Source: Patescibacteria group bacterium (lineage in GTDB: Bacteria > Patescibacteriota > Patescibacteriia > Patescibacteriales > UBA12465). Taken from it: a DNA stretch of 64,000 nucleotides. Every line of letters begins with the position of its first letter. Within the stretch, counting starts at the first letter, position 1. The stretch covers positions 69,550 through 133,549 of the forward strand of contig JBAZTY010000003.1 of NCBI GenBank assembly GCA_041661685.1, read 5' to 3'. The notes below the pieces were generated by a model. That model saw only the letters and a list, made by a program, of their open reading frames with translations. It was not told where the DNA came from and searched no databases. This document shows positions 1 through 64,000 of this stretch, piece by piece. The translations under genes were made by a program, and so were the position numbers.

Positions 1-40
1 AATTCTAAAGTGGTCATATGATTATAATTGATTTATTAAA

Positions 41-67
41 ATAAAACACCTAGGGGGGTGTTTTATT
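41..67. terminator. Bidirectional hairpin terminator (AAAACACC-TAGGGG-GGTGTTTT) flanked by A/T runs. On the minus strand it follows the 3' end of tRNA-Ser.
   Basis: Perfect 8-bp inverted repeat seen at 41-64 with a T-run on both strands. It lies immediately 3' of the minus-strand tRNA. Confidence 0.5.
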
Positions 68-74
68 TTATGGG

Positions 75-165
75 CGGAGAAGGAGGGATTCGAACCCTCG
101 ATAGGGGTTTACACCCCTATAACAGGTTAGCAACCTGCCGCTTTCAGCCGCTCAGCCACCTCTCC
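75..165 (-). tRNA. tRNA-Ser (anticodon GCU), class II with a long variable arm
   Basis: The reverse complement reads GGAGAGG-TG-GCTGAGCGG...CAGGT-TGCTAAC-ACCTG, giving anticodon GCT, followed by a long variable arm ATAGGGGTGTAAACCCCTATC. The T arm is GAGGG-TTCGAAT-CCCTC and the 7-bp acceptor pairs with CTTCTCC. U8 is present. CCA is not cleanly encoded. Confidence 0.8.
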
Positions 166-237
166 ATTGTTTATTGAATTGTTTCACCGTTTCTATCAGC
201 CCAGCGAGTCGTCCCGCTTCCGCTTTTTCCTATTTTT

Positions 238-246
238 TGATATAAT
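238..246 (+). promoter_or_regulatory. Extended -10 promoter element (TGaTATAAT) upstream of the 306..824 ORF
   Basis: TG-n-TATAAT seen at 238-246. No good -35. The downstream ATG is at 306. Confidence 0.35.
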
Positions 247-305
247 CACTATATAAAATCTAGTCTCGCTTGTCAAACCGCCTGACTCACGGCGGCCCTA
301 AAAAT

Positions 306-824
306 ATGTCTGAAAACAACTCACAATACCTTCGCTGGCAAGTCCCCGAATACCGCGTCCCGCAACGCGACCGAAAATGGTATATAATTGCCGGAATAGC
401 GGCTTTTATCATGATTTTCTTCTGCTTTTTCGCTTTCAGCAGTTGGCGCTTAGTCTTCCTTGGAACTAGTTCTAATTTCCTCTTCGCCCTCTTTCTAATT
501 ATTGCGATCATCATCATGATCACCAACGAGAGCCGACCACCGATGATGGTCGACGTGGAACTCGGCCCAGAAGGCGTCAAAATCGGTGGCAGCTTCTATG
601 ACTACGATATGATTAAGAGCTTTGTCGTCCTCTATAAGCCCAAACAGAGCCTGAAAAGCGTCTATTTCGAGTTCAAGGGTTCAGTCAGACCCCGCCTGGG
701 CCTGCCCCTGCGCCGCCTAGATGCCCTGACTGTCAGAAACTTCTTAGTCCGCTACCTAGATGAAAATTTGGAAAGAACGGAGATGCCGTTATCGGAGAGG
801 TTGACTAAACTACTGAAACTATAA
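306..824 (+). CDS. Hypothetical membrane protein: two N-terminal TM helices followed by a soluble domain, possibly bacterial PH-like
   Basis: ORF 270..824; start taken at the internal Met (MSENNSQYL). Hydrophobic stretches are IIAGIAAFIMIFFCFFAF and FLFALFLIIAIIIMI. No recognisable catalytic motif. Confidence 0.5.
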   Translation: MSENNSQYLRWQVPEYRVPQRDRKWYIIAGIAAFIMIFFCFFAFSSWRLVFLGTSSNFLFALFLIIAIIIMITNESRPPMMVDVELGPEGVKIGGSFYDYDMIKSFVVLYKPKQSLKSVYFEFKGSVRPRLGLPLRRLDALTVRNFLVRYLDENLERTEMPLSERLTKLLKL

Positions 825-868
825 TAATATAAGGGTTGTCAGTTGTTGGCGTCAATGCCGATAAATAA

Positions 869-940
869 GCTTTCATCGTTCAACGGATAGGACGCAAGCT
901 TGCGGAGCTTGAAATCCAGGTTCGATTCCTGGTGGGAGCA
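869..940 (+). tRNA. tRNA-Arg (anticodon GCG as read; Arg identity inferred from the anticodon only)
   Basis: Acceptor GCTTTCA pairs with TGGGAGC (two G-U pairs). U8 is present. D arm is GTTC-AACGGATA-GGAC. Anticodon stem CAAGC/GCTTG has loop TTGCGGA, so positions 34-36 are GCG and 37 is G. Variable loop is 4 nt. T arm is CCAGG-TTCGATT-CCTGG. Discriminator is A. It ends 10 nt before the recG start. Confidence 0.65.
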
Positions 941-950
941 CATTTAGCTT

Positions 951-2987
951 ATGATAAGCCTCGATTCTAACATAACCGAACTTAACCGCGTCGGCAAAAC
1001 TACCTCTAAACTACTAAAAAAGCTGGGTCTGGAAACTGTCCATGACCTGCTTTTTTATTTCCCCTTCCGTTACGATGATTTCGCAAGCGTTAGTACTATC
1101 GCCGAATTAAAAGCGAACGAAAATACTCACGTCATCGGCACAATCGAACTTATCCAGAATAAGAAAAGCTTCAAGCGGCGTATGTTCATAACCGAAGCGC
1201 TCGTAACCGACGACAGCGGCTCACTCAAGGTCATCTGGTTCAATCAGCCCTTCCTGACTCGGACTTTCAAGCCGGGTGACAAAATATCCTTGGCCGGAAA
1301 AGTGACCGAGGACTACAGCGGCTTATCCATGATAACGCCAGTCGCCGAAAAAATGTACTCTGAATCTCTTATCCATACTAAAGGGCTGATCCCGAATTAT
1401 CATCTGACGGAAAACCTGACTCAGAAACAGATTCGCTATCTAGTGAAAGAAGTGATTACTTTAGCCGATAAGATAGAAGACTGGATTCCTGTAAATGTAA
1501 AAAAACGTCTTGAATTATTAGACTTAGGGCCAGCCCTACATCTGATTCATTTCCCCAAGAGCCACGAAGAAATAACGACGGCCCGAAAACGCCTCGGCTT
1601 TGCGGAATTATTCCTGCGCCAGTTGAAATCAGCGATGATCAAGGGCGACTTGAAGAATCGGCGCGCTCTATCTATCGATTTCAAAGAAAAAGAGACTAAA
1701 GAATTCGTCGCTTCCCTGCCTTTCAAATTAACCGGCGCGCAGAAAAAAACCGCTTGGGAAATATTGCGCGATTTGGAAAAGCCAATTCCGATGAGCCGAC
1801 TCCTCGAAGGTGATGTCGGCAGCGGCAAGACCTTAGTTGTAGCCTTGGCTCTTCTCAATGTCGCTCTGAATAATAAAAGATCGGTCTTGATGGTCCCGAC
1901 CGAAATCCTGGCGTCTCAGCATTTTAATTACCTGACCAAGCTCTTTAAGGATTATGGTTTTAAGATAGCGCTCCTGACTCATAGCCATAAAGACTCAGAG
2001 TCGAATAAAGCCGATATCATTGTCGGCACGCACGCGCTTATTCAAGAAAACGTGAAATTCCAGGATTTAGCTCTAGCTGTCGTGGATGAACAGCATCGTT
2101 TCGGCGTCGGCCAGCGCCGCAAGATCTTGGATTTTAATAGCGTTCCCGACCAGACGCCGCACTTCTTATCCTTGACCGCGACCCCTATCCCCCGCTCTCT
2201 AGCCCTGACTATCTATGGCGATTTGGATTTATCAATCATCAATGAGATGCCTGTCGGCCGCAAGCCGGTCATTACCAAAATAGTTACCGAAGCTAACCGC
2301 TCCCAGGCTTACGACTTCATCCGTAAACAGATAAGCTCCGGCCGCCAGGCCTTCGTGGTCTGCCCGCTCATCGATGAATCTGACCGCCTCGGGGTAAAAT
2401 CGGTCAAAACTGAACATGAACGGCTGGATAAGGAAATATTTCCCGAGCTTAAAGTCGGGCTGCTCCATGGAAGGCTTAAAGCTAAAGAGAAAGAAGATAT
2501 CATGGCCGATTTCTTAAGCAACAAGATTCAAATCCTAGTCGCCACCGCCGTTATTGAAGTCGGCGTGGATGTCCCGAATGCTTCATTAATGATCATAGAG
2601 GGCGCGGAGCGCTTCGGCTTAGCCCAGCTCCATCAATTCCGCGGCCGCGTCGGGCGCGGCGAGGCACAATCATACTGCTTGCTTTTCCCGTCTTCAGAAG
2701 AAATCACTAACCCCAAAACAATCACACGCCTGAATGCTATGAACAGCCATAACGATGGCTTGACGCTCGCTAAGATAGACCTGAAGTTGCGCGGAGCCGG
2801 CGAATTATACGGCCTTAATCAGAGCGGCTTCCCAGAATTCCAGATTGCGACTTTATTTGATTATGAGAATATAAAAAAGGCGCAGGAAGAAGCCCGCGCT
2901 TTGATAGCCGAAGATCCGGAACTAAAAAAATATCCGCTCTTGAAAGAAAAGTTAGGGAAATGGGAAGATGACGCACATTTGGAATAA
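951..2987 (+). CDS. recG: ATP-dependent DNA helicase RecG
   Basis: 678 aa. N-terminal wedge domain, DExH helicase motifs (GDVGSGKT, DEQHRFGV) and C-terminal helicase domain, in typical RecG order. Confidence 0.9.
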   Translation: MISLDSNITELNRVGKTTSKLLKKLGLETVHDLLFYFPFRYDDFASVSTIAELKANENTHVIGTIELIQNKKSFKRRMFITEALVTDDSGSLKVIWFNQPFLTRTFKPGDKISLAGKVTEDYSGLSMITPVAEKMYSESLIHTKGLIPNYHLTENLTQKQIRYLVKEVITLADKIEDWIPVNVKKRLELLDLGPALHLIHFPKSHEEITTARKRLGFAELFLRQLKSAMIKGDLKNRRALSIDFKEKETKEFVASLPFKLTGAQKKTAWEILRDLEKPIPMSRLLEGDVGSGKTLVVALALLNVALNNKRSVLMVPTEILASQHFNYLTKLFKDYGFKIALLTHSHKDSESNKADIIVGTHALIQENVKFQDLALAVVDEQHRFGVGQRRKILDFNSVPDQTPHFLSLTATPIPRSLALTIYGDLDLSIINEMPVGRKPVITKIVTEANRSQAYDFIRKQISSGRQAFVVCPLIDESDRLGVKSVKTEHERLDKEIFPELKVGLLHGRLKAKEKEDIMADFLSNKIQILVATAVIEVGVDVPNASLMIIEGAERFGLAQLHQFRGRVGRGEAQSYCLLFPSSEEITNPKTITRLNAMNSHNDGLTLAKIDLKLRGAGELYGLNQSGFPEFQIATLFDYENIKKAQEEARALIAEDPELKKYPLLKEKLGKWEDDAHLE

Positions 2988-2990
2988 GAA

Positions 2991-3022
2991 AAAAGAGGTC
3001 CTGTCAGAGAGCCTCTTTTTTA
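2991..3022. terminator. Rho-independent terminator after recG (AAGAGG...CCTCTT followed by a T-run); convergent with the minus-strand ORF
   Basis: Inverted repeat at 2993-2998 and 3012-3017, followed by TTTTTT. Confidence 0.5.
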
Positions 3023-3033
3023 TCAATCAGTTT

Positions 3034-3450
3034 TTAGCTGAGTGACATGTTTTCATGAGTTTCGGCCCGATAAGTCATCTTATGAAAGAATAACAATAGA
3101 GAGAAACACATTAATGCGCTTGTTAGAATAGTAACTATTGGATTATACGTGAAAATGATTCTGAGATACTCGCGAGAGAGCACCCACATTGTTGATTGAG
3201 CTATCTCTTCTTCGGGGAACATTCCGATATAAAGATAGGTCAAAAAGATGTAAGCAAGAGAAATGAGAGAAAAGGCGATTGGAACTGAACCAATAAATCC
3301 AATTGTTACTAAGATTTTTTTAAAAGAACGTCTGATCTTTTTCATCTTTATACAGATTTGGTTTATTTTTCGACTAATTCTGCTTAAAATAAGTATATCA
3401 CTTTTATTAAAAGATGTCAATAGTATTGTCTGGAAGGGCAATATTATCAT
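3034..3450 (-). CDS. Hypothetical small membrane protein in an AT-rich islet
   Basis: 138-aa ORF, possibly starting at the internal MKKIRR (3345). Two or three TM helices. Local GC is about 30%, well below the window average. Confidence 0.35.
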   Translation of the reverse strand: MIILPFQTILLTSFNKSDILILSRISRKINQICIKMKKIRRSFKKILVTIGFIGSVPIAFSLISLAYIFLTYLYIGMFPEEEIAQSTMWVLSREYLRIIFTYNPIVTILTSALMCFSLLLFFHKMTYRAETHENMSLS

Positions 3451-3556
3451 TTTCCCTGCCCTTGACTTTATTTTAATATTATAGTAATATAAACCAATAA
3501 AATAAATGCGTTCTTTTCATAATATTTCCTATTGTTTAACCTAAAAAATCTTTAGC

Positions 3557-3877
3557 ATGGACGAAAAGGCTTTAAAGGCAACTACCGTAATCAACGGATT
3601 TTTTGATGGGGTTGAGGTAATCTTCGCGATTGGAGACTGCCAAAGAACTAATGGCTGTATCAAGGTCAACAACATTCGTAAGATTGATGAGGAACACAAG
3701 GGCTATGTGCCCTCTACTTCATGTCTATCAGATAAGCGATTGAATGTTTTCTCTGTCACCAAGAAAGATATCTGTGATTATTTCAACGTTCCTCAGACAA
3801 TCGGAAAGACAGACAAACAAAAAACAAATCAAAAAAAACAACCAACCATCAAAAAAGATTTCAGTCGTAAACGGTAA
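3557..3877 (+). CDS. Hypothetical small Cys-containing, Lys-rich protein in an AT-rich islet
   Basis: 106-aa ORF with no signal peptide. Cys motifs are CQRTNGC and ICDY. Poly-K/Q tail. Low GC. Confidence 0.35.
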   Translation: MDEKALKATTVINGFFDGVEVIFAIGDCQRTNGCIKVNNIRKIDEEHKGYVPSTSCLSDKRLNVFSVTKKDICDYFNVPQTIGKTDKQKTNQKKQPTIKKDFSRKR

Positions 3878-3890
3878 ACGTTCAAGTGAC

Positions 3891-3928
3891 AAAAAAGGCC
3901 AATCTCCCCGATTGGTCTTCTTTTTTTA
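3891..3928. terminator. Bidirectional terminator between the 3557..3877 ORF and radA
   Basis: GGCCAATC-tcccc-GATTGGTC hairpin followed by a T-run. The preceding A-run gives a T-run on the minus strand. Confidence 0.55.
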
Positions 3929-3942
3929 TTCAAACTAATTTC

Positions 3943-5343
3943 CTATTTTATAATATCTACCAGCTCATCTAAGTTCTTAATTTTGCTCAGCTGCAATTTT
4001 CCCCCTTTAACATCAACATTGGGAATAATCGCGCTCAAAAATCCTAATCGTTCCGCCTCCTGCAGGCGCGCCTCTAGCTTGAAGACATTGCGCACTTCCC
4101 CGCCCAAGCCCACTTCCCCGAGAACTATGGTCCGGCGATCGAAATCTTTATTAAGATGCGAAGAAATAATCGCGGTACAGGCCGCCAGATCTAAAGCTGG
4201 ATCACTTATCTTCAAGCCGCCAATAACGTTCAGGATGATATCTTGAGCCGTTAAATTTATCTTCGTCCGTTTAGTTATGACCGCGCTCAGTACCTGCAAA
4301 CGATTCAGGTCGAAGCCGCTGGTCTTCCTCTGCGGATAGCCGAAAACCGTCTTAGTCGCTAAGGCTTGGAGGTCAGCCAAAAACGGACGCGTGCCCTCGA
4401 TGACGCAGCCGATAGCCGAGCCGGAAACTTTTTCGCCGCTAGTCTCGACGAAGATCAGGCTGGGGTTTTTCACTTCCTTAAAGCCCGTTCCGGTCATTTC
4501 CAAGACGCCTAGTTCATTGACCGAACCGAAGCGATTCTTGGCCGCGCGCAATAAGCAATAATTATTATTCGTCTCATTTTCCAAATACAAAACCGTGTCC
4601 ACGATATGTTCTAAAGATTTCGGTCCGGCGATAGAGCCGTCCTTAGTGATATGCCCGACGAGGAAAACCGCGATATTATTCTCCTTGGCTAATTCCAAGA
4701 ATTTGATGGCGGCCGCGCGGATCTGCGAAATCCCGCCCGCTTCCGCCGGAATCAGGCTGGAATAGACCGTCTGGATAGAATCAACGATGAGTATTCCCGG
4801 AGATAATTTCAAGACTGAAGCGCAAATCTTCTCGACGTTAGTTTCAGAAATGAATTTAAGATTCTCAATATTGCAATTCAAGCGATCCAAACGGGATTTT
4901 ACTTGAGCGGCCGATTCTTCGCCGCTGACATAGATTGCCGCCTGCTTTTTTCCAAGCGCGCTAGCAATCTGAGCGACTAAAGTAGATTTCCCGATTCCCG
5001 GTTCACCGCTTAATAAGACTAGTGATCCCGGCACTAAGCCGCCGCCTAAAACGCGATCGATTTCGCTGATTCCCGTCTGAAAACGCTCTAAAGAAGAAGC
5101 TTTTATCGATACTAGATCGATTACTTCCGCGCCGCCGAGCTTCTTGACCGCTTCTTTCTTCTCGGACTTAGAATCGGTCACCTGTTCTCCTAGAGTTCCC
5201 CAGGAGCCGCATTCTGAACAACGCCCACTCCATTTCAGGAATTGGGCGTCGCAATTAGAGCAGACGAAGATTGTTTTGATATTTCCTGGCATATTCTGAA
5301 AAGCCTCGCTAAGCGAAGCCACGTATTTTATTATTTCTCCCAA
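3943..5343 (-). CDS. radA: DNA repair protein RadA/Sms
   Basis: 466 aa. N-terminal C4 zinc finger (CSNCDAQF...CSECGSW), RecA-like Walker A (GEPGIGKST) and C-terminal Lon-protease-like domain. Confidence 0.9.
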   Translation of the reverse strand: MGEIIKYVASLSEAFQNMPGNIKTIFVCSNCDAQFLKWSGRCSECGSWGTLGEQVTDSKSEKKEAVKKLGGAEVIDLVSIKASSLERFQTGISEIDRVLGGGLVPGSLVLLSGEPGIGKSTLVAQIASALGKKQAAIYVSGEESAAQVKSRLDRLNCNIENLKFISETNVEKICASVLKLSPGILIVDSIQTVYSSLIPAEAGGISQIRAAAIKFLELAKENNIAVFLVGHITKDGSIAGPKSLEHIVDTVLYLENETNNNYCLLRAAKNRFGSVNELGVLEMTGTGFKEVKNPSLIFVETSGEKVSGSAIGCVIEGTRPFLADLQALATKTVFGYPQRKTSGFDLNRLQVLSAVITKRTKINLTAQDIILNVIGGLKISDPALDLAACTAIISSHLNKDFDRRTIVLGEVGLGGEVRNVFKLEARLQEAERLGFLSAIIPNVDVKGGKLQLSKIKNLDELVDIIK

Positions 5344-5948
5344 TAGGCTTTATCCATCAGCCATTCGCCATTAACCTTTAAAAAACTGAGATCCAATTTT
5401 TGAGTAAATGGCTCGCCGCCGCCGATTTTTTCCGTGCTTTCGCGGCGTTCCGTCGTGACTATTATCTCGGCCGTACCAGCCTTATCATCAAAGCTCTTTA
5501 CTTCCGTCGTCAGCGCCTTGGCCGTAATGCCATAATAAGAATCAGACTTGGCGCTCGCTTTTTGTTCAGCGACATATTTATCGGCCCAGGCCTGCAGGCT
5601 GGCCGTCATATAAATCTTCAGATCGGTAAAATTGCCGTAATCGGATTGGGTCGAATAAGAGCCGAGGCGCTCCGCATAAGATTTGGAGCGCTGCGCTAAA
5701 TCGGTAGCGTTGACAGTATGGGTCGCCTCTTTAGTGACATCATACTGGGTATAATTGCGGGGCTGGTCGCTCGGAGTCGTCGTTCCCTTCTCTTCGCCCG
5801 CCGGTAATTGGCTAGTCGGGGTATCAGCCGGAAGCAAAGGCTCTTCGACGGCCGCTTTTTTCATGAAGACGAAATAGATGATGGCCACTATGACTAATAG
5901 TCCGAGAAGGACAAATAGGAGGCCGATGGTTTTACGGTTGGTTTGCAT
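5331..5948 (-). CDS. Hypothetical bitopic membrane protein: N-terminal TM plus an extracytoplasmic domain of about 170 aa. Candidate VirB8-like component (inference).
   Basis: 205 aa. Single N-terminal TM (IGLLFVLLGLLVIVAIIYFVF), then a Pro/Thr-rich linker and a compact soluble domain. Sits directly downstream of the VirB4-like gene. Confidence 0.4.
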   Translation of the reverse strand: MQTNRKTIGLLFVLLGLLVIVAIIYFVFMKKAAVEEPLLPADTPTSQLPAGEEKGTTTPSDQPRNYTQYDVTKEATHTVNATDLAQRSKSYAERLGSYSTQSDYGNFTDLKIYMTASLQAWADKYVAEQKASAKSDSYYGITAKALTTEVKSFDDKAGTAEIIVTTERRESTEKIGGGEPFTQKLDLSFLKVNGEWLMDKAYWEK

Positions 5949-5986
5949 ATTTATTTTTAATATTTATTTTCAAATTAATCTCGTCT

Positions 5987-7885
5987 TTATGCACTCGCTT
6001 CTTCCTGCCGGCTTTCATCGAATTCCTTCTTGGCTTCTTCGAGCTCAAGCAGCTGGCGCGGATCGGAAGTAATCAGCTGGTCTTCGGTGTAAGACGCGAC
6101 CGCTTTCATAGCCACGTGCTTATTGCCCGCGAAGAAAATGCCTTCGCCGACGCCGCATTCGAGCAACAGATATTTCTCACCTTCAGTTAGCATGAAAGTC
6201 TTCTGGATCAAGTCGATAGCCGCCGGAGACTGCTTAAATAATAATTGCAAAGAAGAATTATTAACGATCGCCTGGCCGTAAGGAGAGGTCAAGAAGTCAT
6301 TAACGTCCTGCGTAATAGTCGTGACGCCCAAATAATATTTACGGCAACGTTTAACGAGAGCGAAGATGAACTTAGCCGAATCTTCGTGCTGCATCATCCA
6401 CCAAGCTTCATCAATGACTAGGATGCGCTTCTTCATCTCGCTACGAACGACGTTCCAAATGTAATTGACGATAGTATAAATAGCAATCGGGCGGAGTTCG
6501 TCTTCCAAGTCGCGGACCGAGAAACAGACGAGCTGATTGCTCATCTCGACGTTAGTCTGGTTATTGAGTAAGCCGGCAAAAGTTCCTTCGGTAAACTTTC
6601 TTAAGCGCAGAGCCAGGTCAGACCCGCCTTCCATACCGTCTAGAATCTGCTCAAAATCGGCCATAATCGGAGCTTCAATCTTTGATAAGTCAGAGTCGGG
6701 AGTAATATCTTTCTTCGCGTAAGTTTCGAGTAACGCGCGATCAACGATAGAATCTTCGTCATAGCTCAGGTTGCCTAACATCAAGCGCACTAAGCCTTTC
6801 AAGGTAATAACGGCGCTGCGGATGATATCTTTGGGCTTGGCTTCTCCGCCGATAGAGCGCGGTAAATCGAACGGGTTAATCTTATTCTCAGAAGACAAGG
6901 AAATATTGATATAGGTGCCGCCGACCGCTTCCGCTAAATGCTTGTATTCATATTCCGGATCAATGACGATGACGTCGGTCCCGAGCATTAAGGAACGCAA
7001 AATTTCTAATTTGATAGCATAGCTCTTACCGGCGCCGGAGGTCGCAAAGACGACAGAGTTAGCATTCTGAAGGCTGAAGCGATCAAAAAGGATAAGGCTG
7101 TTATTATGGCGGTTAATGCCATATAAGATACCTCGGTCGCTCGTGAGTTCGCTGGAGATGAACGGGAAAGAAGAGGCAATTGGGGAAGAATTCATGTTGA
7201 AGGTAATATATAATTCATCGTCCCCTAAAGGCAGGGTGGAATTGAAGCCCTGTTCTGATTGATAATAAACGCGGCGGGAATAAACTAGGCGGGAGCCGAA
7301 AACATCCTCGACCTGATCGCTTAAACGGTCCAGATCTTCAAGTTTATCGGCATAGATGGTGACATACAAAGCGAATTGAAAAAATTTCTCCGTTCCCTGA
7401 GTAAGCGCATCGCGCAAGTATTCAATATCGCGCAAAGCAGTTTCGCGCAATGGGTCGCGGGCGGCTCCCTTCTCTGCGTCAGAAACGATCTGCGCTTCCA
7501 GGGCGCCGACTTTATTCTTAAGTTGCTTCAAGATAATCGCGCTCTTAACTTGATAGAAGAACATCGAGACATCAAAGGTCACGTTCAGATTGATAATCGG
7601 CGCGAACCAGCCGACGGAGATATAGCGCGGATAAGAGACGATGAAGATGGTGCGCAAGAATTTATTGCCCAAGGCGAGATGATTAGCCTCGACCTTGAGG
7701 CTAGCGGGCGCGATAATATCGCGGACGGATAAGACGCCGCGGCGGAAGGCCTTCTCTTCTTCGATGATTTCCCGAGTCAATTCCGGGTTCTCCTCGATTG
7801 GGTGCGCCACGGGCTTAACCCCGATGGTAATCGGGGTATTGAGGCCTATCTTGGCCTTTTCTTCTTTTTTGCTGAAATCAATCAT
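5987..7885 (-). CDS. virB4: VirB4/TrbE/TraC-family conjugative ATPase, ATPase portion; N-terminal domain is in the upstream in-frame ORF
   Basis: 632 aa. Walker A VVFATSGAGKSYAI and Walker B/DEAW-type ILVIDEAWWMM. Architecture of T4SS VirB4 ATPases. Confidence 0.75.
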   Translation of the reverse strand: MIDFSKKEEKAKIGLNTPITIGVKPVAHPIEENPELTREIIEEEKAFRRGVLSVRDIIAPASLKVEANHLALGNKFLRTIFIVSYPRYISVGWFAPIINLNVTFDVSMFFYQVKSAIILKQLKNKVGALEAQIVSDAEKGAARDPLRETALRDIEYLRDALTQGTEKFFQFALYVTIYADKLEDLDRLSDQVEDVFGSRLVYSRRVYYQSEQGFNSTLPLGDDELYITFNMNSSPIASSFPFISSELTSDRGILYGINRHNNSLILFDRFSLQNANSVVFATSGAGKSYAIKLEILRSLMLGTDVIVIDPEYEYKHLAEAVGGTYINISLSSENKINPFDLPRSIGGEAKPKDIIRSAVITLKGLVRLMLGNLSYDEDSIVDRALLETYAKKDITPDSDLSKIEAPIMADFEQILDGMEGGSDLALRLRKFTEGTFAGLLNNQTNVEMSNQLVCFSVRDLEDELRPIAIYTIVNYIWNVVRSEMKKRILVIDEAWWMMQHEDSAKFIFALVKRCRKYYLGVTTITQDVNDFLTSPYGQAIVNNSSLQLLFKQSPAAIDLIQKTFMLTEGEKYLLLECGVGEGIFFAGNKHVAMKAVASYTEDQLITSDPRQLLELEEAKKEFDESRQEEASA

Positions 7886-7891
7886 ATTAGT

Positions 7892-8572
7892 TTATTTCTC
7901 TACCCTGAGCTTATCTAAATCGACTAATTCCTGATTCTGAGAGGTTTCTGGATTATATGTTTTATAATAAAGCTCAATTAAACTCTGGGTATCTAAGCGG
8001 GCCACGGCGACACCGAGAGATTCTAAGCCACCGGTAACGCTATCGATGCGGCGATCGAGCATCTCCTGATAATTCTTAAAAGTCTTGTCCTTGAGCTTAA
8101 TAACGGTCGCTGGCTTAAGCGCTTCGCTCAATAAGCTCATGAAGCCTTTATGCTTATCGGTCAGGGGATCATAAGGCACAATAACATAGAAACGCTTATT
8201 CATAATCTTGCCCAGCGAGGTCAATTCCTTGATGTATTCAATATAGTCGGCAGTCTGAACTTTCAATAATTTATTCATCTGCTCCTTCTCTTTGTTCTTT
8301 AAGTATTCCAAATAATTATTAATATCTAACTCGCGAGACTGGATAACAATCTGAAGCGTGAAAGTCAGGTTATTTAAGAAGCGGACATAAGAATCAATGA
8401 CTGCATTCTGTTCGTCTTCGCTCTTGAGCGCGAAATTAATACTGGAAACAAGAAGCACGGCGCGCAAAGTGCCGTCCTTCATCACGACGGTGTTATCCTT
8501 AATCTCGGCAATATTCAAATATTGCTGAGTGGAGGCGCTTATTTTATTCTTAGCCAAGCCTTTTTCTGACAT
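7892..8572 (-). CDS. VirB4-family N-terminal domain encoded as a separate ORF (split virB4)
   Basis: 226 aa. The motif ...DGTLRAVLLVSSINFALKSEDEQNAVIDSYVRFLNNL resembles the N-terminal region of Gram-positive VirB4 homologues. It is separated from the ATPase ORF by TAA plus 2 codons, in the same frame. Confidence 0.5.
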   Translation of the reverse strand: MSEKGLAKNKISASTQQYLNIAEIKDNTVVMKDGTLRAVLLVSSINFALKSEDEQNAVIDSYVRFLNNLTFTLQIVIQSRELDINNYLEYLKNKEKEQMNKLLKVQTADYIEYIKELTSLGKIMNKRFYVIVPYDPLTDKHKGFMSLLSEALKPATVIKLKDKTFKNYQEMLDRRIDSVTGGLESLGVAVARLDTQSLIELYYKTYNPETSQNQELVDLDKLRVEK

Positions 8573-8591
8573 AATTAAAATTTATCCTAGT

Positions 8592-9011
8592 TTATTCTCC
8601 TTTATAGCGTCCTTTGGTATCAACGACGAGCGCCAATTCGGCCAAGCGCGATTTCTTATACATTTTCGGAGCGACTATCGGCGCGACGGCCTTGACTTCA
8701 ATATTCGTTTCGCCGATTTCAGCAGCCATGATCCGATTATTCCATACTCTTATTCCGGGACGGCGCAAAGTCTGAAAAGCATTAAGCATAAAGAGATGGA
8801 AGGGGCGGCCGTTTATCTTAACGAAGGCGAATAGAGCAGCAAAGACGAGCGTCACGATACCGACGGTCAAGAACAAGGTAAAATCGAACAACTTGTAACT
8901 GATGCCGATGATAACGGCAGCGCCGAGAATAATCATGAATTGGCGCACGGTCAGAGGGCCGATAATCTTATTTTCGACGTCGATGAATTGAGGAACGGTG
9001 AACTGCTGCAT
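8592..9011 (-). CDS. PrgI/VirB3-like small membrane protein of T4SS
   Basis: 139 aa. DVENKIIGPLTVRQFMIILGAAVIIG followed by two TM helices. Position immediately upstream of virB4 is typical for VirB3/PrgI. Confidence 0.5.
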   Translation of the reverse strand: MQQFTVPQFIDVENKIIGPLTVRQFMIILGAAVIIGISYKLFDFTLFLTVGIVTLVFAALFAFVKINGRPFHLFMLNAFQTLRRPGIRVWNNRIMAAEIGETNIEVKAVAPIVAPKMYKKSRLAELALVVDTKGRYKGE

Positions 9012-9016
9012 ATATC

Positions 9017-10486
9017 TTAAAAAACTAACTTGCTATTTAAACTGACAATCGCTTCAATCTCATCCATGCTCAGATATTCCTGATTAGCAGCCTTGCGAGC
9101 TTCAGCTATCTGTTTCAGGGGCTGGCCTTTCGCGATTGCTTCTTGACCTAGACGCAGGTATAAACGGCTAACCGGACTCTGACGCCAAGCGCGAACGCCA
9201 GCAACCATCTTATCATAACCATCTTTCTCTAATAATTTTATTTTCGCGAAAACCTTAGAAGTTATTTCGGCTGGAGTCGTGCCGAGACGGCGGAAATTAA
9301 TTACATCCAAAAATTGCAATTCCTCAATCGGACCCATGACTTTCGGCATTGGCTTGATATCATGCATCTGCGGATGAGCGGCGGAGGAAGCAAGCGCTTG
9401 CTTGCCGGCTAAAGTACGGGCGGCAGCCATAGAAACTGGAGGCGTTGAAATAATCTTAGCGGCCGGAATAGCTGGAGCGAATTTAGGCGTAACAGGCGCA
9501 ACGGCTACAACTGGCGCGACTTCTTTATGCCCGCCAAAAAATTTCGTAAAGGCAGATTCATGCTTAACTGGAGCGATTTTAGGGGAAACAGGCGATATTT
9601 TCGGAGTGATTGGAACAATCGGAACGACCGGAGATACTTTCGGGGCGGTCGGAACAACAGGGGCTGGCGCAATCGGCTTAATTTCCGCAACTGGCTTATT
9701 CAAAACGACTGACTTAATTTCGGCTTTAACTTCCGGCTTAGGCAAATCTAACTGCGCCTCCGGCTTGGCTAATTCATGCTTCGTATCTAAAGGCGCTGGC
9801 ACGACAGACTTAGTCTCTCCTTTAGCTAGCGCTTGTTTTAAATTATATTCAGAACTTACCGGCGCAGCCTTATCAGCGCCGCCGATAATCTTATCTAATC
9901 GCGTCACCGGCGGCATGGAAACTGGAGCAGCTTGAGTAGTGACGGCTGGAGTAATCAATCCTTTAGAAATCCTGGTATCGCAGATCTTTAGGACGCGATC
10001 AATCTCCTCCGGGCTCAGATTCAGGCCTCCGATCTTAACGTCCTTAGATAAAGTATTACGCGTATCTATCTTACTCCTGATGCCGCGCGCGTACGTAGAA
10101 ACGATATTCTTAAAGCGGCTGATAGCGACAGCACTCGGCAGGACCAGACCCGCCTCTTTAATGACAACTTCAATATCCTTATCAAGATCTAAGGCGCGAA
10201 TCTCAGAAGTCAGTCCTAAATAATCAGCCATAGGCGCGAAGATCTTTTCCTTCAATTCTTTAACGAGCTGAGCGGCTGTTTCCGGGGTTAATAATAATTC
10301 TCCGGTCAAATAAGCTGGCAAATCCGAAAATTTCAGGCTCTTAACCATCAGTTTCATGATCACGATAGCTAAATCAACTTTATATTTCGTTTCTAATTCG
10401 GAAATAAGCGCCATCGCGGACGGCGAAGAAACCTGATCGCGCAGGTTTTTCGGAAGATTGTTGAATTGTTGTAAATAGTCGAACAT
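9017..10486 (-). CDS. Hypothetical protein with a central Pro/Val/Ala/Lys-rich low-complexity repeat region
   Basis: 489 aa with an N-terminal globular region. The central region (PVVPIVPITPKISPVSPKIAPV...) is encoded by imperfect direct repeats in the DNA, about 9470-9800. The C-terminal domain is conserved-looking. No TM helix. Confidence 0.5.
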   Translation of the reverse strand: MFDYLQQFNNLPKNLRDQVSSPSAMALISELETKYKVDLAIVIMKLMVKSLKFSDLPAYLTGELLLTPETAAQLVKELKEKIFAPMADYLGLTSEIRALDLDKDIEVVIKEAGLVLPSAVAISRFKNIVSTYARGIRSKIDTRNTLSKDVKIGGLNLSPEEIDRVLKICDTRISKGLITPAVTTQAAPVSMPPVTRLDKIIGGADKAAPVSSEYNLKQALAKGETKSVVPAPLDTKHELAKPEAQLDLPKPEVKAEIKSVVLNKPVAEIKPIAPAPVVPTAPKVSPVVPIVPITPKISPVSPKIAPVKHESAFTKFFGGHKEVAPVVAVAPVTPKFAPAIPAAKIISTPPVSMAAARTLAGKQALASSAAHPQMHDIKPMPKVMGPIEELQFLDVINFRRLGTTPAEITSKVFAKIKLLEKDGYDKMVAGVRAWRQSPVSRLYLRLGQEAIAKGQPLKQIAEARKAANQEYLSMDEIEAIVSLNSKLVF

Positions 10487-10536
10487 CTTTTTCTATTTTA
10501 ACATATTATGCCAAAAAGAGAAAGAAAAATAAGCGG

Positions 10537-11475
10537 CTAGAGAGTCGTTATCGGCCGGCTCTGAGTTATATAGAATTTGCCCTGTTTATAGGCCCATTCG
10601 ATGTCGCAGGGGAATTTATAATGCTTCTCGATACCGGCGCATATCTTGGCTAGTTCTACTATCTGGCGGCCATTCAATTTCTGCTTGGACTGTCCCGATT
10701 TAGCAATCGGAACCCATTTTGTTCCGCCGGCAGAGCCTTTGATAATCTGCTTGATCTGAGGAGCGACATTGATATCTACAAGAGAATAATCCCGCTTATC
10801 TAAAACATAAGCATCGGGAGTAATCGATCCGGAAACAATCGCTTCGCCCAAGCCATAACCGGCCTCAATTATCATCTGATTCTTGTCCTTCGTCACGGGA
10901 TGGACCGTAAAGGTAATGCCGGATATTTCCGAATCGACCATAACTTGGATCACGACCGCGACGCCGACTTTTGTCTTTAATAATTTCTTCTCGTGGCGAT
11001 AAAAGATGGCGCGGGGCGTGAATAACGAGGACCAGCATTTCTTAACATTGATCAATAGGGTCTTTTCTGTAGTATTTAAATACGTTTCTAATTCTCCGGC
11101 CCAAGAAGCCGACGAAGAATCTTCGGCCGTCGCGCTAGAGCGGACCGCAACGAACTTGGCTTTCAGTTTCTTAAAATCGCTGACAATATCTTTTTCTAAA
11201 TCAACTGGCATCTTGGCGGCGGCAATTAAGTTGCGAATTTTTGCGGAAGCGCCGTCGACGGAATTGATATCTTTATAATTTACTTTCTTTAGAATCGCTT
11301 CTAATTCTTGCGTTAGGTCAGTTTCAGCGAGAAAACGATTAAAAGCTGAGGCTAAAATAACGAAACCCGAAGGAACCGGAATCTTAGCTTTAGTCATTTC
11401 TCCAAGAGAAGCTCCCTTGCCTCCAGCTTCGGCAACAGAATTTTTAGTAATCCGACTAAATGGCTTAATATACAT
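10537..11475 (-). CDS. Stand-alone PEP-synthase / pyruvate-phosphate-dikinase N-terminal ATP-grasp (nucleotide-binding) domain protein
   Basis: 312 aa. Motifs AEAGGKGASLGEM, AVRSSATAEDSSSASWAGELETYLN and CDIEWAYKQGKFYITQSRPIT match the PPDK_N domain of PpsA and rifampin phosphotransferase. It has no phosphohistidine domain and no PEP-binding TIM-barrel domain. Confidence 0.8.
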   Translation of the reverse strand: MYIKPFSRITKNSVAEAGGKGASLGEMTKAKIPVPSGFVILASAFNRFLAETDLTQELEAILKKVNYKDINSVDGASAKIRNLIAAAKMPVDLEKDIVSDFKKLKAKFVAVRSSATAEDSSSASWAGELETYLNTTEKTLLINVKKCWSSLFTPRAIFYRHEKKLLKTKVGVAVVIQVMVDSEISGITFTVHPVTKDKNQMIIEAGYGLGEAIVSGSITPDAYVLDKRDYSLVDINVAPQIKQIIKGSAGGTKWVPIAKSGQSKQKLNGRQIVELAKICAGIEKHYKFPCDIEWAYKQGKFYITQSRPITTL

Positions 11476-11546
11476 ATCATTATTATTTACTTATATTAAT
11501 ATTAGCATAAAATAACCAAAAAATGTAATTAATCAGACTTAAATTA

Positions 11547-11575
11547 TTGACAAGATTACAATAATATTATAAAAT
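11547..11575 (+). promoter_or_regulatory. Sigma70-like promoter for the histidine-phosphatase gene (TTGACA, 15-17 nt spacer, TATAAA/TAAAAT)
   Basis: TTGACA at 11547-11552 with an AT-rich -10 at 11568-11575. The start codon is at 11656. Confidence 0.4.
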
Positions 11576-11655
11576 ATTAGAAATATTTAGAACTTTAATA
11601 ACAAACAAATCACCTCATAAACCTCTGGTCCCGTAGTTAACGGGTCTATTACTCG

Positions 11656-12255
11656 ATGAAAACTTTAGTAATAATCCGTCACGGACGGAAAGACGAAGAT
11701 GGAACTTTGGTCGATAAGGATCAGCTCGCTGAGATTGAAAACATCGGAATCGCCGGCTTGAATGATTTAGTCAAAAAACATCAAGGACTAGTCATCTTTC
11801 ATTTAGGTACCGCTATCGAAAGGACGGGGCAAACCATAAAAGCCTACGAAAGACATCTCGATATATCTAACGCGATTAATTCTTTCGGCGGCTACTTGCC
11901 GGCTGATGCCCGCTTAGGAAGCAATAAGATTTTTAAAGAATTCAGCGAGAATCCCGAAATCGTCAAAGAAGCGGAAAGGACTACTTGGTTCAATGCTTTT
12001 AGGAGATATAATCCGAAATTCATCGAGAAGATACAAATCAACATGCTCGATGCGATTACTGATATATTCTCGCGTGTCGATGACGGCAGCTTGGTTATCA
12101 GCGCTGGCCATACGCCCATGATCGAATGGCTCGCTCTCGGCATTGACGAGAACGACCATAAAATTTCTTGCAAAATTAAACTTAAGGAATTGACCGGCTT
12201 CATCTTTACTGAAGACAAGGGGCGCATCCAAGTTACAAGGACTATCGGGTTCTAA
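11656..12255 (+). CDS. Histidine phosphatase superfamily protein (SixA/phosphoglycerate-mutase-like; RHG motif)
   Basis: 199 aa. N-terminal IIRHGRK (catalytic RHG), ERTGQT (conserved Arg) and AGHTPMIEW (second catalytic His). Encoded convergently to the swivel-domain paralogs. Confidence 0.7.
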   Translation: MKTLVIIRHGRKDEDGTLVDKDQLAEIENIGIAGLNDLVKKHQGLVIFHLGTAIERTGQTIKAYERHLDISNAINSFGGYLPADARLGSNKIFKEFSENPEIVKEAERTTWFNAFRRYNPKFIEKIQINMLDAITDIFSRVDDGSLVISAGHTPMIEWLALGIDENDHKISCKIKLKELTGFIFTEDKGRIQVTRTIGF

Positions 12256-12281
12256 ATGAACCGAATTAAAGAAATTAAAGA

Positions 12282-12310
12282 AACCGACACCAAAAGTGCC
12301 GGTTTTTTAT
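12282..12310. terminator. Bidirectional terminator between the histidine phosphatase gene and paralog A
   Basis: 9-bp stem AACCGACAC/GTGCCGGTT with one mismatch, followed by a T-run; preceded by an A-rich stretch. Confidence 0.5.
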
Positions 12311-12311
12311 T

Positions 12312-14207
12312 TTATTTTATTATCCTCACTATTCCTTTATCCGCATCGACTTCGACGAGGTCGCCATCTTTCAGGACTTTAGTCGCGATCCTGGTGGCGA
12401 TGACGCAAGGCACGTTCATTTCACGAGCGACAATAGCCGCATGCGAAGTTACGCCGCCTTGGTCGGTCACGAAAGCTCCGGCTTTTTTCATAGCCGGCAA
12501 TAAATCCGGCTGCGTCGAGATAGAAACGAGGATATCCCCCTTCTTCATCTTTTCCATATCGCGGATAACATTAACGATCCGAACGATCCCCTTGGCTTGT
12601 CCGCGGCAACCGCATTGCCCTTTCAGCTCTGAAACTTCCCTGCTCTCGTCTTTCTGGATATATTTCTTGATTATCTGCTCGGCTGCACGGCCGCTATAAT
12701 AAACTTCGGTGTCTTTGGCCGTATAATACAAGCTGAGCTTAGCGCGAGATTTTATCTCTTCCTTGTCCGATTGATGATCGAACAGAGCTGCTTTTATCTC
12801 CTTCGAAGTCATGAATCTCGTTTCTTTCAGGCTCAAACCAATACGCCGAGCTATCTCCTCTAAGAAGAAAGTCGTCTTATAAAGAGCGAAGAGCTGGGCA
12901 TAGCGGCGATATATCTTCGTCACCATGAAATCGCCCCAGGCACCGAAAAAACGAGTCGTCTTTTTTGATAGGCTTATTTTTTTGATGAGAGCCTGTTTAT
13001 CTGCCAGTACCATCTTTATCTTTTTCTCTTGGTCTCCATAGGTTTTCTTGAGGTTATTGTCTCCATTAACCAAGCGGACTAACTCTTTCAGATAATGCTC
13101 AAAATTATAGACGCCCTGCTCTTCAGTATAAATGAACTTGGTATAGAAATACTTGGCATAATGCTTCTGCAGATCATTCAATATTTTCTTATTGATCCGG
13201 TTCTTGAGAGTCCGGACGACCTCCTCGAATTTATCCTCATACTCTTTACTATGAGTATACAGGCCGAGAAATTTAACATCTTCTTCTTTGAACTTCCTGA
13301 ATAATTCCTTGAAAATGGAAAATTGCTTAGGATCAGACTGGACAGCAATACCGATCTTAATCAGAGCATCTTGCTCTTCTTTCAAGAGCGAATCCTGTTC
13401 CGGCTGAGTAAGCAGGGCGAGATATTCCTCAATTTTCGCAGCCGGAGCCTTCAGTTCTCTTAGCATCTGCTTGCCGCGATTAGTCAGATTATCGCCGAAC
13501 ATGTCAGCGGCCACCGGGATCCAGCCCCATTGATAATATTCCTGATGCACTTCTTCATGCTCCTTATAGTAGCGCCACAGCTTCTCTGAAGATACCTTAT
13601 CCAGACCGCTTTCAGGAATCTTAGCGACCGTAGCGACTAGCTTATCGGCGAAAAGTCTTATCTGAGAATTAACCTCTTCCATGAAATCGACGTCGCTCTC
13701 GAACTTGTCGACTAAATGGTCGCCTACGGCTTGCGCGTCCTGCTTATCAAAATAGAACCAGAGATGATAGCCCCGATAAACGCAAGCTTGATGCTGATAA
13801 GCTTTCCCGCCTGGCTGAGCGAATTGATTCGTAAAGCAATAAAAAGGGATGGCCATGAACCAGGGGTTAGCGTTGATGATCTCTTCGGCTAACAGCCATT
13901 CACGATTAAATATCTTCTCGACTTCTGCGCCTTTATTCTTCTGGAAAAGATTGATAAGCTCCGGCCCGATCGCATAATCGGTATTGAAGGAATAGCTTTT
14001 CTTCCTATTTTTAAGTTCTTGCGCGATTATGCCTTCCTTAATCAGCTTATCCAGTTCGCGGGTGATATTGGCCGCATCTTTCTTGACAGCCTCTCTTATT
14101 TCTAAAAAATAAAAAGACCGCTTCGGGCTGGCGGTCAGAAGCATCAATATCTCATAAGCGGTCTGCGATTTGAATAGATTCTTCATATATATATGTCTTG
14201 AAGACAA
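12312..14207 (-). CDS. PEP-utilizing-enzyme mobile (phosphohistidine swivel) domain protein, paralog A. Has an N-terminal winged-helix-like segment and a large helical domain.
   Basis: 631 aa. The C-terminus GGVTSHAAIVAREMNVPCVIATRIATKVLKDGDLVEVDADKGIVRIIK matches the PEP-utilizer swivel domain with the catalytic His. The N-terminus (TAYEILMLLTASPKRSFYFLEIREAV...ITRELDKLIKEGII) is wHTH-like. Confidence 0.7.
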   Translation of the reverse strand: MSSRHIYMKNLFKSQTAYEILMLLTASPKRSFYFLEIREAVKKDAANITRELDKLIKEGIIAQELKNRKKSYSFNTDYAIGPELINLFQKNKGAEVEKIFNREWLLAEEIINANPWFMAIPFYCFTNQFAQPGGKAYQHQACVYRGYHLWFYFDKQDAQAVGDHLVDKFESDVDFMEEVNSQIRLFADKLVATVAKIPESGLDKVSSEKLWRYYKEHEEVHQEYYQWGWIPVAADMFGDNLTNRGKQMLRELKAPAAKIEEYLALLTQPEQDSLLKEEQDALIKIGIAVQSDPKQFSIFKELFRKFKEEDVKFLGLYTHSKEYEDKFEEVVRTLKNRINKKILNDLQKHYAKYFYTKFIYTEEQGVYNFEHYLKELVRLVNGDNNLKKTYGDQEKKIKMVLADKQALIKKISLSKKTTRFFGAWGDFMVTKIYRRYAQLFALYKTTFFLEEIARRIGLSLKETRFMTSKEIKAALFDHQSDKEEIKSRAKLSLYYTAKDTEVYYSGRAAEQIIKKYIQKDESREVSELKGQCGCRGQAKGIVRIVNVIRDMEKMKKGDILVSISTQPDLLPAMKKAGAFVTDQGGVTSHAAIVAREMNVPCVIATRIATKVLKDGDLVEVDADKGIVRIIK

Positions 14208-14251
14208 TAATTATTGTCTATAAGACAATATTATCACGGAAAATAATCCTG

Positions 14252-15838
14252 TCAACCTTTTTTCTTCTTCATTAAACGCACTATTCCCTGCTCCGCGTCC
14301 ATCTCTACCGAATCGCCATCGCGGAGAACTTTAGTCGCCACCTTAGTGCCGACGATACACGGAATCCTTAATTCTCTGGAAACGATAGCAGCATGGCAGG
14401 TAATGCCGCCAGCGTCAGTAATGATTGCCGCCGCCCTCTTCATAGCCGGAACCAAATCCGGCGTAGTTGCTATTGAGACCAAGATATCGCCCTTCTTCAT
14501 CTTAGGAATATCGCTAGGAATATTAATGACTTTGATCGCGCCCCTAGCCTTGCCAGGAAAAGCACAGTCACCCGACAGTGAATTGACATTCTTGATATTC
14601 TCTCTGATGATATTCAGGCGAGCTGATATCTTTCTCGCTTCTGCTCCGCTCACATTCAGATCATCCTTGAAATCCCCGACAGAATAATACAGATTGAACT
14701 TATATCTTTCATTCAAGATAGCAACATCAAAATTATTGCCCAAGAGGAGCTCCTTGAACTCATGCGGATAAAGATAGCGGACTTGGCGGATAGCCAGATA
14801 GCGGCGGCGGCCGATTTCCTTGAATAATCTCTCGACTATCGACCAGCTATGAAACATGGAATCCTTTCTAGCCCCCTTGGTAAACACGAGATTCCTAGCA
14901 AAAGCTAATATCTCTTCGTGCTTCTTATCTATCTTGAGGTCGCGGACTAATTTCTTCTGCCTATTCAATATTTCTTGCCGACCAGCTTTCACGCCTTGCA
15001 GGGACTTCTTGGGATTCACACCCTGCCTGACCAAACTTGATAAGATATCGATAAAATACTCTCTTCCCCAAGACGGCCCGACCATGCCATAACCGAGCCA
15101 GCCGAAAGCTTTGGCATGTCGGCTAATCATCAAATCTAATCTCTTATCTAATTTTGACAATTCCCTGTCAATATCTTCGACGCCATGCTTGGCAAAGATT
15201 TTCTTCAAAGCCGGCTTACTAATGATGTGCCCCAATATCGACAGAAGTTGTTTATATTCTTCAGAGGCCTTAGCGTCCCTAGTCGGCGTCGTGAGAGTAG
15301 AGAAAGCTTCACCCAAAGAATAGTCTTGACCGGCAATCCTATCTTTGAGGTAATTCCTCAGATATTTAGAGAGGATATTTTCCCCAAAATCAGCCGCCGT
15401 CTGCATCCAATGAAGGACATGCAAGCGGCTATAGATAGCATAGTATTCATCATAAACCTTGAATAATTCCTTGTCGGAGAGCTTGGTTAAATTTATCTTC
15501 TTCAAGCTGTCAGAGGCGCGATATAGTTCGCCTTCTGCTTTTTCAAGATCTTTAAAATAACGATCGCCCCATTTCTGGTTCTTCTTAATATTCTCCAATA
15601 GCTCCAAGCCGATCTCTTTGAATTCCTGCCGAGCCACTAGCAACTGGCAGATATTATCTTGAAAGATCATTGCCAGGCATGGCATCTTTCTTTTAAAGCC
15701 ATAACTTTTAAGAAACCTATTCGCCCGGGCCGTATTCCAAGCAATACCAGCCATCATTGGATAATAATTCGGCATTTCCTCCATACAGAAGAGTTCTTGG
15801 CGGCTGACGGAAATATTTTTACGCTTACGGCTGTTCAT
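14252..15838 (-). CDS. PEP-utilizing-enzyme mobile domain protein, paralog B
   Basis: 528 aa. C-terminus GGITCHAAIVSRELRIPCIVGTKVATKVLRDGDSVEMDAEQGIVRL. The N-terminal helical domain shares the FGWLxY...G motif with paralog C. Confidence 0.7.
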   Translation of the reverse strand: MNSRKRKNISVSRQELFCMEEMPNYYPMMAGIAWNTARANRFLKSYGFKRKMPCLAMIFQDNICQLLVARQEFKEIGLELLENIKKNQKWGDRYFKDLEKAEGELYRASDSLKKINLTKLSDKELFKVYDEYYAIYSRLHVLHWMQTAADFGENILSKYLRNYLKDRIAGQDYSLGEAFSTLTTPTRDAKASEEYKQLLSILGHIISKPALKKIFAKHGVEDIDRELSKLDKRLDLMISRHAKAFGWLGYGMVGPSWGREYFIDILSSLVRQGVNPKKSLQGVKAGRQEILNRQKKLVRDLKIDKKHEEILAFARNLVFTKGARKDSMFHSWSIVERLFKEIGRRRYLAIRQVRYLYPHEFKELLLGNNFDVAILNERYKFNLYYSVGDFKDDLNVSGAEARKISARLNIIRENIKNVNSLSGDCAFPGKARGAIKVINIPSDIPKMKKGDILVSIATTPDLVPAMKRAAAIITDAGGITCHAAIVSRELRIPCIVGTKVATKVLRDGDSVEMDAEQGIVRLMKKKKG

Positions 15839-15851
15839 ATGTTTAGCAAAA

Positions 15852-17363
15852 TTATCTTATCCTCTTTATCACTTTTACTATTCCTTTTCTGGCGTCGACT
15901 TCTACTATATCGCCGTCTTTCAAAATTCGCGTAGCGATTTTTGTGCCGATAATGCAGGGAATCTTCATCTCCCTAGAGACGATAGCGGCATGGCAGGTGA
16001 CTCCGCCGGCATCAGTAATGATAGCGCTAGCGCGATTCATGGCCGGCACCAATGACGGATTAGTAGAAAAACTAACTAGAATATCACCTTTGTTAAATTT
16101 CTTAATATCGGCAACAGCATTGATAATCTTGACTGCGCCCCGCACGCGACCAGGAAAAGATACTTGGCCGGTAAAAATATCCACATTAGTCTTGATGAGT
16201 TTCGGCATCTGCATATATCTAACCATACTTTCAGCTTCTTTCCCTACCAAGACACGGCTTTTACCCTTAATAGTTACGAAAGCGGAAAGATGGAATCTCT
16301 CGGGCAATTCTTCAGCTCTCGGCCGGCGCCCAGAACGCAAGAATCCTCTAATTTCTTCTGGGGTCAAATATTTCGCTTGTGTCTGAGAACAGAAAAGACG
16401 GCGCCCTAATTCTGTAAACCATGAGCTCATCGCATAATTCAGATAATATATCTGCATCTCTTTGCGCAATTCCTTGATAAAAGAAAATTCGCGCAATAGG
16501 CGGATGTCATGACGGGCGGAAACCGATAACGAACTTTCAATCCTCTTCTGCCAAGCGCCTAATTTTTCCCTCTCTCGCTTATTAGCCGACAGGATCTTTC
16601 CCGCTTTATCTCCTGCCCTGCCTTTCAATAATTCGAAATAATACTCTGGTCCGGCAGCCTGGCCGTCATAATAATATTGCAGCCAGCCGAAGCGCCTAGA
16701 CAATGATTGCAGCTGGCGGCGCTGAGAAATATTATCCAGGTTAGCAAGCTTCGAAGCTCTTTTAAAGGCGCGCCATAGCTTCGGCTGTCTCTGCCAGCGC
16801 GCCAATAATCCCAAAGCTGCCTCAGCTTCACGGCGGACATAGGTGGCTTTGAGAGGAGTTAATAAGCGGCTAAAAATTACGCCAGGATCGCCAAAAGCAG
16901 ATAGCGAGCCGCGAATATTTTTCTCTACGAACACAGAATATTTATTATCGCCCATGTCCACATATTGCGGGATAGCAGACCAATCAGCTATCTCCAGCCA
17001 GATACGACAAAAATCGTCATAAATCTTGCTTAATCCACGCGGTGACATCTTTTTTAAATCTTTGTGCTTGAGGCTAGAGACAAATCGTTTAATTTTAGCA
17101 AAACCAATATAATGCTGCCGCACTATTTCTTCCGCCAAAGTTGAGTCAGCCTGCAAGCGCGGCAAAAAATAAGCGCCAGCGGCGGAAAATTGGCTAGCAT
17201 CCGGAGCCCAGAGCGCCTTACCTTCCTGAAAAATGAATATAGAATCGATAAATATCTTCCCTTTGGTCTTCAAACGCAGATCATAAAAAGTCTTATTCCA
17301 AAGGAGCCAAGGATGCGGCGGCACGTTATAATCTTCCGTAAAGAGAGTAAATTTTTTGGACAT
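15852..17363 (-). CDS. PEP-utilizing-enzyme mobile domain protein, paralog C
   Basis: 503 aa. C-terminus GGVTCHAAIVSREMKIPCIIGTKIATRILKDGDIVEVDARKGIVKVIK. N-terminal domain is homologous to paralog B. Confidence 0.7.
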   Translation of the reverse strand: MSKKFTLFTEDYNVPPHPWLLWNKTFYDLRLKTKGKIFIDSIFIFQEGKALWAPDASQFSAAGAYFLPRLQADSTLAEEIVRQHYIGFAKIKRFVSSLKHKDLKKMSPRGLSKIYDDFCRIWLEIADWSAIPQYVDMGDNKYSVFVEKNIRGSLSAFGDPGVIFSRLLTPLKATYVRREAEAALGLLARWQRQPKLWRAFKRASKLANLDNISQRRQLQSLSRRFGWLQYYYDGQAAGPEYYFELLKGRAGDKAGKILSANKREREKLGAWQKRIESSLSVSARHDIRLLREFSFIKELRKEMQIYYLNYAMSSWFTELGRRLFCSQTQAKYLTPEEIRGFLRSGRRPRAEELPERFHLSAFVTIKGKSRVLVGKEAESMVRYMQMPKLIKTNVDIFTGQVSFPGRVRGAVKIINAVADIKKFNKGDILVSFSTNPSLVPAMNRASAIITDAGGVTCHAAIVSREMKIPCIIGTKIATRILKDGDIVEVDARKGIVKVIKRIR

Positions 17364-17375
17364 ATTTTAATATTC

Positions 17376-17786
17376 CTAAACTCGGCAAAAACTCGACTTA
17401 TACTTTTCCGGATGATGAGCCTTTAGCCTTTTTATCTTACAGAAAAAGCGAAATCCGGCGATTTCGCTTTTTAATTGCGGCAAATCAACTTGCTGATCAT
17501 AGCCTAAGCAGATTATCTCCGGACGATATTTTTTCAGGATAAGCCAGCGGTTCTTAAGATTTCCTAAAACAGCCCTCCCTGTTATACCCAGCTCTTTAAG
17601 GGCGCGTCTAACCTTACGCTGGCGAGTCTTCTCGTCATCTTGCGGCGCACGTTTCTTAATCGCCAAGACATTCTTGTCGCGAGCAATTATGACTATCAGC
17701 TCATCGCCAAAAAGGCGGGCCTGTTTGAAATAATCCAAGTGCCCCGGATGGAGATTATCGAATGTTCCGAAAGTCATGACGCGCAT
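17376..17786 (-). CDS. Cytidylyltransferase-family nucleotidyltransferase (TagD/RibL-like, HxGH motif)
   Basis: 136 aa. TFGTFDNLHPGHLDYFKQARLFGDELIVIIARD matches the (H/T)xGH nucleotidyltransferase fold. Ends 13 nt upstream of paralog C. Confidence 0.6.
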   Translation of the reverse strand: MRVMTFGTFDNLHPGHLDYFKQARLFGDELIVIIARDKNVLAIKKRAPQDDEKTRQRKVRRALKELGITGRAVLGNLKNRWLILKKYRPEIICLGYDQQVDLPQLKSEIAGFRFFCKIKRLKAHHPEKYKSSFCRV

Positions 17787-17834
17787 AATAGAGACAAAAC
17801 ACCACTCTTCACAGAGCGGTGTTTTTATTGTTCT

Positions 17835-18986
17835 TTATTTTATCGCCTTTTTCAATGCTGCGACCTTATCAGTCTTTTCCCATCTGAATTCTGGGCGACC
17901 GAAATGGCCGTAAGCCGCGGTCTTCAAGAAGACCGGCTTTCTTAATTCTAAGTGATCAATAATCGCTTTCGGGCGGAAATCAAAGACCTTCTCGATAGCC
18001 TTCAAGATATCTTCTTCCGCATATTTATTCGTGCCAAAAGTGTCGATATAGATGCCGACCGGCTTAGCGACCCCAATCGCATAAGCGACCTGGACCTCGC
18101 ATTTATCGGCTAATCCAGCCGCAACGACGTTCTTAGCCGCATAGCGAGCCATATAAGCGCCGGAGCGGTCGACTTTGGACGAATCCTTGCCCGAGAAGCA
18201 GCCGCCGCCATGACGCGCGACGCCGCCATAGGTATCGACAATGATCTTGCGGCCAGTCAGACCGGTATCGGCCGCCGGACCGCCGAAAGTAAAGGCGCCA
18301 GTAGAATTGATATAGACTTTAGTCTTCTTGTCCATTAATTTGCCTAAAACCGGCTTAATGACTTTCGCTAAGATATCGGCACGGACCTTAGAAAGCTTAA
18401 CCTTCTCGCTATGGCAAGCGGCGATAACGACAGTTTCGACGCGCTTAGCAATGCCGTCATGATATTCGACGGTCACCTGGCTTTTTCCGTCCGGTCTTAA
18501 ATAAGGCAGGGTTTTATTCTTGCGGACTTCAGCTAATCTAAAAGTTAATTTATGAGCCAAGGTTATCGGCAAAGGCATGAGCTCCTTGGTCTCGTTAGTT
18601 GCGAAGCCATACATCAAACCTTGGTCACCAGCTCCCTGCTCCTTGAATTCGCCTGCGCCCTCATCGACGCCTTGCGCGATTTCCGCGCTCTGCGCGTGAA
18701 GAGATGACATGATACCGACGCTGTCGCAGTCGAAGCCGGATTCAGCGCCGTTATAGCCGATGCTCTTCAAAACCTTGCGGACAATATCGTCAACTTGAAT
18801 ATACTCTTTAGTTCTGACTTCTCCGCCAACAACAATCATGCCGTTAGTGGCGAATGATTCCACGGCCGCATGGCTGTGCGGGTCTCTCTTTAACATCTCG
18901 TCTAAGATGCCATCGGAAATCTGATCGCAGACCTTATCCGGATGTCCTTCGGTAACAGATTCCGAAGTGATTAATTTTATGTTCAT
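17835..18986 (-). CDS. metK: S-adenosylmethionine synthetase
   Basis: 383 aa. GHPDKVCDQISD and the typical MetK domain order. Confidence 0.9.
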   Translation of the reverse strand: MNIKLITSESVTEGHPDKVCDQISDGILDEMLKRDPHSHAAVESFATNGMIVVGGEVRTKEYIQVDDIVRKVLKSIGYNGAESGFDCDSVGIMSSLHAQSAEIAQGVDEGAGEFKEQGAGDQGLMYGFATNETKELMPLPITLAHKLTFRLAEVRKNKTLPYLRPDGKSQVTVEYHDGIAKRVETVVIAACHSEKVKLSKVRADILAKVIKPVLGKLMDKKTKVYINSTGAFTFGGPAADTGLTGRKIIVDTYGGVARHGGGCFSGKDSSKVDRSGAYMARYAAKNVVAAGLADKCEVQVAYAIGVAKPVGIYIDTFGTNKYAEEDILKAIEKVFDFRPKAIIDHLELRKPVFLKTAAYGHFGRPEFRWEKTDKVAALKKAIK

Positions 18987-19043
18987 ATTTTTTGTTCCGC
19001 TGTGGTAACGGAGATAATTAAGTTATGTCCTGCTATCAAACTT

Positions 19044-20300
19044 CTAGGTTCCTGATTCCCAAGAAGACAGATAAGCAGCTTGTTCCGCGGTTAGCTTATC
19101 GATCTTGATGCCTAATGACTTAAGTTTCATCATCGCCACCTTCTTTTCAATCTTCTCGGAAACGTTATGGACTCTGACTTCTAATTTTCCGGCGCTCTTA
19201 GCGACGTACTCAGCTGCTAAGGCCTGGGTGGAAAAGCTCATATCCATGACGCTAGACGGATGGCCTTCGGCGGCGGCCAGGTTAATAAGGCGGCCCTGAC
19301 CAAGCACATAGATGCGCCTCTTCCCTAAGATATACTCGTCTACATTATTATTGACGTTATAATTCACCTTGTTAGCTAGTTTCTTTAGAGCCGGAATATT
19401 TATTTCCACATCGAAATGGCCGGAATTGCAGACCATAGCGCCGTCTTTCATGACCTTGAAATGCTCCTTATCGATCACCTTGAGGTCGCCCGTAATAGTA
19501 CAGAAGACGTCTCCGACTTTAGCCGCTTCTTTCATCGTCATCACTCCGAATCCGTCCATAGCGGCTTCAAGGGCCTTAATTTCATCGACTTCGGTCACGA
19601 TGACCTGGGCGCCCATGCCCCGAGCGCGCATTGCGAAACCGCGGCCGCACCAGCCATAGCCAGCCACGACGAAAACCTTACCGGCAACCAATAAGCCAGT
19701 CGCGCGGATGATGCCGTCGAGAGTCGATTGCCCAGTGCCGTAGCGGTTATCGAACATGTTCTTGGTCTTAGCGTCATTAACGGCGATGACCGGCAATAAT
19801 AATTTCTTATCAGCGGACAAAGCGCGCAAGCGGATAACTCCGGTCGTCGTTTCTTCCATGCTGCCCAAGATATCCTTAACCTGATGCTTATATTTATTAT
19901 GCAGGAGGGAAATTAAGTCGGCGCCATCATCCATCGTGATATTCGGGCGATTCTGCAGAGCCTGATTCAAATGAGAATAATAAGTCTTAGTGTCTTCGCC
20001 ATGGATAGCTAAGACCTTGATGCCATGGTTCTTCACTAAAGCCGCGGCGATATCGTCTTGCGTCGATAGCGGATTAGAGGCTACTAAAGTAATATCCGCT
20101 CCGCCAGCTTGGAGAGCCAGCATTAAGTTAGCTGTTTCCGCGGTTACATGCATGCAAGCCGAAACCCGCTTGCCCTTGAATGGCTTAGTTTTCTTAAAAT
20201 CGGCCTTAATGATTTCTAAAACCGGCATATCGCGACTAGCCCAAGCCAAACGCTTTTCGCCAATGGCAGCTAAATTCATGTCTTTTACGTGGTGAGTCAT
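19044..20300 (-). CDS. ahcY: Adenosylhomocysteinase (SAH hydrolase)
   Basis: 418 aa. NAD-binding GYGWCGRG and AhcY-typical N- and C-terminal regions. Confidence 0.85.
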
Positions 20301-20329
20301 ATTTATTTAAAATATTTTTAAGCTCTTAT

Positions 20330-21286
20330 TTATATCTTCAGACTTTCCTTATAATTCTCCTGATACCTTTTCTTAAGTTCCGCCAGACTGAATTGATGCG
20401 TCTGGGTGCCATATTTCTCAACCGTATAAACCGCCACTAGCCCAGCCAATTGACCGCAAGCCTTTAGATTATAGCCTTTTATCAGGCCTTTGATAAGACC
20501 GGCGCGATAGGCGTCGCCGGCGCCGGTCGGGTCCGAGGTATTCTTCGGTTTTGCCGGTTTAATCACTACCTTCTCCTGGCCTTGATATATTTCCGATCCC
20601 TTACCGCCCTTAGTTATTACTAATATCTCGACTAGTTTGACCAGCTGCGCCAAAGTTATCTTCATCTTATCGGCCATCAGTTTTATTTCATAATCATTGC
20701 CGATAAGCACCTTCGCACCCCTGACAGCTTTCTTAAGTTCCGCGGCCGAAAAAGCGATCAAAGCTTGACCCGGATCAAAGATATAGGGGACATGATGCTT
20801 CTGATAGGCGACCGCGTAGTCCAGCATCCGCTGTTTATCGTCAGGAGCGATAATAGCCAGATTAATCTCTTTAAAATTACAGGCGCGGCGAGCGTAATCT
20901 TTCGGGCGCGCTCCGGGATAAAAAGCGGCGATCTGATTATCGGCTTGATCGGTAATGATATAGGCTGTCGCTGTCCTATCGGTCGGAACAGTCCTGATTC
21001 GGCTAAGATCGGCGCCGCCCTTCTCTAGCCATTTGCGGTAGTCGCCAAAATCAAAACCGGCTACCCCTAGGATAATCGGTTTCTCTTGCAGCAGAGTTAA
21101 GTTATAAGCGATGTTTCCGGCCGTGCCGCCGAAGCTGCGGCGCAAGCCGCTGAGGAAGAAGCTTAAATTCAAGTTATGGATTTCTTTAGGCAGGATATGG
21201 TCTGAGAAACGTCCGGGAAAATCCATGATCTGGTCGTAAGCGAGCGATCCGGAAACAGCTATTTTTAATCTTTTATTTTTTAACAT
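20330..21286 (-). CDS. PfkB-family kinase. Adenosine kinase is the candidate, given adjacency to ahcY.
   Basis: 318 aa. GGTAGNIAYNL and C-terminal DPTGAGDAYRAG motifs of ribokinase/PfkB kinases. Confidence 0.65.
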   Translation of the reverse strand: MLKNKRLKIAVSGSLAYDQIMDFPGRFSDHILPKEIHNLNLSFFLSGLRRSFGGTAGNIAYNLTLLQEKPIILGVAGFDFGDYRKWLEKGGADLSRIRTVPTDRTATAYIITDQADNQIAAFYPGARPKDYARRACNFKEINLAIIAPDDKQRMLDYAVAYQKHHVPYIFDPGQALIAFSAAELKKAVRGAKVLIGNDYEIKLMADKMKITLAQLVKLVEILVITKGGKGSEIYQGQEKVVIKPAKPKNTSDPTGAGDAYRAGLIKGLIKGYNLKACGQLAGLVAVYTVEKYGTQTHQFSLAELKKRYQENYKESLKI

Positions 21287-22244
21287 CTACTTTCTGAGAT
21301 TTTTTAAGTTCTGATCTTTTGAAACGACTGATCTCCTGTGATATCGCCTTGTGTTCGAGACTGGATTCGGGATAATTTTTCAGGATATTCTCTAATTCAG
21401 TTAGCGTTGGGAATGGCCTAGTTTCTTGGGCGGGTTGAGACGTAGTTATAATAGGATGAGAAATACTAGGATTGAGATCAAATTGCTTATTAGCCAGTCC
21501 CGGTTCCAGAGTTCCAATATCAATATGCCTTATCTTATCAACACTAGCAATTTCTTCAATATTTCCATGATTAAAAATAATCGTTTTATCGTCTATATTC
21601 ATGACCACCGAATTATCATATCCCTCCGGAGTTTTAGAAGAAATTTTTAATTTTTCATAGATATCTAAAAGAATTTTTACTCTGTCCTTGTCCTTAGCAT
21701 CTAAAATCTTAATAAATTGGTTGTTGCTAAAATACTCAACCTTTTTAACCTTATCAAACTTATCTAGCCCTAAATTAGCAATAAAACTTTTTATCCATTC
21801 GTCCACTTTTCTGGGGATTTCTTGATTAACATATTTCTGCCGACTAATTAAAACGTTGTCGCATTTCTCTAGCGCTTCCCGCATTTTTGTTTTAAAGATA
21901 TCCCTCTCATTCAAATCGCTAATGGCGACAAGCTCCGTTTCTAATTTTCGCCAAAGATCAAATTGATCTATTTCCAAAGAAAGGGAAAAATAATTTTTTA
22001 ACAGATCAGCGCGTTCTTCGGTATCTTTTAAATAGTTAAAACCGATAAATTTAAACTTCATCAAGTAATTTTCGTACTGGGTGTATTCCGGACTATTCTT
22101 TAATATGCCCGACCGATCAAGCCAGTCTTTGACTAGATTATAGCTTTCAAAAGCATCCAAAAATTCGTTATTTGCCATAACGTAATCTATTTCCTGTTGT
22201 AGTAAATCGAGAGTTAATTTTGCCATATCTTTAAGAAACAACAC
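21273..22244 (-). CDS. Hypothetical protein
   Basis: 323 aa, acidic and helical, no recognisable motifs. Directly upstream of the VirB6-like gene. Confidence 0.4.
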   Translation of the reverse strand: MLFLKDMAKLTLDLLQQEIDYVMANNEFLDAFESYNLVKDWLDRSGILKNSPEYTQYENYLMKFKFIGFNYLKDTEERADLLKNYFSLSLEIDQFDLWRKLETELVAISDLNERDIFKTKMREALEKCDNVLISRQKYVNQEIPRKVDEWIKSFIANLGLDKFDKVKKVEYFSNNQFIKILDAKDKDRVKILLDIYEKLKISSKTPEGYDNSVVMNIDDKTIIFNHGNIEEIASVDKIRHIDIGTLEPGLANKQFDLNPSISHPIITTSQPAQETRPFPTLTELENILKNYPESSLEHKAISQEISRFKRSELKKSQKVDVKK

Positions 22245-24831
22245 CCCTTATAGCGCCCATAGGATTAGAAACATCATTCTTCTTACCTCCCTGGGCACAA
22301 ATCTTTCTAATAACTTTAGCTACTTCTACGGCGCCATTCTTTTCTAAGGCTTCGAGATTCTTTTCATTAGCGCCAATAAACCGAATAACATTAATATTAC
22401 CAGTCTTTTCTAAATCAGCAGCGTAAGCAGCGTCTTTTGAAGCGAACAGACTGATAGTAGAACGGCTGATATCCCAATGTTTAGAATCATGCGGTTCGCC
22501 ATTACGATAAGAACCGGCTCCTAAGCGATTAACAGACCTAACAAATTGCTGAACTTGAACTTTTGATTTTTCACTAAGAATAGCGGCTTCCTGTTCATCT
22601 TTGCCTGTTTCTTCCCATTTGCCAGCTTTATTCATGCTCATAGCGCCAAAAGCTTCAAAATGGTTAGAAGCCTTAGCCAGCTCCCCAACTTCAGCAATAA
22701 GCGCACGAGAATCCTGCTCGGTCATTCCGCCTGCTTTCTGTAAATGTTCAGACATTTTAATCATGCCATCATAGCCAGTGCCAATGCCTAAAGATCTGTG
22801 CAGATCATTATAATTCCCCGACTTAGCTAATTTCTTATAACAAGCCGCCATCAATCCTTCATCATGTTGCTCCTCCGCCTCTTTGAATATACCGACCAAT
22901 TGATCCGGATTAGAAAAATTGGCAATTTGTTTGCTTGCCTCGCCTTCCATTTTAGCGCTGATGGAGGCCCGCGCCGATTGCACCTCGGATAATTGATTTT
23001 TACGCAGAACATCGGCAAATTTAGCGATTTCTGCATCAGCGGCGTTAACCGCGCCAAGAGATTTATCTTTTTCTTTTTGATACTCCTCCAACTTAGCATC
23101 TTTAGCTATCTTATCAGAAACAACAATATTTTTACCGCTAAGAACATCTTTTTCTTCTAGGTTGCGGGCCATGGTATCATTAATCTTCTTAATGTCTGCT
23201 TTTTTCTTCACCAACTCTTTAGTTTCATCTTCGGTCAGGCTGCCCGCTTTTTCTTTACCGAGTAATTTTTTATAATCAGCGCTATCAACAATGGCCTTGC
23301 TATCTTCTTCCAATTTATAATTCTTTTTATTAATATCCTTAATCCTTTCTTTGTTATCTCTATCTTCTGCGGCCGTGACCACTTTACCAGATTCTAAATC
23401 AATTCTTCCTAACTCACCAGTAGCCGCCTTCTTCATATCTTCCTGGGCTTTAATCTTACCAAGATATTCTTTATTCTTGGCTGGCGAACCGGCATTGAAT
23501 TTCCTATCCATAATATTCTGCCAGGCGACGTCGCCGGTGCTTAAAAGAGCGGCTTTACGGCCAATCCATGTTTCACCCTCTTCCGCCTGCTTAAGAGTGC
23601 CTTTCCTAATTCTAGTTTGTCGTAACGCTCTATTATGTTCTACTTGTTCTCTTCTTCTTCTTTCTCCGGCCGCTAAATTCAAATCTACTCCTAATTTTTC
23701 ACTAGTCATATCTCTCAAGTCTCCGAGCTGTCTTCCGGTCCATTTACCTAGGCCCTTCCCGGCTCCAGTTATTTTCCCAGTCGCAAACGATGCCCCAGAA
23801 CTTATCTTGGACATCCCCTTCCCGGCCATGCTGCCGGCCGCGCCGCCGATCTCTTGAGATATCTTCAAGCCGCCGAGCAACATACCGATGGCGATGACGA
23901 ATTGGATAAGCGATGCCGGAGAAGACGCCTTAGTAGCTACCATAGCATTTGTACCCGAGGCGGTAGTATCTCCGATTGCCGACATTTCTGCCGCTACTTT
24001 CGTATTTACTGAGGTGTCTTGAGTGTAAGTCTGCAGAGCCGCAAAAGACAGCCAGATAAAAAAGGCTAAAACCGGACCGACAACGAGATTCTTAGTAAAC
24101 TCGCTCCACCACTGAGAAGCATATTTCTGTCCGCCCGGAAAAGCTGATAATAGATAAGCGGCCGGAGATAAGACGACATAAATCCAGATCATGACCAGGC
24201 GCATGACGAGCATCATCATCATGGTCACAATAACAACGACAGCGACCAGAAGATAAATAATTCCCAAGACATAAGCGCCAACAACCGTCCACAAGCTCAT
24301 GCTGCTATCATCTTTGGCCATGGTCACGATATTGCTCAGCCCTAGAATATCAGTCAGGTTAGCGCCGCCGACATCTTTAAAAGCGTTGACGAAAGTGAGC
24401 ATGACGACCTGCGCCGCGTCGATCATCAAACCGCAGATAGTCTTAGAAAAATTAATCAGCACGGCCATTAAAATCAATTTCGGCAGCCATTTCTTATAAC
24501 TATAGTTTTCTAAATGAAGAATTGTCCCGAAAGCGATGATGAGCAGAACGACCACAAAAAACATGTTACAAATATCGCGCACTATTACCCAGCCGAGCCT
24601 GACAGCGTCGGAGCCGATAAAATCCTGATATTGAGCAATAATAATCAGTCCTTTTATAACCAAAACTAAAATGACGCCGAGCGCCCAGATGAATACTCCG
24701 AGAATTCCACTAATGACGCTAACCGCCCAATCCGGGGCCGCCAGGACATTATGACCAAATAAAAAAATCCCGATTACGGCGATAAGCGGCAATATGGCAA
24801 ATAAAAATTTTTTATTGTTGATTGACTTCAT
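22231..24831 (-). CDS. Polytopic membrane protein, VirB6/TrbL-like (inference), with a C-terminal hydrophilic/coiled-coil extension of about 500 aa
   Basis: 866 aa. Signal-anchor, at least 6 predicted TM helices in the first 330 aa, a Gly/Ala/Ser-rich linker, then a long Lys/Glu-rich region. Confidence 0.4.
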   Translation of the reverse strand: MKSINNKKFLFAILPLIAVIGIFLFGHNVLAAPDWAVSVISGILGVFIWALGVILVLVIKGLIIIAQYQDFIGSDAVRLGWVIVRDICNMFFVVVLLIIAFGTILHLENYSYKKWLPKLILMAVLINFSKTICGLMIDAAQVVMLTFVNAFKDVGGANLTDILGLSNIVTMAKDDSSMSLWTVVGAYVLGIIYLLVAVVVIVTMMMMLVMRLVMIWIYVVLSPAAYLLSAFPGGQKYASQWWSEFTKNLVVGPVLAFFIWLSFAALQTYTQDTSVNTKVAAEMSAIGDTTASGTNAMVATKASSPASLIQFVIAIGMLLGGLKISQEIGGAAGSMAGKGMSKISSGASFATGKITGAGKGLGKWTGRQLGDLRDMTSEKLGVDLNLAAGERRRREQVEHNRALRQTRIRKGTLKQAEEGETWIGRKAALLSTGDVAWQNIMDRKFNAGSPAKNKEYLGKIKAQEDMKKAATGELGRIDLESGKVVTAAEDRDNKERIKDINKKNYKLEEDSKAIVDSADYKKLLGKEKAGSLTEDETKELVKKKADIKKINDTMARNLEEKDVLSGKNIVVSDKIAKDAKLEEYQKEKDKSLGAVNAADAEIAKFADVLRKNQLSEVQSARASISAKMEGEASKQIANFSNPDQLVGIFKEAEEQHDEGLMAACYKKLAKSGNYNDLHRSLGIGTGYDGMIKMSEHLQKAGGMTEQDSRALIAEVGELAKASNHFEAFGAMSMNKAGKWEETGKDEQEAAILSEKSKVQVQQFVRSVNRLGAGSYRNGEPHDSKHWDISRSTISLFASKDAAYAADLEKTGNINVIRFIGANEKNLEALEKNGAVEVAKVIRKICAQGGKKNDVSNPMGAIRGVVS

Positions 24832-24852
24832 GTTAATTGGCGCGAAGTTCTC

Positions 24853-25530
24853 TTATTGAAAAATACTCTTAAGCAAATCCCACAGCGCCTCTCCAATTAT
24901 TTTGACCGACGACACCGGATCAAATATAATGGCGCTGATTATGTAAATGACGCTAGCCACTGCTATCAGGAGAAACAAACATCCTAAATCGCAACCGATC
25001 AATCCCCATATTTCCATCGAAGGCTTAACCGGCGGTTTCGCGTCCGCGGCGGCCCCGGCAACTTTTCCGGCCACGCCTCCGATCGCTCCGGCAGCAGCGG
25101 CGCCGCCTCCCGGTATCATATCTTTCCATTCATCCCCTAAATTACAAAAGAATTTCTCGCCAAATATCTGATTCAGAAAAAAGGCATGAATATTTATCCA
25201 GATAAGGGTACACCCGAAACTAGTAATAAGATTAAGCCAGGACTGTTGTAATAATTTAGAGGCCCCTTGTTTCAGCGGCGAGGGACTAGACCCGCTTTCC
25301 CCGTCTGACCCGGGCGTTGCGCCGGCTTTCTTTTTCTCTGCTAGAACCGCCTCACGCAAAGACGTAGCGCCTTGGCCATCCGGACCGCCGGCCCTCTGTG
25401 CTTCTCTCAACCGGGAAGCTTTCTCGGACCAAGCAGATTCCCTAGCAGAATCATAAGCGCCCCAAGCGGTTTCCGCATTTCTTTCATCCGGTTCTTGTTG
25501 TTGCGCTAATAGCTGTTCATCAAGGCTCAT
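24853..25530 (-). CDS. Hypothetical membrane protein: Gly/Ala-rich, C-terminal TM
   Basis: 225 aa. Acidic N-terminus, GGAAAAGAIGGVAGKVAGAAADA low-complexity stretch, and a C-terminal hydrophobic helix. Confidence 0.35.
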   Translation of the reverse strand: MSLDEQLLAQQQEPDERNAETAWGAYDSARESAWSEKASRLREAQRAGGPDGQGATSLREAVLAEKKKAGATPGSDGESGSSPSPLKQGASKLLQQSWLNLITSFGCTLIWINIHAFFLNQIFGEKFFCNLGDEWKDMIPGGGAAAAGAIGGVAGKVAGAAADAKPPVKPSMEIWGLIGCDLGCLFLLIAVASVIYIISAIIFDPVSSVKIIGEALWDLLKSIFQ

Positions 25531-25671
25531 AGGCTCACTTTATGCTTTATCTTTACTTTGATTATATACTATTTACGACGTTTTTGACAGCCTATTTATG
25601 AGCTTATTTCCGATTCTATTTTTAAGGTTATCCCTTGCTATTATTTTACTATAAAATAGCCGTAAAGGCAA

Positions 25672-25709
25672 AGAAAAAAGGCTTATCAATTAAGACAAGC
25701 CTTTTAAAA
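25672..25709. terminator. Hairpin terminator downstream (minus sense) of the lipoprotein gene
   Basis: AAGGCTT(ATC...GAC)AAGCCTT inverted repeat with flanking A/T runs. Confidence 0.45.
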
Positions 25710-25755
25710 ATTCGACACGATTCCGAAAATCACGAGAAGAGTGTTTAGCGACGTA

Positions 25756-26202
25756 CTAAACTGGTACAAAAGTTACATCAAAGTGATAAGTGTAAGTTTT
25801 GTTTTTCTCTATGACTACAGGTACTGGAGCGGGAGAATACGTGGTTTCAAACGCGGGACTAGGCGTAGTGCCCATATACAAGCGATAGACTGTTACTAAA
25901 GAGCAAATAACTACTTCTTTCCCTATGATAGCTCGAGCTTCCTCCCCTTTTAAGACCTTCTTAACTCCTGGGGCAAATTGATACACTGGGGTATTCCAAG
26001 TTTCCGTCCAAACTCCGACAGCATTTTTTTCCATTACGTATTCGGATTTCCATTCGGTTAAGATATTAGTATACACAATGATAACCACGCTGTCTTCTTC
26101 GGGGGCAGCAGGAGGCTCATTAAAGGGGTCATTTTCCTTATTACAACTTACTAAGCTGGCCATGACTATCATGGTGATAGCTAAAAGAAACATTCTCTTC
26201 AT
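25756..26202 (-). CDS. Putative lipoprotein
   Basis: ORF 25756..26241; the likely start is the internal MKRMFLLAITMIVMASLVSC, a signal peptide with a lipobox-like LVSC. Confidence 0.5.
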   Translation of the reverse strand: MKRMFLLAITMIVMASLVSCNKENDPFNEPPAAPEEDSVVIIVYTNILTEWKSEYVMEKNAVGVWTETWNTPVYQFAPGVKKVLKGEEARAIIGKEVVICSLVTVYRLYMGTTPSPAFETTYSPAPVPVVIEKNKTYTYHFDVTFVPV

Positions 26203-26276
26203 GATTTCTATGGTTTTTATGTTAACGTACTTTATTTTCAAATTTTAACTATAAACATTATATAACATTATTAAAC

Positions 26277-26305
26277 TTTTGTCAAGTAGGTTATCAACAA
26301 CCCCA
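26277..26305 (-). promoter_or_regulatory. Consensus sigma70 promoter (TTGACA, 17 nt spacer, TATAAT) on the minus strand, upstream of the lipoprotein gene
   Basis: Reverse complement of 26300-26305 is TTGACA and of 26277-26282 is TATAAT, with a 17-nt spacer. Lies between the stop of the giant gene and the lipoprotein start. Confidence 0.5.
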
Positions 26306-26312
26306 ATTATAC

Positions 26313-29300
26313 CTAATAATTTCGCCAATACATACCCCAATTATCCCTAATCTCCAATTTGATTGTTTTTAAGCCCTTGGAGGAGTAATAATGATAAAAG
26401 ACATGGGGGCTAGCCTGGGTCGGATGATGATCTTCGCCGGTTATCGTCTGAAGACTGCCATCACCCCAGTCGATAATAATTTCCTTGAGCGGCTGCTGTT
26501 CCTTGTCGACAACGCTATTGAACTCTAAACGGTAGACGCCTTTATTAAGAATGTCGAAGGCTATGCCAGAAGCAGGAATCACGGTATTCGTGGCGCCGAA
26601 ATAAAGCTTGATATTACTGACGACCGGCTTAATCCAACAGAAAGAGCTCAGCCCTTCTCCGATGCGCTTATCATTAGTGCATCGCGGTAGATTAGCTGCC
26701 GGAGCCGTGAAATCAGAATAAGAATTAGAATCTAACACATAAGCATTATCCTTGAAGTTATAGCTCTTAAAAGACTTCATGAATATGGTTTTAAGAATAT
26801 TCTTGTAATCGGGAGCCGACATTGTATCTGTTACCGGTGATAACGGCTGAGCCCAAAGCGGAACACACGACCCCAGGCTGCCGCAAGACAGATTGCCTAC
26901 GGCCGAATCTCCTCCGGATATAAGCTTGGCGGCCGTTAAGCAATAGACGTTTTTATCGCTGCTGCAATAACCAATTGATTTACAGCCGTTTGAAGTGCTG
27001 CCGTTGGCGCAGCCATAAGGCCGTCCGGCGAGAATATTATTCTCTCCGCTAGTCTTCAAATCTCTGTCCAATAGGCTAACAGGAGTACTCTGAGTACTTA
27101 AATCATCCGGCAAGCTAGCCGCGCCGAAAGGTACCGTGGCACGATTACGGCCATAGCTATCTATCGCTTTCGGCAGAGCGCCGTAATATTTATCTAAATT
27201 ATCGACAAAGAATCTCGGGGTAATATCAGGATAGGCCGGATCGCCTTCAATTCGGGCGGCCCACGCCTTATTTTTTCCGCTTTCATCGACGACTTGAATA
27301 AATTTATTGCAGGTCAAGCGGAAAAGCGCATCCGAGTCATCGCCAGAAATCAGCTTAAGATCAGTTTCCGTCAGCGGCGGGTGAGCATAGTCGTAGACTC
27401 GGATCGAAGGGTCGGCAAGATCCTGATTTTCGGCCTCCGTTGAATTACCGCCATATTTATACCAGCCATCAGTTAGAACCCAGAGCCTGGCATGAAATCC
27501 ATCATAATTAATCCCGCTGACATTAGAGCCCCTAACCCAATGATCGGAATTAGCTAAAAGCCTAGTATATCCCGTAGACGCTGGCGACCAAAAATATACT
27601 GGACCTTGATAAAAATTCGCGGGATCTAATGATCCTAATACTGTCGGCAATGACGGGTCAGGAAAAGTGCTGTCACCATCGGCCGTTCTCACGACTTCAA
27701 TTATAAATCTTTTGCTAGTGTCATTCTTCGGAACGCACCACTCATCGCTATTACAATGATGGACGCTGCCGCGCGTATAGGAATACTCATAATAGAATCG
27801 ATTGTACCCTGGAGCACAAGGACTGGAATCGCTCTTAAAGCCATCATCCTCGTAAGCGTTATCACAATAACCATGATTAGAATCGTCATGCCTCAGCCAA
27901 TAAGCCGTTCGATTATCCACGATATCAAAGTTACCATTCAGCTCCGTGCAATAATCAAGGGGGTATACACCCTTATAGCCATAGGCGGAGGGCTGAGAAA
28001 TTCGGGTAGTCGAGATCTTATCGACCGGATACCACAATAAGCAGACGTTGGGGTTATAAGAATCGTGCTCTAAGCAATATCCTTCCAAACCGTTCTTAAT
28101 GACATTACTATTCTTAGTCTCGCAAGTCAGGCTATCCTCGGTCGGATAAAGGCGGCATTCGCGTGCCGCATACTGATTATTTCCGATTTCTAAGACCGGT
28201 TCGATGCTGAGATTGTCAAAATAGACAGAGTTCGCATCGTTAAGATCGACCGTATCCGAGGTTAGATAAATCTTAACTTTATTGCTCCCTTGGCCGATAT
28301 CAAACTTAACAATCTTGGTTTCCCAGCCGTTCGGAGCGGCCGCATAGAATATGAGCGGCGCTCCGGTCAGCGCGTCTTTCTTAACCACGCCGTCGGTATC
28401 AGTAATAATCACTTTCGTGCGCAAGCTAGTCCCTCTGGTATTAACCATGTAATTCAGATAATAGGTATTGGTTTCTCCTAGGGCGGGAGACGTCAGCTGA
28501 ATGCCCGCGTCTGACCCATCGCCTAAAGTCGAGACTTGATAAGGCGCCACGACTTTCAGGTAGCTCTTGCCCTGAGCCGGGTAATCGGTCGGGGCGTTCT
28601 CGGGCTCATTAATAATAGAATAGGCTTTAGAAAGATCGGTTGGACAATCTTTCGGCCCGGAAAAATCAATATTCCCATGGCAGCTTAGCGACAGGCTGGT
28701 TTCGAAATCGGCATAAAAATCAGAATTGAAACCGACCTGTTTAATCTGACTAAAATGATATTTATTAAGCAAGGAATAACCGGTCGCATTCCTGTCGTTA
28801 TTAGCATCGAAACTGCGCGTGGTCGCGGGCATGGTGATAAAATTGGCGCATTCATTCTTATCGTCTAAACGGTTGCATTCGGCCACCGCGTAGCAAGTCT
28901 TAGTTTTTGTGGCCGGATCTTCAATATAAGTGACGCAATCCAGCCATTTCGAGCAGACCCTGTCCGGACGGACCTTTAAGAGCTGATTAGCCGTACAAGA
29001 ACCGGCGATGCTAGGCGAACAAGCGGTCGGAGTCGCGCCGGAAACTGTCTTATAGGCGTCCCAGCCTTTTTCTAAACTAACTAAGCCGGAAGATCCGGAA
29101 ACACTGCGCTCGTTAAATAAGACACAGCCGTCGTCGAAGTTCACCAAACCGTTACAGCTCGTCTTGTCGGTATTAGCTTTCAGCTGATAATCGACGACCA
29201 GCTCTCTTAACTCTATTGTCTTGCCGATTGCGCCGCCGCTTACCAAAACCGAAGAATTATTGATGGAATTAAATATAATCGGCTGATTAAGATTACTGGA

Positions 29301-32300
29301 GATGGTGAAGCTATTGGTAGTCGCCCCAAAATTGTTATTAGATAATAGCGGTTTGGCGACAGTGACGAACGATAAGCTGACGTCTCCTGAAACGCCGCTG
29401 CCATATTTAACCGTAAAGCTATACAGTTTATTCGGCTCTAATCTGACAATCTGCTGCGTAGCGGTCGGCCGCTGACCGGCAAAAGTTTCACCCGCAAACC
29501 CCCAACCCTCCTTAACCCCCTCTATCGTCTGATAGCTGGAATTAAAGACGAGATTGACCGAGAACTGGCTGACCGGATCAATATATTCCGTACAGCCCGA
29601 CTCATTAGCATTGCAAAGACCGGCCGCCGTATCCGGAATCCAGACCTGATTACCGGCTCCGCCTAAGCCGATAGTCTTATCATAAGATGTAGAACAAGGG
29701 TAATCATTATTATCAATAATACATTTACCCGCGGCACAATCGGTATCACTCGTGCAGATAGCGATGCCTTTTTCCGTTCCGGAAATGGTGTTATCGCTAT
29801 TAGCGTCGCAACGCTTAGCGGCAATCTTATACCAGGCCTTGCCGAATATCTTCGGGTCGGTGCTAGCTCTATAGGTGCAGGTATTAGAACCCGGATTCTT
29901 GAAATAACTCACACTGCTGTCAGCGCTGTTCTGCCATTCTTCGCAGCCGACATTGGGCTTCTGGCATAAAGACTGCGCATAAGTATCCGGATTATTCTGC
30001 CTATAGACGTCTACCCAGGAAGTGACAATCGCTCCGCCCTGTCCCTGTCCTAAGCGGCTGCAGCCCTTGCTGGCCGAAGTGCATAATTTATTTGGATCAT
30101 AAACCGCATAGATAGCGCTATCGCCGGCGACCTTGACGCAATCAACCTCAGTCGGATCGCAGACGTTGTTATTATTAGTATCATTCCAGATGCCGGATTT
30201 ATAAGAAGAATAATTCTTGGTATCCACCATCTGCTCGCAGCCGACGGCTGAGTCCGAGCAAAGCTTCGAAAATTGGCGCAAATTATGCATCAAGCCGCCG
30301 CGATCGGCATATTGAGAACAACCTAGATTATAATCAGCTCCTTGGTACTTATCAAAAATATCATAATAACAGACATCCGGAATCTGACTGGAGCCCTTAA
30401 TCAAATAATAACGGTCGGTGATTTCGGAAAGCACAAAATCGTCAAATAAGAAATTAGCATTAGCGCTGATAATCAGGCGCTCGTTCGGACCGACCGCATG
30501 ATCAAGATCCGCCAGGTTAGCTTGATAAATATTCCATTGATCGCCGCCCTTGACGATTAAGGTGCTAGAAGCGTTGAAATATGATTTCCCGCCAGTATCG
30601 CGATTCAAGAAATATATCTTCAGGCTGGCATCGGTCGTAGCCCGCGCTAAGAATTTTACGGTATAGGCGCTATTCTGATTAACGGAATTGCCGACGGCTA
30701 ACTGAGCGGCGACATTATCGCTCGCCAAAATCCTCTCCATTAAACGAGTCTTAGCAATCGGCGCGCCGGCATCCGTGCCTACGAGCTGACAGCCGCTCGC
30801 GGCGTCCAAATACTGTAAAGAATGCCCATTTTTGGTGTTAGCAATCGTCGAAACGCTCAGGCCGTTAGTGCAATTAGAGGTCCAATAAGCGGCCGCTCCG
30901 CTCTCGAAATCATAAGAAGCCACTAAACGAACGTTATTACCGCTATTGCCGTTATATTCGCGGCAGCTATTCTCGTTAGCTGAGCAGGTCTGGCCTTCCC
31001 CCGGAATCGCCTGATAGACGCAAGCGTTATTATTCGTATCCCAGACGCCGCCATTAGCACAGACATTGCAAGTATTGTCTCCGGCGTTCCAATGCTTATC
31101 AGAGCCGGTGCATTGCGCCGCGGTCAGATTCTTAACGATATTTTTATCACTTAGCCGATAAGCGTGACAGTTATCCGAGCAAGTGATAGTCCGAGAAGCG
31201 AGATGATACGAGACTTGGCCAGAAGCATTATAAAATTCACGACAATCGGCATTATAACCGGCATTACTAATAGGGAGATTATAGATAGCGGCGTTGCACA
31301 AAGCGCTATCATTAGAAGTTACCTCCGGCAAGCCATTCAAGCTTTTAAGAGAATAGGACTTCAGTTGATAACCGCCCTCGGTTCCCTCCCAAGAATAAAA
31401 AGTCGTACAGGTCGCGGCTGCCGGCTTAACGCATTGTTTCAAAGACGTATAATATTCTTTCTGTTCTCCGCCGCTAGCCAGCGCATCCAGATTAGTGAAC
31501 TCATTGCAGCCGGAAGCTTCGGCACTGCAGACAGTCGCTGCTGCCGGAATAAGATTCTCGGCCGCTGCCGGATTAAAATAGCTGGCTTTCGCAATATAAA
31601 CATCATAACCCAAGCATTTATCAGAACAATAATCGCTGCTCACGACCTTGGCCGGAACCGCAAAGTTATCGGCGGCCGACGAATATAATTCGCAGCCGGC
31701 TTCTGACTGGTTGCATTTGCGAGCGAAATTAGAACAAGCGGCCGGAGCATCGCTCTTCAGGCTATAATCCTTAGCCGCGCTGACAGCGTCGACATAGCAT
31801 GATTTTTCTAGATAAGCCGGCAATAATTTTTCATAAACCGTAAATTTCCCGTAAGCATTATAGCCGGTGTCCCAGCTACTGATTTCGAACTTCAGATTCT
31901 TGAGATAAAAAGTCGCTTGTCCGTTAACGCTATAGCCGCTGACGAAGAAATCCGCGTTATTGTAAGCGCTATCCGCCAGACGCGTGATGTTCACGTGCTG
32001 CCAGACGTTCTTAGTGGTGATAGTCTTAGAGAATCCTTCGGAAACCGCGCCTAAGCTAATACTGGCGCTATCGCCGCTAGTCAGATAAAGATCGGCACTG
32101 AGCGTATATGATTGTCCGGAGATAGTCTGGAAATTAGAAGGCAAAAGCGAGGCGGAAGGATTAGAGTAGACGCCGCCGCCAGTCGCGCTCGTCTCTATCT
32201 TCAGAGCCTTGCCACTGGAATCTCCCGGAGTAGCGGCGGAATTAACCACGGTCGCGCGAGCATTATTAAGAGGCCAAGTATTAAGGGCCGGCTGAGTCGC

Positions 32301-34538
32301 AGTTTGTCCGATCTCATCGCTGCCGAAATCAGCATTCATGACTAGATTACCGCCCCAGGTCGGTTTCAGGCGCATGAGTTCAGTACAGCCGCCAGTCGTA
32401 TTATCGCAGACACCGGCGTTCTTATTCAGATAGACGCTTTGACCGCCATTCCAAGAGACGGAATCAGTTGAACTAGCATAGACGCCATTATAGGAATATT
32501 GGCGGCAACCGGAGTTTTCCGAAGTGCAGCTATCATAATCTAAGGTATTTTCCAAATAAGCGACCGAGGTGCCGCTATCAGTATTCGTAAAATCTTGGCA
32601 GGTATTATTTATCGGCTGACAGGAATCAGAGCCGAAGACCCAGGTTCGTCTTTCTTCGTCGCAATAACCGTAAGCATCGCAGCTGCCGTCGCTCTTTTCT
32701 TTGATACAGGTCTGGCTATCGGCGCAGTAAGAATCGGCGCGAGAAAGGCTTAATTCGCTCGGAGTATTATCCGAGCTAGGCATGACCGTCTTGCTCAGTA
32801 TCTGAGCACCAAAACCCTCTTTGCTGCAAGAATTCATCGGCGCTTTCAAGACCCAATTCGGATCAATCAAGCCTTCGCACCAGCCCTGATCATTAACATT
32901 AAAATCTTTGCTAAATTCCGCATATTGGTCATTCGAATCAAAGCAAGACATATAGTCCTTCAAATTCGCCTTTTTCTGATTAGCGTCATTAGCAAAAGCT
33001 CTATTAATGGCTTCTTCCCAACCGACCGGCAGAATCCGATATTTACGCAGTATAGAAATATTACGCAGGCTATAAGCGCCGGCACGATTATCTTTTGTTA
33101 GTTGCCAATCGCCATGCAGATAACCTTCCTTAACCGCTTCCGCTATTGTCTTCTTCTCAGTTATCCCCTGCATGAACTGATCATCGATGACGCACTCGGT
33201 CGGACCGGGGTTTTTAGAATCTGTACAAATAGATAATTCCGATAAAATGTCGTAATCGGCGCGGACTCCAAAATTAGTCTGCAAAAGCTTAGTAGTAATT
33301 TCCTTTAAGGCGGTCGCACTCACATTAGCATTCGGGTCGCTTTCGTAATTTCCAGAGGCTATGCTGGATTTATTAGCCTTAGTAGTCTTCTCTCCTAAAG
33401 TCTGGAGAAGATTATTGAAAGCCGAAAAATATAATTGATTCAAAAAGACATTAGCGGCATCAACTAAGATATCGCCGGTTGTCTTTCCCAAAGCCTGCTG
33501 CCGGGCAGCTCTAGCCGAGTCAGCGGCTGCCTGAGCCTCTCCAGGAACACCTTTCAGAGCGCCAGAAATATCCCGGACGTCGGCCCAGCCTTTATTAGCT
33601 ATGAAGCTATTTCCGGAAGTCAGCTTCTTATCATAAACCTTACTGGATAAATCAGTTTGCGCCAACACGAAAATACCGACGTCGTTAGTGCGCGGATCAA
33701 AAATATTTACAAAAGTATCTAAATAATTCGGGTCCTGAAGCGAATCGAGTTTCTTTTGAATGCTATCACCCCAATCTTTGATCATTCTTGAAGCTGTACA
33801 ATTAGGCGCGGCTGGACGAGTCTGCTCTACTAAACCCAGACCAATCCTAATCTTGGCTTCTAAAGAAGATGGACTACAGACATTAAACGAAGGTGTAACT
33901 TGGTCGGCAGTCGTCTGTGTCTTAGCGGCACAGCTAGTCGCGGCCTTATCGCAAGCAGCGTTACAATTCGTAAGACCGGTACCTACGTTTGTGACTATCG
34001 GATTATCTTCCGTTCCTTCGGTCCAATATTGACGCCCGCTGGCTCGTGAGGCGCAATCGCTTCGACAGGAATCTAATTTTTTAAAACAAGTATCATCGCT
34101 GGTATTATTCAGGTTATTAACGAAACTCTCGATGAACTGACCAGCCGCTTCATCGCCGATCTGTTCTATATAAGCACCAAGACTTTTGGTGATGAACAAA
34201 GGCTTCTGCCCTTTCCCTCCAGAACCGATATAGTTAGCGGTGTCGTAAGCAATCTTATTTAAAGCCGAACTTAAGACTCTCTGGAACGCTAATGATCCGG
34301 CTTTTTGGATCATCTTAGTCGCCCGCTGCCAAAAAGTAAGTTTAACGGCGGCGACAGTATTACCAGATAAAATTTTTACTAAGGCGGCGTTAGAAATAGG
34401 GTCCGCCACCACCATTCCTTGTGCCTGAACATCTTTTAGAGTAAAGACCGCCAAAACAGAAAAAACCAGCAAGAAAAGGACCAATTTCTTACCGGTCTTA
34501 AACTCGGTCTCCTTTTTAAAATTTAGGAAAGACTTCAT
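26313..34538 (-). CDS. Giant secreted Cys-rich surface protein (2741 aa) with a C-terminal PKD-like domain
   Basis: N-terminal signal peptide (LVLFLLVFSVLAVFTLKDVQAQG). More than 100 Cys spread over the length. C-terminal IIDWGDGSLQTITGEDHHP... matches the PKD-domain WxxGDGS signature. Confidence 0.7.
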   Translation of the reverse strand: MKSFLNFKKETEFKTGKKLVLFLLVFSVLAVFTLKDVQAQGMVVADPISNAALVKILSGNTVAAVKLTFWQRATKMIQKAGSLAFQRVLSSALNKIAYDTANYIGSGGKGQKPLFITKSLGAYIEQIGDEAAGQFIESFVNNLNNTSDDTCFKKLDSCRSDCASRASGRQYWTEGTEDNPIVTNVGTGLTNCNAACDKAATSCAAKTQTTADQVTPSFNVCSPSSLEAKIRIGLGLVEQTRPAAPNCTASRMIKDWGDSIQKKLDSLQDPNYLDTFVNIFDPRTNDVGIFVLAQTDLSSKVYDKKLTSGNSFIANKGWADVRDISGALKGVPGEAQAAADSARAARQQALGKTTGDILVDAANVFLNQLYFSAFNNLLQTLGEKTTKANKSSIASGNYESDPNANVSATALKEITTKLLQTNFGVRADYDILSELSICTDSKNPGPTECVIDDQFMQGITEKKTIAEAVKEGYLHGDWQLTKDNRAGAYSLRNISILRKYRILPVGWEEAINRAFANDANQKKANLKDYMSCFDSNDQYAEFSKDFNVNDQGWCEGLIDPNWVLKAPMNSCSKEGFGAQILSKTVMPSSDNTPSELSLSRADSYCADSQTCIKEKSDGSCDAYGYCDEERRTWVFGSDSCQPINNTCQDFTNTDSGTSVAYLENTLDYDSCTSENSGCRQYSYNGVYASSTDSVSWNGGQSVYLNKNAGVCDNTTGGCTELMRLKPTWGGNLVMNADFGSDEIGQTATQPALNTWPLNNARATVVNSAATPGDSSGKALKIETSATGGGVYSNPSASLLPSNFQTISGQSYTLSADLYLTSGDSASISLGAVSEGFSKTITTKNVWQHVNITRLADSAYNNADFFVSGYSVNGQATFYLKNLKFEISSWDTGYNAYGKFTVYEKLLPAYLEKSCYVDAVSAAKDYSLKSDAPAACSNFARKCNQSEAGCELYSSAADNFAVPAKVVSSDYCSDKCLGYDVYIAKASYFNPAAAENLIPAAATVCSAEASGCNEFTNLDALASGGEQKEYYTSLKQCVKPAAATCTTFYSWEGTEGGYQLKSYSLKSLNGLPEVTSNDSALCNAAIYNLPISNAGYNADCREFYNASGQVSYHLASRTITCSDNCHAYRLSDKNIVKNLTAAQCTGSDKHWNAGDNTCNVCANGGVWDTNNNACVYQAIPGEGQTCSANENSCREYNGNSGNNVRLVASYDFESGAAAYWTSNCTNGLSVSTIANTKNGHSLQYLDAASGCQLVGTDAGAPIAKTRLMERILASDNVAAQLAVGNSVNQNSAYTVKFLARATTDASLKIYFLNRDTGGKSYFNASSTLIVKGGDQWNIYQANLADLDHAVGPNERLIISANANFLFDDFVLSEITDRYYLIKGSSQIPDVCYYDIFDKYQGADYNLGCSQYADRGGLMHNLRQFSKLCSDSAVGCEQMVDTKNYSSYKSGIWNDTNNNNVCDPTEVDCVKVAGDSAIYAVYDPNKLCTSASKGCSRLGQGQGGAIVTSWVDVYRQNNPDTYAQSLCQKPNVGCEEWQNSADSSVSYFKNPGSNTCTYRASTDPKIFGKAWYKIAAKRCDANSDNTISGTEKGIAICTSDTDCAAGKCIIDNNDYPCSTSYDKTIGLGGAGNQVWIPDTAAGLCNANESGCTEYIDPVSQFSVNLVFNSSYQTIEGVKEGWGFAGETFAGQRPTATQQIVRLEPNKLYSFTVKYGSGVSGDVSLSFVTVAKPLLSNNNFGATTNSFTISSNLNQPIIFNSINNSSVLVSGGAIGKTIELRELVVDYQLKANTDKTSCNGLVNFDDGCVLFNERSVSGSSGLVSLEKGWDAYKTVSGATPTACSPSIAGSCTANQLLKVRPDRVCSKWLDCVTYIEDPATKTKTCYAVAECNRLDDKNECANFITMPATTRSFDANNDRNATGYSLLNKYHFSQIKQVGFNSDFYADFETSLSLSCHGNIDFSGPKDCPTDLSKAYSIINEPENAPTDYPAQGKSYLKVVAPYQVSTLGDGSDAGIQLTSPALGETNTYYLNYMVNTRGTSLRTKVIITDTDGVVKKDALTGAPLIFYAAAPNGWETKIVKFDIGQGSNKVKIYLTSDTVDLNDANSVYFDNLSIEPVLEIGNNQYAARECRLYPTEDSLTCETKNSNVIKNGLEGYCLEHDSYNPNVCLLWYPVDKISTTRISQPSAYGYKGVYPLDYCTELNGNFDIVDNRTAYWLRHDDSNHGYCDNAYEDDGFKSDSSPCAPGYNRFYYEYSYTRGSVHHCNSDEWCVPKNDTSKRFIIEVVRTADGDSTFPDPSLPTVLGSLDPANFYQGPVYFWSPASTGYTRLLANSDHWVRGSNVSGINYDGFHARLWVLTDGWYKYGGNSTEAENQDLADPSIRVYDYAHPPLTETDLKLISGDDSDALFRLTCNKFIQVVDESGKNKAWAARIEGDPAYPDITPRFFVDNLDKYYGALPKAIDSYGRNRATVPFGAASLPDDLSTQSTPVSLLDRDLKTSGENNILAGRPYGCANGSTSNGCKSIGYCSSDKNVYCLTAAKLISGGDSAVGNLSCGSLGSCVPLWAQPLSPVTDTMSAPDYKNILKTIFMKSFKSYNFKDNAYVLDSNSYSDFTAPAANLPRCTNDKRIGEGLSSFCWIKPVVSNIKLYFGATNTVIPASGIAFDILNKGVYRLEFNSVVDKEQQPLKEIIIDWGDGSLQTITGEDHHPTQASPHVFYHYYSSKGLKTIKLEIRDNWGMYWRNY

Positions 34539-34566
34539 TTTATTAAGATAAATTATTTATTTTTAT

Positions 34567-35241
34567 TTATTGGCTTGAACTTGCGCTAGTACTCTGGGCA
34601 TTAAGCGTTTCCTGATAGCTCTTCATCAAATCCTCATCGCTAATCTGATCGAGATCTTCCTTTGAGGCGCCGCCGGAAATCAGGAATTGACGCAAGGTCG
34701 CAGCGTCGCCCTGGCCGTTCAAGACGTTCTGAAGAATACTCTCATCAACGCCGGTCGTATCAAGACTGGCTGAAGAACTGGCAACGGCCGCAGTATCGGT
34801 CGTGGTAGTGCTGGAAATATCTGAAGCAGTAGAAGTCGCAACTGCGCTCGTATCTATTTGTCCGCTGCAGTCTTTGCCTTGCGGACAAAGCGGGTCGGTC
34901 CCATTGTCAACCTCTTTCTTATCAGAAATACCGTCGCTATCCGTATCTTCTAGATATGGCGAAGTCTTATAGACATAAATTTCGTCATAATCAGACAAGC
35001 CGTCCTTATCGGTATCCATGGTCTTGAGCAGCTTGTTAAAATCTTCTTCGGAAGTATCCGTCGTCGTTGCCGTTTGATAATCAAACGGCCCCTTGATATG
35101 CGCGTTCATCTGCCAGACCCAAAAAATAATAATAAAAACCGCAAAAGCGGCCAAAATAATGACTGCATTCCTTTGCGGCTTAGGTAATCCTCTTGAGTTC
35201 AAATCAGTCTCGTTTCCTCCCCAATTTTTTTGTATCGGCAT
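34567..35241 (-). CDS. Membrane-anchored protein with thrombospondin-type-3-like Ca-binding repeats and a Ser/Thr-rich region
   Basis: ORF 34567..35325; the likely start is the internal MPIQ... Has a TM helix, then DTDKDGLSDYDE and DTDSDGISDKKE (DxDxDGxxDxxE) motifs. Confidence 0.45.
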   Translation of the reverse strand: MPIQKNWGGNETDLNSRGLPKPQRNAVIILAAFAVFIIIFWVWQMNAHIKGPFDYQTATTTDTSEEDFNKLLKTMDTDKDGLSDYDEIYVYKTSPYLEDTDSDGISDKKEVDNGTDPLCPQGKDCSGQIDTSAVATSTASDISSTTTTDTAAVASSSASLDTTGVDESILQNVLNGQGDAATLRQFLISGGASKEDLDQISDEDLMKSYQETLNAQSTSASSSQ

Positions 35242-35282
35242 AATAATCAAACTAAACCAAAAATGGTTTTTGATTATTTTTA

Positions 35283-36137
35283 TTATACCATAAACGGTTT
35301 CAAAGCCGCAAATAATTTTTGCCAATCTTCAAGGAATAAATCTTCGGCCCGAGCGGCATTTTTTATCCCTGCCTTAATCAATGTATCTTCAATGGCTTTC
35401 GGCTCGACTCTGAGGCCGGCGGCCAGATTATTCTTGAGCATTTTCCGCTTAGAACTGAAGCCGATCTTCACTATCCTGAAAAAATCTTTATCGGCTTTCG
35501 TGTCAAAAGGCTGAGGCTTGAGATCTATCCTGATAACAGCGCTATCAACCTTTGGCTCCGGCCAAAAATTTCCGGCTTTAACCTCGCGGATAATCTTCGG
35601 AGCGGCATAATACTGGACGGAAAGCGCTAAGACACTCATCTCCGGCGGCGCGGCGGCGATACGTTCGGCCACTTCTTTCTGAAGCATCAGGATAAGCGCT
35701 TCCGGCTTATGTTCAGAGGTTAAAAAACGGCGCAAAAAGATAGAAGTAATATTATAAGGCAGGTTAGCGACAATCTTGTATTTCAAGGGCAAATCCAGCT
35801 TCTTAAAATAAGCTTCCAGATTAAAATCTAAAATATTCTCGTTAATTATAGCAACGTTTTCAATTCCCTGTGAATCAATGCCAGTCTGGAGATACTCGGC
35901 TAATTTATTATCCAGTTCGACGGCCACTACCTGTTTAACTTTAGCCGCCAGCTTAGCGGTCAAAAAACCTAAGCCTGGACCAACTTCAAGCACAATATCA
36001 TCCGGCTTCAGGTCGGCCGCTTTAATGATGTCGTCATAAATCTTTTCATTAATTAAAAAATTCTGACCCTTGGATCGCGCCGGCTTAATTTCAAAGATGT
36101 GACAGATTTCTCTAGTTTTCGCTAATAGATCGGACAT
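35283..36137 (-). CDS. rsmA: 16S rRNA (adenine1518-N6/adenine1519-N6)-dimethyltransferase
   Basis: 284 aa. SKGQNFLIN...LEVGPGLGFLT SAM-binding motifs of KsgA/RsmA. Confidence 0.85.
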   Translation of the reverse strand: MSDLLAKTREICHIFEIKPARSKGQNFLINEKIYDDIIKAADLKPDDIVLEVGPGLGFLTAKLAAKVKQVVAVELDNKLAEYLQTGIDSQGIENVAIINENILDFNLEAYFKKLDLPLKYKIVANLPYNITSIFLRRFLTSEHKPEALILMLQKEVAERIAAAPPEMSVLALSVQYYAAPKIIREVKAGNFWPEPKVDSAVIRIDLKPQPFDTKADKDFFRIVKIGFSSKRKMLKNNLAAGLRVEPKAIEDTLIKAGIKNAARAEDLFLEDWQKLFAALKPFMV

Positions 36138-36210
36138 AGACTAGAAGTTAAAAAGATTTATTTTTTATTAATATTTTATTAATGCCTAGTTTGCTATCGT
36201 GCTCTTCAGT

Positions 36211-36279
36211 GGGCCCGGTGTTGGCCACAAACTCATTCTTGACAATTGAGTCTTCGGGGTTCGATCCCCCGCGGGTCCA
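36211..36279 (+). tRNA. tRNA-like element (non-canonical; possible tRNA gene or pseudogene). The anticodon arm is unresolved.
   Basis: Perfect T arm CGGGG-TTCGATC-CCCCG. The 7-bp acceptor GGGCCCG/CGGGTCC has one G-U pair. It is only 69 nt, has G at position 8, and a weak 3-bp D stem. The best anticodon-stem pairing (ACTCA/TGAGT) encloses an 11-nt loop. An alternative 4/5-bp stem gives loop CTTGACA, anticodon TGA. Confidence 0.4.
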
Positions 36280-36374
36280 CAGGGAGGAAAAATTTAATTG
36301 AAAATTTGACTCAAAAAAAAATTTTTGCTAAGATACTATTATCGTCAAGAATGAGAAAATAACCAACGCAAGAC

Positions 36375-36407
36375 TTAAAAACATTCCGCCTTCTGGCGGA
36401 TTGTTTT
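36375..36407. terminator. Bidirectional terminator 3' of leuS (copy 1 of a repeated element)
   Basis: CCGCC-ttct-GGCGG hairpin flanked by AAAAAC upstream and TTGTTTTTT downstream. About 50 nt resemble 38895-38948. Confidence 0.55.
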
Positions 36408-38843
36408 TTATTTAACGACAATATTTAATAATTTTCCCGGCACAAAAATGTTTTTCACGATTTCCTTCCCTTCCAGCCATTTTTTCACATTGATATTCTC
36501 CTGTGCTAAAACCAAAGCCTCAACTTCTTTAATATCAGCTTCAACCTCGATAGTCGCGCGCGCTTTTCCATTAACGGATATGACTAGATTAGCCATCTTA
36601 TCCTTGATCAATTCCGGATCATACGCCGGCCAAGGAGATTTGAAGATGCTGTCCTTATGGCCGAACTTCTCCCAGATTTCTTCCGCCAGATGAGGGGCGA
36701 AAGGCGATAATATCTGCCATAAATGCAAGAAATTTTCCTGACTGATAGCCGAATGTCCTGACTGGTTATTGTAGTCAGTCAATTTATTCACCAAGATCAT
36801 CAGAGCGGAGATAGCCGTATTGAAATTGAATTTCTCGATATCTTCCCCGACTTTCTTGATTGTCTTATGAAGCAGCGACAGCGATTCCTCGTCTTCTGTC
36901 GATGGCGCGACAAAAGCGGCGGCCAGCCGATCTATCTTATCCAGAAATTTGCGCGCGCCCGTCAGTCCGTTAGTATTCCAGGCGATCGCCTGCTCAAACG
37001 GACCCATGAACATCTCATAAACCCGGAGAGCGTCGGCGCCATGGCTGGCGGCGATATCGTCGGGATTGATAACATTGCCCCAGCGCTTAGACATCTTGCG
37101 GCCGTCTTCACCCATGACCAAGCCGACGTGCCTTAATTTAGTGAAAGGCTCTTCATAATTGACCGCGCCGATATCGAATAAGAATTTATGCCAGAAACGG
37201 GCATAGATGAGATGGCGCGTCGCGTGTTCGGCGCCGCCGACATAAAAGTCTACCGGCGACCAATATTTTTCCAATTTCTTATCGACTAATTCCCGATCAT
37301 TTTTCGGATCGATATACCTCAGATAATACCAGCAAGAACCGCCCCATTGCGGCATAGTATTGGTTTCTCGTTGCGCTGGTCCGCCGCATTTCGGGCATTT
37401 AACATTGACCCAATCAGTTATCGCTGCCAGAGGCGATTCGCCCGTTCCGGTCGGTTCATAGCTTTTCACTTCCGGCAAAACGACCGGCAATTCGCTTTCC
37501 GGTACCGGTACGACGCCACATTTGGCGCAATGGATCATCGGAATCGGCTCGCCCCAATAGCGCTGGCGGGAGAAGACCCAATCTTTGATCTTATAATTTA
37601 TCTTTTTGGCGCCTTTATTATTATTTGCGAGCCAAGCCGTCATCTTAAGGCGGGCGGAAACGGAATCAAGCCCAGAAAATTCTCCAGATGACAAAAGAAC
37701 GCCGTCATCCGCATAGCAAGACTCGGTCGATTCATCTCGCGGGTTAGATAACGGGGCAACTGATTTTCTAATCGACAGATCATATTTCTGCGCGAACTCC
37801 CAATCTCTCTCATCATGCGCCGGCACAGCCATAACCGCGCCCGTCCCGTATAAATTTAAAACATAATCGGCAATAAATACCGGGACTTCTTCATTATTAA
37901 AAGGATTGACGGCCACGATCCCCTTTAAGACGACGCCGGACTTTTCCTTGTTCAGGTCGGTTCTTTGCAGATCGGTCTTATTTTTTGTTTCCGCCAAATA
38001 TTTTTCTACTTCCGGCCAATTCTTTATCTTATCTTTCAAATCCGCGACTAATTCATTTTCCGGCGCGAGCACGATGTAAGTGCAGCCGAAGATAGTATCG
38101 ACACGCGTCGTAAAGACTTTAATCATCTTGTCGGCGCCAGAGATAGCGAAGTTTATTTCCGCGCCCTCGCTCCGGCCGATCCAGTTCCGCTGCATTTCCT
38201 TGATCGTCTCTTCCCATTCCGGTAATTTTTCCAAATCATCCAAAAGACGCTGCGCATAATCAGTGATGCGGATGACCCATTGGCGCATCGGCTTCTGCTC
38301 GACGACGCTGCCGCAGCGTTCACAGAGGCCGTCTTCTAAATCTTCATTGGCTAGCCCAGTCTTGCAAGACGGACACCAATTTATCGGCTCATATGATTCA
38401 TACGCTAGGCCTTTCTTCCACATCTGGATGAAAGTCCATTGCGTCCATTTATAATATTGCGGATCAATCGTACTTATCTCCCTATCCCAATCATAGGAAA
38501 GGCCGATCATATTAATCTGCCGCTTATAAGTCGCGATATTCTCTTCCGTCGCCTGCCGCGGATGAAGCTTATTCTTGATAGCATAATTCTCGGCCGGTAA
38601 ACCGAAAGCGTCCCAACCCATAGGGTGAAGGACGTTATAGCCTTGCATGCGCTTCTGACGGGCAAAGATATCGGTCGCGATATAGCCTTTCGGATGGCCG
38701 ACGTGCAGGCCTGTCCCGGACGGATATGGAAACATATCCAAAACATAGTATTTCGGCCTGCCTTTGGCCTCACCGGTCTTATGCGCCCCGGTCTCGGCCC
38801 AGATTTTCTGCCATTTCTTCTCTATTTCTTGATGATTATACAT
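36408..38843 (-). CDS. leuS: Leucyl-tRNA synthetase
   Basis: 811 aa. HVGHP (HIGH-type) motif near the N-terminus, KMSKRWGN (KMSKS) motif, and the typical LeuS editing-domain insertion. Confidence 0.9.
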   Translation of the reverse strand: MYNHQEIEKKWQKIWAETGAHKTGEAKGRPKYYVLDMFPYPSGTGLHVGHPKGYIATDIFARQKRMQGYNVLHPMGWDAFGLPAENYAIKNKLHPRQATEENIATYKRQINMIGLSYDWDREISTIDPQYYKWTQWTFIQMWKKGLAYESYEPINWCPSCKTGLANEDLEDGLCERCGSVVEQKPMRQWVIRITDYAQRLLDDLEKLPEWEETIKEMQRNWIGRSEGAEINFAISGADKMIKVFTTRVDTIFGCTYIVLAPENELVADLKDKIKNWPEVEKYLAETKNKTDLQRTDLNKEKSGVVLKGIVAVNPFNNEEVPVFIADYVLNLYGTGAVMAVPAHDERDWEFAQKYDLSIRKSVAPLSNPRDESTESCYADDGVLLSSGEFSGLDSVSARLKMTAWLANNNKGAKKINYKIKDWVFSRQRYWGEPIPMIHCAKCGVVPVPESELPVVLPEVKSYEPTGTGESPLAAITDWVNVKCPKCGGPAQRETNTMPQWGGSCWYYLRYIDPKNDRELVDKKLEKYWSPVDFYVGGAEHATRHLIYARFWHKFLFDIGAVNYEEPFTKLRHVGLVMGEDGRKMSKRWGNVINPDDIAASHGADALRVYEMFMGPFEQAIAWNTNGLTGARKFLDKIDRLAAAFVAPSTEDEESLSLLHKTIKKVGEDIEKFNFNTAISALMILVNKLTDYNNQSGHSAISQENFLHLWQILSPFAPHLAEEIWEKFGHKDSIFKSPWPAYDPELIKDKMANLVISVNGKARATIEVEADIKEVEALVLAQENINVKKWLEGKEIVKNIFVPGKLLNIVVK

Positions 38844-38909
38844 ATATTTTACCTTCTGCTATAATATTAATGTCAAAGCCCGTCTTAATAGTTAGCAACC
38901 GACACAAGA

Positions 38910-38946
38910 CTCAAAAACTTTCCGCCCCTCGGCGGATTGTTTTTTT
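38910..38946. terminator. Bidirectional terminator 3' of xth (copy 2 of the repeated element)
   Basis: CCGCC-cctc-GGCGG hairpin with flanking CAAAAAC and ATTGTTTTTTTT. Confidence 0.55.
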
Positions 38947-39728
38947 TATGACAATTCCAATACGATAGGCGCGTGGTCGGAACCGGTTATTTTATCTAAG
39001 ATATAAGCTTTTTTCAGGCTTCTTCTAAGTTTAGCGGACACGCAGAAATAGTCAATCCGCCAGCCGATATTCCGCACGCGGGCGTTCATCCGGAAGCTCC
39101 ACCAAGAATATTGAACTTTCCGGCCATTTTTCTCTCTAAAAGTATCGACAAAGCCGGCTTGCAAAAGTTTAGTCATCCAGTCGCGTTCTTCCGGCGTAAA
39201 ACCGGCGCTGCCTTCGTTCTCTTTCGGTCGTGCCAAGTCGATTTCTTCATGGGCGACATTAAAATCGCCGGTGATAACGACTGGTTTAGACTTTTCTAAT
39301 TTTTTAATATATTTCAGCAAAGTTTCATTGAACTCCAGCTTATAGCCCAAACGCGATAATTCATGATTAGAATTAGGAAAATAAACGTTCAACAAGAATA
39401 ATTTTCCAGTTTCCAGGGTCTGAACGCGGCCCTCCTTATCGAATTTGGCCAAGCCGAAACCGTTCTTGACGCTCTTAATTTTCAAGCCTTTCGCTCCGCC
39501 TAAACCCTCGCGGGCTAAGATGGCCGTGCCGCTATAGCCCGGACGTTCAGCGCTATTCCAATATTCCGTATAACCGGCAAAATCGAATTCTGTCAGCAAG
39601 CGCGCGGAATCGGAAATCTTTATCTCCTGCAAGCATAAGATATCCGGTTTTTCGGATCGTAAAAAATCTTTAAAACCCTTCTTGGCGACCGCTCTGATTC
39701 CGTTAACATTCCAGGAGATTATTTTCAT
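38946..39728 (-). CDS. xth: Exodeoxyribonuclease III (AP endonuclease)
   Basis: 260 aa. MKIISWNVNGIRA...LCLQEIK N-terminus and the conserved C-terminal SDHAPI motif. Confidence 0.85.
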   Translation of the reverse strand: MKIISWNVNGIRAVAKKGFKDFLRSEKPDILCLQEIKISDSARLLTEFDFAGYTEYWNSAERPGYSGTAILAREGLGGAKGLKIKSVKNGFGLAKFDKEGRVQTLETGKLFLLNVYFPNSNHELSRLGYKLEFNETLLKYIKKLEKSKPVVITGDFNVAHEEIDLARPKENEGSAGFTPEERDWMTKLLQAGFVDTFREKNGRKVQYSWWSFRMNARVRNIGWRIDYFCVSAKLRRSLKKAYILDKITGSDHAPIVLELS

Positions 39729-39734
39729 AGATTA

Positions 39735-39743
39735 TGATATAAT
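39735..39743 (+). promoter_or_regulatory. Extended -10 promoter element (TGaTATAAT) upstream of the DsbA-like/por operon
   Basis: TG-n-TATAAT at 39735-39743, about 50 nt upstream of the proposed start at 39793. Confidence 0.35.
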
Positions 39744-39792
39744 ACAATTATACTGGAAACAGCGCTTAGTTTCAATTTTTTATAATAATCAT

Positions 39793-40539
39793 ATGGGTTT
39801 AGAAGAACGAGTGAAGTACGCGGCCATGAAGGCGCGGCACAAAAAATTATTGCTTCCTTGGTATAAGAAATGGTGGGGTATAGTCATTATGGTCTTGGCC
39901 GGATTATTGCTCATAATCCTGACCATTTCCAGTCTTTACGTGATCAGCAAAGCCAAAGAGATTATCGCTGGGCAGAACCAAGGAGTGACTGAGCAGGACT
40001 ATAAGATTTACGCGCAGAATATCAAAGGAGACGGCACTAATTTTTTTATCGGCACGACTACGCCGCAAGCAACTATCGTAGAATTTGGAGATTTCGCCTG
40101 CCCCTATTCTAAGGAATCATACCTCGCCATCAAGCAAGTCCTGGCCGATTATCCGGATAAAATAAAAATAGTCTGGCGCGATTATCTGCGCAATGAAGAT
40201 TCTATCGATCTCGCGGTCGCGGCTCGCTGCGCCGGCGCTCAAGGAAAATTCTGGGAAATGCACGATAAGCTGTTCGAAGACCAAGAAAATCTAACGACAG
40301 CCGATGAAGCGCGCTTGAATCGTTTAGTGGCTCTCGCCGTCAGTCTAGGGATGAACGATACGGAGTTCGCGACTTGTCTGACTAATCGCGATGATTTAGC
40401 AAAAATCCAGAAAGATTACGAAGACGGTAACACTCTGGCGATTATCGGCACTCCGACTTGGTTCGTCAATAACTATCCTATCTCTGGCGCCCTAACTCTT
40501 GATAAATTCAAGGAGTTATTGAGCGGCATCATTAAATAA
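39793..40539 (+). CDS. DsbA-like thioredoxin-fold protein with a CxxS (CPYS) active-site motif; N-terminal membrane anchor
   Basis: ORF 39682..40539; start placed at the internal MGLEERVKY to avoid a 46-nt antisense overlap with xth. TM helix WWGIVIMVLAGLLLIILTI, then a DsbA-like domain with FGDFACPYS. Confidence 0.6.
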   Translation: MGLEERVKYAAMKARHKKLLLPWYKKWWGIVIMVLAGLLLIILTISSLYVISKAKEIIAGQNQGVTEQDYKIYAQNIKGDGTNFFIGTTTPQATIVEFGDFACPYSKESYLAIKQVLADYPDKIKIVWRDYLRNEDSIDLAVAARCAGAQGKFWEMHDKLFEDQENLTTADEARLNRLVALAVSLGMNDTEFATCLTNRDDLAKIQKDYEDGNTLAIIGTPTWFVNNYPISGALTLDKFKELLSGIIK

Positions 40540-40559
40540 TTAGAGAACTATCAAATAAT

Positions 40560-41105
40560 ATGGAACAGATCCGCATACATGGACGCGGCGGGCAAGGCGT
40601 CGTCACGGCCGCCGAGCTTATCGCTATTGCCGCTTTTTATGAGGGGAAAGAAGCACAGGCCTTCCCTAATTTCGGCGTGGAACGAACGGGTGCGCCGATC
40701 CAATCCTACGCGCGCATCTCTGATGCGCGCATCGTGACGCGCGAGCAGATTTCTGAGCCGACCGTACTGATCATCCAGGATGCGACCTTATTAGACACGG
40801 TCGACGTCTTCTCTGGCAGCACGCCGGAAACCGTCGTCATCATCAACGCGCCGGAAAATAAATGGCCGGAACTCAATAAGAGATTTAAACATTTATATTT
40901 TACGCCGGCGACTGAAATTGCCATGAGAATATTCGGCAAGAATATTATCAACACTGTTATCCTCGGCGCTTTTGCCAAACACACGAAATTAGTCAGCCTT
41001 GATTCTCTGAAAAAAGCGGTTACAGAAAAATTCGGCGATAAGGGCGCGGCGATAATCGAAAAGAATATCCAAGCGATTACCGAGGATTACGAAAGAGCAG
41101 AATAA
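40560..41105 (+). CDS. porC: Pyruvate/2-oxoacid:ferredoxin oxidoreductase gamma subunit
   Basis: 181 aa. MEQIRIHGRGGQGVVTAAELIA is the typical POR gamma N-terminus. Confidence 0.85.
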   Translation: MEQIRIHGRGGQGVVTAAELIAIAAFYEGKEAQAFPNFGVERTGAPIQSYARISDARIVTREQISEPTVLIIQDATLLDTVDVFSGSTPETVVIINAPENKWPELNKRFKHLYFTPATEIAMRIFGKNIINTVILGAFAKHTKLVSLDSLKKAVTEKFGDKGAAIIEKNIQAITEDYERAE

Positions 41106-41132
41106 TCTAAGCTGGAATAGATCTAAAATGAT

Positions 41133-41411
41133 ATGAAAAATAAAAAGATAAATCTTATAACCCAGCCGAATACGACTCTAGCCAACAAGACCGGAGCTTG
41201 GCGCACGGAAAAACCGATTACCGATTTATCGGCCTGCATCGGCTGTTCTTTATGCGCGAAAATCTGCCCCGAGGGCTGCATCGAAATGGAAAAGAGCGTC
41301 GCTCATGGCGATAAGCTCAAGCCGGAGACGGATTATGACTACTGCAAAGGCTGCGGTCTCTGCGCCCATGAATGCCCGGTCAAGGCAATTAAGATGATCA
41401 AAGATTATTAA
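41133..41411 (+). CDS. porD: Pyruvate:ferredoxin oxidoreductase delta subunit (2x[4Fe-4S] ferredoxin)
   Basis: 92 aa with two CxxCxxCxxxCP clusters (CIGCSLCAKICP and CKGCGLCAHECP). Confidence 0.85.
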   Translation: MKNKKINLITQPNTTLANKTGAWRTEKPITDLSACIGCSLCAKICPEGCIEMEKSVAHGDKLKPETDYDYCKGCGLCAHECPVKAIKMIKDY

Positions 41412-41412
41412 T

Positions 41413-42609
41413 ATGACAAAAAAAAATCATAAACAAATACTAGAAGGCTCGCACGCCATTGCGCTCGTGGTCAAAAACATCGGCCCGGCGGTCGTGTCCG
41501 CTTATCCGATCACGCCGCAGACCCATATCGTCGAGGATCTCGCCAAAATAAAAGCCGACGGTCAAGCCGATTATGAATATGTCCGCGCCGAAAGCGAATT
41601 TGCGGCCGCTTCGATCATCCTCGGAGCGAGCGCCGCCGGTTCTCGCGTCTATAGCGCGACTAGTTCCCAGGGCTTATTGCTCATGGCTGAAGTCGTTTAT
41701 AATATTTCAGGCATGCGCCTGCCGATAGTCATGACGACCGCCAACCGCGCAATTTCAGGTCCGATCAATATCTGGAACGACCACAGCGACGTGATGGCTG
41801 TCCGCGATGCCGGCTGGATCCAATTATTCGCGGCCAATCATCAAGAGGCGGTTAACGCTCATATCCTCGCTTATAAGCTGGCCGAAAAATTAAGCCTACC
41901 GGTAATGGTCAATGTCGACGGCTTTATTTTGACTCACTCTTATGAATCAGTTATCATCCCCGAGCCGGAAAAGATAAAAGAATTTTTACCGGCCTACCAG
42001 CCGGAAAATGGGACTTATCTCGATCCTAAAAATCCGGTCACGCTCGGCGCTTTCTTTACCCCGGCAGATTATATGGAAACACGTGAAGCCTTGCATGTTG
42101 ATTTGTTAGCTAGCCTAGAGACGATCAAGAAAGAATATAAATTATTCCAAAAGATATTTAAAGACGAAACTAAATTAGCGGAAGTGTCTAATCAAAAAGA
42201 TATTTTTGACGACGGTCTGGCAGAATATTACGGCCCGGCTAAGCCGGAGACTATTCTGGTCGCGCTCGGATCGATGAACGGCACGATCCTCGAAACTATC
42301 AAGGATATAAAAAACGTCGGACTCTTAAAAATAAAAGTCTATCGCCCCTTCCCTGTCGAAACGATCAATAAAATCATCATTCGCGCCAAGAATATCGCCG
42401 TCATCGAAAAAGCGATTAATTTCGGCCAGACTGGTCCGCTCTATTCCGATATTAAGTCTGGGCTGAGCGGCGCAGAAGCGAAGAATCTGAATATCACAAA
42501 TTACGTCGTCGGTCTCGGCGGCCGCGACGTCACTAAGAAGATGATCCAGAAAATAATTAAGAAGGCCTCGCGCCGCGACCAGGCAGTAGAGTTCATTGGC
42601 CATAACTAA
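41413..42609 (+). CDS. porA: Pyruvate:ferredoxin oxidoreductase alpha subunit
   Basis: 398 aa. Typical PorA N-terminal domain (YPITPQT...) and length. Confidence 0.85.
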   Translation: MTKKNHKQILEGSHAIALVVKNIGPAVVSAYPITPQTHIVEDLAKIKADGQADYEYVRAESEFAAASIILGASAAGSRVYSATSSQGLLLMAEVVYNISGMRLPIVMTTANRAISGPINIWNDHSDVMAVRDAGWIQLFAANHQEAVNAHILAYKLAEKLSLPVMVNVDGFILTHSYESVIIPEPEKIKEFLPAYQPENGTYLDPKNPVTLGAFFTPADYMETREALHVDLLASLETIKKEYKLFQKIFKDETKLAEVSNQKDIFDDGLAEYYGPAKPETILVALGSMNGTILETIKDIKNVGLLKIKVYRPFPVETINKIIIRAKNIAVIEKAINFGQTGPLYSDIKSGLSGAEAKNLNITNYVVGLGGRDVTKKMIQKIIKKASRRDQAVEFIGHN

Positions 42610-42621
42610 TAATTTTGCTAT

Positions 42622-43587
42622 ATGAAAGTAAAAAGACCAAAAATATTAGGGGCTATGAAGATATCTTTCTTCATCGCTCTTTGCCTACAGCTAACGATAT
42701 CTTTCGCTTTAGCGGCTTGGCCGACCAAGGTCTCAGCGCAAATTAACCCCCAACCTTTACAATTTGAACCACAAATTCAGATTCCTAATTCCGCTTTCAG
42801 CGCCACTTCTGTCTCTGTGGCCACTCTCGACACTAAAACTGGAATGTTTAATAGCGACCTACTCGCTAAATATATCCAGGCTTTTTATAACTATGGGATG
42901 GCGGTCGTCGGAATATTAGCGGCGATAGTGCTTATGGCCGGAGGCGTCCTCTGGCTCACTTCCGGCGGTGATTCCGGAAAAGTCGGCCAGGCTAAAGAAC
43001 TAATCATCGGCAGTATCGTCGGCACGGGCATCCTGTTCAGTTCTTGGATAATATTAAACACAGTTAATCCAGAACTTTTAAAATTTAAACCGATTAAGAC
43101 GCTGTCTGTACAGCAAAGAATGTTCGGCGACACGGTCTGTTGTGATCAAGACGCAGGGGAAAAAAGATTTGTTTTAACCACTAACAAAGACGGAAAAAGA
43201 GTTTATGCTTCTGACCCAAGCAAATTATTTCTAGGTTGTAACGATGCCTTTGGAAAACCTGAAATTTCACTTGGAACTAGAGAATGCCCCACTTCTGGTG
43301 CAACCACCGCCTGTCTCTACACTTCTGATGGCCTTCTAGAGTCAGGAACATATAAATGTGTTGATACTAGCGATATCTGCTGTCAATGTAGAACCACTCT
43401 TTTAGGTGTTATTACGTCTGCTTCATGTTATGATCACGCTAAATCTATGCAGGATTGCGAAGATTGGTGTCATCTTGGCTGGGGTTACGCCATAGTTGGA
43501 ATTGGCTACCAAACGCTTGACTACCCCGGAGAATATACCTGCGGTTCAAGGGCTACTTACAATTATTGTTCCGCGCCTCAATATTAA
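42622..43587 (+). CDS. Secreted Cys-rich protein with a VirB2/TrbC-like two-helix membrane hairpin (paralog 1), inserted between porA and porB
   Basis: 321 aa. Signal peptide; conserved block YIQAFYNYGMAVVGILAAIVLMAGGVLWLTSGGDSGKVGQAKELIIGSIVGTGILFSSWIIL (helix, Gly/Lys loop, helix). C-terminal region of about 150 aa with about 14 Cys. Confidence 0.5.
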   Translation: MKVKRPKILGAMKISFFIALCLQLTISFALAAWPTKVSAQINPQPLQFEPQIQIPNSAFSATSVSVATLDTKTGMFNSDLLAKYIQAFYNYGMAVVGILAAIVLMAGGVLWLTSGGDSGKVGQAKELIIGSIVGTGILFSSWIILNTVNPELLKFKPIKTLSVQQRMFGDTVCCDQDAGEKRFVLTTNKDGKRVYASDPSKLFLGCNDAFGKPEISLGTRECPTSGATTACLYTSDGLLESGTYKCVDTSDICCQCRTTLLGVITSASCYDHAKSMQDCEDWCHLGWGYAIVGIGYQTLDYPGEYTCGSRATYNYCSAPQY

Positions 43588-43599
43588 AATTTAATAAAT

Positions 43600-44478
43600 A
43601 TGATAGAGAATACTAAATCAAAAAAATTCCTTGCTCCCGGACATAATGCCTGTGCCGGTTGCGGCCAATTATCAGCGGCTCAATCAGTGATGAGGGGCTT
43701 GAATGAAAACGTCATTATTGCTAATGCTACCGGTTGCTTAGAAGTGACGACGACCGCTTATCCGCAAAGTTCCTGGGGCCTGCCGTTCATCCATTCTCTT
43801 TTTGAAAATGCGGCCGCAGTCGCGTCCGGAATCCTGGCATCTCTAAAACAAAAAGGCGATACAAAAACTAAAGTCGTCGTTCAAGCCGGCGACGGCGGAA
43901 CGTTCGATATCGGCATCGGGCTGGTCAGCGGCATGTGGGAACGCGGCGAGAACATCTTATATATCTGCTATGACACCGAAGCTTATTCTAATACCGGCTA
44001 TCAAGCTTCCGGCAGCACCCCTTACGGCGCCAATACGACGACGACGCCGAACGGTTCCGCTTCCGTCGGATCAACTCAAAGAAAAAAAGACATGCTAGGA
44101 ATAGCTTTAGCCCATGGCTTAAGATATGTCGCCCAGACGACCGCCGGCTTTCCTGATGATATCACTAATAAGGTCAAAAAAGCTTTGACCATTGAGGGTC
44201 CGAGCTATATTCAGATCCTCTGCCCTTGCATCCCTTACTGGAAAATACAAAATGACCAAGCGATCTCAATGGGAAAACTAGCTGCTCAAACCGCTCTTTA
44301 CCCTCTCTTAGAATATATTGACGGTCGATTAGTTTCTTCCAGCATCAAAGAAGGCTTCCAAGTTAAGCCAGCCGCAGAATACTTGAAGAGCCAGGGGCGT
44401 TTCAAGCATCTCAAAGACGAAGATATCGCTTTGATAGAAAAGATCGGGAGCGAAAATATCACTAAATATAAAATATGA
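43600..44478 (+). CDS. porB: Pyruvate:ferredoxin oxidoreductase beta subunit (TPP-binding)
   Basis: 292 aa. GHNACAGCGQ...ATGCLEV and a TPP-binding GDGG motif. Confidence 0.85.
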   Translation: MIENTKSKKFLAPGHNACAGCGQLSAAQSVMRGLNENVIIANATGCLEVTTTAYPQSSWGLPFIHSLFENAAAVASGILASLKQKGDTKTKVVVQAGDGGTFDIGIGLVSGMWERGENILYICYDTEAYSNTGYQASGSTPYGANTTTTPNGSASVGSTQRKKDMLGIALAHGLRYVAQTTAGFPDDITNKVKKALTIEGPSYIQILCPCIPYWKIQNDQAISMGKLAAQTALYPLLEYIDGRLVSSSIKEGFQVKPAAEYLKSQGRFKHLKDEDIALIEKIGSENITKYKI

Positions 44479-45716
44479 AGAGAACTAAAAATCTTATTTT
44501 AATAATAAGCTCGTTCTTCGTTCTTTTACCTTTGTTTTCGGTCAGAGCGGCTGATAATTGTTTTTGGTCAATAATCGTGAATTCTTCTCCAAAAAGCTCG
44601 GAATCGATGTGCGACGCTCCGGGCGAATCTTATTTTTTCGCAGACAGCTCCGGCATAAGCTGCGAAGGAAAGGAAAAAGAAACTTATGATAAAATTTGCT
44701 GCTGCCAAATTAAGGACAGGCCAGGCCAATGCTTAATCAGCCAAAAATGTCCCAATGATTTACCTTGCATCGACGGTTATTGCAAAGAACCGATTGTTAA
44801 TTCTGTGCCAGTTACTCAAACAGCAAAATTTGTAATGCCGATACTACAAATTAAAATTCCGGGCTTAGAAGAATTCAACAATAATGAATTATGTACAAAG
44901 GATGGCCGTTGCGGAATTCCTTGGCTCGCACAATACATCAGGGCAATCTATAATTACGCTATCGCGGTTGCCGGCATATTGGCCGCCATCGTTCTAATGG
45001 CTGGCGGAGTAATCTGGCTAATCTCTGGTGGCGATTCTTCTAAAGTGACTCAAGCCAAAGAATTGATATTCGGGAGCATTAGCGGCTTAGTAATTTTAGC
45101 CTCCTCATATATCCTCTTAACTCAAATAAACCCCGACTTGGTCACCCTTAAAACAATCGATTTAATCCAAGTCCGCAGACTTGATTTTCTCCAAAACGGC
45201 AGTGAAAGTTTTTCTAATTCCTCCAACCGCAGACCATGCCCGACAGATAACAATCTGGTTTCTATCTCTAATATAGTTAGCAGCTCTGCTAGCGACCCCC
45301 GGCTCGACCCGAGAGACGCGGAAGGATTAAAAAAAGCCGTCGCTATTGCCGACCAACAAAAAGTAAAACTACAGGTGACTTCTGCTTTCCGGAGCTATGA
45401 CCTGCAAAAAACCTTATGGGATGCAGCTTTAAAAAATAACAACAACGACGTAGCCAAAGCCGGTTTATATGTGGCGCCACCGACTCAATGCGAAGGGCTT
45501 AACTGCTATGGCCATTGCGCCGGAGCAGCAATTGATGTCTGTATCGCTGGTAGCGTTTCCTGTTCCCATATCGGCGGAAATGAAAACGCTAAGTACAGCG
45601 ATGATGACGTTATAAAACTGGAAAAAATTATGCAATTAGCCGGCTGGACCAGATATTGCAACGAATGGTGGCATTATCAATATAGCCTAACCCCCGGTAT
45701 TGCCTGCTCTCCATAA
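44475..45716 (+). CDS. Secreted Cys-rich protein (paralog 2): VirB2/TrbC-like membrane hairpin fused to a C-terminal peptidase M15 (VanY-like D,D-carboxypeptidase/LAS) domain
   Basis: 413 aa. Signal peptide, a 12-Cys N-terminal region, and a hairpin block about 65% identical to paralog 1 (YIRAIYNYAIAVAGILAAIVLMAGGVIWLISGGDSSKVTQAKELIFGSISGLVILASSYILL). C-terminal motifs SAFRSYDLQ, HCAGAAIDV and NEWWH match the Zn-ligand motifs of M15 peptidases. Confidence 0.55.
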   Translation: MKRTKNLILIISSFFVLLPLFSVRAADNCFWSIIVNSSPKSSESMCDAPGESYFFADSSGISCEGKEKETYDKICCCQIKDRPGQCLISQKCPNDLPCIDGYCKEPIVNSVPVTQTAKFVMPILQIKIPGLEEFNNNELCTKDGRCGIPWLAQYIRAIYNYAIAVAGILAAIVLMAGGVIWLISGGDSSKVTQAKELIFGSISGLVILASSYILLTQINPDLVTLKTIDLIQVRRLDFLQNGSESFSNSSNRRPCPTDNNLVSISNIVSSSASDPRLDPRDAEGLKKAVAIADQQKVKLQVTSAFRSYDLQKTLWDAALKNNNNDVAKAGLYVAPPTQCEGLNCYGHCAGAAIDVCIAGSVSCSHIGGNENAKYSDDDVIKLEKIMQLAGWTRYCNEWWHYQYSLTPGIACSP

Positions 45717-45735
45717 TTATCAAATTTTCCCTTTT

Positions 45736-45768
45736 TAAAAAATCCGCTCGACTTGAGCGGATTTTTTT
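45736..45768. terminator. Bidirectional terminator between the paralog-2 gene and rnhA
   Basis: Perfect 8-bp stem ATCCGCTC/GAGCGGAT with flanking A-run and T-run. Confidence 0.6.
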
Positions 45769-45777
45769 ATTGCGAAT

Positions 45778-46185
45778 TTATCTAGTTCCTCTATCCATCG
45801 CCTCATTAGCCAATCGATCGGCTTCTTTATTGCGCTCGCGCGGAATATGAGTATAAGTAATATGCTTGAAGCTTAAAGATAAGTTATGGATATTTAAAAA
45901 TAATTTTGCCAAATCCTGATCCTTAACTCGGTATTCCCCTTTCAATTGTTTGACCACTAATTCGCTGTCGAGGTAACATTCCAGCTCTTTCGCCCCTAAC
46001 TCGGCCGCTTTCCGAAAAGCGGCGACGAGCGCCTTATATTCCGCCTGATTATTAGTCGCGACGCCGATATACTCGGAAACCTCGGTAATCAGCTTCTTAT
46101 GCTCATTATAAATAGCCGCGCCGATTCCGGCCGGACCAGGATTGCCGCGCGCGCCGCCATCGGTATAAATTATTACTTTCTCCAT
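45778..46185 (-). CDS. rnhA: Ribonuclease HI
   Basis: 135 aa. IYTDGGARGNPGPAG, NNQAEYKAL and the conserved catalytic Asp/Glu spacing. Confidence 0.85.
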   Translation of the reverse strand: MEKVIIYTDGGARGNPGPAGIGAAIYNEHKKLITEVSEYIGVATNNQAEYKALVAAFRKAAELGAKELECYLDSELVVKQLKGEYRVKDQDLAKLFLNIHNLSLSFKHITYTHIPRERNKEADRLANEAMDRGTR

Positions 46186-46186
46186 A

Positions 46187-48025
46187 TTATTTATGCTCAG
46201 TTAATTTTATATCCACTATTTTCAGCTGCGCCTCTTTGCGTCCATTGAAACCATTAACTTCTAAATAGTAAACCAGATCAACGACATCGCCGACTTTGAA
46301 ATCCTTATATTCTTGGGCTGCTCCGAAAGCTAGGGCCCAAAAAGAATTGGCGCGGCCAGTCTCATGATTGACAGACGAGAAGCGAAACTTGATATGCTGA
46401 TTATCAAAACCCATGGTCGTAATATCATCCAGACGGAGATTATAGGAAACAAAACGCGGCTGCTGATTATTCTGGCCGTAAGGCGCGAAAGCGCTGATCT
46501 TCTCAGCGAGATCAAGACTAACATTATCAAATTTCAATTCCGTTTCGATCTTCAACTTAGGCGTCAGCATTTCAGCGGTCAACTTTTCCGCGGCTAAAAC
46601 CAAGAGCTGTACCTTGAATTCAGCCAGCTTCCCTTCTTCTTTAATCGAAAAACCGCAAGCCATAGGATGGCCGCCGTATTTATCTAATTTATCGGCGCAA
46701 GCTTCTACCGCCGCGATGAGATTGAATTCTTCAACCGAACGGCCGGAACCTTTGAAAGATATCTTCTTCGGCACGAACTTCTTAGTCGCGGCGTCGAATT
46801 CCGCTTCTTCTATCAGACGCGTAATTATCAAAGTCGGACGATAATATTTTTCCGCGATGCGGCCGGCCACTAAGCCGATCACGCCTTCATTCCAAACCTG
46901 ATCTTCCTGAGCAACACCGATAATAACCAGCGGGATATTATCTTTATCTATTTGCGCTTCAACTTGAGAAGTTATCTCTTCGGTAATCTGCTGGCGGCTG
47001 ATATTGCGCTGATTCAATTCTGAGGCCAGGCTGGCCGCTTCCTCGCCGTCAGTCGTCGTCAAAAGCGCAAAGGCACTGTTGGCGTGCGCTAAGCGACTGG
47101 CCGCATTCAAGCGCGGCCCAATCTGCCAGCCGATATTCCAGGACTCTAGCTGACGACCGCCATTAACCTTAGCGACTTTGATTAATTCGTTCACGCCTAA
47201 GCGTTTATTCTCATTCAAAATTTTCAAACCCTCTTTTACTAATAACCGGTTCTCTCCTAAAAGACTGACCATATCCGCGACCGTGCCGATTGCGACTAGA
47301 TCCAAGCATTTCTCGCTGATTAATTGTTTCTGCTTATCAGACAAATTCGCTTTAGTAAGCAAGGCGCTAACGAGCTTAAAAGCGACGCCGACGCCAGCCA
47401 GATAGCGCCAAGGATAGCCAGAATTAGGATCGGAGGGGTTTACCAATAGGCAATCCGGCAGATCAGCCGGATCTTCCGGCAAGATATGATGATCGGTAAT
47501 AATGATATCTAAGCCTTTCTGTTTCGCATAAGCGACCTCGTCTTTATTTCTCGTGCCGTTATCAACGGTGATGACTAGCTTGAATCCTTGTTTCACGATA
47601 GAATTTATCGCCATCTTATTTAAACCATAGCCTTCAGTGACGCGATCAGGCAGATAGACCTCGACCTCGGCATGAAGAATATGTAATGTCTCTAAGAGAA
47701 TCACGGAAGACGTGACGCCATCGGCGTCGTAATCGCCATAGACAACGATGCGATTTCCCGCTTTGATATGAGAAATAATTAAGTCGACGGCCGCATTCAT
47801 GCTCTTAAATAGAAAAGGATCATAAAAAGCCGAAGTTCCCTCGCCGTATGAGCGGGTCTTCTCCGGTTCTAGCGACCCCTTCAGGAACATATCGATAGAA
47901 GAATTTTCTTCTAAGCCTCTATTATAGAGCAATTGCAAAATGACCGGATTGAGTTCCGGGTGAGCGGCTGCGAATTCAGCCGGCATGGCTTTAAGAAGTT
48001 CCCATTTCTTGGTTTTCATGATCAT
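46187..48025 (-). CDS. recJ: Single-stranded-DNA-specific exonuclease RecJ
   Basis: 612 aa. DHH motifs (GDYDADGVTS, ITDHH), DHHA1 domain and C-terminal OB-fold region. Confidence 0.8.
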   Translation of the reverse strand: MIMKTKKWELLKAMPAEFAAAHPELNPVILQLLYNRGLEENSSIDMFLKGSLEPEKTRSYGEGTSAFYDPFLFKSMNAAVDLIISHIKAGNRIVVYGDYDADGVTSSVILLETLHILHAEVEVYLPDRVTEGYGLNKMAINSIVKQGFKLVITVDNGTRNKDEVAYAKQKGLDIIITDHHILPEDPADLPDCLLVNPSDPNSGYPWRYLAGVGVAFKLVSALLTKANLSDKQKQLISEKCLDLVAIGTVADMVSLLGENRLLVKEGLKILNENKRLGVNELIKVAKVNGGRQLESWNIGWQIGPRLNAASRLAHANSAFALLTTTDGEEAASLASELNQRNISRQQITEEITSQVEAQIDKDNIPLVIIGVAQEDQVWNEGVIGLVAGRIAEKYYRPTLIITRLIEEAEFDAATKKFVPKKISFKGSGRSVEEFNLIAAVEACADKLDKYGGHPMACGFSIKEEGKLAEFKVQLLVLAAEKLTAEMLTPKLKIETELKFDNVSLDLAEKISAFAPYGQNNQQPRFVSYNLRLDDITTMGFDNQHIKFRFSSVNHETGRANSFWALAFGAAQEYKDFKVGDVVDLVYYLEVNGFNGRKEAQLKIVDIKLTEHK

Positions 48026-48032
48026 GATCTTA

Positions 48033-48134
48033 ATAAAGACCGGCCATGACTGTCCAAGAAATCATGGATAAGACGACGATGAACGACAGGATTATCCAAA
48101 GAGTCTTGATGACTTTGCGGCGTTTGAATTTCAT
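48033..48134 (-). CDS. Candidate small hydrophobic peptide (34 aa), found by hand; not in the supplied ORF track
   Basis: ATG...TAA ORF in the recJ-lepA intergenic region encoding MKFKRRKVIKTLWIILSFIVVLSMISWTVMAGLY: a positively charged N-terminus plus a single TM helix. Confidence 0.25.
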
Positions 48135-48175
48135 ATTTTATATTATAATATTAAATCTGTCTTTTTGAAAATTTT

Positions 48176-50005
48176 TTATCTCTTTAAGATCTTAACGAAA
48201 GTTTCCGGCGGGATATCAACGCTACCTTTGCCGGCCGCCATCATCTTCTTCTTGCCCTTTTTCTGCTTTTCTAAGAGTTTGCGCTTACGCGTCACATCGC
48301 CGCCGTAAAGCTTAGCCGTAACGTCTTTGCGCATTGCCGATAATTTCTCAGCCGCGATGACTTTACCGTTAATCGCAGCCTGGATCTTGATGGCGAACAT
48401 CTGCTTAGATAAATTATCTTTCAGAATATCCACAATTTCTCGACCCTGACGATTGGCATCTTCGCGATAGACAATAGTCGAAAGCGCTTCAATCTGCTCT
48501 TCGGCGACAAGAATATCCATCTTGACGACATCAGCGGCGCGATAATCCAAGTATTCATAATTAATAGAAGCATAGCCGGCGGAAACGCTCTTGATCTTAT
48601 CATAGAAATCCGTCAAGATCGCGGCCAGCGGAATATCATAATGGAGCAAGACGCGGCTATCGTCGCCATCGGAGGAAATATACTCGGTATTCTTATAGAT
48701 ACCCTTCTTGTCCTGGGCTAATTTTATGACATTGCCGAGATACGTCTTTGGAGTGATGATGTCGAGCTTGACCCAGGGCTCTTCGATATGTTCAATCTGT
48801 GTCGGATCGGGCAGACGCTGCGGCGAACGGATGATTATCTCTTCGCCGCTGGATCTAAAAACCTTATAAGCAACGCTCGGCATGGTCACGATCAGATCCA
48901 AATCATATTCGCGACGCAGCCTTTCCTGAAAGACTTCGAGATGCAAGAGTCCTAAGAAGCCGCAGCGGAAACCGAAGCCTAAAGCGTCAGAACGCTCGGG
49001 CTCATATGATAAGGCGGCATCATTCAATTTCAATTTATCCATGGCTTCCCGCAATTCCTTGAAATCATTGCCTTCGCGCGGAAAGATACTGGCAAAGACC
49101 ATCGGCCTGACTTCTTTATAGCCGGCCAAAGGCTCAACGATCGCGCCCGCTTCGACATTCTTGACGAAAGTGACCGTATCGCCGACGCGGCAGTCGCCCA
49201 CCTGCTTGAAGCCGGTGACGACGTAGCCGATCTCTCCGGCTTTCAAATGACCGGTAGAAATATAATCCGGCTTGAAAATGCCACAATCAAGAACTTCGCT
49301 TTCGGCCTTAGTAGCTATTAGTCTAATTTTATCGCCTTTCTTCAAAGCACCATTAAAAACGCGGATATAGGCGACGACGCCACGATAAACATCATATTTA
49401 GAATCGAAAATCAGAGCGCGCAGGACATCCATTTCTGCATTTTCCATCTTAGGTTCGGTTGGTGCCAGCCCTACGGCCACCACTCGGTTTAAAATTTCTA
49501 TTACTCCAGCACCAGTCTTGCCAGACGCACAAATAATTTCGTCTTCGCGGCAGCCAAGTAGATCAATGATCTCCCTCTTAGTTTTCTCGACATCTGCCGC
49601 CGGCAAATCTATCTTATTTACTACCGGGATAATCGTTAGATTCTGATCAAGCGCCAGATATAGATTAGCCAGCGTCTGGGCTTGAATGCCTTGAGTACAA
49701 TCAACTAGAAGAACGGCTGTCTCGACCGCCGCCAAAGAACGAGAAACTTCATAAGAAAAATCGACATGCCCCGGAGTATCGATCAAATTTAATTGATAGC
49801 CCTCATAATTCATGGTTACCGGCTGCAGCTTGATGGTTATTCCTCTCTCGCGCTCGATATCCATGCCATCTAGGATCTGATCCTTCATCTTGCGTTTCTC
49901 GACCGTGCCGGTCAATTCCAACATGCGGTCGGCCAAAGTCGACTTGCCGTGATCAATGTGAGCCAAGATAGCAAAATTTCTAATTTTTTTTATTTCTTCT
50001 GACAT
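48176..50005 (-). CDS. lepA: Elongation factor 4 (LepA)
   Basis: 609 aa. GTPase motifs AHIDHGKST and DTPGHVDF, and the LepA-specific C-terminal domain. Confidence 0.9.
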   Translation of the reverse strand: MSEEIKKIRNFAILAHIDHGKSTLADRMLELTGTVEKRKMKDQILDGMDIERERGITIKLQPVTMNYEGYQLNLIDTPGHVDFSYEVSRSLAAVETAVLLVDCTQGIQAQTLANLYLALDQNLTIIPVVNKIDLPAADVEKTKREIIDLLGCREDEIICASGKTGAGVIEILNRVVAVGLAPTEPKMENAEMDVLRALIFDSKYDVYRGVVAYIRVFNGALKKGDKIRLIATKAESEVLDCGIFKPDYISTGHLKAGEIGYVVTGFKQVGDCRVGDTVTFVKNVEAGAIVEPLAGYKEVRPMVFASIFPREGNDFKELREAMDKLKLNDAALSYEPERSDALGFGFRCGFLGLLHLEVFQERLRREYDLDLIVTMPSVAYKVFRSSGEEIIIRSPQRLPDPTQIEHIEEPWVKLDIITPKTYLGNVIKLAQDKKGIYKNTEYISSDGDDSRVLLHYDIPLAAILTDFYDKIKSVSAGYASINYEYLDYRAADVVKMDILVAEEQIEALSTIVYREDANRQGREIVDILKDNLSKQMFAIKIQAAINGKVIAAEKLSAMRKDVTAKLYGGDVTRKRKLLEKQKKGKKKMMAAGKGSVDIPPETFVKILKR

Positions 50006-50040
50006 ATGTGAATTTTCTCTTTAATACAACAAATCTGGCT

Positions 50041-51684
50041 TTAATTATTGCTCGATAGCTGATCATCTATCTTGACCTTATTGAAGGGCAGATGATGCTT
50101 CATGGAGGCGATAAATCCAAAAAGTTCTTCGCTCTTAAACAGATAACAGAATAATAGATAAACCAAGAGCCCGACCCCTCCGGCGGCAATCAACTGAATG
50201 AAGACCCCGCTGAATTTGGTCATATCTATGAAAGGCCAGACAACTACTTTCATAATCTGGGCCGCGCCTCCAGCGGCGATTGCGCTAGTCGTAAACTTTA
50301 ACACGGCTATGAGAATATTGCCAATATCCAGAACTCCGACCTTAAGATATAGCCAGATCCATAATAACAGGAAATTCAAGATATTAGCTACAGAAAAGGC
50401 CAGCGCTAGGCCGGCTACCCCCATTTTTGGAGCTAACATTAGAGATAAAATTACATTGACAGCCGCGGAAACCAAACTAAGATAAAAAGGCAGAGCGGAG
50501 TTATGGCGCGCGTAAAAGACTCTGATAAGTAAAGGGATAGTTGCTTGCGCGAACAAGCTAATTGCAAAGAAGCCTAAGGTGTTCATGGTCAAAATCGTGT
50601 CTTGCCAATCAAAATTTCCAGTTCCGAGCACAACGCGAATTATCTGCGCCCGAAGCGCAATAATCAAGAAGGTCGCCGGAATGACGAAGAATAATATCTG
50701 CCGCATGGTCGAAGAAAAGCTAGCCGCCAGCTTTTCTTTATTGAAGGCGGCTTCGGCTAAGCTCGGAAAAGCGGCGATAGCAAAAGAGACGCCGAATATT
50801 CCAATCGGGAAAGACTGGAGATTATTAGCTAGATTAAAGACAGCCAAAGATCCGGCGGATAAGTTAGAGGCGAGAATAGTGATGACGACCAGATTTATCT
50901 GAGAGATTGCTAAGCTCAAAGTCCGCGGCACCATCATCTTCCCCATTTTCCAAGTATTAATGTCACGCCAATTTATCTTTAACTTAAAACGGAAACCGAG
51001 ATGATAGACAGTCGGAATCTGGATAGCCATATGGAGAAAAGCGCCTAAGATAACGCCCCAAGCTAACCCATACATACCCCAGAGCGGCACGAGATAGACA
51101 GCGCCGATGATTATGCCGACGTTATAGAAGACTGGCGCTAATGAATAGATTAAGAATCTCTTAAATGACTGTAAGATGCTGCCGATGATTCCAGAAATAC
51201 CTAAGAATAACGGCGATAAGAACATGACGCGCGTCAGCGCGGCAGTCAGTGCCTGTTCATCCCGCCCGAATCCCGGAGCGATCAAACGAGTCAGAGCCGG
51301 AGCAAAGATTATGCCGATAACAGACAGGACTACTAAGCCCAATAATAATATATTCAAGACATTGTTCGCCAAATCCCAAGCCTCCTGATTCTTCAAGCGC
51401 GGGTCGCATTCTTCCGTCTTAACGCATTTGAAATCTTTAACGAGCGAAGCGAAGATCGGGATGAAGCCGGCTGATAAAGCGCCGAGAACAATAAGATTAT
51501 AAATCAAATCAGGGACACGGAAGGCAGCATAATATATATCTAAAGTCGTGCCGGCGCCGAAATGTCCGGCCAGGATACGATCACGGATAACGCCTAAAAG
51601 GCGCGACGCCAAAGAAGACAGGGCGACGAGTGCGGCCGCGACGGTGATGCTATTGATCTGTTTCTTGAAAATATCCTTAAACAT
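50041..51684 (-). CDS. murJ: Lipid II flippase MurJ/MviN
   Basis: 547 aa with about 14 TM helices. N-terminal LGVIRDRILAGHFGAG...DIYYAAFRVPD is a MurJ signature. Confidence 0.8.
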   Translation of the reverse strand: MFKDIFKKQINSITVAAALVALSSLASRLLGVIRDRILAGHFGAGTTLDIYYAAFRVPDLIYNLIVLGALSAGFIPIFASLVKDFKCVKTEECDPRLKNQEAWDLANNVLNILLLGLVVLSVIGIIFAPALTRLIAPGFGRDEQALTAALTRVMFLSPLFLGISGIIGSILQSFKRFLIYSLAPVFYNVGIIIGAVYLVPLWGMYGLAWGVILGAFLHMAIQIPTVYHLGFRFKLKINWRDINTWKMGKMMVPRTLSLAISQINLVVITILASNLSAGSLAVFNLANNLQSFPIGIFGVSFAIAAFPSLAEAAFNKEKLAASFSSTMRQILFFVIPATFLIIALRAQIIRVVLGTGNFDWQDTILTMNTLGFFAISLFAQATIPLLIRVFYARHNSALPFYLSLVSAAVNVILSLMLAPKMGVAGLALAFSVANILNFLLLWIWLYLKVGVLDIGNILIAVLKFTTSAIAAGGAAQIMKVVVWPFIDMTKFSGVFIQLIAAGGVGLLVYLLFCYLFKSEELFGFIASMKHHLPFNKVKIDDQLSSNN

Positions 51685-51715
51685 ATAAAACTATTCTTAT
51701 CGAGCTATTCTTAAA

Positions 51716-53707
51716 TTAAGCGCTTAAGATTATGCGGACATCTCCGGCGGACACGCCTTTCTCAAAAACGAAAAGCGGATTAATATCGAATTCGGAAATT
51801 TCCGGATGCTCGTTAGCGAGTTTAGCCAGTTTGACGATAGTCTGAGCTAAGGCGTTGATATCATATTTCTTCTGGCCGCGCGCGCCATTTAAAATTGGGT
51901 ATATCTTCAGGCTGGCGATAAGCTTAATCGCCCCGGCCAGATCGATATCGCTGATAGCTAATTTAAAGTCTTTCATCACTTCCGTATAGATTCCGCCCCA
52001 GCCGACCATGAGCAGCGGGCCGAAAACAGCATCGCGCTTGAAACCTAAAATTATTTCCTGGAATCTATTCGCCTGTTCTTGGACGACTAGATAATTCTCC
52101 GGGTTCTTGAACGCCCAGGCGTTCTTCTTAGCTAATGATTCAGCCATCGCTTGTAATTGCGCTTCATCTTTCAGATTAACGACGACGCCGCCGGAATCAG
52201 TCTTATGTAAGAAATCCGGGCCAACTGTCTTCAAGACTGCCGGATATCTATAACTCTGCAATTTCGCTTCTTCATAGCGCAAGCTTTTTACGGCCGGAAT
52301 ATTATAACTCTTCAATAAGGAGAAAGCCTGAAGATAGTCGCCATTCTTAACCGTCCTCTTTGCTGTAATGCCCGTATTCTTAAAAGGCTTGAGGTTTTTG
52401 ACTAAAGAGCGATAAGCAATGAGATGTCTAAAACTGCGCACCGCTTCTTCGGGATAATCAAAAGACGGAATCTGATTCTCTGATAATAATTTCCGAGGAG
52501 CCGCGACGGCTTCTCCTCCGACGAAGCTCGTCATGATTAATTTATTCGGATATTTTTTCTTAACCGCAATGATAGCTTGCGCAGTTTTCATTGGCTCGGT
52601 TGAAGTCTGCGGCGTTAAGAGGACTAAAAGATTATTTATTTTCTTATCAGCTAAGGTCTTATTCAATGCCGTTTCATAACGAGCGGCATCGGCATCGCCT
52701 AATAAATCTTGGCTTGTCCCCAGGGGCACTCCTTGGCGGCTAATTTCATCAGCGGTCAAAACGGCTACGCCGCCGGCATTAGTGATGACATGAAGTTCCG
52801 GAGATCCGGTATTAAACCAGGATTTCTTATCAAAAATCATTAAGAGATTAAACATGTCTTCGAGATTATCCAGCCAGATTGCTCCAGCTCTTTCTACGCC
52901 CGCTTTGACGGCCGCAGCCGAACCGGCCAATGACCCCGTATGCGACATCGCCAATTTTCCTCCAGCCGCGCTGGTGCCCGCTTTCAGGATAGCCACCGGC
53001 TTGCGTTTGGCTAAGCGCGAAATTATTTCCATGAAGCGGCCGCCGTCCTTCATTTCTTCGAGATAAGCGATAATCAAATCGATTTTTTTATCGGCTGCTA
53101 AATATTCGATGATCTCATTTTCATCCAAAACTGCTTTATTGCCGAGAGAAATGAAATAACCGAAATTAAAATCCTTAATCTTTAGCCAATCAAGCGCACC
53201 CGCGCCGATAGCGCCGGACTGCGACAATAAAGCGCAATTGCCGGATTCAGTATCAGCAGCGGCAAAAGTCGCATTTAATTTATGCCAAGTATTGATAAGA
53301 CCTAAACAATTCGGACCGAGGATGTTCAGATGATGACGAGAAGCGATTTCCTTGATATCCGCTTCTAGCTTCTTCCCTTCTTCGCCCGCCTCCTTAAAAC
53401 CGGCCGTGATGATGATGATATTCTTGATGCCTAAAGAGGCGCAATTCTTTACTTCCGCTACGACAAAAGGCGCCGGAATAGAAATAACGACTAAAAGCCC
53501 GGCCATTTCCGCGTGCGGCAAAGCCGCTAGATTCGGATAAGCTTTCAGCTTAGCGATCTTCTTCTCTTTCAGATTAATCGGATAAACGCGGCCCTTGAAG
53601 CCGCCCTTGATGATATTATCGAGAATCTGACGGCCCAGCTTTTCCGGACTATTCGAAGCGCCGACGACCGCGACTGAACGCGGATTGAAAAAATTATTCA
53701 GAGACAT
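51716..53707 (-). CDS. Acetyl-CoA synthetase (ADP-forming), fused alpha/beta subunits
   Basis: 663 aa. N-terminal CoA-binding domain (NPRSVAVVGASNSPEKLG), succinyl-CoA-synthetase-like central domain and ATP-grasp C-terminal domain. Confidence 0.75.
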   Translation of the reverse strand: MSLNNFFNPRSVAVVGASNSPEKLGRQILDNIIKGGFKGRVYPINLKEKKIAKLKAYPNLAALPHAEMAGLLVVISIPAPFVVAEVKNCASLGIKNIIIITAGFKEAGEEGKKLEADIKEIASRHHLNILGPNCLGLINTWHKLNATFAAADTESGNCALLSQSGAIGAGALDWLKIKDFNFGYFISLGNKAVLDENEIIEYLAADKKIDLIIAYLEEMKDGGRFMEIISRLAKRKPVAILKAGTSAAGGKLAMSHTGSLAGSAAAVKAGVERAGAIWLDNLEDMFNLLMIFDKKSWFNTGSPELHVITNAGGVAVLTADEISRQGVPLGTSQDLLGDADAARYETALNKTLADKKINNLLVLLTPQTSTEPMKTAQAIIAVKKKYPNKLIMTSFVGGEAVAAPRKLLSENQIPSFDYPEEAVRSFRHLIAYRSLVKNLKPFKNTGITAKRTVKNGDYLQAFSLLKSYNIPAVKSLRYEEAKLQSYRYPAVLKTVGPDFLHKTDSGGVVVNLKDEAQLQAMAESLAKKNAWAFKNPENYLVVQEQANRFQEIILGFKRDAVFGPLLMVGWGGIYTEVMKDFKLAISDIDLAGAIKLIASLKIYPILNGARGQKKYDINALAQTIVKLAKLANEHPEISEFDINPLFVFEKGVSAGDVRIILSA

Positions 53708-53742
53708 AGGTACGATTTATATATATTATTTATTAATTAATT

Positions 53743-53937
53743 TTATTTCTTCCAGAACAGCATGACTAAACCAGAAATAAGCCAAATAATCAAAAGGTAA
53801 TTAAGATTGAAATAGGCCAGGATAATATTCGGCCAAATTATTTCCATAACGATAAAAACGGCCGCTAGAATAGTGAAAAAATAGAATAATTCTCTAATTA
53901 TCAAATTCTTATTATTTATGGGGTCTTTCTTATCCAT
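53743..53937 (-). CDS. Hypothetical small membrane protein (2 TM)
   Basis: 64-aa ORF with two hydrophobic helices. Confidence 0.3.
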   Translation of the reverse strand: MDKKDPINNKNLIIRELFYFFTILAAVFIVMEIIWPNIILAYFNLNYLLIIWLISGLVMLFWKK

Positions 53938-53938
53938 A

Positions 53939-55429
53939 TTATTTCCTTAAAATCTCCTTTATCTTTTCAAAAATAGTCTTCCCCGTCAGCTTTATCTGAA
54001 TTTCCTGGATATCTAGATAATTTTCCGCTCCGGCTAGTCCATCCAATCCCGGAATAGAAATCAGGAAAGTGTATTTATTTTTCTCATTAACGGCTCCTCT
54101 CAGATTCAAAGCCGCTCGCGCTGTTTTTACGCCGTCATTTTCTAAAGGACGCTCATAAACGGCGATGATATATTTAATATTATCGGAAGCCGAAAAATAA
54201 CGATCAACTTTCTTCGCTCCCGGATCAATCAGACTAGCAGAGGAGAAAGCGAAGACACCACTATTTTCCAAGACTAGATCATCTTTATCCAAAACGATCT
54301 TATTGGCGCCGCTACTAGCCTGAAAATAAAATTGCTTATAAGTCTTATCCAGGCTAAAATTTTTGCCGGCGAAGATTACTTCTCCTAAGCTGACCGGATT
54401 CACGGTTGAGACACCGAGATAAGAAGCATCGGTAAATAAAGTCAGGCTACCCTTCCCGGATACTGGCCAGAGCTTATTGATGAAAGAGATCTTATCAGAT
54501 GAACTCTCTAATTTTGATATCACGATATCATCGCTGACTTTTATTTCAACCCGATATAGCCCAGAGGCTTCTTGTCCGCTCAAAGTAATCGCCTTTTCTT
54601 CACTCTGACCGTTATCAGGCGTCGGGTTATTGTCGGCTAAAGTTTTAGCGGCGATGATTTTATCTCCGGAATAGACATTGACCGTAATCGGGTCCTGTTC
54701 CTTATCCAGATTCAAATCGACAAAGTTGAAAGCTAGGCGCCAAGAAGATGACTTAAAATAAACATAAAATTGATGCGCGCCTCTTAGGGGTTGGCTAATG
54801 ACTGTCGGGGTGAGTGAAACATAATCCGGCAGACGGAATTCTGAATTAAGCTGATAATTATAAGTCGCGACGCAAGACGTCGGGCCGCCCAGGCAACCTT
54901 TCAGATTGCCAGCTTTCAGGTCCTGATTGAATTCCGAAACATCGTTATAATACTTTTCCGTTTGCAGGACCAAACGATCCGAACTATCTTCCAAGCGCGG
55001 CCATGAAAAGCGATAGCGGTCGACGATATTATTCTGAAGGGGCTGAAGTTCATATTGCCCGGTCAACTTATCTTTCAAGACACCAATTTCAATGATCGGA
55101 GTCGTCGTCGCCAGCCTATCGCGATATTTGACGGTTATTTCCGCTCTATCAAAAGCTCGCGGAGCATAAAGAGAAAAATAAACCGGATCAGCGGCTAATC
55201 TCAGAGATGAAGAACTGGCGTCTATCCGTTCAGCTGGCTTAAAATCATAGATAAAGCCTTTGCCCGAGGCTAGCCCGCGCGGCCAAGTCCGGCTATAGGT
55301 AATATGGCCAAAAAGCACGATTTTCAGACACAAAAAAAGAAGCACTAAAATCAGGGAAATTAACCCTAAAATAAGGCGTATTTTAAACAAAAATGACCTT
55401 TTTTCCCAAAAGGATCTTAATTTCTTCAT
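53939..55429 (-). CDS. Hypothetical membrane-anchored extracytoplasmic protein
   Basis: 496 aa. N-terminal TM (ILGLISLILVLLFLCLKIVLF), then a large beta-rich-looking domain with no recognisable motif. Confidence 0.4.
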   Translation of the reverse strand: MKKLRSFWEKRSFLFKIRLILGLISLILVLLFLCLKIVLFGHITYSRTWPRGLASGKGFIYDFKPAERIDASSSSLRLAADPVYFSLYAPRAFDRAEITVKYRDRLATTTPIIEIGVLKDKLTGQYELQPLQNNIVDRYRFSWPRLEDSSDRLVLQTEKYYNDVSEFNQDLKAGNLKGCLGGPTSCVATYNYQLNSEFRLPDYVSLTPTVISQPLRGAHQFYVYFKSSSWRLAFNFVDLNLDKEQDPITVNVYSGDKIIAAKTLADNNPTPDNGQSEEKAITLSGQEASGLYRVEIKVSDDIVISKLESSSDKISFINKLWPVSGKGSLTLFTDASYLGVSTVNPVSLGEVIFAGKNFSLDKTYKQFYFQASSGANKIVLDKDDLVLENSGVFAFSSASLIDPGAKKVDRYFSASDNIKYIIAVYERPLENDGVKTARAALNLRGAVNEKNKYTFLISIPGLDGLAGAENYLDIQEIQIKLTGKTIFEKIKEILRK

Positions 55430-55482
55430 ATATCTATTTTACTTTATTTTTAGTAATAAAAAAAGCCCTCACAATCAAAAAA

Positions 55483-55512
55483 AGAAGCCCCTTCTCGGGG
55501 GCCTCTTTTTAT
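55483..55512. terminator. Rho-independent terminator 3' of rpoC (GC-rich hairpin GCCCC/GGGGC followed by a T-run on the minus strand)
   Basis: AGAAGCCCC-ttctc-GGGGGCCTCT, with an upstream A-run that gives a T-run on the minus strand. Confidence 0.55.
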
Positions 55513-55531
55513 ACAAAACTCTTAATTTCTC

Positions 55532-58500
55532 TTATTTCCCGTAGTCCATTCTCGCTTTCTTGCCCTTATAGCCGGTTCCAGCCGGGATTAGACAACCGAT
55601 AATGACATTTTCCTTCAGGCCTTCAAGGTAATCGATCTTGCCGTTAACCGCGGCATCAATCAAAACGCGAGAAGTTTCTTGGAAAGAAGCGGCTGACAAG
55701 AAGCTATCGGTCGTTAAGGATGCCTTAGTGATACCCATCAACAAACGATCAGCCTTAGCCGGATTCTTCAGACCCTTATTGGCCTGCTCAAGAACTTCTT
55801 CTTCGACGGTTTCGCCCGACAAGACCGTAGCGTCTCCAGCATCAGTAATCAGGTAGCGGGAGAACATCTGGCGCGCGATGATTTCGACGTGCTTATCATT
55901 CAAAGGCTGGCCCTGAGAACCATAAACGTATTGGATTTCCTTGATGATGTATTTCTGAGTTTCTAAGCGGCCTTTCAACTTGTACAACTCGCGCAGATCA
56001 AGGCTGCCTTCGGTTAGCTGCGTGCCTCTCTCGATCGCTTCGCCGTCTTTAACCATCATCATCGTGCCCTTCAGGATCGGATATTCCTTAACCTTCTCGA
56101 CTTCCTTGGCGACGGAGATGAATTTTTCGGTGATAGTGGCGACGCCGGCAGTCTTGGCTTTGACGATTTCCGCTCCAACCTTGAATAATTCGGTGTTCTT
56201 AGAAACCGCTTCACCGTCTTTGACTAAGACCTTAATCTCTAATTTCTTGGTATCTTTAGTGCTTAGTCCTCCGGCTAGCTTAAGCTCATTAACCTTCTCG
56301 GAGAAATAATATTTATCATGATCCTTGCCTTTATAGTAGATACTCAAGATCTTAGTCTGAGGATTATTAACGGAAATCTCCTTGCCATCCTTGTCCTTGA
56401 TGATCTTCTGAGCGAATTCGATCTTAACCTTGCCGGTAACATCAGAGATAAGAGCTTTCTTCTTCGGACTGCGCGCTTCAAAGATTTCTTCGACGCGAGG
56501 CAAACCTTGGGTAATATCATCCTGGCCGGCGACACCTCCAGTATGGAAGGTTCTCATCGTCAGCTGCGTGCCCGGTTCGCCGATAGACTGCGCGGCGATA
56601 ACGCCGACGGTCGCGCCCATCTTAACCTCCTTATTGTAAGCTAAGTCCCAGCCATAGCATTTCGCGCAGATACCCTTATGCATCTTGCAGCTCAGTACGG
56701 AACGGACGCAAGCGTGTTCGATGTCCTTAGTCTTTAATAATTTGATATTGTCTTCATTCAAGAGCTCTCCGGCTTTCAAGATTGCCTTGCCCTTATTGTC
56801 TGCTAAATCTTTAGCCAAGAAACGGCCGGTCAAACGTTTGAAGAAGTCTTCGCCATTCTTCTCGATTTCCGCGCGGTTCAGATCGAGACCGACAGTGTCG
56901 CCGCAATCGTCATCGGAAATGATAATATCCTGAGAAACATCGACTAAGCGACGAGTCAGATATCCGGCGTTAGCGGTTCTAAGAGCGGTATCAGACAAAC
57001 CTTTGCGGACACCGTGAGTAGAAATAAAGTATTCGAGAACACCGAAACCTTCTTTGAAGTTTCCTTTAACCGGAAGTTCGAAAATAGCGCCGGACGGAGA
57101 GGTAACCAAACCTTTCATACCTAAAATCTGAACCGGCTGAGCCCAAGAACCGCGGGCTCCGGATTCGATCATGGAATAAACCGGCAAGATATTGATTAAG
57201 CCTTTCTTACAGATAGTGGCAATCTTATCCTTAGTCCCGGTCCATTCTTCAATGACTTTGGCATAGCGTTCGCTCTCGGTCAGCAAACCTTCATTATACT
57301 GTTCTTGAATGAGCTCGACTTTCTTATTCGCCTCCTCGATCAATAAATCCTTCTCTGGTAAGCTCGGCAGATCGCCGAAACCCCAAGACAGGCCGGATTT
57401 AGTGATGAAAGAGAAACTGCGATTCTTTAAGCCGTCGATGAATTTAACGGTCTCTTCTTCGCCGTATATTCTCAAGCATTCACGAATCAAGTCTTTCAAT
57501 TTACCTTTGCCGACGACTTCGTTAAGATAACGCAGTTTTTCCGGCAACAAGGAATTGAAAGTCAAACGGCCGACAGTAGTCTTTAGCATCTCGCCGTCAT
57601 ATCTCACATTGATAGCCTCATGCAAGCCGATACCATTGCTTTCATAAGCTAAATAAGCCTCATCTTCATTATAAAAATAATGCATGTCCTCGACTTTCTT
57701 GTCGGCATAATCGGCCTCCACTAAAGTAATATAATAAGTTCCCCAGACGATATCCTGAGCCGGAGTGACGATTGGATCGCCAGTCGCCGGTTTCAATAAG
57801 TTATGGGAAGACAGCATCAAGGTTTCCGCCTCGTGCTTAGCTTCTTTAGTTAAAGGCACATGGACAGCCATCTGGTCGCCGTCGAAGTCGGCGTTAAAAG
57901 CCGTACAGACAAGCGGATGGATCTGAATAGCCTTACCTTCAATCAGGATCGGACGGAAAGCCTGGATGCCTAAACGATGCAAGGTTGGAGCGCGATTTAA
58001 TAAAACGAAAGCGCCTTTAATAATCTCTTCTAAGATATCCCAGACCTCATCATGCCCAGCCTCCATATAGCGGGAAGCGCTGCGGACATTATGGACTATT
58101 TCTCTCTTAATAAGCTGGGAGATGACGAACGGCTTGAATAATTCCAAGGCCATGATCTTTGGCAGACCGCATTGGTCCAAATTCAAACGCGGATTGACGA
58201 CGATGACGGAACGGCCGGAGTAATCGACGCGCTTGCCTAATAAGTTCTGGCGGAAACGTCCCTGCTTGCCTTTTAAAGTATCGGCCAAAGATTTCAATTG
58301 GCGTTTCTGACCGGTCGAGGCGGTGACAGTCTTGGTATGGCGGGCGGAATTATCAATCAAAGCATCAACCGCTTCCTGAAGCATGCGCTTCTCATTACGG
58401 CAGATAACTTCCGGAGCGTTCAAGTCCATCAATTGCTTCAAGCGATTATTGCGGTTGATAATACGGCGATAAAGGTCGTTAAGATCGGAGGCCGCGAAAC

Positions 58501-59464
58501 GGCCGCCGTCTAACGCGACCATCGGGCGCAAATCCGGAGGAACTACCGGCATGACCGTCATAATCATCCATTCCGGACGAATATTATTATTGCGCAGGCC
58601 CTTCAATAATTTCAGGCGCTTCACTAATTTCTCTTTCTTGGAATCGACCGCACCAGTCAATTTATCTTCTAGAGAATTAATACTCTTTTCTAGATCAATC
58701 TGGGCGAGCAATTTGCGGATAGCTTCAGCGCCGATAGAGGCTTCAAAGATATGGCCGAATTTCTGGCTCAATTCCTGATATTGCTGTTCGCTCATGATCA
58801 AAAGCGGTTTCAGTTCTTTCAGTTCCTTCTGAACCTGACCAAAATCTTCTTCCAAACGAGCTAAACGTTCTGCTTTCGCTTTGATAGCTTCTTTGACCTC
58901 CTTGTTATTATCATCAGCCTTATCATTCTCTTCCTTAATCTTCTTGACCTGGACATTAAATTCATTATCGATGCTCTTTAATTTAGATTTATATTCAGCC
59001 TTAATCTGATCGATAGTAGATTCTTTCAAGGCTTCGTCGACTTCAGTGACGATGAAGCTGGCATAATAGATGACTTTCTCTAAAGACTGGATACCCAAGC
59101 CTAAGAGCAAGCCGATCTTAGAAGACAGCCCTCTTAAGAACCAGATATGAGAAACTGGAACCTGTAAAGTAATGTGGCCTAAGCGTTCGCGACGAACAAT
59201 GCTGCGAGTGACTTCGACGCCGCATTTATCGCAGACGATTCCCTTATAGCGGATTTTCTTATACTTGCCGCAAGCGCATTCCCAGTCCTTGGTCGGACCG
59301 AAGATCTTTTCGCAGAACAAGCCGTCTTTTTCCGGCTTCTGTGTGCGGTAGTTGATGGTTTCCGGCCGCGTTATTTCTCCGTGAGACCAATCAAGGATCT
59401 CTTCAGGACTAGCCAACTTGAGGCGGATGGCGGCGAAATCGCTGGTTTTTATCGGATTTAACAT
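55532..59464 (-). CDS. rpoC: DNA-directed RNA polymerase beta' subunit
   Basis: ORF 55532..59515; start taken at [22 protein letters not shown]. Zn-binding CxxC motifs and the NADFDGD catalytic motif. Confidence 0.9.
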
Positions 59465-59486
59465 ATATATATTAATTACGAATTTA

Positions 59487-62400
59487 TTATTCTTCGTTAG
59501 CAATTTCGCTGACATTTATGTCCGCGACTATCTCCGGCTTGTCGTAAGCGAATTTCTCGTCCGCCTTAATTTCTTCGTCGATATCAGTGACGACTTCCGA
59601 AGCCGGATTTCCTCCGGCGCTATCCAATAATTGAACATTGAGACCCAAGCCCTTCAACTCGCGAATAAGCACATTGAACGATTCTGGAACGTTGAGCTTC
59701 TCAATCTCTTCGCCCTTGATAATCGCTTCGTAAGCCTTGCTGCGTCCAGGAACGTCATCAGATTTGATCGTCAACATTTCCTGCAAAGTATGGGCAGCGC
59801 CATAACCTTCGAGGGCCCAGACTTCCATTTCTCCGAATCTCTGGCCGCCGAATTGCGCCTTACCTCCTAAAGGCTGCTGTGTGATCAAAGAGTAAGGACC
59901 GATAGAACGTTGATGAATCTTATCCTCAACCATATGGTTGAGTTTAAGCACATATTTATAACCGACGGTAATCTTATTATCATAAGGGGCACCAGTTTTG
60001 CCATCATAAAGATAGATCTTCCCGTCTTCTGGTAGACCCGCCGCTTTCAGTTCGCCTTTGATTTGCGCTTCAGAAATTCCGTTCAAAGCCGGGGTCATAA
60101 CGCGATAACCTAATTTCTGAGCGGCAAAGCCCATATGAGTTTCAAGCAGTTGCCCTAAATTCATACGAGAGATAATGCCTAACGGAGATAAAAGGACATC
60201 AATCGGAGTACCATCTTCCATGAAAGGCATATCTTCAATCGGCACGACGCGGGAAATAACACCCTTATTTCCATGGCGCCCGGACATCTTGTCGCCGACC
60301 TGGATCTTTCTTAAGTTAGCGACCGCGACCTGAATGGATTTCAAAACACCGGCTGATAACTTATCACCTTCTTCACGAGAGAATATCTTAATATCAACGA
60401 CTTTTCCGTGCTCGCCGTGCTCTAAGTACATGGAAGAGTCACGGACATCCTTAGCTTTCTCGCCGAAGATCGCGCGTAATAATTTTTCTTCAGCGGACAG
60501 AGTAGTTTCACCCTTCGGGGTGATCTTGCCGACGAGAATATCGCCGGAAGAAACTTTAGCGCCGATGCGGATAATACCTTCTTCATCGAGATTCTTTAAT
60601 TTCTCCTCGCTGATGTTCGGGATATCGTTAGTGATAACCTCCGGACCGAGCTTAGTATCGCGAACATCGATGGTATAGTTCTCAATATGGATAGACGAAT
60701 AAACATCTTCTTTCACTAAGCGTTCGGAAATGATGACCGCATCTTCATAATTGAAGCCTTCCCAAGTCATAAAAGCGACTAGGACGTTGCGGCCTAAGGA
60801 CAATTCGCCGTTGTCGATCGCCGGACCGTCGGAAAGGATATCTCCTTTCTTAACCTTCTGATCAACGTCGACAACCGGGTGCTGATTGATACAGGTAGAA
60901 GAGTTGGAACGCAAGAATTTATTCAATTTATAAGTAATAACTTTGCCTTTCTTATCAGTCAATTCAATCATGCCGGCGTCAGCCTTAGTGATCACACCGT
61001 CTTCATCGGCAATGACAACATGGCCGCTATCGCGAGCTGCGCGCGCTTCAATACCGGTGCCGACGATAGGCGCTTCTGACTTAATTAAGGGGACGGCCTG
61101 GCGTTGCATGTTTGTACCCATCAAAGATCTCTGGCCATCGTTATGTTCCATGAACGGAATAAGGCTAGTTGCGACCGAAATGATCTGATTAGCGGCGAGC
61201 CCGACGAAATCGATCTTAGAAACTTCCGACATGCCCGGCTGGCCGTTCTTTCTGACTTCATGTTTAGTCACAATGAAATAACCATCCTTATCGGTCGGGA
61301 TAGTCGCATCGACAGTGATATATTTTTCTTCTTCAAAAGCGTCTAAGTAAACGACCTCGTCAGTAACTCTGGTTCCCTTCTTATCATGAGCAGTTTTTCT
61401 ATAAGGGGTTTCTAAGAAACCATAAGTATTCAAACGAGCATAGCTGGCCAAGTGGCCGACTAAACCGATATTCGGGCCTTCCGGGGTAGCGATCGGGCAG
61501 ATGCGGCCGTAGTGAGTCGTATGAACATCGCGGACATCAAAGCCGGCGCGTTCGCGAGTCAAACCGCCCGGACCCATAGCTGATAAGCGGCGCTTATGCT
61601 CTAATTCCGCGAGCGGATTAGTCTGATCCATGAACTGGGATAACTGAGAAGACATGAAGAATTCGCGGACGACGCCGATAACCGGACGAGCGTTCACGAG
61701 CTTGGAAGGAGTAAGAGAGGCGACTTCGGAAGTGGACATGCGATCCTTGATGATGCGTTCCATTCTCGCTAAGCCGACACGGAAACGATTCTGAATGAGC
61801 CCGCCGATAGCGCGGATGCGGCGATTGCCTAAATGGTCAATATCATCTTCCGGCTCTTTAACGATATTTAATCTAATAATTTCCTTAATGATCAGGACTA
61901 AATCTTCCTTACGCAAGATTCTGTTCTCTTTCTTATTGGCTGGTAAATCAAGCGTAAAACGGCGATTCAATTTATAGCGGCCGACACGGCCGAAATCATA
62001 ACGGTCAAAACGGAAGAACATGGAATGGATGAGCTGGCGGGCATTATCGACAGAGGCCAGATCTCCTGGACGGATGCGGCGATAAACTTCCTGAAGGCCT
62101 TCTGCCTCATTCTTAGCAGCATCTTTCTCGATAGTCGATTCGATATAGCCCTTCTCATCCTTACTCTTAACTAAATCGATATCAGCGAATAATTTTATCA
62201 ATTCCTCATCAGTTTCATAACCGAAAGCTCTTAATAAAGAGGTGACGGCGACTTTTCTTTTTCTATCAATGCGCACCCAAAGAACCTTATTAGCATCGGT
62301 CTCGATTTCGAGCCAAGCGCCGCGATTCGGGATGACTTTAGCGCCATAGCATTTCTTGCCCTTGATAAATTCAGCAGTGAACATGACACCGGCGGAACGG

Positions 62401-62789
62401 ATCAACTGAGAAACGACAACTCTTTCAATACCGTTGATAATGAAAGTTCCTTTATCGGTCATGAGCGGGAAATCGCCCAAAAAGACTTCCTGATTCAGGG
62501 AGCGTCCGCTTTTCTTATTTAATAATCTGGTTTTAACGCGCAAAGGCGCTTCATAGGTGATATTCTTCTCACGGCTTTCTACCTCGGAGAATTTCGGTTC
62601 ATCCAGATAATAATCTTCAAAATATAATTCTAAATCGCGGCCGATGAAATCGGTCACCGGATTTATCTCGTCAAAAAGTTCAGCTAAACCTTCTTTTAAA
62701 AACCACTTATAGCTATCCGTCTGGATCTCGATTAGGTCCGGCATCGGCATGACCTCGGCCAGCTCGGAAAATGATTTTCGTTTAGACAT
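59487..62789 (-). CDS. rpoB: DNA-directed RNA polymerase beta subunit
   Basis: ORF 59487..62831; start taken at MSKRKSFSELAEV. Conserved RpoB blocks throughout (the Rif region and ...GDKMSGRHGNKGV...). Confidence 0.9.
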   Translation of the reverse strand: MSKRKSFSELAEVMPMPDLIEIQTDSYKWFLKEGLAELFDEINPVTDFIGRDLELYFEDYYLDEPKFSEVESREKNITYEAPLRVKTRLLNKKSGRSLNQEVFLGDFPLMTDKGTFIINGIERVVVSQLIRSAGVMFTAEFIKGKKCYGAKVIPNRGAWLEIETDANKVLWVRIDRKRKVAVTSLLRAFGYETDEELIKLFADIDLVKSKDEKGYIESTIEKDAAKNEAEGLQEVYRRIRPGDLASVDNARQLIHSMFFRFDRYDFGRVGRYKLNRRFTLDLPANKKENRILRKEDLVLIIKEIIRLNIVKEPEDDIDHLGNRRIRAIGGLIQNRFRVGLARMERIIKDRMSTSEVASLTPSKLVNARPVIGVVREFFMSSQLSQFMDQTNPLAELEHKRRLSAMGPGGLTRERAGFDVRDVHTTHYGRICPIATPEGPNIGLVGHLASYARLNTYGFLETPYRKTAHDKKGTRVTDEVVYLDAFEEEKYITVDATIPTDKDGYFIVTKHEVRKNGQPGMSEVSKIDFVGLAANQIISVATSLIPFMEHNDGQRSLMGTNMQRQAVPLIKSEAPIVGTGIEARAARDSGHVVIADEDGVITKADAGMIELTDKKGKVITYKLNKFLRSNSSTCINQHPVVDVDQKVKKGDILSDGPAIDNGELSLGRNVLVAFMTWEGFNYEDAVIISERLVKEDVYSSIHIENYTIDVRDTKLGPEVITNDIPNISEEKLKNLDEEGIIRIGAKVSSGDILVGKITPKGETTLSAEEKLLRAIFGEKAKDVRDSSMYLEHGEHGKVVDIKIFSREEGDKLSAGVLKSIQVAVANLRKIQVGDKMSGRHGNKGVISRVVPIEDMPFMEDGTPIDVLLSPLGIISRMNLGQLLETHMGFAAQKLGYRVMTPALNGISEAQIKGELKAAGLPEDGKIYLYDGKTGAPYDNKITVGYKYVLKLNHMVEDKIHQRSIGPYSLITQQPLGGKAQFGGQRFGEMEVWALEGYGAAHTLQEMLTIKSDDVPGRSKAYEAIIKGEEIEKLNVPESFNVLIRELKGLGLNVQLLDSAGGNPASEVVTDIDEEIKADEKFAYDKPEIVADINVSEIANEE

Positions 62790-62948
62790 AGGACTTATAT
62801 TTATGTAAATATAGAGAAAAACAAAAAACAAAAAAAATCTCTTAACAAAAAAATCCCCACCCCAATTTGGTTTGAGTTTCGTGTTTTATTAAATTAATTT
62901 ATTTTTTGGTAAATCACTTTTTAGATAAAAAAGTGTTAAGATATTCCT

Positions 62949-62977
62949 ATAATATTATAATATTTATTATTTGTCAA
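62949..62977 (-). promoter_or_regulatory. Candidate sigma70 promoter for rpoBC (TTGACA, 17 nt spacer, TATTAT) on the minus strand, overlapping the 3' end of murE
   Basis: Reverse complement of 62972-62977 is TTGACA and of 62949-62954 is TATTAT. The AT-rich leader extends to the rpoB start. Confidence 0.3.
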
Positions 62978-64000
62978 TACACATCTTCTCCACAATCTCT
63001 TCCCTGACGACTTCCCGGTCATCCCAAGGGATTTTCCGGCCATTTTCGACACAAATGAATTGCTCCGCACCTTTCCCCGTTAAAAGGACTAAATCACCAT
63101 TTTCGGCTAATTCTAGAGCTTTTTTTATAGCCTCCCGCCTATCAAAAATCTTGAATAGATTCTTATTAAGCTCCTTGCCGGCAGTCTCGACTCCGGTGGC
63201 AACTTGGTTGATTATTGAGGCCGGGTCTTCATCATAAGGGTCTTCGTTGGTGATAACTATAAAATCGGCATATTTAGCCGCTAAACTGCCTAAAATCGGC
63301 CGGCGCGCTTTATCCCTTCCCCCGCCAGTCGAACCAAGAAGATGGATAATCTTATTATGAGGCAGAAACTCAAGCGTCTGGTAGAGCTTAATCATCGCTT
63401 CCGGCTCAAAAGCATAATCAACGATGACGGTAAAATCTTGTCCGGCGTTAATAATCTCCATTTTTCCGGCCAAGCCCCTGATCTCTTCCAAACCAGATTT
63501 TATCTGAGCAAAACTGAGTTTCTGATTAATGCCAACAGCGGCCGTCGCTAAGGCATTGATAGAGTTAAATTCTCCCAATAATTTAAGACTGACCGATTGG
63601 CCATCGACAGTCATCTTCGTGCCGCTGCCACTCGCCTCCACCTCCGCGCCGCGCACGAGCGTAAAATCTTTTATTATCGCTTCGCCCGTCAGCTTATTCG
63701 ACAAAGAAACGATAGAGACTTGAGGATTCAGAGTATAAGCCATCTTTGTTTCCGCTCGGAAATTCAAAAAATAATCAGCATTCTCATCATCGCCATTAGC
63801 AATAATCGTCTTTAGAACACGGGTCAAATCCAACTTCTTAAGCTGACTGGCTGGCTTAGTCACTTGATGTTCATCATTAATATATTTTGTCCGGCAATTC
63901 TTTAGATGCTTAAATAACTTTCCTTTAGCGGCACGATAATTCTCAAAACTGCCGTGTGCCTCGATATGTTCTGGATAAAGGCCAGTGAAGACAAGCGTAT
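62967..64000 (-). CDS. murE: UDP-N-acetylmuramoyl-tripeptide synthetase (MurE-type Mur ligase), partial; the N-terminus lies beyond the window end
   Basis: The C-terminal domain motif LLGSTGGGRDKARRPILG resembles MurE GGDRDKGKRPLMG. The reading frame stays open upstream of the annotated Met to position 64000 (...EHIEAHGSFENYRAAKGKLF...). Confidence 0.6.
   Translation of the reverse strand, partial: TLVFTGLYPEHIEAHGSFENYRAAKGKLFKHLKNCRTKYINDEHQVTKPASQLKKLDLTRVLKTIIANGDDENADYFLNFRAETKMAYTLNPQVSIVSLSNKLTGEAIIKDFTLVRGAEVEASGSGTKMTVDGQSVSLKLLGEFNSINALATAAVGINQKLSFAQIKSGLEEIRGLAGKMEIINAGQDFTVIVDYAFEPEAMIKLYQTLEFLPHNKIIHLLGSTGGGRDKARRPILGSLAAKYADFIVITNEDPYDEDPASIINQVATGVETAGKELNKNLFKIFDRREAIKKALELAENGDLVLLTGKGAEQFICVENGRKIPWDDREVVREEIVEKMCIDK

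Follow-up and report, generated by a model that had tools for sequence, protein, structure and literature searches.

The window analysed here is a stretch of 64,000 nucleotides from a Patescibacteria group bacterium (assembly GCA_041661685.1, contig JBAZTY010000003.1, positions 69,550-133,549). It carries three paralogous genes, here called A, B and C, together with a stand-alone ATP-grasp gene and a small gene of opposite orientation, as follows:

10537..11475, minus strand: stand-alone ATP-grasp protein (PPDK_N), 312 aa, PF01326 with E 1.5e-94
11656..12255, plus strand: 199-aa protein, putative relative of the histidine-phosphatase superfamily, with an RHG...R...H pattern
12281..12305, no strand: GC-rich hairpin between the convergent A and 199-aa genes, likely a terminator
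12312..14186, minus strand: paralog A, 624 aa plus stop, start set from orthologs
14252..15838, minus strand: paralog B, predicted H-type subunit without a winged helix-turn-helix (wHTH), 528 aa
15852..17363, minus strand: paralog C, predicted H-type subunit without a wHTH, 503 aa

The peptide considered in the original prediction was located in a minus-strand open reading frame of 631 aa (12312..14207). The TTG at 14207 chosen by the ORF finder proved to be a wrong start and is the first triplet of a palindrome described below (operator 2). Because the orthologs (more than 100) are 623-629 aa long and start with MKNLFKS, and because a 98%-identical protein is annotated as 624 aa, we place the start of A at the ATG at 14186. 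The T-tract of the hairpin at 12281..12305 is better on the plus strand. The AlphaFold2 (AF2) model of full-length A reached a pLDDT of 88.9 and gave a wHTH, followed by a helical substrate-binding domain like that of rifampin phosphotransferase (RPH) and by a phosphohistidine swivel domain:

13986..14165, minus strand: wHTH, residues 8-67, from DSSP of the models, Foldseek, a profile search against the PDB, and Pfam
13908..13967, minus strand: helix 74-93 after the wing, a candidate linker or dimerisation element
12315..12629, minus strand: C-terminal PEP-utiliser swivel domain, PF00391, 88.5 bits for a gathering score of 23.1
12441..12443, minus strand: codon of the phospho-carrier His582 in the motif GGVTSHAAIVARE, from the translation, invariant in 57 homologs

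In a three-way alignment, A was 29% identical to B and 29% identical to C, and had an N-terminal extension of about 95 residues missing in both, in line with the claim that this module is unique to A. The same alignment set YFYTKFIY of A opposite FGWLGY and FGWLQY of B and C, bearing out the earlier remark that an FGWLxY motif is strong in B and C and weak in A. The PEP-utiliser His domain was found at the C terminus of all three paralogs (PF00391, E about 1e-25).

On the enzyme side, PF00391 covered residues 555-625 of the 631-aa reading frame of A, above the gathering threshold, and this segment also matched the swivel domains of PEP synthase and RPH in the PDB. The T-S-H motif of the domain is invariant in 57 homologs, and GGVTSHAAIVARE fits the published GGxTS/CHAA swivel signature (PMC12167813). 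A is not a full PEP synthase, since the match to that model was limited to the swivel segment (about 343-460 of 798; score 119.6 for a cut-off of 598), and no other PEP synthase domain (TIM barrel or same-chain ATP-grasp) was found in A. The best structural match to the body and swivel of A was RPH-Lm (5HV1, 5FBT; PMC4844700), with Foldseek E values of 7e-13 to 5e-12 over 600-690 columns and a TMq of 0.47-0.48. At 12-14% identity this RPH-like body match is at the level of the fold only. Unlike A, RPH-Lm is a single chain with a fused N-terminal ATP-grasp domain and no wHTH. In the profile alignment, residues 454-622 of A were matched to RPH 701-866, and the RPH catalytic residues R666, E667 and K670 precede the start of this alignment. 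Only the swivel domain and the last helix of the body thus resemble characterised dikinases in sequence, the remainder being alike in fold (TM about 0.47). The substrate-binding body itself contains dozens of invariant residues.

The ATP-grasp protein matched the first 310 or so residues of the PEP synthase, RPH and PigC models. Its gene is the sole copy in the 64-kb window, and its product is presumably the I-type partner common to A, B and C. Since A combines a body and a swivel domain with a separate ATP-grasp gene nearby, the locus is, as far as sequence and models tell, a split "two-component" small-molecule dikinase of the HpeHI/PpsAB type with three alternative H-type subunits. In 15 ortholog loci the ATP-grasp gene follows A in the same orientation, immediately in nine of them and with one or two further paralogs in between in six. 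One ATP-grasp gene is accompanied by three H-type paralogs here, and related genomes have as many as six or seven. The A-type enzyme also has more distant relatives in DPANN archaeal MAGs.

Two-component dikinases with this split between an ATP-grasp and an H subunit have been documented biochemically (PMC12167813). HpeHI, CreHI and the phenylphosphate synthase PpsAB share the split, HpeI corresponding to the product of 10537-11475 and HpeH to A, B and C. Like these three, HpeH has an RPH-like substrate-binding domain and a swivel with T/S-x-x-G-G-x-x-x-H, and it is partly dimeric in solution (PMC12167813). No sequence similarity between these proteins and A was detectable outside the swivel domain. 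The known systems have one H per I subunit and no DNA-binding domain, and serve aromatic catabolism in free-living bacteria (PMC12167813), whereas three H-type paralogs accompany one ATP-grasp gene here, one of them with a wHTH and an operator.

The product of the 199-aa gene appears related to the histidine-phosphatase superfamily, judging from its catalytic pattern (R8, H9, R56 and H152 are invariant in alignment A5) and from one ortholog, in locus L084, that passes Pfam His_Phos_1 with 26.1 bits for a gathering score of 21.7. A PDB sequence search with the 199-aa protein gave no match. Its gene adjoins A in about 24 of 41 loci.

The first 90 or so residues of A had been read as a MarR/ArsR-type wHTH, with the proviso that they might simply be the first helices of the helical domain shared by the paralogs. 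The AF2 models settled this in favour of the former: the N terminus forms an independent winged helix, complete with a beta-wing and in the order H1-b-H2-H3-wing, consisting of helices 8-19 (H1), 27-34 (H2) and 38-50 (H3), a beta-hairpin at 54-67 and a helix at 74-93. The pLDDT of the wHTH block was 84-92 in the full-length model and 93-95 in the isolated-domain model, where helix 74-93 was of lower confidence. Foldseek neighbours of the isolated domain were MarR, SqrR (ArsR family), MepR, Sso10a and 3cuo, several of the matches having been solved with operator DNA, and a profile of the N-domain matched MarR/ArsR crystal structures in the PDB with E values of 1e-4 to 1e-2. Pfam MarR matched the window protein with E=0.004 at full length and 5.8e-4 as an isolated domain, and the corresponding MarR/MarR_2 scores, 17.4 and 20.1 bits, stay below the gathering score of 24.6. 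Among 35 N-domains of the family, HVO_A0114 was matched by 31, MarR by 18 (E<0.01) and ArsR HTH_5 by 17, HTH_5 having no match in the window protein; a 192-aa protein with the same N-domain passes HTH_20 (28.4 for a threshold of 27). The wHTH signal of A is therefore beyond chance, below threshold in the window protein and consistent across the family.

The domain shares its fold with MarR and ArsR/SmtB, which use short palindromic operators over the -10 and the transcription start, as predicted here for A. It fits the ArsR/SmtB topology (H1-H2-H3-wing-H4) if alpha1 is missing. It differs from both families in lacking the MarR-type dimer-interface helices (the wHTH begins at residue 8 and has a single helix, 74-93, before the enzyme body), in having no Cys or His within residues 1-95, where ArsR proteins carry metal or redox sites, and in being fused to an enzyme body of 530 residues. 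Helix 74-93 would be the equivalent of ArsR alpha5 or of the C-terminal helix of Sso10a and may have a role in dimerisation. The family-invariant residues N40, R43 and E44 all lie in H3, presumably the recognition helix.

Upstream of A, a sigma-70 promoter and two 15-bp palindromes, whose centres are 21 bp apart, lie within the 44-bp gap 5' of the ATG:

14250..14255, minus strand: -35 hexamer TTGACA, kept in orthologous loci
14228..14233, minus strand: -10 hexamer TAATAT, extended (upstream TG), with a 16-nt spacer
14214..14228, no strand: operator 1, perfect palindrome TTGTCTtatAGACAA, PWM score 21.5
14193..14207, no strand: operator 2, TTGTCTtcaAGACAt, PWM score 14.0

The TGA stop of B (14252-14254) sits within the -35 hexamer of A. 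The final T of the -10 is the first base of operator 1, which overlaps the -10 and the predicted transcription start, and operator 2 stops 6 nt short of the ATG. The motif TGTCT-N3-AGACA occurs exactly twice in 64 kb, both times within the 44-bp gap; with at most one mismatch, six matches were observed where shuffles of the 64 kb gave 0.82 expected. The original prediction had proposed to look for an operator elsewhere, and neither place held up. The region 11476-11655 contains AT-rich imperfect palindromes (71-83% complementary) with zero PWM matches even at a threshold of 5, and the inverted repeat at 17796-17825 within 17787-17834, a 13-bp stem followed by a T-run, is the metK terminator. 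The operator, at 14193-14228, lies directly 5' of A and partly within the coordinates that the prediction had itself given for A.

Orthologs of A were collected by a metagenome scan with a 240-aa alignment. A contig scan with the full-length alignment was dominated by generic swivel patterns and returned mostly distant homologs, and was used as a background set only. The promoter and the dual site TTGYYT-N3-ARRCAA were found in 33 of 36 distinct orthologous upstream regions with a score of at least 22 of 24, and none of 7,200 shuffles gave a dual-site score reaching 20. G3 and C13 of the palindromes are invariant. The ortholog proteins behind these 36 regions are 39-77% identical across their first 240 residues. 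The -10 terminates 0-2 nt inside operator 1 in 31 of the 33 loci, and three loci (L084, L086 and L116) apparently have one good palindrome each. PWM matches of at least 14 were present inside the 260 nt 5' of A in 40 of 41 loci. The same threshold gave three matches in 173 kb of loci of homologs lacking the wHTH, with none upstream of the gene, and seven in 823 kb of other loci. The association of operator and wHTH is thus strict, the motif being missing upstream of wHTH-less homologs. This co-occurrence suggests that the operator belongs to the wHTH of A, and gives comparative support to the earlier idea that A might bind DNA: a conserved dual palindromic operator stands at the promoter of the wHTH-bearing gene.

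An RNA hairpin was considered for the palindromes and ruled out. At the paired positions 5/11 we counted 12 C-G, 15 C-A, 19 T-G and 20 T-A combinations, the geometry relative to the -10 does not suit a hairpin, and the operator region has no Rfam match. Since the half-sites show no base-pair covariation, the palindromes are a DNA site. More broadly, the palindromes could be bound by another regulator or act as an RNA or translation element, the wHTH then serving protein contact, dimerisation or substrate recognition; wHTH domains do sometimes have roles other than DNA binding. The sites fall between the -10 and the ATG and are thus mostly transcribed, and the lack of an evident Shine-Dalgarno sequence between operator 2 and the ATG makes an unusual control of initiation conceivable. 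We nevertheless hold this explanation to be highly improbable, because C-A mismatches are as frequent as C-G pairs, the left arm of operator 1 is upstream of the likely transcription start, the motif accompanies only genes with a wHTH, no other conserved regulator gene was found in the neighbourhood of A across the ortholog loci, and the invariant residues cluster in the recognition helix.

In another clade, the same enzyme has a different N-module of about 45 aa in place of the wHTH, and a triple repeat ACTAAGT precedes its ATG. This module had no significant match in Pfam, NCBIfam, PHROGs or PDB sequences; from its beta-alpha-alpha residue pattern we would guess that it is RHH-like. This candidate DNA-binding module and the repeat of the second clade suggest that fusing such a module to this dikinase subunit is a recurrent solution. 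A search for a wHTH encoded by a separate gene next to A-type genes that lack the domain (a "Rosetta stone" split) was negative.

From these results, A is probably a bifunctional protein, at once a subunit of an enzyme and the autorepressor of its own gene through its N-terminal wHTH. A would be the H-type subunit (substrate-binding and swivel domains) of a split, RPH-like small-molecule dikinase, with the product of 10537-11475 as its partner, and would have gained, unlike B and C, an ArsR/MarR-like winged helix at its N terminus. It would be catalytically active, and would bind both TTGYYT-N3-ARRCAA palindromes as a dimer, presumably as two dimers on the same face of the DNA. Because the palindromes begin with the final base of the -10 and reach nearly as far as the start codon, binding should repress by blocking the initiation of A's own transcription. 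In many related genomes, the co-transcribed ATP-grasp gene would be blocked as well. In the present case, the opposite-strand gene and the hairpin stand between A and the ATP-grasp gene, so that the operator may control A alone. As a speculative guess, substrate, phosphorylation of His582 by the ATP-grasp subunit, or both would lower the affinity for the operator and release the repression, and the expression of A would then follow demand.

This arrangement has parallels. PutA (RHH and proline dehydrogenase), BirA (wHTH and biotin ligase), NadR and the archaeal RbkR (wHTH and riboflavin kinase) are enzyme-repressors with an N-terminal DNA-binding domain on a metabolic enzyme and operators at the promoter of their own gene or pathway. 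By analogy, A would follow the same logic, and RbkR (PDB 5TRD) was among the Foldseek matches of A, at rank 47. A differs from these proteins in its enzyme class, in being one subunit of a split enzyme and in having a mobile phosphohistidine domain.

The site could also be seen as a loading site, the wHTH tethering the dikinase to a substrate borne on DNA, be it an end, a modified base or a bound protein, and RPH-family enzymes do phosphorylate hydroxyls on varied molecules (PMC4844700, PMC12167813). In every case the site occupies the promoter and the transcription start of the gene itself, in a fixed geometry, which is a signature of autoregulation, and the PWM detected no further copies in the 64 kb. 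This explanation therefore seems to us scarcely credible.

A more serious competitor of the enzyme-repressor is that A is a sensor or transcription factor instead of a working enzyme, the ATP-grasp protein acting as a kinase and the swivel His as a receiver, and the phosphorylation state or a ligand of the body switching the wHTH. Such a phosphohistidine relay with DNA binding as its output would be the strongest version of the earlier idea that phosphorylation is coupled to gene regulation. The wHTH and the operator fit this equally well. Conservation is much stronger in A than in B or C, and A is solitary in L082, L083 and L086, with no paralogs or ATP-grasp gene inside 7 kb, as would suit a regulator; the phospho-His could be reset by the phosphatase-like product of the neighbouring 199-aa gene. 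Against this, the whole substrate-binding body is strongly conserved, as expected of a catalytic pocket, the sole dual site in the 64-kb window fronts A, with no regulon visible beyond A (and the ATP-grasp gene elsewhere), and nothing links the phosphorylation state to DNA affinity. We thus regard a pure sensor as unlikely. A direct gating of the wHTH by the swivel phospho-His, charged by the ATP-grasp protein and perhaps reset by the phosphatase-like neighbour, is a tentative idea that we rate as rather doubtful. In the PRD regulators MtlR, LicT and LevR and in Mlc, a phosphohistidine relay related to PEP utilisers informs transcription. In these PTS-controlled regulators, HPr or EII phosphorylates PRD and EIIA/EIIB-like domains and, unlike A, none is known to have a swivel domain; no PTS components were seen in the A locus.

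In a full-text search of the literature, no paper described a DNA-binding domain in combination with a swivel-domain or RPH-like dikinase, and none dealt with paralog arrays of H-type dikinase subunits in CPR bacteria. Patescibacteria (CPR) have tiny genomes with very few recognisable transcription factors. To our knowledge, their transcriptional regulation is almost unexplored, and hardly any of their regulator-operator pairs have been defined by experiment. The present locus provides a defined and widely conserved predicted pair, a wHTH of about 95 residues and a 36-bp dual operator, that lends itself to tests in vitro or in E. coli and requires no cultivation of the organism. It also extends the family of two-component small-molecule dikinases into the CPR, with arrays of alternative substrate-binding subunits that would use one ATP-grasp subunit, and it corrects the misleading names "phosphoenolpyruvate synthase" and "PEP-utilizing enzyme" given to many homologs in databases. 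One subunit of such a dikinase would have become a repressor as well as an enzyme, and this may have happened on two independent occasions if the N-module of the second clade also binds DNA. A dependence of DNA binding on the state of the phospho-His would amount to a new form of signal transduction through phosphohistidine. If the swivel His gates the wHTH, the chain from an ATP-grasp "kinase" through a swivel-His carrier to a DNA-binding output would be an undescribed module, distinct from two-component systems and from PTS/PRD regulators, and widespread in Patescibacteria.

We examined the minus-strand cluster that spans 10.5-17.8 kb of the window and encodes the paralogs A, B and C. Its genes are given below in the order of transcription, together with the opposite-strand gene, a hairpin and the predicted regulatory sites of A.

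17376-17786, minus strand: small cytidylyltransferase-like protein (nucleotidyltransferase), 136 aa, heading the C-B part 12 nt before C
15852-17363, minus strand: paralog C, 503 aa
14252-15838, minus strand: paralog B, 528 aa
14255-14228, minus strand: A promoter found by promoter scan, TTGACA, 16-nt spacer and TAATAT with an upstream TG
14214-14228: operator 1, perfect palindrome TTGTCTtatAGACAA, whose first base is the last T of the -10
14193-14207: operator 2, TTGTCTtcaAGACAt, six bases after operator 1
12312-14207, minus strand: paralog A as called by the ORF finder
12281-12305: hairpin
11656-12255, plus strand, opposite to A: 199-aa gene
10537-11475, minus strand: 312-aa protein with a PPDK_N ATP-grasp domain only

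A PF00391 "PEP-utiliser" swivel domain terminates each of the three paralogs (E about 1e-25). Identity between the paralogs is 29%, and alignment places about 95 additional N-terminal residues in A only. The window as a whole has these three swivel domains and no more, a single ATP-grasp gene and a single winged helix-turn-helix (wHTH) of A's type. Cytidylyltransferase-like homologs are also found upstream of paralog arrays in two loci from other genomes (L090 and L107), a hint that the substrate or product may be nucleotide-activated. Downstream of the ATP-grasp gene lies a conserved type IV secretion/conjugation-like set (7892-10486, minus strand) composed of a PrgI-like protein of 139 aa, a TraC-like protein of 226 aa and a DUF87/TraG-type ATPase, and several Patescibacteria genomes keep this set in synteny with the dikinase cluster (L081 9994-14349, L085 11474-15878).

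To define the start of A, we looked at its relatives. More than 100 Patescibacteria protein clusters cover 99% of A at 42-98% identity, and the orthologs are 621-639 aa long with the N-terminus MKNLFKS. The closest relative, 98% identical, is called as 624 aa in assembly GCA_942492765.1, whose contig OW818634.1 (895,742 bp) has the same gene order as the window. The coding sequence of A is therefore 12312-14186, and the TTG start chosen by the ORF finder (14205-14207) belongs to operator 2, of which it forms the first triplet.

The original prediction was that A carries a separate wHTH-like module at its N-terminus, the alternative being that this segment is simply the first helices of the helical domain shared with B and C. 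The peptide on which it was based is indeed present in the A ORF, and the FGWLxY motif, strong in B and C, is weak in A, where it aligns to YFYTKFIY. AlphaFold2 run on a 57-sequence alignment gave a full-length model (mean pLDDT 88.9, pTM 0.81) with helices at 8-19, 27-34 and 38-50, a beta-hairpin at 54-59/62-67 and a helix at 74-93, the enzyme body beginning at about residue 97. The isolated 100-residue N-domain adopted the same fold (pLDDT 93-95 over residues 11-70), and its Foldseek matches in the PDB were exclusively wHTH DNA-binding proteins (E 8.5e-5 to 1e-3, TMq 0.52-0.68), including HpaR (MarR family), SqrR (ArsR family), E. coli MarR with operator DNA, MepR, ZitR, AdcR, TubR and Sso10a-2. 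Protein A alone is under the Pfam threshold (MarR, 17.4-20.1 bits vs 24.6). Across 35 family N-domains, HVO_A0114 matched 31, MarR 18 and HTH_5 17, and a profile built from these domains matched MarR/ArsR crystal structures (3nrv 1e-4, 22oz 2e-4, 6j05 1e-3). Residues S7, N40, R43 and E44 are invariant, three of them within the predicted recognition helix. The fold models, the structural matches and the family-wide Pfam signal thus speak against a mere extension of the helical domain, and as modelled the N-terminal module of A is an independent winged helix.

We then looked at the DNA in front of A. The gap between the B stop and the A ATG is 44 bp and packs a complete promoter and a dual operator, reading TTGACA-ggattattttccgtga-TAATAT-TGTCTTATAGACAA-taatta-TTGTCTTCAAGACAT-atatat-ATG on the coding strand; the TGA stop of B lies inside the -35 hexamer (tTGAca, 14252-14255). 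With 21 bp from centre to centre, the operators are spaced by two helical turns. In 64 kb, the core TGTCT-N3-AGACA has only two exact copies, those of the A operators, and six matches when up to one mismatch is allowed (0.82 expected from shuffles). A dual-site scan of the window found the A operator position only, and a PWM scored high at the two A sites only, a marginal match at 47330 (12.3 bits) being at chance level (0.8 matches per shuffle). No Shine-Dalgarno-like sequence was found between operator 2 and the ATG in the upstream regions of A orthologs. This stretch is typically 'atat' ('atatat' at 14187-14192 of the window), and translation initiation on the ~33-nt AT-rich leader may be unconventional.

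Conservation was studied in 41 loci encoding wHTH-bearing orthologs (36 distinct upstream regions); over the first 240 residues, the orthologs taken from the metagenome scan share 39-77% identity with A. The architecture recurs in 33 of the 36 regions: a TTGAC(A/T) -35, a 16-18-nt spacer, a TAnnAT -10, then two TTGYYT-N3-ARRCAA sites with a 6-nt gap, the ATG usually following 4 nt after the second. The best dual-site score in these regions was 22-24 of 24, and a score of 20 was not reached by any of 7,200 composition-matched shuffles. All 66 sites have G3 and C13. In 31/33 loci, the -10 overlaps operator 1 by 0-2 nt, so that operator 1 covers the predicted transcription start. At 14 bits or more, the PWM derived from these sites matched within 260 nt upstream of A in 40/41 loci; it gave three matches in 173 kb of close wHTH-less homolog loci, none of them upstream of the gene, and more distant loci (823 kb) gave seven. 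In some lineages, operator and ATG are separated by a long leader (138 nt in L083/L112, 78 nt in L113-L115, 49 nt in L111), which in L083 contains internal complementary segments, e.g. caccccgttaaataaa...tttatttaacggggt; these leaders had no Rfam match.

Palindromes at this position could also be read as a structured RNA. At paired positions 5/11, the counts were C-G 12, C-A 15, T-G 19 and T-A 20, without covariation and with mismatched C-A as frequent as C-G; at positions 4/12, C-A even exceeded C-G (10 vs 4). Moreover, since the -10 reaches into the left arm of operator 1, this arm is situated upstream of every plausible transcription start, and no Rfam family matched the element. These three observations speak against the RNA reading and argue that the element behaves as a degenerate, two-fold-symmetric protein-binding DNA site.

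As for the enzyme body, full-length A matched rifampin phosphotransferase (RPH-Lm; 5hv1, 5fbt, 5fbu, 5fbs) by Foldseek with E 7e-13 to 4e-11 over 600-690 columns, the other enzyme matches (pyruvate kinase, PPDK, Enzyme I) being restricted to the swivel domain. By sequence, the family profile aligns A 454-622 to RPH 701-866. The phospho-carrier His582 (codon 12441-12443) lies within GGVTSHAAIVARE and is invariant among homologs. The database name "PEP synthase" for A-type proteins is wrong because A has no PEP/pyruvate TIM-barrel domain; NCBIfam PEP synthase models matched at positions 343-460 only, far under cut-off. The 312-aa ATP-grasp protein matches the PEP synthase, RPH and PigC models over their initial ~310 positions. 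A split dikinase is biochemically documented for HpeHI, CreHI and PpsAB, where ATP-grasp is on one polypeptide (HpeI) and the substrate-binding and swivel domains are on the other (HpeH, a monomer-dimer mixture) (PMC12167813). The window has exactly the same H/I split, but with three alternative H-type subunits per one I-type subunit. Distant H-type homologs (C-terminal swivel, no ATP-grasp) are common in CPR bacteria and DPANN archaea, among them Woesearchaeota, Micrarchaeota and Nanoarchaeota (contig profile scan, L001-L080); the Micrarchaeota match L006 aligns from A residue 1 and may thus also carry an N-terminal module.

In relatives, several H-type paralogs usually come first, followed by an opposite-strand 199-aa-type gene, the promoter-operator and A; the ATP-grasp gene, encoded on the strand of A, closes the series, in some cases after one or two additional paralogs. 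In 15 loci the ATP-grasp gene follows A on the same strand (directly in nine, after one or two paralogs in six), which would place the shared ATP-grasp subunit under the operator as well. The 199-aa gene separates A from the ATP-grasp gene in L099, in the window and in L144, a near-identical relative of the window; with the hairpin at 12281-12305, this indicates that the window operator probably controls A alone. A solitary A keeps its operator in L082, L083 and L086, which points to autoregulation as its core function. The 199-aa gene is conserved next to A; it usually lies upstream in divergent orientation, but in the window it is downstream and convergent. Its product has an invariant RHG...R...H catalytic pattern; the window protein itself had no Pfam match and one ortholog passes His_Phos_1, making it a candidate product phosphatase or phosphohistidine phosphatase.

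An A-type clade without the wHTH (L120 4899-6647, L122 4923-6668, L130/L131 4926-6677; 581-583 aa) has a different N-module of ~45 residues, MV(K/Q)ALIEIDDETNKILNL.KAKY...DKGQA...VKRFK (also given as MVKALIEIDDETNKILNL.KAKY..). It gave nothing significant in Pfam, NCBIfam, PHROGs or PDB sequence searches, and its beta-alpha-alpha residue pattern suggests a possible ribbon-helix-helix. In these loci, three ACTAAGT/ACTTAGT copies with 10-11-bp spacing stand directly before the ATG (~40 nt upstream), and roughly 536-aa A-type proteins without an N-module have no comparable upstream repeats. The same enzyme body is combined with different N-modules, each with upstream repeats of its own, as expected for a DNA-binding function, and this clade appears to have arrived independently at a second combination of DNA-binding module and operator.

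We searched 1.84 billion representative proteins exhaustively with a profile (E<=1e-10) and found A's wHTH subtype in 324 of them, with lengths of about 580-626 aa (dikinase fusions), about 185-236 aa and about 100 aa. The 185-236-aa class (P0138, P0140, P0143, P0204 and about 100 alike) has an unannotated C-terminal domain of ~100 aa after the wHTH, with one member passing HTH_20, and is probably a family of small regulators with a common DNA-binding module. A's wHTH is an ArsR-like module employed in several architectures. N-terminal wHTH domains with 30-44% identity to that of A are also present on other H-type paralogs of related genomes (L081 2363-4099 and 4197-6014; L085, L095-L097, L100, L101, L103). 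One of these paralogs is B-type (body motif CIEEMPNYYPMM), the window's B having no wHTH, and the L081 2363 gene has a distinct perfect 15-nt inverted repeat before its ATG, AGTTATGCTAATTTA-N14-TAAATTAGCATAACT. Among paralogs, the wHTH is gained and lost dynamically.

Altogether, these data establish the fold and domain architecture of A, its operator, and the association of these features. We propose that A would bind its own operator with one dimer per palindrome, the two dimers being in phase, and would thereby repress transcription initiation, while also serving as an active H-type dikinase subunit with the ATP-grasp protein as partner. Repression might be relieved by substrate binding in the RPH-like pocket, with a PutA/BirA-like logic, by sequestration in an A-ATP-grasp complex or, in line with the original suggestion that phosphorylation state is coupled to gene regulation, by the ATP-grasp subunit phosphorylating His582; that this amounts to a new phosphohistidine-to-DNA signalling route seems rather unlikely to us. 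The histidine-phosphatase-superfamily neighbour could act on the product or on phospho-His. Some orthologs are already auto-annotated as "winged helix-turn-helix domain-containing protein", so the bare wHTH architecture is not a discovery. Full-text literature searches returned no paper on the A fusion, its operator or these CPR paralog arrays. As we read it, A unites features of two-component RPH-like dikinases with those of enzyme-repressor fusions, both known kinds, in a combination for which these searches gave no earlier description. The value of A and its operator is that of a sharply defined, testable, predicted regulator-operator pair in an uncultivated radiation.

What the first reader, a model, noticed from the sequence alone, without database searches (positions are those of the whole stretch)
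42622..45716. por operon interrupted by two paralogous secreted Cys-rich VirB2/TrbC-like hairpin proteins, one fused to an M15 peptidoglycan peptidase
The gene order is porC-porD-porA-[321 aa]-porB-[413 aa]. porCDAB are normally contiguous. Both inserted genes encode a signal peptide and an approximately 70-aa block that is about 65% identical between them. The block is an amphipathic lead-in, a hydrophobic helix, a GGDSxKVxQAKE loop and a second hydrophobic helix. This is the topology of T4SS pilins (VirB2/TrbC). Both also carry Cys-dense extensions, C-terminal in paralog 1 and N-terminal in paralog 2. Paralog 2 additionally carries a C-terminal VanY/LAS-type M15 peptidase domain (SxxRS, HxxGxAxD, EWWH). 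A pilin-like membrane hairpin fused to a cell-wall hydrolase, interleaved with central-metabolism genes, is unusual. For an epibiotic CPR cell it could be a surface-displayed host-wall-remodelling device, or the VirB1-equivalent hydrolase of the T4SS-like system whose other parts lie at 5.3-9.0 kb and 22-25 kb.
Basis: partly seen in the sequence, partly recalled or inferred. Interest (0 to 1): 0.75.

Follow-up and report, generated by a model that had tools for sequence, protein, structure and literature searches.

The report
Pilins carrying swappable cell-wall-cutting heads
Two genes wedged into a pyruvate-metabolism operon of an ultrasmall Falkowbacteria (CPR) bacterium encode secretion-system pilin hairpins carrying extra outer domains, one a zinc cell-wall peptidase; related species keep the same slots but swap in different wall-cutting enzymes, so these may supply the cell-wall hydrolase not yet identified for most CPR type IV secretion systems.

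Summary
The gene order is dsbA-porC-porD-porA-[P1, 321 aa]-porB-[P2, 413 aa]. Gaps are 1-27 bp, with one 4-bp overlap.

**Domains**
- P1 and P2 each have a signal peptide and a 73-aa helical hairpin that is 70% identical between them.
- Both hairpins pass Pfam's curated cut-off for PF18895 (T4SS_pilin, the VirB2-like pilin family of Patescibacteria).
- P2 ends in a VanY/LdcB-type M15 zinc peptidase with all metal and catalytic residues intact.
- P1 ends in a 14-Cys beta-rich domain with no known relative.

**New findings**
- The interruption is ancestral, not recent. All 101 assessable Falkowbacteria-type loci have 1-2 pilin genes between porA and porB.
- The hairpin is a conserved stem and the outer domains are swappable heads: VanY, other M15, 3D, NlpC/P60, C39-like, SLT-like and amidase. 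Two proteins are 90% identical over 231 aa and then unrelated.
- In another lineage, dsbA-pilinVanY-pilin lies directly beside radA-recG-VirB4.

**Reading**
These are specialised T4SS pilins that carry wall-cutting or binding heads. Whether they cut the cell's own wall or the host's is unresolved. I rate this a new variant of a known kind.

The parts
39682..40539 (+). DsbA-like membrane-anchored thioredoxin, first gene of the cluster. The active site here is CPYS.
   Evidence: Pfam Thioredoxin_4 at 80.6 bits and DSBA at 60.2 bits. It lies 20 bp upstream of porC. It is conserved in this position in relatives. It is directly fused in operon with pilin-VanY in L099 and L101, where no por genes are present. 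CxxS here against CPYC/CPFC in most orthologues.
40560..41105 (+). porC (gamma subunit of 2-oxoacid:ferredoxin oxidoreductase)
   Evidence: Pfam POR, 139.5 bits
41133..41411 (+). porD (delta subunit, two 4Fe-4S clusters)
   Evidence: Pfam Fer4 families
41413..42609 (+). porA (alpha subunit)
   Evidence: Pfam POR_N at 239.8 bits and PFOR_II at 72 bits
42622..43587 (+). P1 (slot 1): signal peptide, short N-segment, PF18895 pilin hairpin and a Cys-rich beta head
   Evidence: PF18895 at 34.8 bits (GA 26.6), aa 81-147. Model ma4fb1a3cd747, pLDDT 75.5. 1-2 such genes lie between porA and porB in 101/101 loci.
42859..43077 (+). P1 hairpin core (aa 80-152): lead-in helix, TM1, SGGDSGKVGQAKE loop, TM2
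   Evidence: 70% identical to P2 aa 150-222. Helices H80-113 and H118-148.
43108..43584 (+). P1 head (aa 163-321): 14-Cys beta-rich domain of unknown fold family
43600..44478 (+). porB (beta, TPP-binding subunit)
   Evidence: Pfam TPP_enzyme_C, 68.5 bits. 59-90% identical in 80 species-level genomes.
44475..45716 (+). P2 (slot 2): signal peptide, Cys-rich N-domain, PF18895 pilin hairpin and a VanY/LdcB-type M15 peptidase
   Evidence: PF18895 at 29.6 bits and VanY at 34.3 bits. Model mc60d582314d3. 4-bp overlap with porB.
44550..44819 (+). P2 N-terminal Cys-rich domain (aa 26-115, 10 Cys)
   Evidence: Cys positions. Low model confidence (pLDDT <55). No Pfam hit. BLAST recognises it in only 3 of 57 slot-2 orthologues.
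44922..45140 (+). P2 hairpin core (aa 150-222)
   Evidence: Helices H150-183 and H188-218, pLDDT about 85. Hairpin HMM score 138 bits.
45222..45713 (+). P2 M15B (VanY/LdcB-like) zinc peptidase domain (aa 250-413)
   Evidence: pLDDT >90. Foldseek hits LdcB 4mph/4jid/4ox3, VanXYc 4oak/4mus and VanY 5hnm/6a6a at E 6e-7 to 3e-5. R306, H347, D354, E397 and H400 are invariant. Aligned to the LdcB/YodJ motifs.
5987..7885 (-). VirB4-like T4SS ATPase. It lies elsewhere in the window and is the presumed partner machinery.
   Evidence: Pfam P-loop_TraG at 98.5 bits and AAA_10 at 40.9 bits
8592..9011 (-). PrgI/VirB3-like T4SS protein
   Evidence: Pfam PrgI, 36.7 bits (GA 27)
22231..24831 (-). Possible VirB6/TrbL-like polytopic protein (weak)
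   Evidence: Pfam TrbL at 17.4 bits, below GA 25.9

Best explanation
P1 and P2 are specialised members of the Patescibacterial VirB2-like pilin family (PF18895). The conserved helical hairpin serves as a stem that carries interchangeable extracellular modules.

**Export and topology (inferred).** Each protein is exported by Sec through a cleavable signal peptide. It inserts as a two-helix hairpin with both ends outside the cell. The short SGGD-x-x-K-x-x-QAKE loop sits on the cytoplasmic side, or lines the lumen if the protein is in a pilus.

**Outer domains.** These are disulfide-stabilised. A DsbA-like gene heads the same operon. P2 presents a Zn-dependent M15B (VanY/LdcB-type) peptidoglycan peptidase. 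P1 presents a Cys-rich beta domain that is probably a binding module.

**Role (inferred).** The hairpin lets these proteins dock to, or co-assemble with, the type IV secretion machinery encoded elsewhere in the genome (VirB4 and PrgI at 6-9 kb, a VirB6-like gene at 22-25 kb). The heads then act at the site where the machine or pilus crosses peptidoglycan. This would supply the VirB1-type wall-cutting function that has not been identified in most Patescibacteria genomes that carry VirB2-like pilins. Whether the wall cut is the cell's own, the host's, or both is not resolved.

**The por embedding.** It is ancestral to the whole Falkowbacteria-type clade. It most likely means co-transcription with a constitutively used fermentation operon, not a biochemical link to pyruvate oxidation.

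**Shown:** domain identities, catalytic residues, topology-consistent Cys distribution, clade-wide synteny, head swapping, and T4SS linkage in other lineages. **Inferred:** pilus incorporation, enzyme activity and target.
For: - PF18895 is above its gathering score in both proteins, in 57/58 slot-2 orthologues and in 75/80 slot-1 orthologues.
- The hairpin is much better conserved than its flanks. Hairpin median identity is 54-55%, against PorA 63% and DsbA 44%. The N-domain is recognised by BLAST in only 3 of 57 slot-2 proteins, and P1-type heads in 0 of 79.
- Identified slot-2 heads are almost all peptidoglycan-active families: 3D-like 26, M15 variants 21, C39-like 4, NlpC/P60 3 and SLT_3-like 2. 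Amidase_2 also occurs.
- There is a clean cassette swap. P0019 and P0020 are 90% identical over aa 1-231 and then unrelated, with an NlpC/P60-like head in one and a C39_2 head in the other.
- Head type does not track PorB identity. The window has VanY, the 90% relative L010 has 3D, and the 85% relative L012 has another M15 type.
- T4SS linkage appears elsewhere. L101 reads dsbA, pilin-VanY (656 aa), pilin (446 aa), radA, then recG, VirB4 and TraC-like genes on the opposite strand. L099 reads dsbA, pilin-VanY, radA. L098 reads VirB4, a 1135-aa gene, a 495-aa pilin and a 404-aa pilin.
- The window has the same recG/radA/VirB4/PrgI neighbourhood at 1-9 kb. It has no other pilin and no recognisable VirB1-like hydrolase nearby.
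[quoted passage not shown] It also reports that the pilin array is essential in S. epibionticum (PMC10633639; PMC12857230).
- The M15 active site is intact and its fold is confirmed.
- Even Cys counts in all outer segments fit an extracellular location for both ends.
- Gene spacing is tight and there are no convincing internal terminators.
Against: - There is no direct evidence that any PF18895 protein polymerises. A hairpin with domains of 100-190 aa on both ends may be too bulky for a VirB2-type helical filament.
- In this genome the genes lie about 35 kb from virB4, not in the T4SS cluster.
- The closest structural relatives of the P2 head, LdcB and VanY, are carboxypeptidases that trim stem peptides. 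They do not open holes in the wall.
- The window's DsbA-like protein has CxxS instead of CxxC. This weakens the oxidative-folding link in this particular organism.
- Similarity of the hairpin to bona fide VirB2/TrbC is weak: hhalign probability 31%, no sequence match to any solved structure, and PF04956 hit in only 1 of 80 orthologues.
- Gene order around the locus is conserved as a whole. Co-location with por therefore says little about function.
Confidence: 0.55

Rival explanations
1. Host-attack reading: polymorphic effectors displayed on a pilus. The hairpins polymerise into, or cap, an extracellular T4SS pilus. The heads are carried to the host bacterium's wall to open it for attachment or nutrient and DNA uptake. 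Head turnover reflects different host wall chemistries or an arms race. This is a sharper version of the best explanation that commits to the host as the target.
For: - The stem-and-swappable-head architecture is typical of polymorphic toxins.
- Head classes are very diverse, and N-domains and P1-type heads are hypervariable.
- Some loci carry tandem arrays of differently headed genes: L090 has M15_4, VanY and an unknown head, and L013, L020 and L025 have two heads each.
- Patescibacteria are epibionts whose T4SS and pilins are essential for growth on hosts.
Against: - There is no immunity-like gene next to P2. Only 61 bp separate it from a convergent RNase H gene.
- The nearest folds, LdcB and VanY, are trimming enzymes, not lytic ones.
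- Differential loss from ancestral tandem arrays could mimic swapping in part.
- No pilus has been seen in this group.
- The hosts of Falkowbacteria are unknown.
Confidence: 0.25
2. Housekeeping autolysin reading. The hairpin is only a membrane anchor that Patescibacteria reuse for ecto-enzymes. P2 is an ordinary LdcB/VanY-type stem-peptide carboxypeptidase that matures the cell's own wall, and P1 is an unrelated surface protein. There is no functional tie to the T4SS.
For: - LdcB-type enzymes in Gram-positive bacteria are membrane-anchored wall-maturation enzymes (established knowledge; fold match).
- murJ and a Mur ligase gene lie in the same window.
- In this genome the genes are far from virB4.
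- There is no immunity gene.
Against: - A generic anchor would not keep a near-invariant loop motif and 54-70% identity while its flanks turn over.
- An essential housekeeping enzyme is not expected to be replaced by enzymes of different bond specificity in the same slot, or to be absent in 11 of 61 loci.
- The same dsbA-pilinVanY-pilin block lies beside VirB4 in L101.
Confidence: 0.15
3. Por-linked reading. The hairpin proteins are functionally tied to pyruvate:ferredoxin oxidoreductase, for example by tethering or regulating the enzyme at the membrane. That would explain why the interruption of porA|porB is never lost.
For: - 101/101 loci keep a hairpin gene between porA and porB.
- porA-pilin-porB-pilin stays together even where dsbA-porCD is inverted in L074.
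Against: - Only about 10 loop residues of each hairpin protein would face the cytoplasm, where Por works. All added domains are Cys-rich or wall-active and therefore extracellular.
- The same module occurs without any por gene in L099 and L101.
- The whole 20-kb neighbourhood is syntenic, so passive conservation is sufficient.
Confidence: 0.04

Closest known systems
VirB2-like pilin arrays of Patescibacteria (Pfam PF18895): the essential pilin array in the Southlakia epibionticum T4SS locus and the arrays catalogued by Quinonero-Coronel et al. 2025
   Same: Same Pfam family, above cut-off. Signal peptide plus helical hairpin. [quoted passage not shown] The genome also has VirB4, PrgI and VirB6-like genes.
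   Different: Here the pilins carry large extra domains, including enzymatic peptidoglycan hydrolases that are swapped between species. They lie about 35 kb from virB4, interleaved with porCDAB behind a dsbA gene. Neither feature is mentioned in the papers I could search.
VirB1-type T4SS peptidoglycan hydrolases (VirB1 of Agrobacterium; PrgK of pCF10; TraG of pIP501)
   Same: Wall-cutting enzymes dedicated to a T4SS. The Gram-positive versions combine SLT and CHAP/NlpC-type domains with a membrane anchor. Heads of these classes (3D, SLT_3-like, NlpC/P60) occupy the same slot in relatives.
   Different: The P2 head is an M15 metallopeptidase, not a transglycosylase or CHAP domain. The anchor is a pilin hairpin, not a simple TM helix. 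The gene is not in the T4SS cluster in this genome.
'Evolved' or specialised T6SS structural proteins (VgrG, Hcp or PAAR with C-terminal effector domains, e.g. the peptidoglycan-degrading VgrG-3 of Vibrio cholerae)
   Same: A conserved structural subunit of a secretion apparatus carries an interchangeable C-terminal effector, often a wall hydrolase. This is a resemblance of principle, recalled from established knowledge.
   Different: Unrelated proteins and a different machine. T6SS wall effectors come with immunity genes, and none is present here.
LdcB / VanY / VanXYc (MEROPS M15B)
   Same: Same fold (Foldseek E 6e-7 to 3e-5). Same SxxRS, H-x6-D and E-x-x-H motifs.
   Different: About 23% identity. 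There are extra conserved Cys pairs. The domain is fused behind a pilin hairpin and a Cys-rich N-domain. Bond specificity is unknown.
Polymorphic toxin systems (CdiA-CT, Rhs, LXG)
   Same: A conserved N-terminal delivery part with a sharp junction to unrelated C-terminal heads (90% identity, then none). Some loci have tandem copies with different heads.
   Different: No immunity genes. The heads are wall hydrolases rather than nucleases or pore-formers. The delivery part is a pilin hairpin.

Membership tests
Pfam PF18895 T4SS_pilin (Patescibacterial VirB2-like pilins) | Match to the family HMM above the curated gathering score | tested here: met
   P1 scores 34.8 bits and P2 29.6 bits against GA 26.6, covering profile positions 4-70 of 71. 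57/58 slot-2 and 75/80 slot-1 orthologues also match.
Pfam PF18895 T4SS_pilin (Patescibacterial VirB2-like pilins) | Cleavable signal peptide followed by a two-helix hydrophobic hairpin | tested here: met
   Hydropathy segments and AlphaFold helices H80-113/H118-148 and H150-183/H188-218. Signal-peptide cleavage itself is inferred from sequence only.
Pfam PF18895 T4SS_pilin (Patescibacterial VirB2-like pilins) | Encoded with T4SS genes (near virB4) | tested here: inconclusive
   In the window the genes lie about 35 kb from VirB4 (5987-7885). In L101 and L098 homologous long pilins lie within a few genes of VirB4. Published data put the pilin near virB4 in 1,135 of 1,948 assemblies.
Pfam PF18895 T4SS_pilin (Patescibacterial VirB2-like pilins) | Assembles into an extracellular pilus | not testable with these tools
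   Needs microscopy or biochemistry.
TrbC/VirB2 pilins proper (Pfam PF04956) | Match to the PF04956 HMM | tested here: not met
   No hit for P1 or P2 at E<=0.1. One of 80 slot-1 orthologues hits at E 0.0055.
TrbC/VirB2 pilins proper (Pfam PF04956) | Profile-profile or sequence similarity to experimentally known VirB2/TrbC pilins | tested here: inconclusive
   hhalign of the hairpin profile against 5 annotated VirB2/TrbC proteins gave probability 31% and E 5e-4, collinear over both helices. The slot-1 alignment profile (A2) found no PDB sequence at E<=10.
TrbC/VirB2 pilins proper (Pfam PF04956) | Small mature protein (about 70-120 aa) with no added globular domains | tested here: not met
   P1 is 321 aa and P2 is 413 aa, with added domains of 90-165 aa.
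MEROPS M15B / Pfam VanY (PF02557) | HMM match above the gathering score | tested here: met
   34.3 bits against GA 25, aa 276-403.
MEROPS M15B / Pfam VanY (PF02557) | Zinc ligands H-x6-D and a downstream H, catalytic Glu in E-x-x-H, and substrate-binding Arg in SxxRS | tested here: met
   R306, H347, D354, E397 and H400 are invariant in 22 homologues and align to the LdcB/YodJ motifs.
MEROPS M15B / Pfam VanY (PF02557) | LAS/VanY fold | tested here: met
   The domain has pLDDT >90. Foldseek hits 4mph, 4jid, 4oak, 5hnm, 6a6a and 4ox3 at probability 1.00, target TM 0.5-0.59.
MEROPS M15B / Pfam VanY (PF02557) | Peptidase activity on peptidoglycan stem peptides, and which bond is cut | not testable with these tools
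   Needs an enzyme assay.
VirB1-type T4SS wall hydrolase | Lytic transglycosylase (SLT) and/or CHAP/NlpC-type catalytic domain | tested here: not met
   P2 carries M15 instead. Relatives in the same slot carry 3D-like, SLT_3-like or NlpC/P60 heads.
VirB1-type T4SS wall hydrolase | Encoded inside the T4SS gene cluster and needed for its assembly | tested here: inconclusive
   Not in the cluster in the window. Adjacent to the cluster in L101. Requirement for assembly is not testable here.
Polymorphic toxin systems | Conserved N-terminal region joined to unrelated C-terminal heads | tested here: met
   P0019 and P0020 are 90% identical over 231 aa, then show no similarity. There are 35 head clusters among 138 proteins.
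Polymorphic toxin systems | Cognate immunity gene immediately downstream | tested here: not met
   Only 61 bp separate P2 from the convergent RNase H gene. The same holds in L004, L005, L007 and L009.
Four-subunit 2-oxoacid:ferredoxin oxidoreductase operon (porCDAB) | All four subunits present and intact | tested here: met
   Pfam hits for gamma, delta, alpha and beta subunits.
Four-subunit 2-oxoacid:ferredoxin oxidoreductase operon (porCDAB) | Contiguous gene order C-D-A-B | tested here: not met
   A pilin gene separates porA from porB here and in 101/101 related loci.

The most novel reading that the evidence does not exclude
Falkowbacteria build a type IV secretion pilus whose subunits carry enzymes. 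In this 'enzymatic pilus' a VirB2-like stem displays interchangeable peptidoglycan-cutting heads and Cys-rich binding heads. The pilus is used to bore through the wall of a host bacterium. New heads are acquired by recombination at the stem-head junction as hosts change. Expression is hard-wired to the cell's main energy-yielding operon (PFOR).
Probability: 0.2. Interest if true: 0.85.

Novelty: new variant of a known kind. Interest (0 to 1): 0.66.

Why it matters
The type IV secretion system and its VirB2-like pilins are essential for the one genetically tractable Patescibacterium. What they do is unknown. The wall hydrolase that such machines normally need has not been found in most Patescibacteria genomes that carry VirB2-like pilins (PMC12102498).

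This locus suggests a concrete answer for one large lineage: the hydrolase is built onto pilin paralogues. The hypothesis is testable with a defined catalytic domain, four point mutants and a defined stem-head junction.

The cassette-like turnover of heads would be a first case of polymorphic-effector logic on a VirB2-type pilin.

The universal porA|porB interruption is also a clean synapomorphy and a co-expression puzzle for this clade.

If instead the proteins are ordinary anchored autolysins, the finding still shows that PF18895 is used as a general ecto-enzyme anchor. That would change how 'pilin' counts in CPR genomes should be read.

Tried and rejected
**Structure and sequence searches that gave nothing useful**
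- A profile of the slot-1 alignment (A2, 80 full-length proteins) against all PDB sequences gave no hits.
- hhalign against five annotated VirB2/TrbC proteins fetched from plasmids gave 31% probability, which is too weak to claim homology.
- Pfam found nothing for the P1 head or the P2 N-domain, even at E<=1.

**Searches within the window**
- A search for more pilins with a purpose-built hairpin HMM found only P1 and P2. Small ORFs around VirB4, PrgI and the VirB6-like gene are not hairpin pilins.
- The terminator and promoter scan of the cluster found no convincing internal terminator. Promoter-like hits are uninformative for this phylum.
- There are no DNA repeats between the two paralogues or at the junctions, so there is no sign of gene conversion or a mobile element.

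**Literature**
- I searched for por-pilin linkage and for pilin-hydrolase fusions in CPR and found nothing.

**Dating the insertion**
- Two collection scans, centred on the window's PorB and on the distant BM507 PorB, never reached a por operon without the insert. The boundary therefore stays unknown.

**Ideas rejected**
- Recent insertion or mobile element: the arrangement is clade-wide and syntenic.
- Ordinary signal anchor: there is a separate signal peptide plus two helices, and the curated pilin HMM matches.
- Por-tethering role: only a loop of about 10 residues would face the cytoplasm.

Full report
**1. What is in the sequence**

The + strand between 39.7 and 45.7 kb carries seven tightly packed genes:
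- a DsbA-like thioredoxin (39682-40539)
- porC (40560-41105)
- porD (41133-41411)
- porA (41413-42609)
- a 321-aa ORF, P1 (42622-43587)
- porB (43600-44478)
- a 413-aa ORF, P2 (44475-45716)

The gaps between successive genes are 20, 27, 1, 12 and 12 bp, followed by a 4-bp overlap. No convincing terminator lies inside the cluster. Pfam identifies the four por subunits unambiguously.

P1 and P2 share 53% identity over 118 aa (E 6e-32). In the 73-aa core the identity is 70%. There is no DNA-level repeat between them, so they are old paralogues held similar by selection on the protein.

Each has an N-terminal signal-type hydrophobic segment and two further hydrophobic helices.

**2. Domain identities**

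Both hairpins match Pfam PF18895 (T4SS_pilin) above the curated cut-off, at 34.8 and 29.6 bits against 26.6. P2 also matches VanY (PF02557) at 34.3 bits against 25.

AlphaFold models built on homologue alignments show an antiparallel helical hairpin in both proteins, with pLDDT about 85.

The P2 C-terminal domain is modelled with pLDDT >90. It superposes on LdcB, VanXYc and VanY structures (Foldseek E 6e-7 to 3e-5). Arg306 of the SxxRS motif, His347 and Asp354 (H-x6-D), and Glu397 and His400 (E-W-W-H) are invariant in 22 homologues. They align to the LdcB/YodJ motifs. The zinc site and catalytic residues are therefore intact.

Every segment predicted to lie outside the membrane has an even number of cysteines. 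Across orthologues, slot-1 heads have a median of 18 Cys and an even count in 96%. With a cleaved signal peptide, the only consistent topology is N-out, C-out, with the SGGDSxKVxQAKE loop inside. This is inference from sequence.

**3. Is the hairpin a VirB2/TrbC pilin?**

Membership in PF18895 is met. This is the family that the literature treats as the VirB2-like pilin of Patescibacteria:
- It was found in 1,948 assemblies, often in arrays of 2-11 genes (PMC12102498).
- It is essential in Southlakia epibionticum (PMC10633639; PMC12857230).

Membership in TrbC/VirB2 proper (PF04956) is not met:
- P1 and P2 give no hit.
- One of 80 orthologues reaches E 0.0055.
- A profile of the slot-1 alignment (A2) finds no solved structure by sequence.
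- hhalign against five annotated VirB2/TrbC proteins gives only 31% probability, although the alignment is collinear through the lead-in helix, TM1, the conserved Trp and TM2.

I therefore file the proteins under PF18895 and describe them as VirB2-like in architecture. I make no claim of demonstrated homology.

**4. The interruption of the por operon is ancestral**

The source contig is a 370-kb metagenome contig.

A scan of species-representative genomes with the window's PorB returned 80 loci. PorB identity ranged from 90% to 59%, and the titles were mostly Candidatus Falkowbacteria or Patescibacteria. My ORF and BLAST census gave these counts:
- All 69 loci that contain both porA and porB have a hairpin gene between them: 58 have one and 11 have two. 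Four of the 69 were found through P2 and are therefore biased. The other 65 are not.
- Of 61 loci that extend to the downstream RNase H gene, 50 also have one or two hairpin genes after porB.

A second scan of metagenome contigs was centred on the most distant PorB, that of the BM507 genome. It added 32 loci with both porA and porB, and all 32 had the interruption. In that subclade the post-porB slot is usually empty. When a hydrolase-headed gene is present there, it is the second gene between porA and porB.

No por operon without the insert was reached, so the age of the event is only bounded from below.

The flanks are conserved as well: leuS, exoIII and dsbA upstream, and RNase H, recJ, lepA and murJ downstream. 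Conservation of the interleaving may therefore be passive and is not in itself evidence of a functional tie to Por.

**5. A stem with swappable heads**

Homologues of P2 keep the signal peptide, a Cys-rich N-domain and the hairpin. They end in different domains: VanY/M15, Peptidase_M15_4, Amidase_2, Peptidase_C39_2, NlpC/P60 or 3D.

*Pfam scan.* In the 58 post-porB proteins, 57 hit PF18895. The heads fall into VanY (12), 3D (8), C39_2 (4), M15_4 (3), NlpC/P60 (3) and SLT_3 (2).

*BLAST clustering.* This extends the classes to 26 3D-like heads, 20 M15-type heads in two clusters plus one M15_4 singleton (21 in all), 4 C39-like, 3 NlpC/P60 and 2 SLT_3-like. In total there are 35 head clusters among 138 proteins. 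Some cluster representatives score just under Pfam's cut-offs.

*Slot-1 heads.* These are mostly Cys-rich with no enzymatic signature.

*Relative conservation.* The hairpin is far better conserved than its flanks. Its median identity to the window's copies is 54-55%, against PorA 63% and DsbA 44%. BLAST recognises the P2 N-domain in only 3 of 57 orthologues and the P1 head in none of 79.

*No tracking with relatedness.* The window has VanY. L010 (PorB 90% identical) has a 3D head, L012 (85%) has the other M15 type, and L011 (84%) has 3D. VanY reappears at 70-79% PorB identity.

*Clearest case.* P0019 and P0020 are 90% identical over residues 1-231, including 60 identical residues at the start. 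After that they show no similarity at all: one ends in an NlpC/P60-like domain and the other in C39_2. The break lies about 10-15 residues after the INPxL motif that closes the hairpin.

*Tandem copies.* Some loci hold two or three genes with different heads (L013, L020, L025, L090). Differential loss may therefore contribute to the pattern alongside recombination.

**6. [quoted passage not shown]

The window encodes:
- a VirB4-like ATPase (5987-7885; P-loop_TraG 98.5 bits)
- PrgI/VirB3 (8592-9011; 36.7 bits)
- a weak VirB6/TrbL-like 866-aa protein (22231-24831; 17.4 bits, below cut-off)
- recG and radA next to VirB4

There is no other hairpin pilin in the 64 kb. No recognisable wall hydrolase lies near VirB4.

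Outside Falkowbacteria I found three informative contexts:
- **L101** (a 259-kb contig of GCA_964400625.1) carries dsbA, pilin-VanY (656 aa), pilin (446 aa) and radA in one direction. recG, three unannotated genes, VirB4 and a TraC-like gene then follow on the other strand.
- **L099** carries dsbA, pilin-VanY (648 aa) and radA.
- **L098** carries VirB4, a 1135-aa gene, and PF18895 proteins of 495 and 404 aa.

So dsbA plus a VanY-headed pilin plus a second pilin forms a module. In other lineages it belongs to the T4SS neighbourhood and has no por genes in it. In Falkowbacteria the same components are spread through the por operon.

The published survey notes that most Patescibacteria genomes with VirB2 homologues lack a recognisable VirB1. 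It adds that other hydrolases might fill that role. Hydrolase heads on pilin paralogues would fill that gap for this lineage.

**7. Mechanism**

The following steps are shown or strongly supported:
- Sec-type signal peptides.
- A PF18895 hairpin.
- Extracellular placement of both added domains, based on Cys parity and the need for a wall enzyme to be outside.
- An intact M15B active site.
- Operon-like packing behind dsbA.

The following steps are inferred:
- The hairpin docks to or co-assembles with the T4SS.
- The heads act on peptidoglycan where the machine or pilus crosses it.

Two points weigh against a simple picture:
- The nearest folds, LdcB and VanY, trim stem peptides and do not open the wall. 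The fold family does also contain lytic endopeptidases such as Ply500 (rank 16).
- Domains on both ends of a VirB2-type subunit may be too bulky for a homopolymer. A role as a minor or tip subunit, or a purely membrane-anchored role at the T4SS base, is as likely as a fully decorated pilus.

The target, own wall or host wall, is open:
- Hypervariable surface modules and head turnover favour a partner-facing role.
- The absence of any immunity-like gene and the trimming-type fold favour action on the cell's own wall.

One further point concerns disulfide formation. The window's DsbA-like protein has CPYS, whereas most orthologues have CPYC or CPFC. Disulfide formation in this organism may therefore depend on something else.

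**8. Comparison with what is known, and novelty**

The pilin family, its multiplicity and the presence of a T4SS in this phylum are known. I did not find the following in the searchable literature:
- pilins with enzymatic wall-hydrolase heads
- cassette-like head replacement on a conserved pilin stem
- the dsbA linkage
- the universal porA|porB interruption in one lineage

The nearest analogy in principle is the 'evolved' VgrG, Hcp or PAAR proteins of type VI secretion systems. This analogy comes from established knowledge and was not tested here.

I rate the finding a new variant of a known kind, with interest 0.66. The domain-level description is secure. The functional reading is a well-motivated hypothesis that simple experiments can test.

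Noticed in passing
window 39682-40539 (+): The DsbA-like protein that heads the cluster has CPYS (CxxS) at its active site. Most Falkowbacteria orthologues have CPYC or CPFC. The closest relatives, L010 and L011, also have CxxS. A monothiol DsbA in front of genes for very Cys-rich secreted proteins is odd.
   Followed up: partly
window 10537-17363 (-): A separate PPDK_N gene (10537-11475) lies about 0.8 kb from three tandem paralogues (12312-14207, 14252-15838, 15852-17363), with two small + strand ORFs between. The only Pfam hit in the three paralogues is the PEP-utilizers mobile domain. This looks like a split and expanded pyruvate-phosphate-dikinase-like set.
   Followed up: no
window 26313-34538 (-): A giant 2741-aa ORF lies about 1.5 kb from the VirB6-like 866-aa ORF, with two small ORFs between. 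It has only a weak CBM_4_9 hit. It may be a T4SS-associated surface protein.
   Followed up: no
window 951-9011; L101 13347-21971: recG, radA, a VirB4-like gene, a 226-aa ORF and PrgI form the same neighbourhood here as in L101, where the dsbA-pilinVanY-pilin block abuts radA. This matches the published note that ABY1 T4SS loci include recG and radA.
   Followed up: partly
L074 (whole locus): The dsbA-porC-porD block is inverted relative to porA-pilin-porB-pilin. The second block therefore stays intact as a unit even when the operon is broken.
   Followed up: no
L060 4395-5966; L066 2266-4467: In L060 a single 523-aa ORF joins the N-terminal half of PorA to a pilin hairpin. In L066 PorA appears as a 733-aa ORF with two PorA segments. 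These may be real fusions or assembly and frameshift errors.
   Followed up: no
L102-L181 (metagenome loci around the BM507 PorB): In this subclade the post-porB slot is usually empty. Hydrolase-headed genes (3D, Amidase_2), when present, are the second gene between porA and porB. This suggests that the post-porB gene of the window's subclade moved or duplicated from the inner slot.
   Followed up: partly
window 44475-44606; L001 8001: Public gene calls start P2 at Met45 (369 aa) and P1 at Met12 (310 aa). The P2 call removes the signal peptide and would make the protein look cytoplasmic in automated annotation.
   Followed up: yes
window 51716-53707 (-): An ADP-forming acetyl-CoA synthetase (CoA_binding, Succ_CoA_lig and ATP-grasp_5 domains) lies 6 kb downstream. 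Together with Por it gives the pyruvate to acetate plus ATP route, so por is probably a core, constantly expressed operon here.
   Followed up: no
L013, L015, L018, L019 and many others (titles): Many species-representative MAGs that carry this clearly Patescibacterial locus are titled 'uncultured Gammaproteobacteria', and one 'Thermoplasmatales archaeon'. These are mislabelled records.
   Followed up: no
window 34567-35325 (-): A membrane-anchored 252-aa protein has a bacterial thrombospondin type-3 (TSP3_bac) calcium-binding repeat. It is another candidate surface protein.
   Followed up: no
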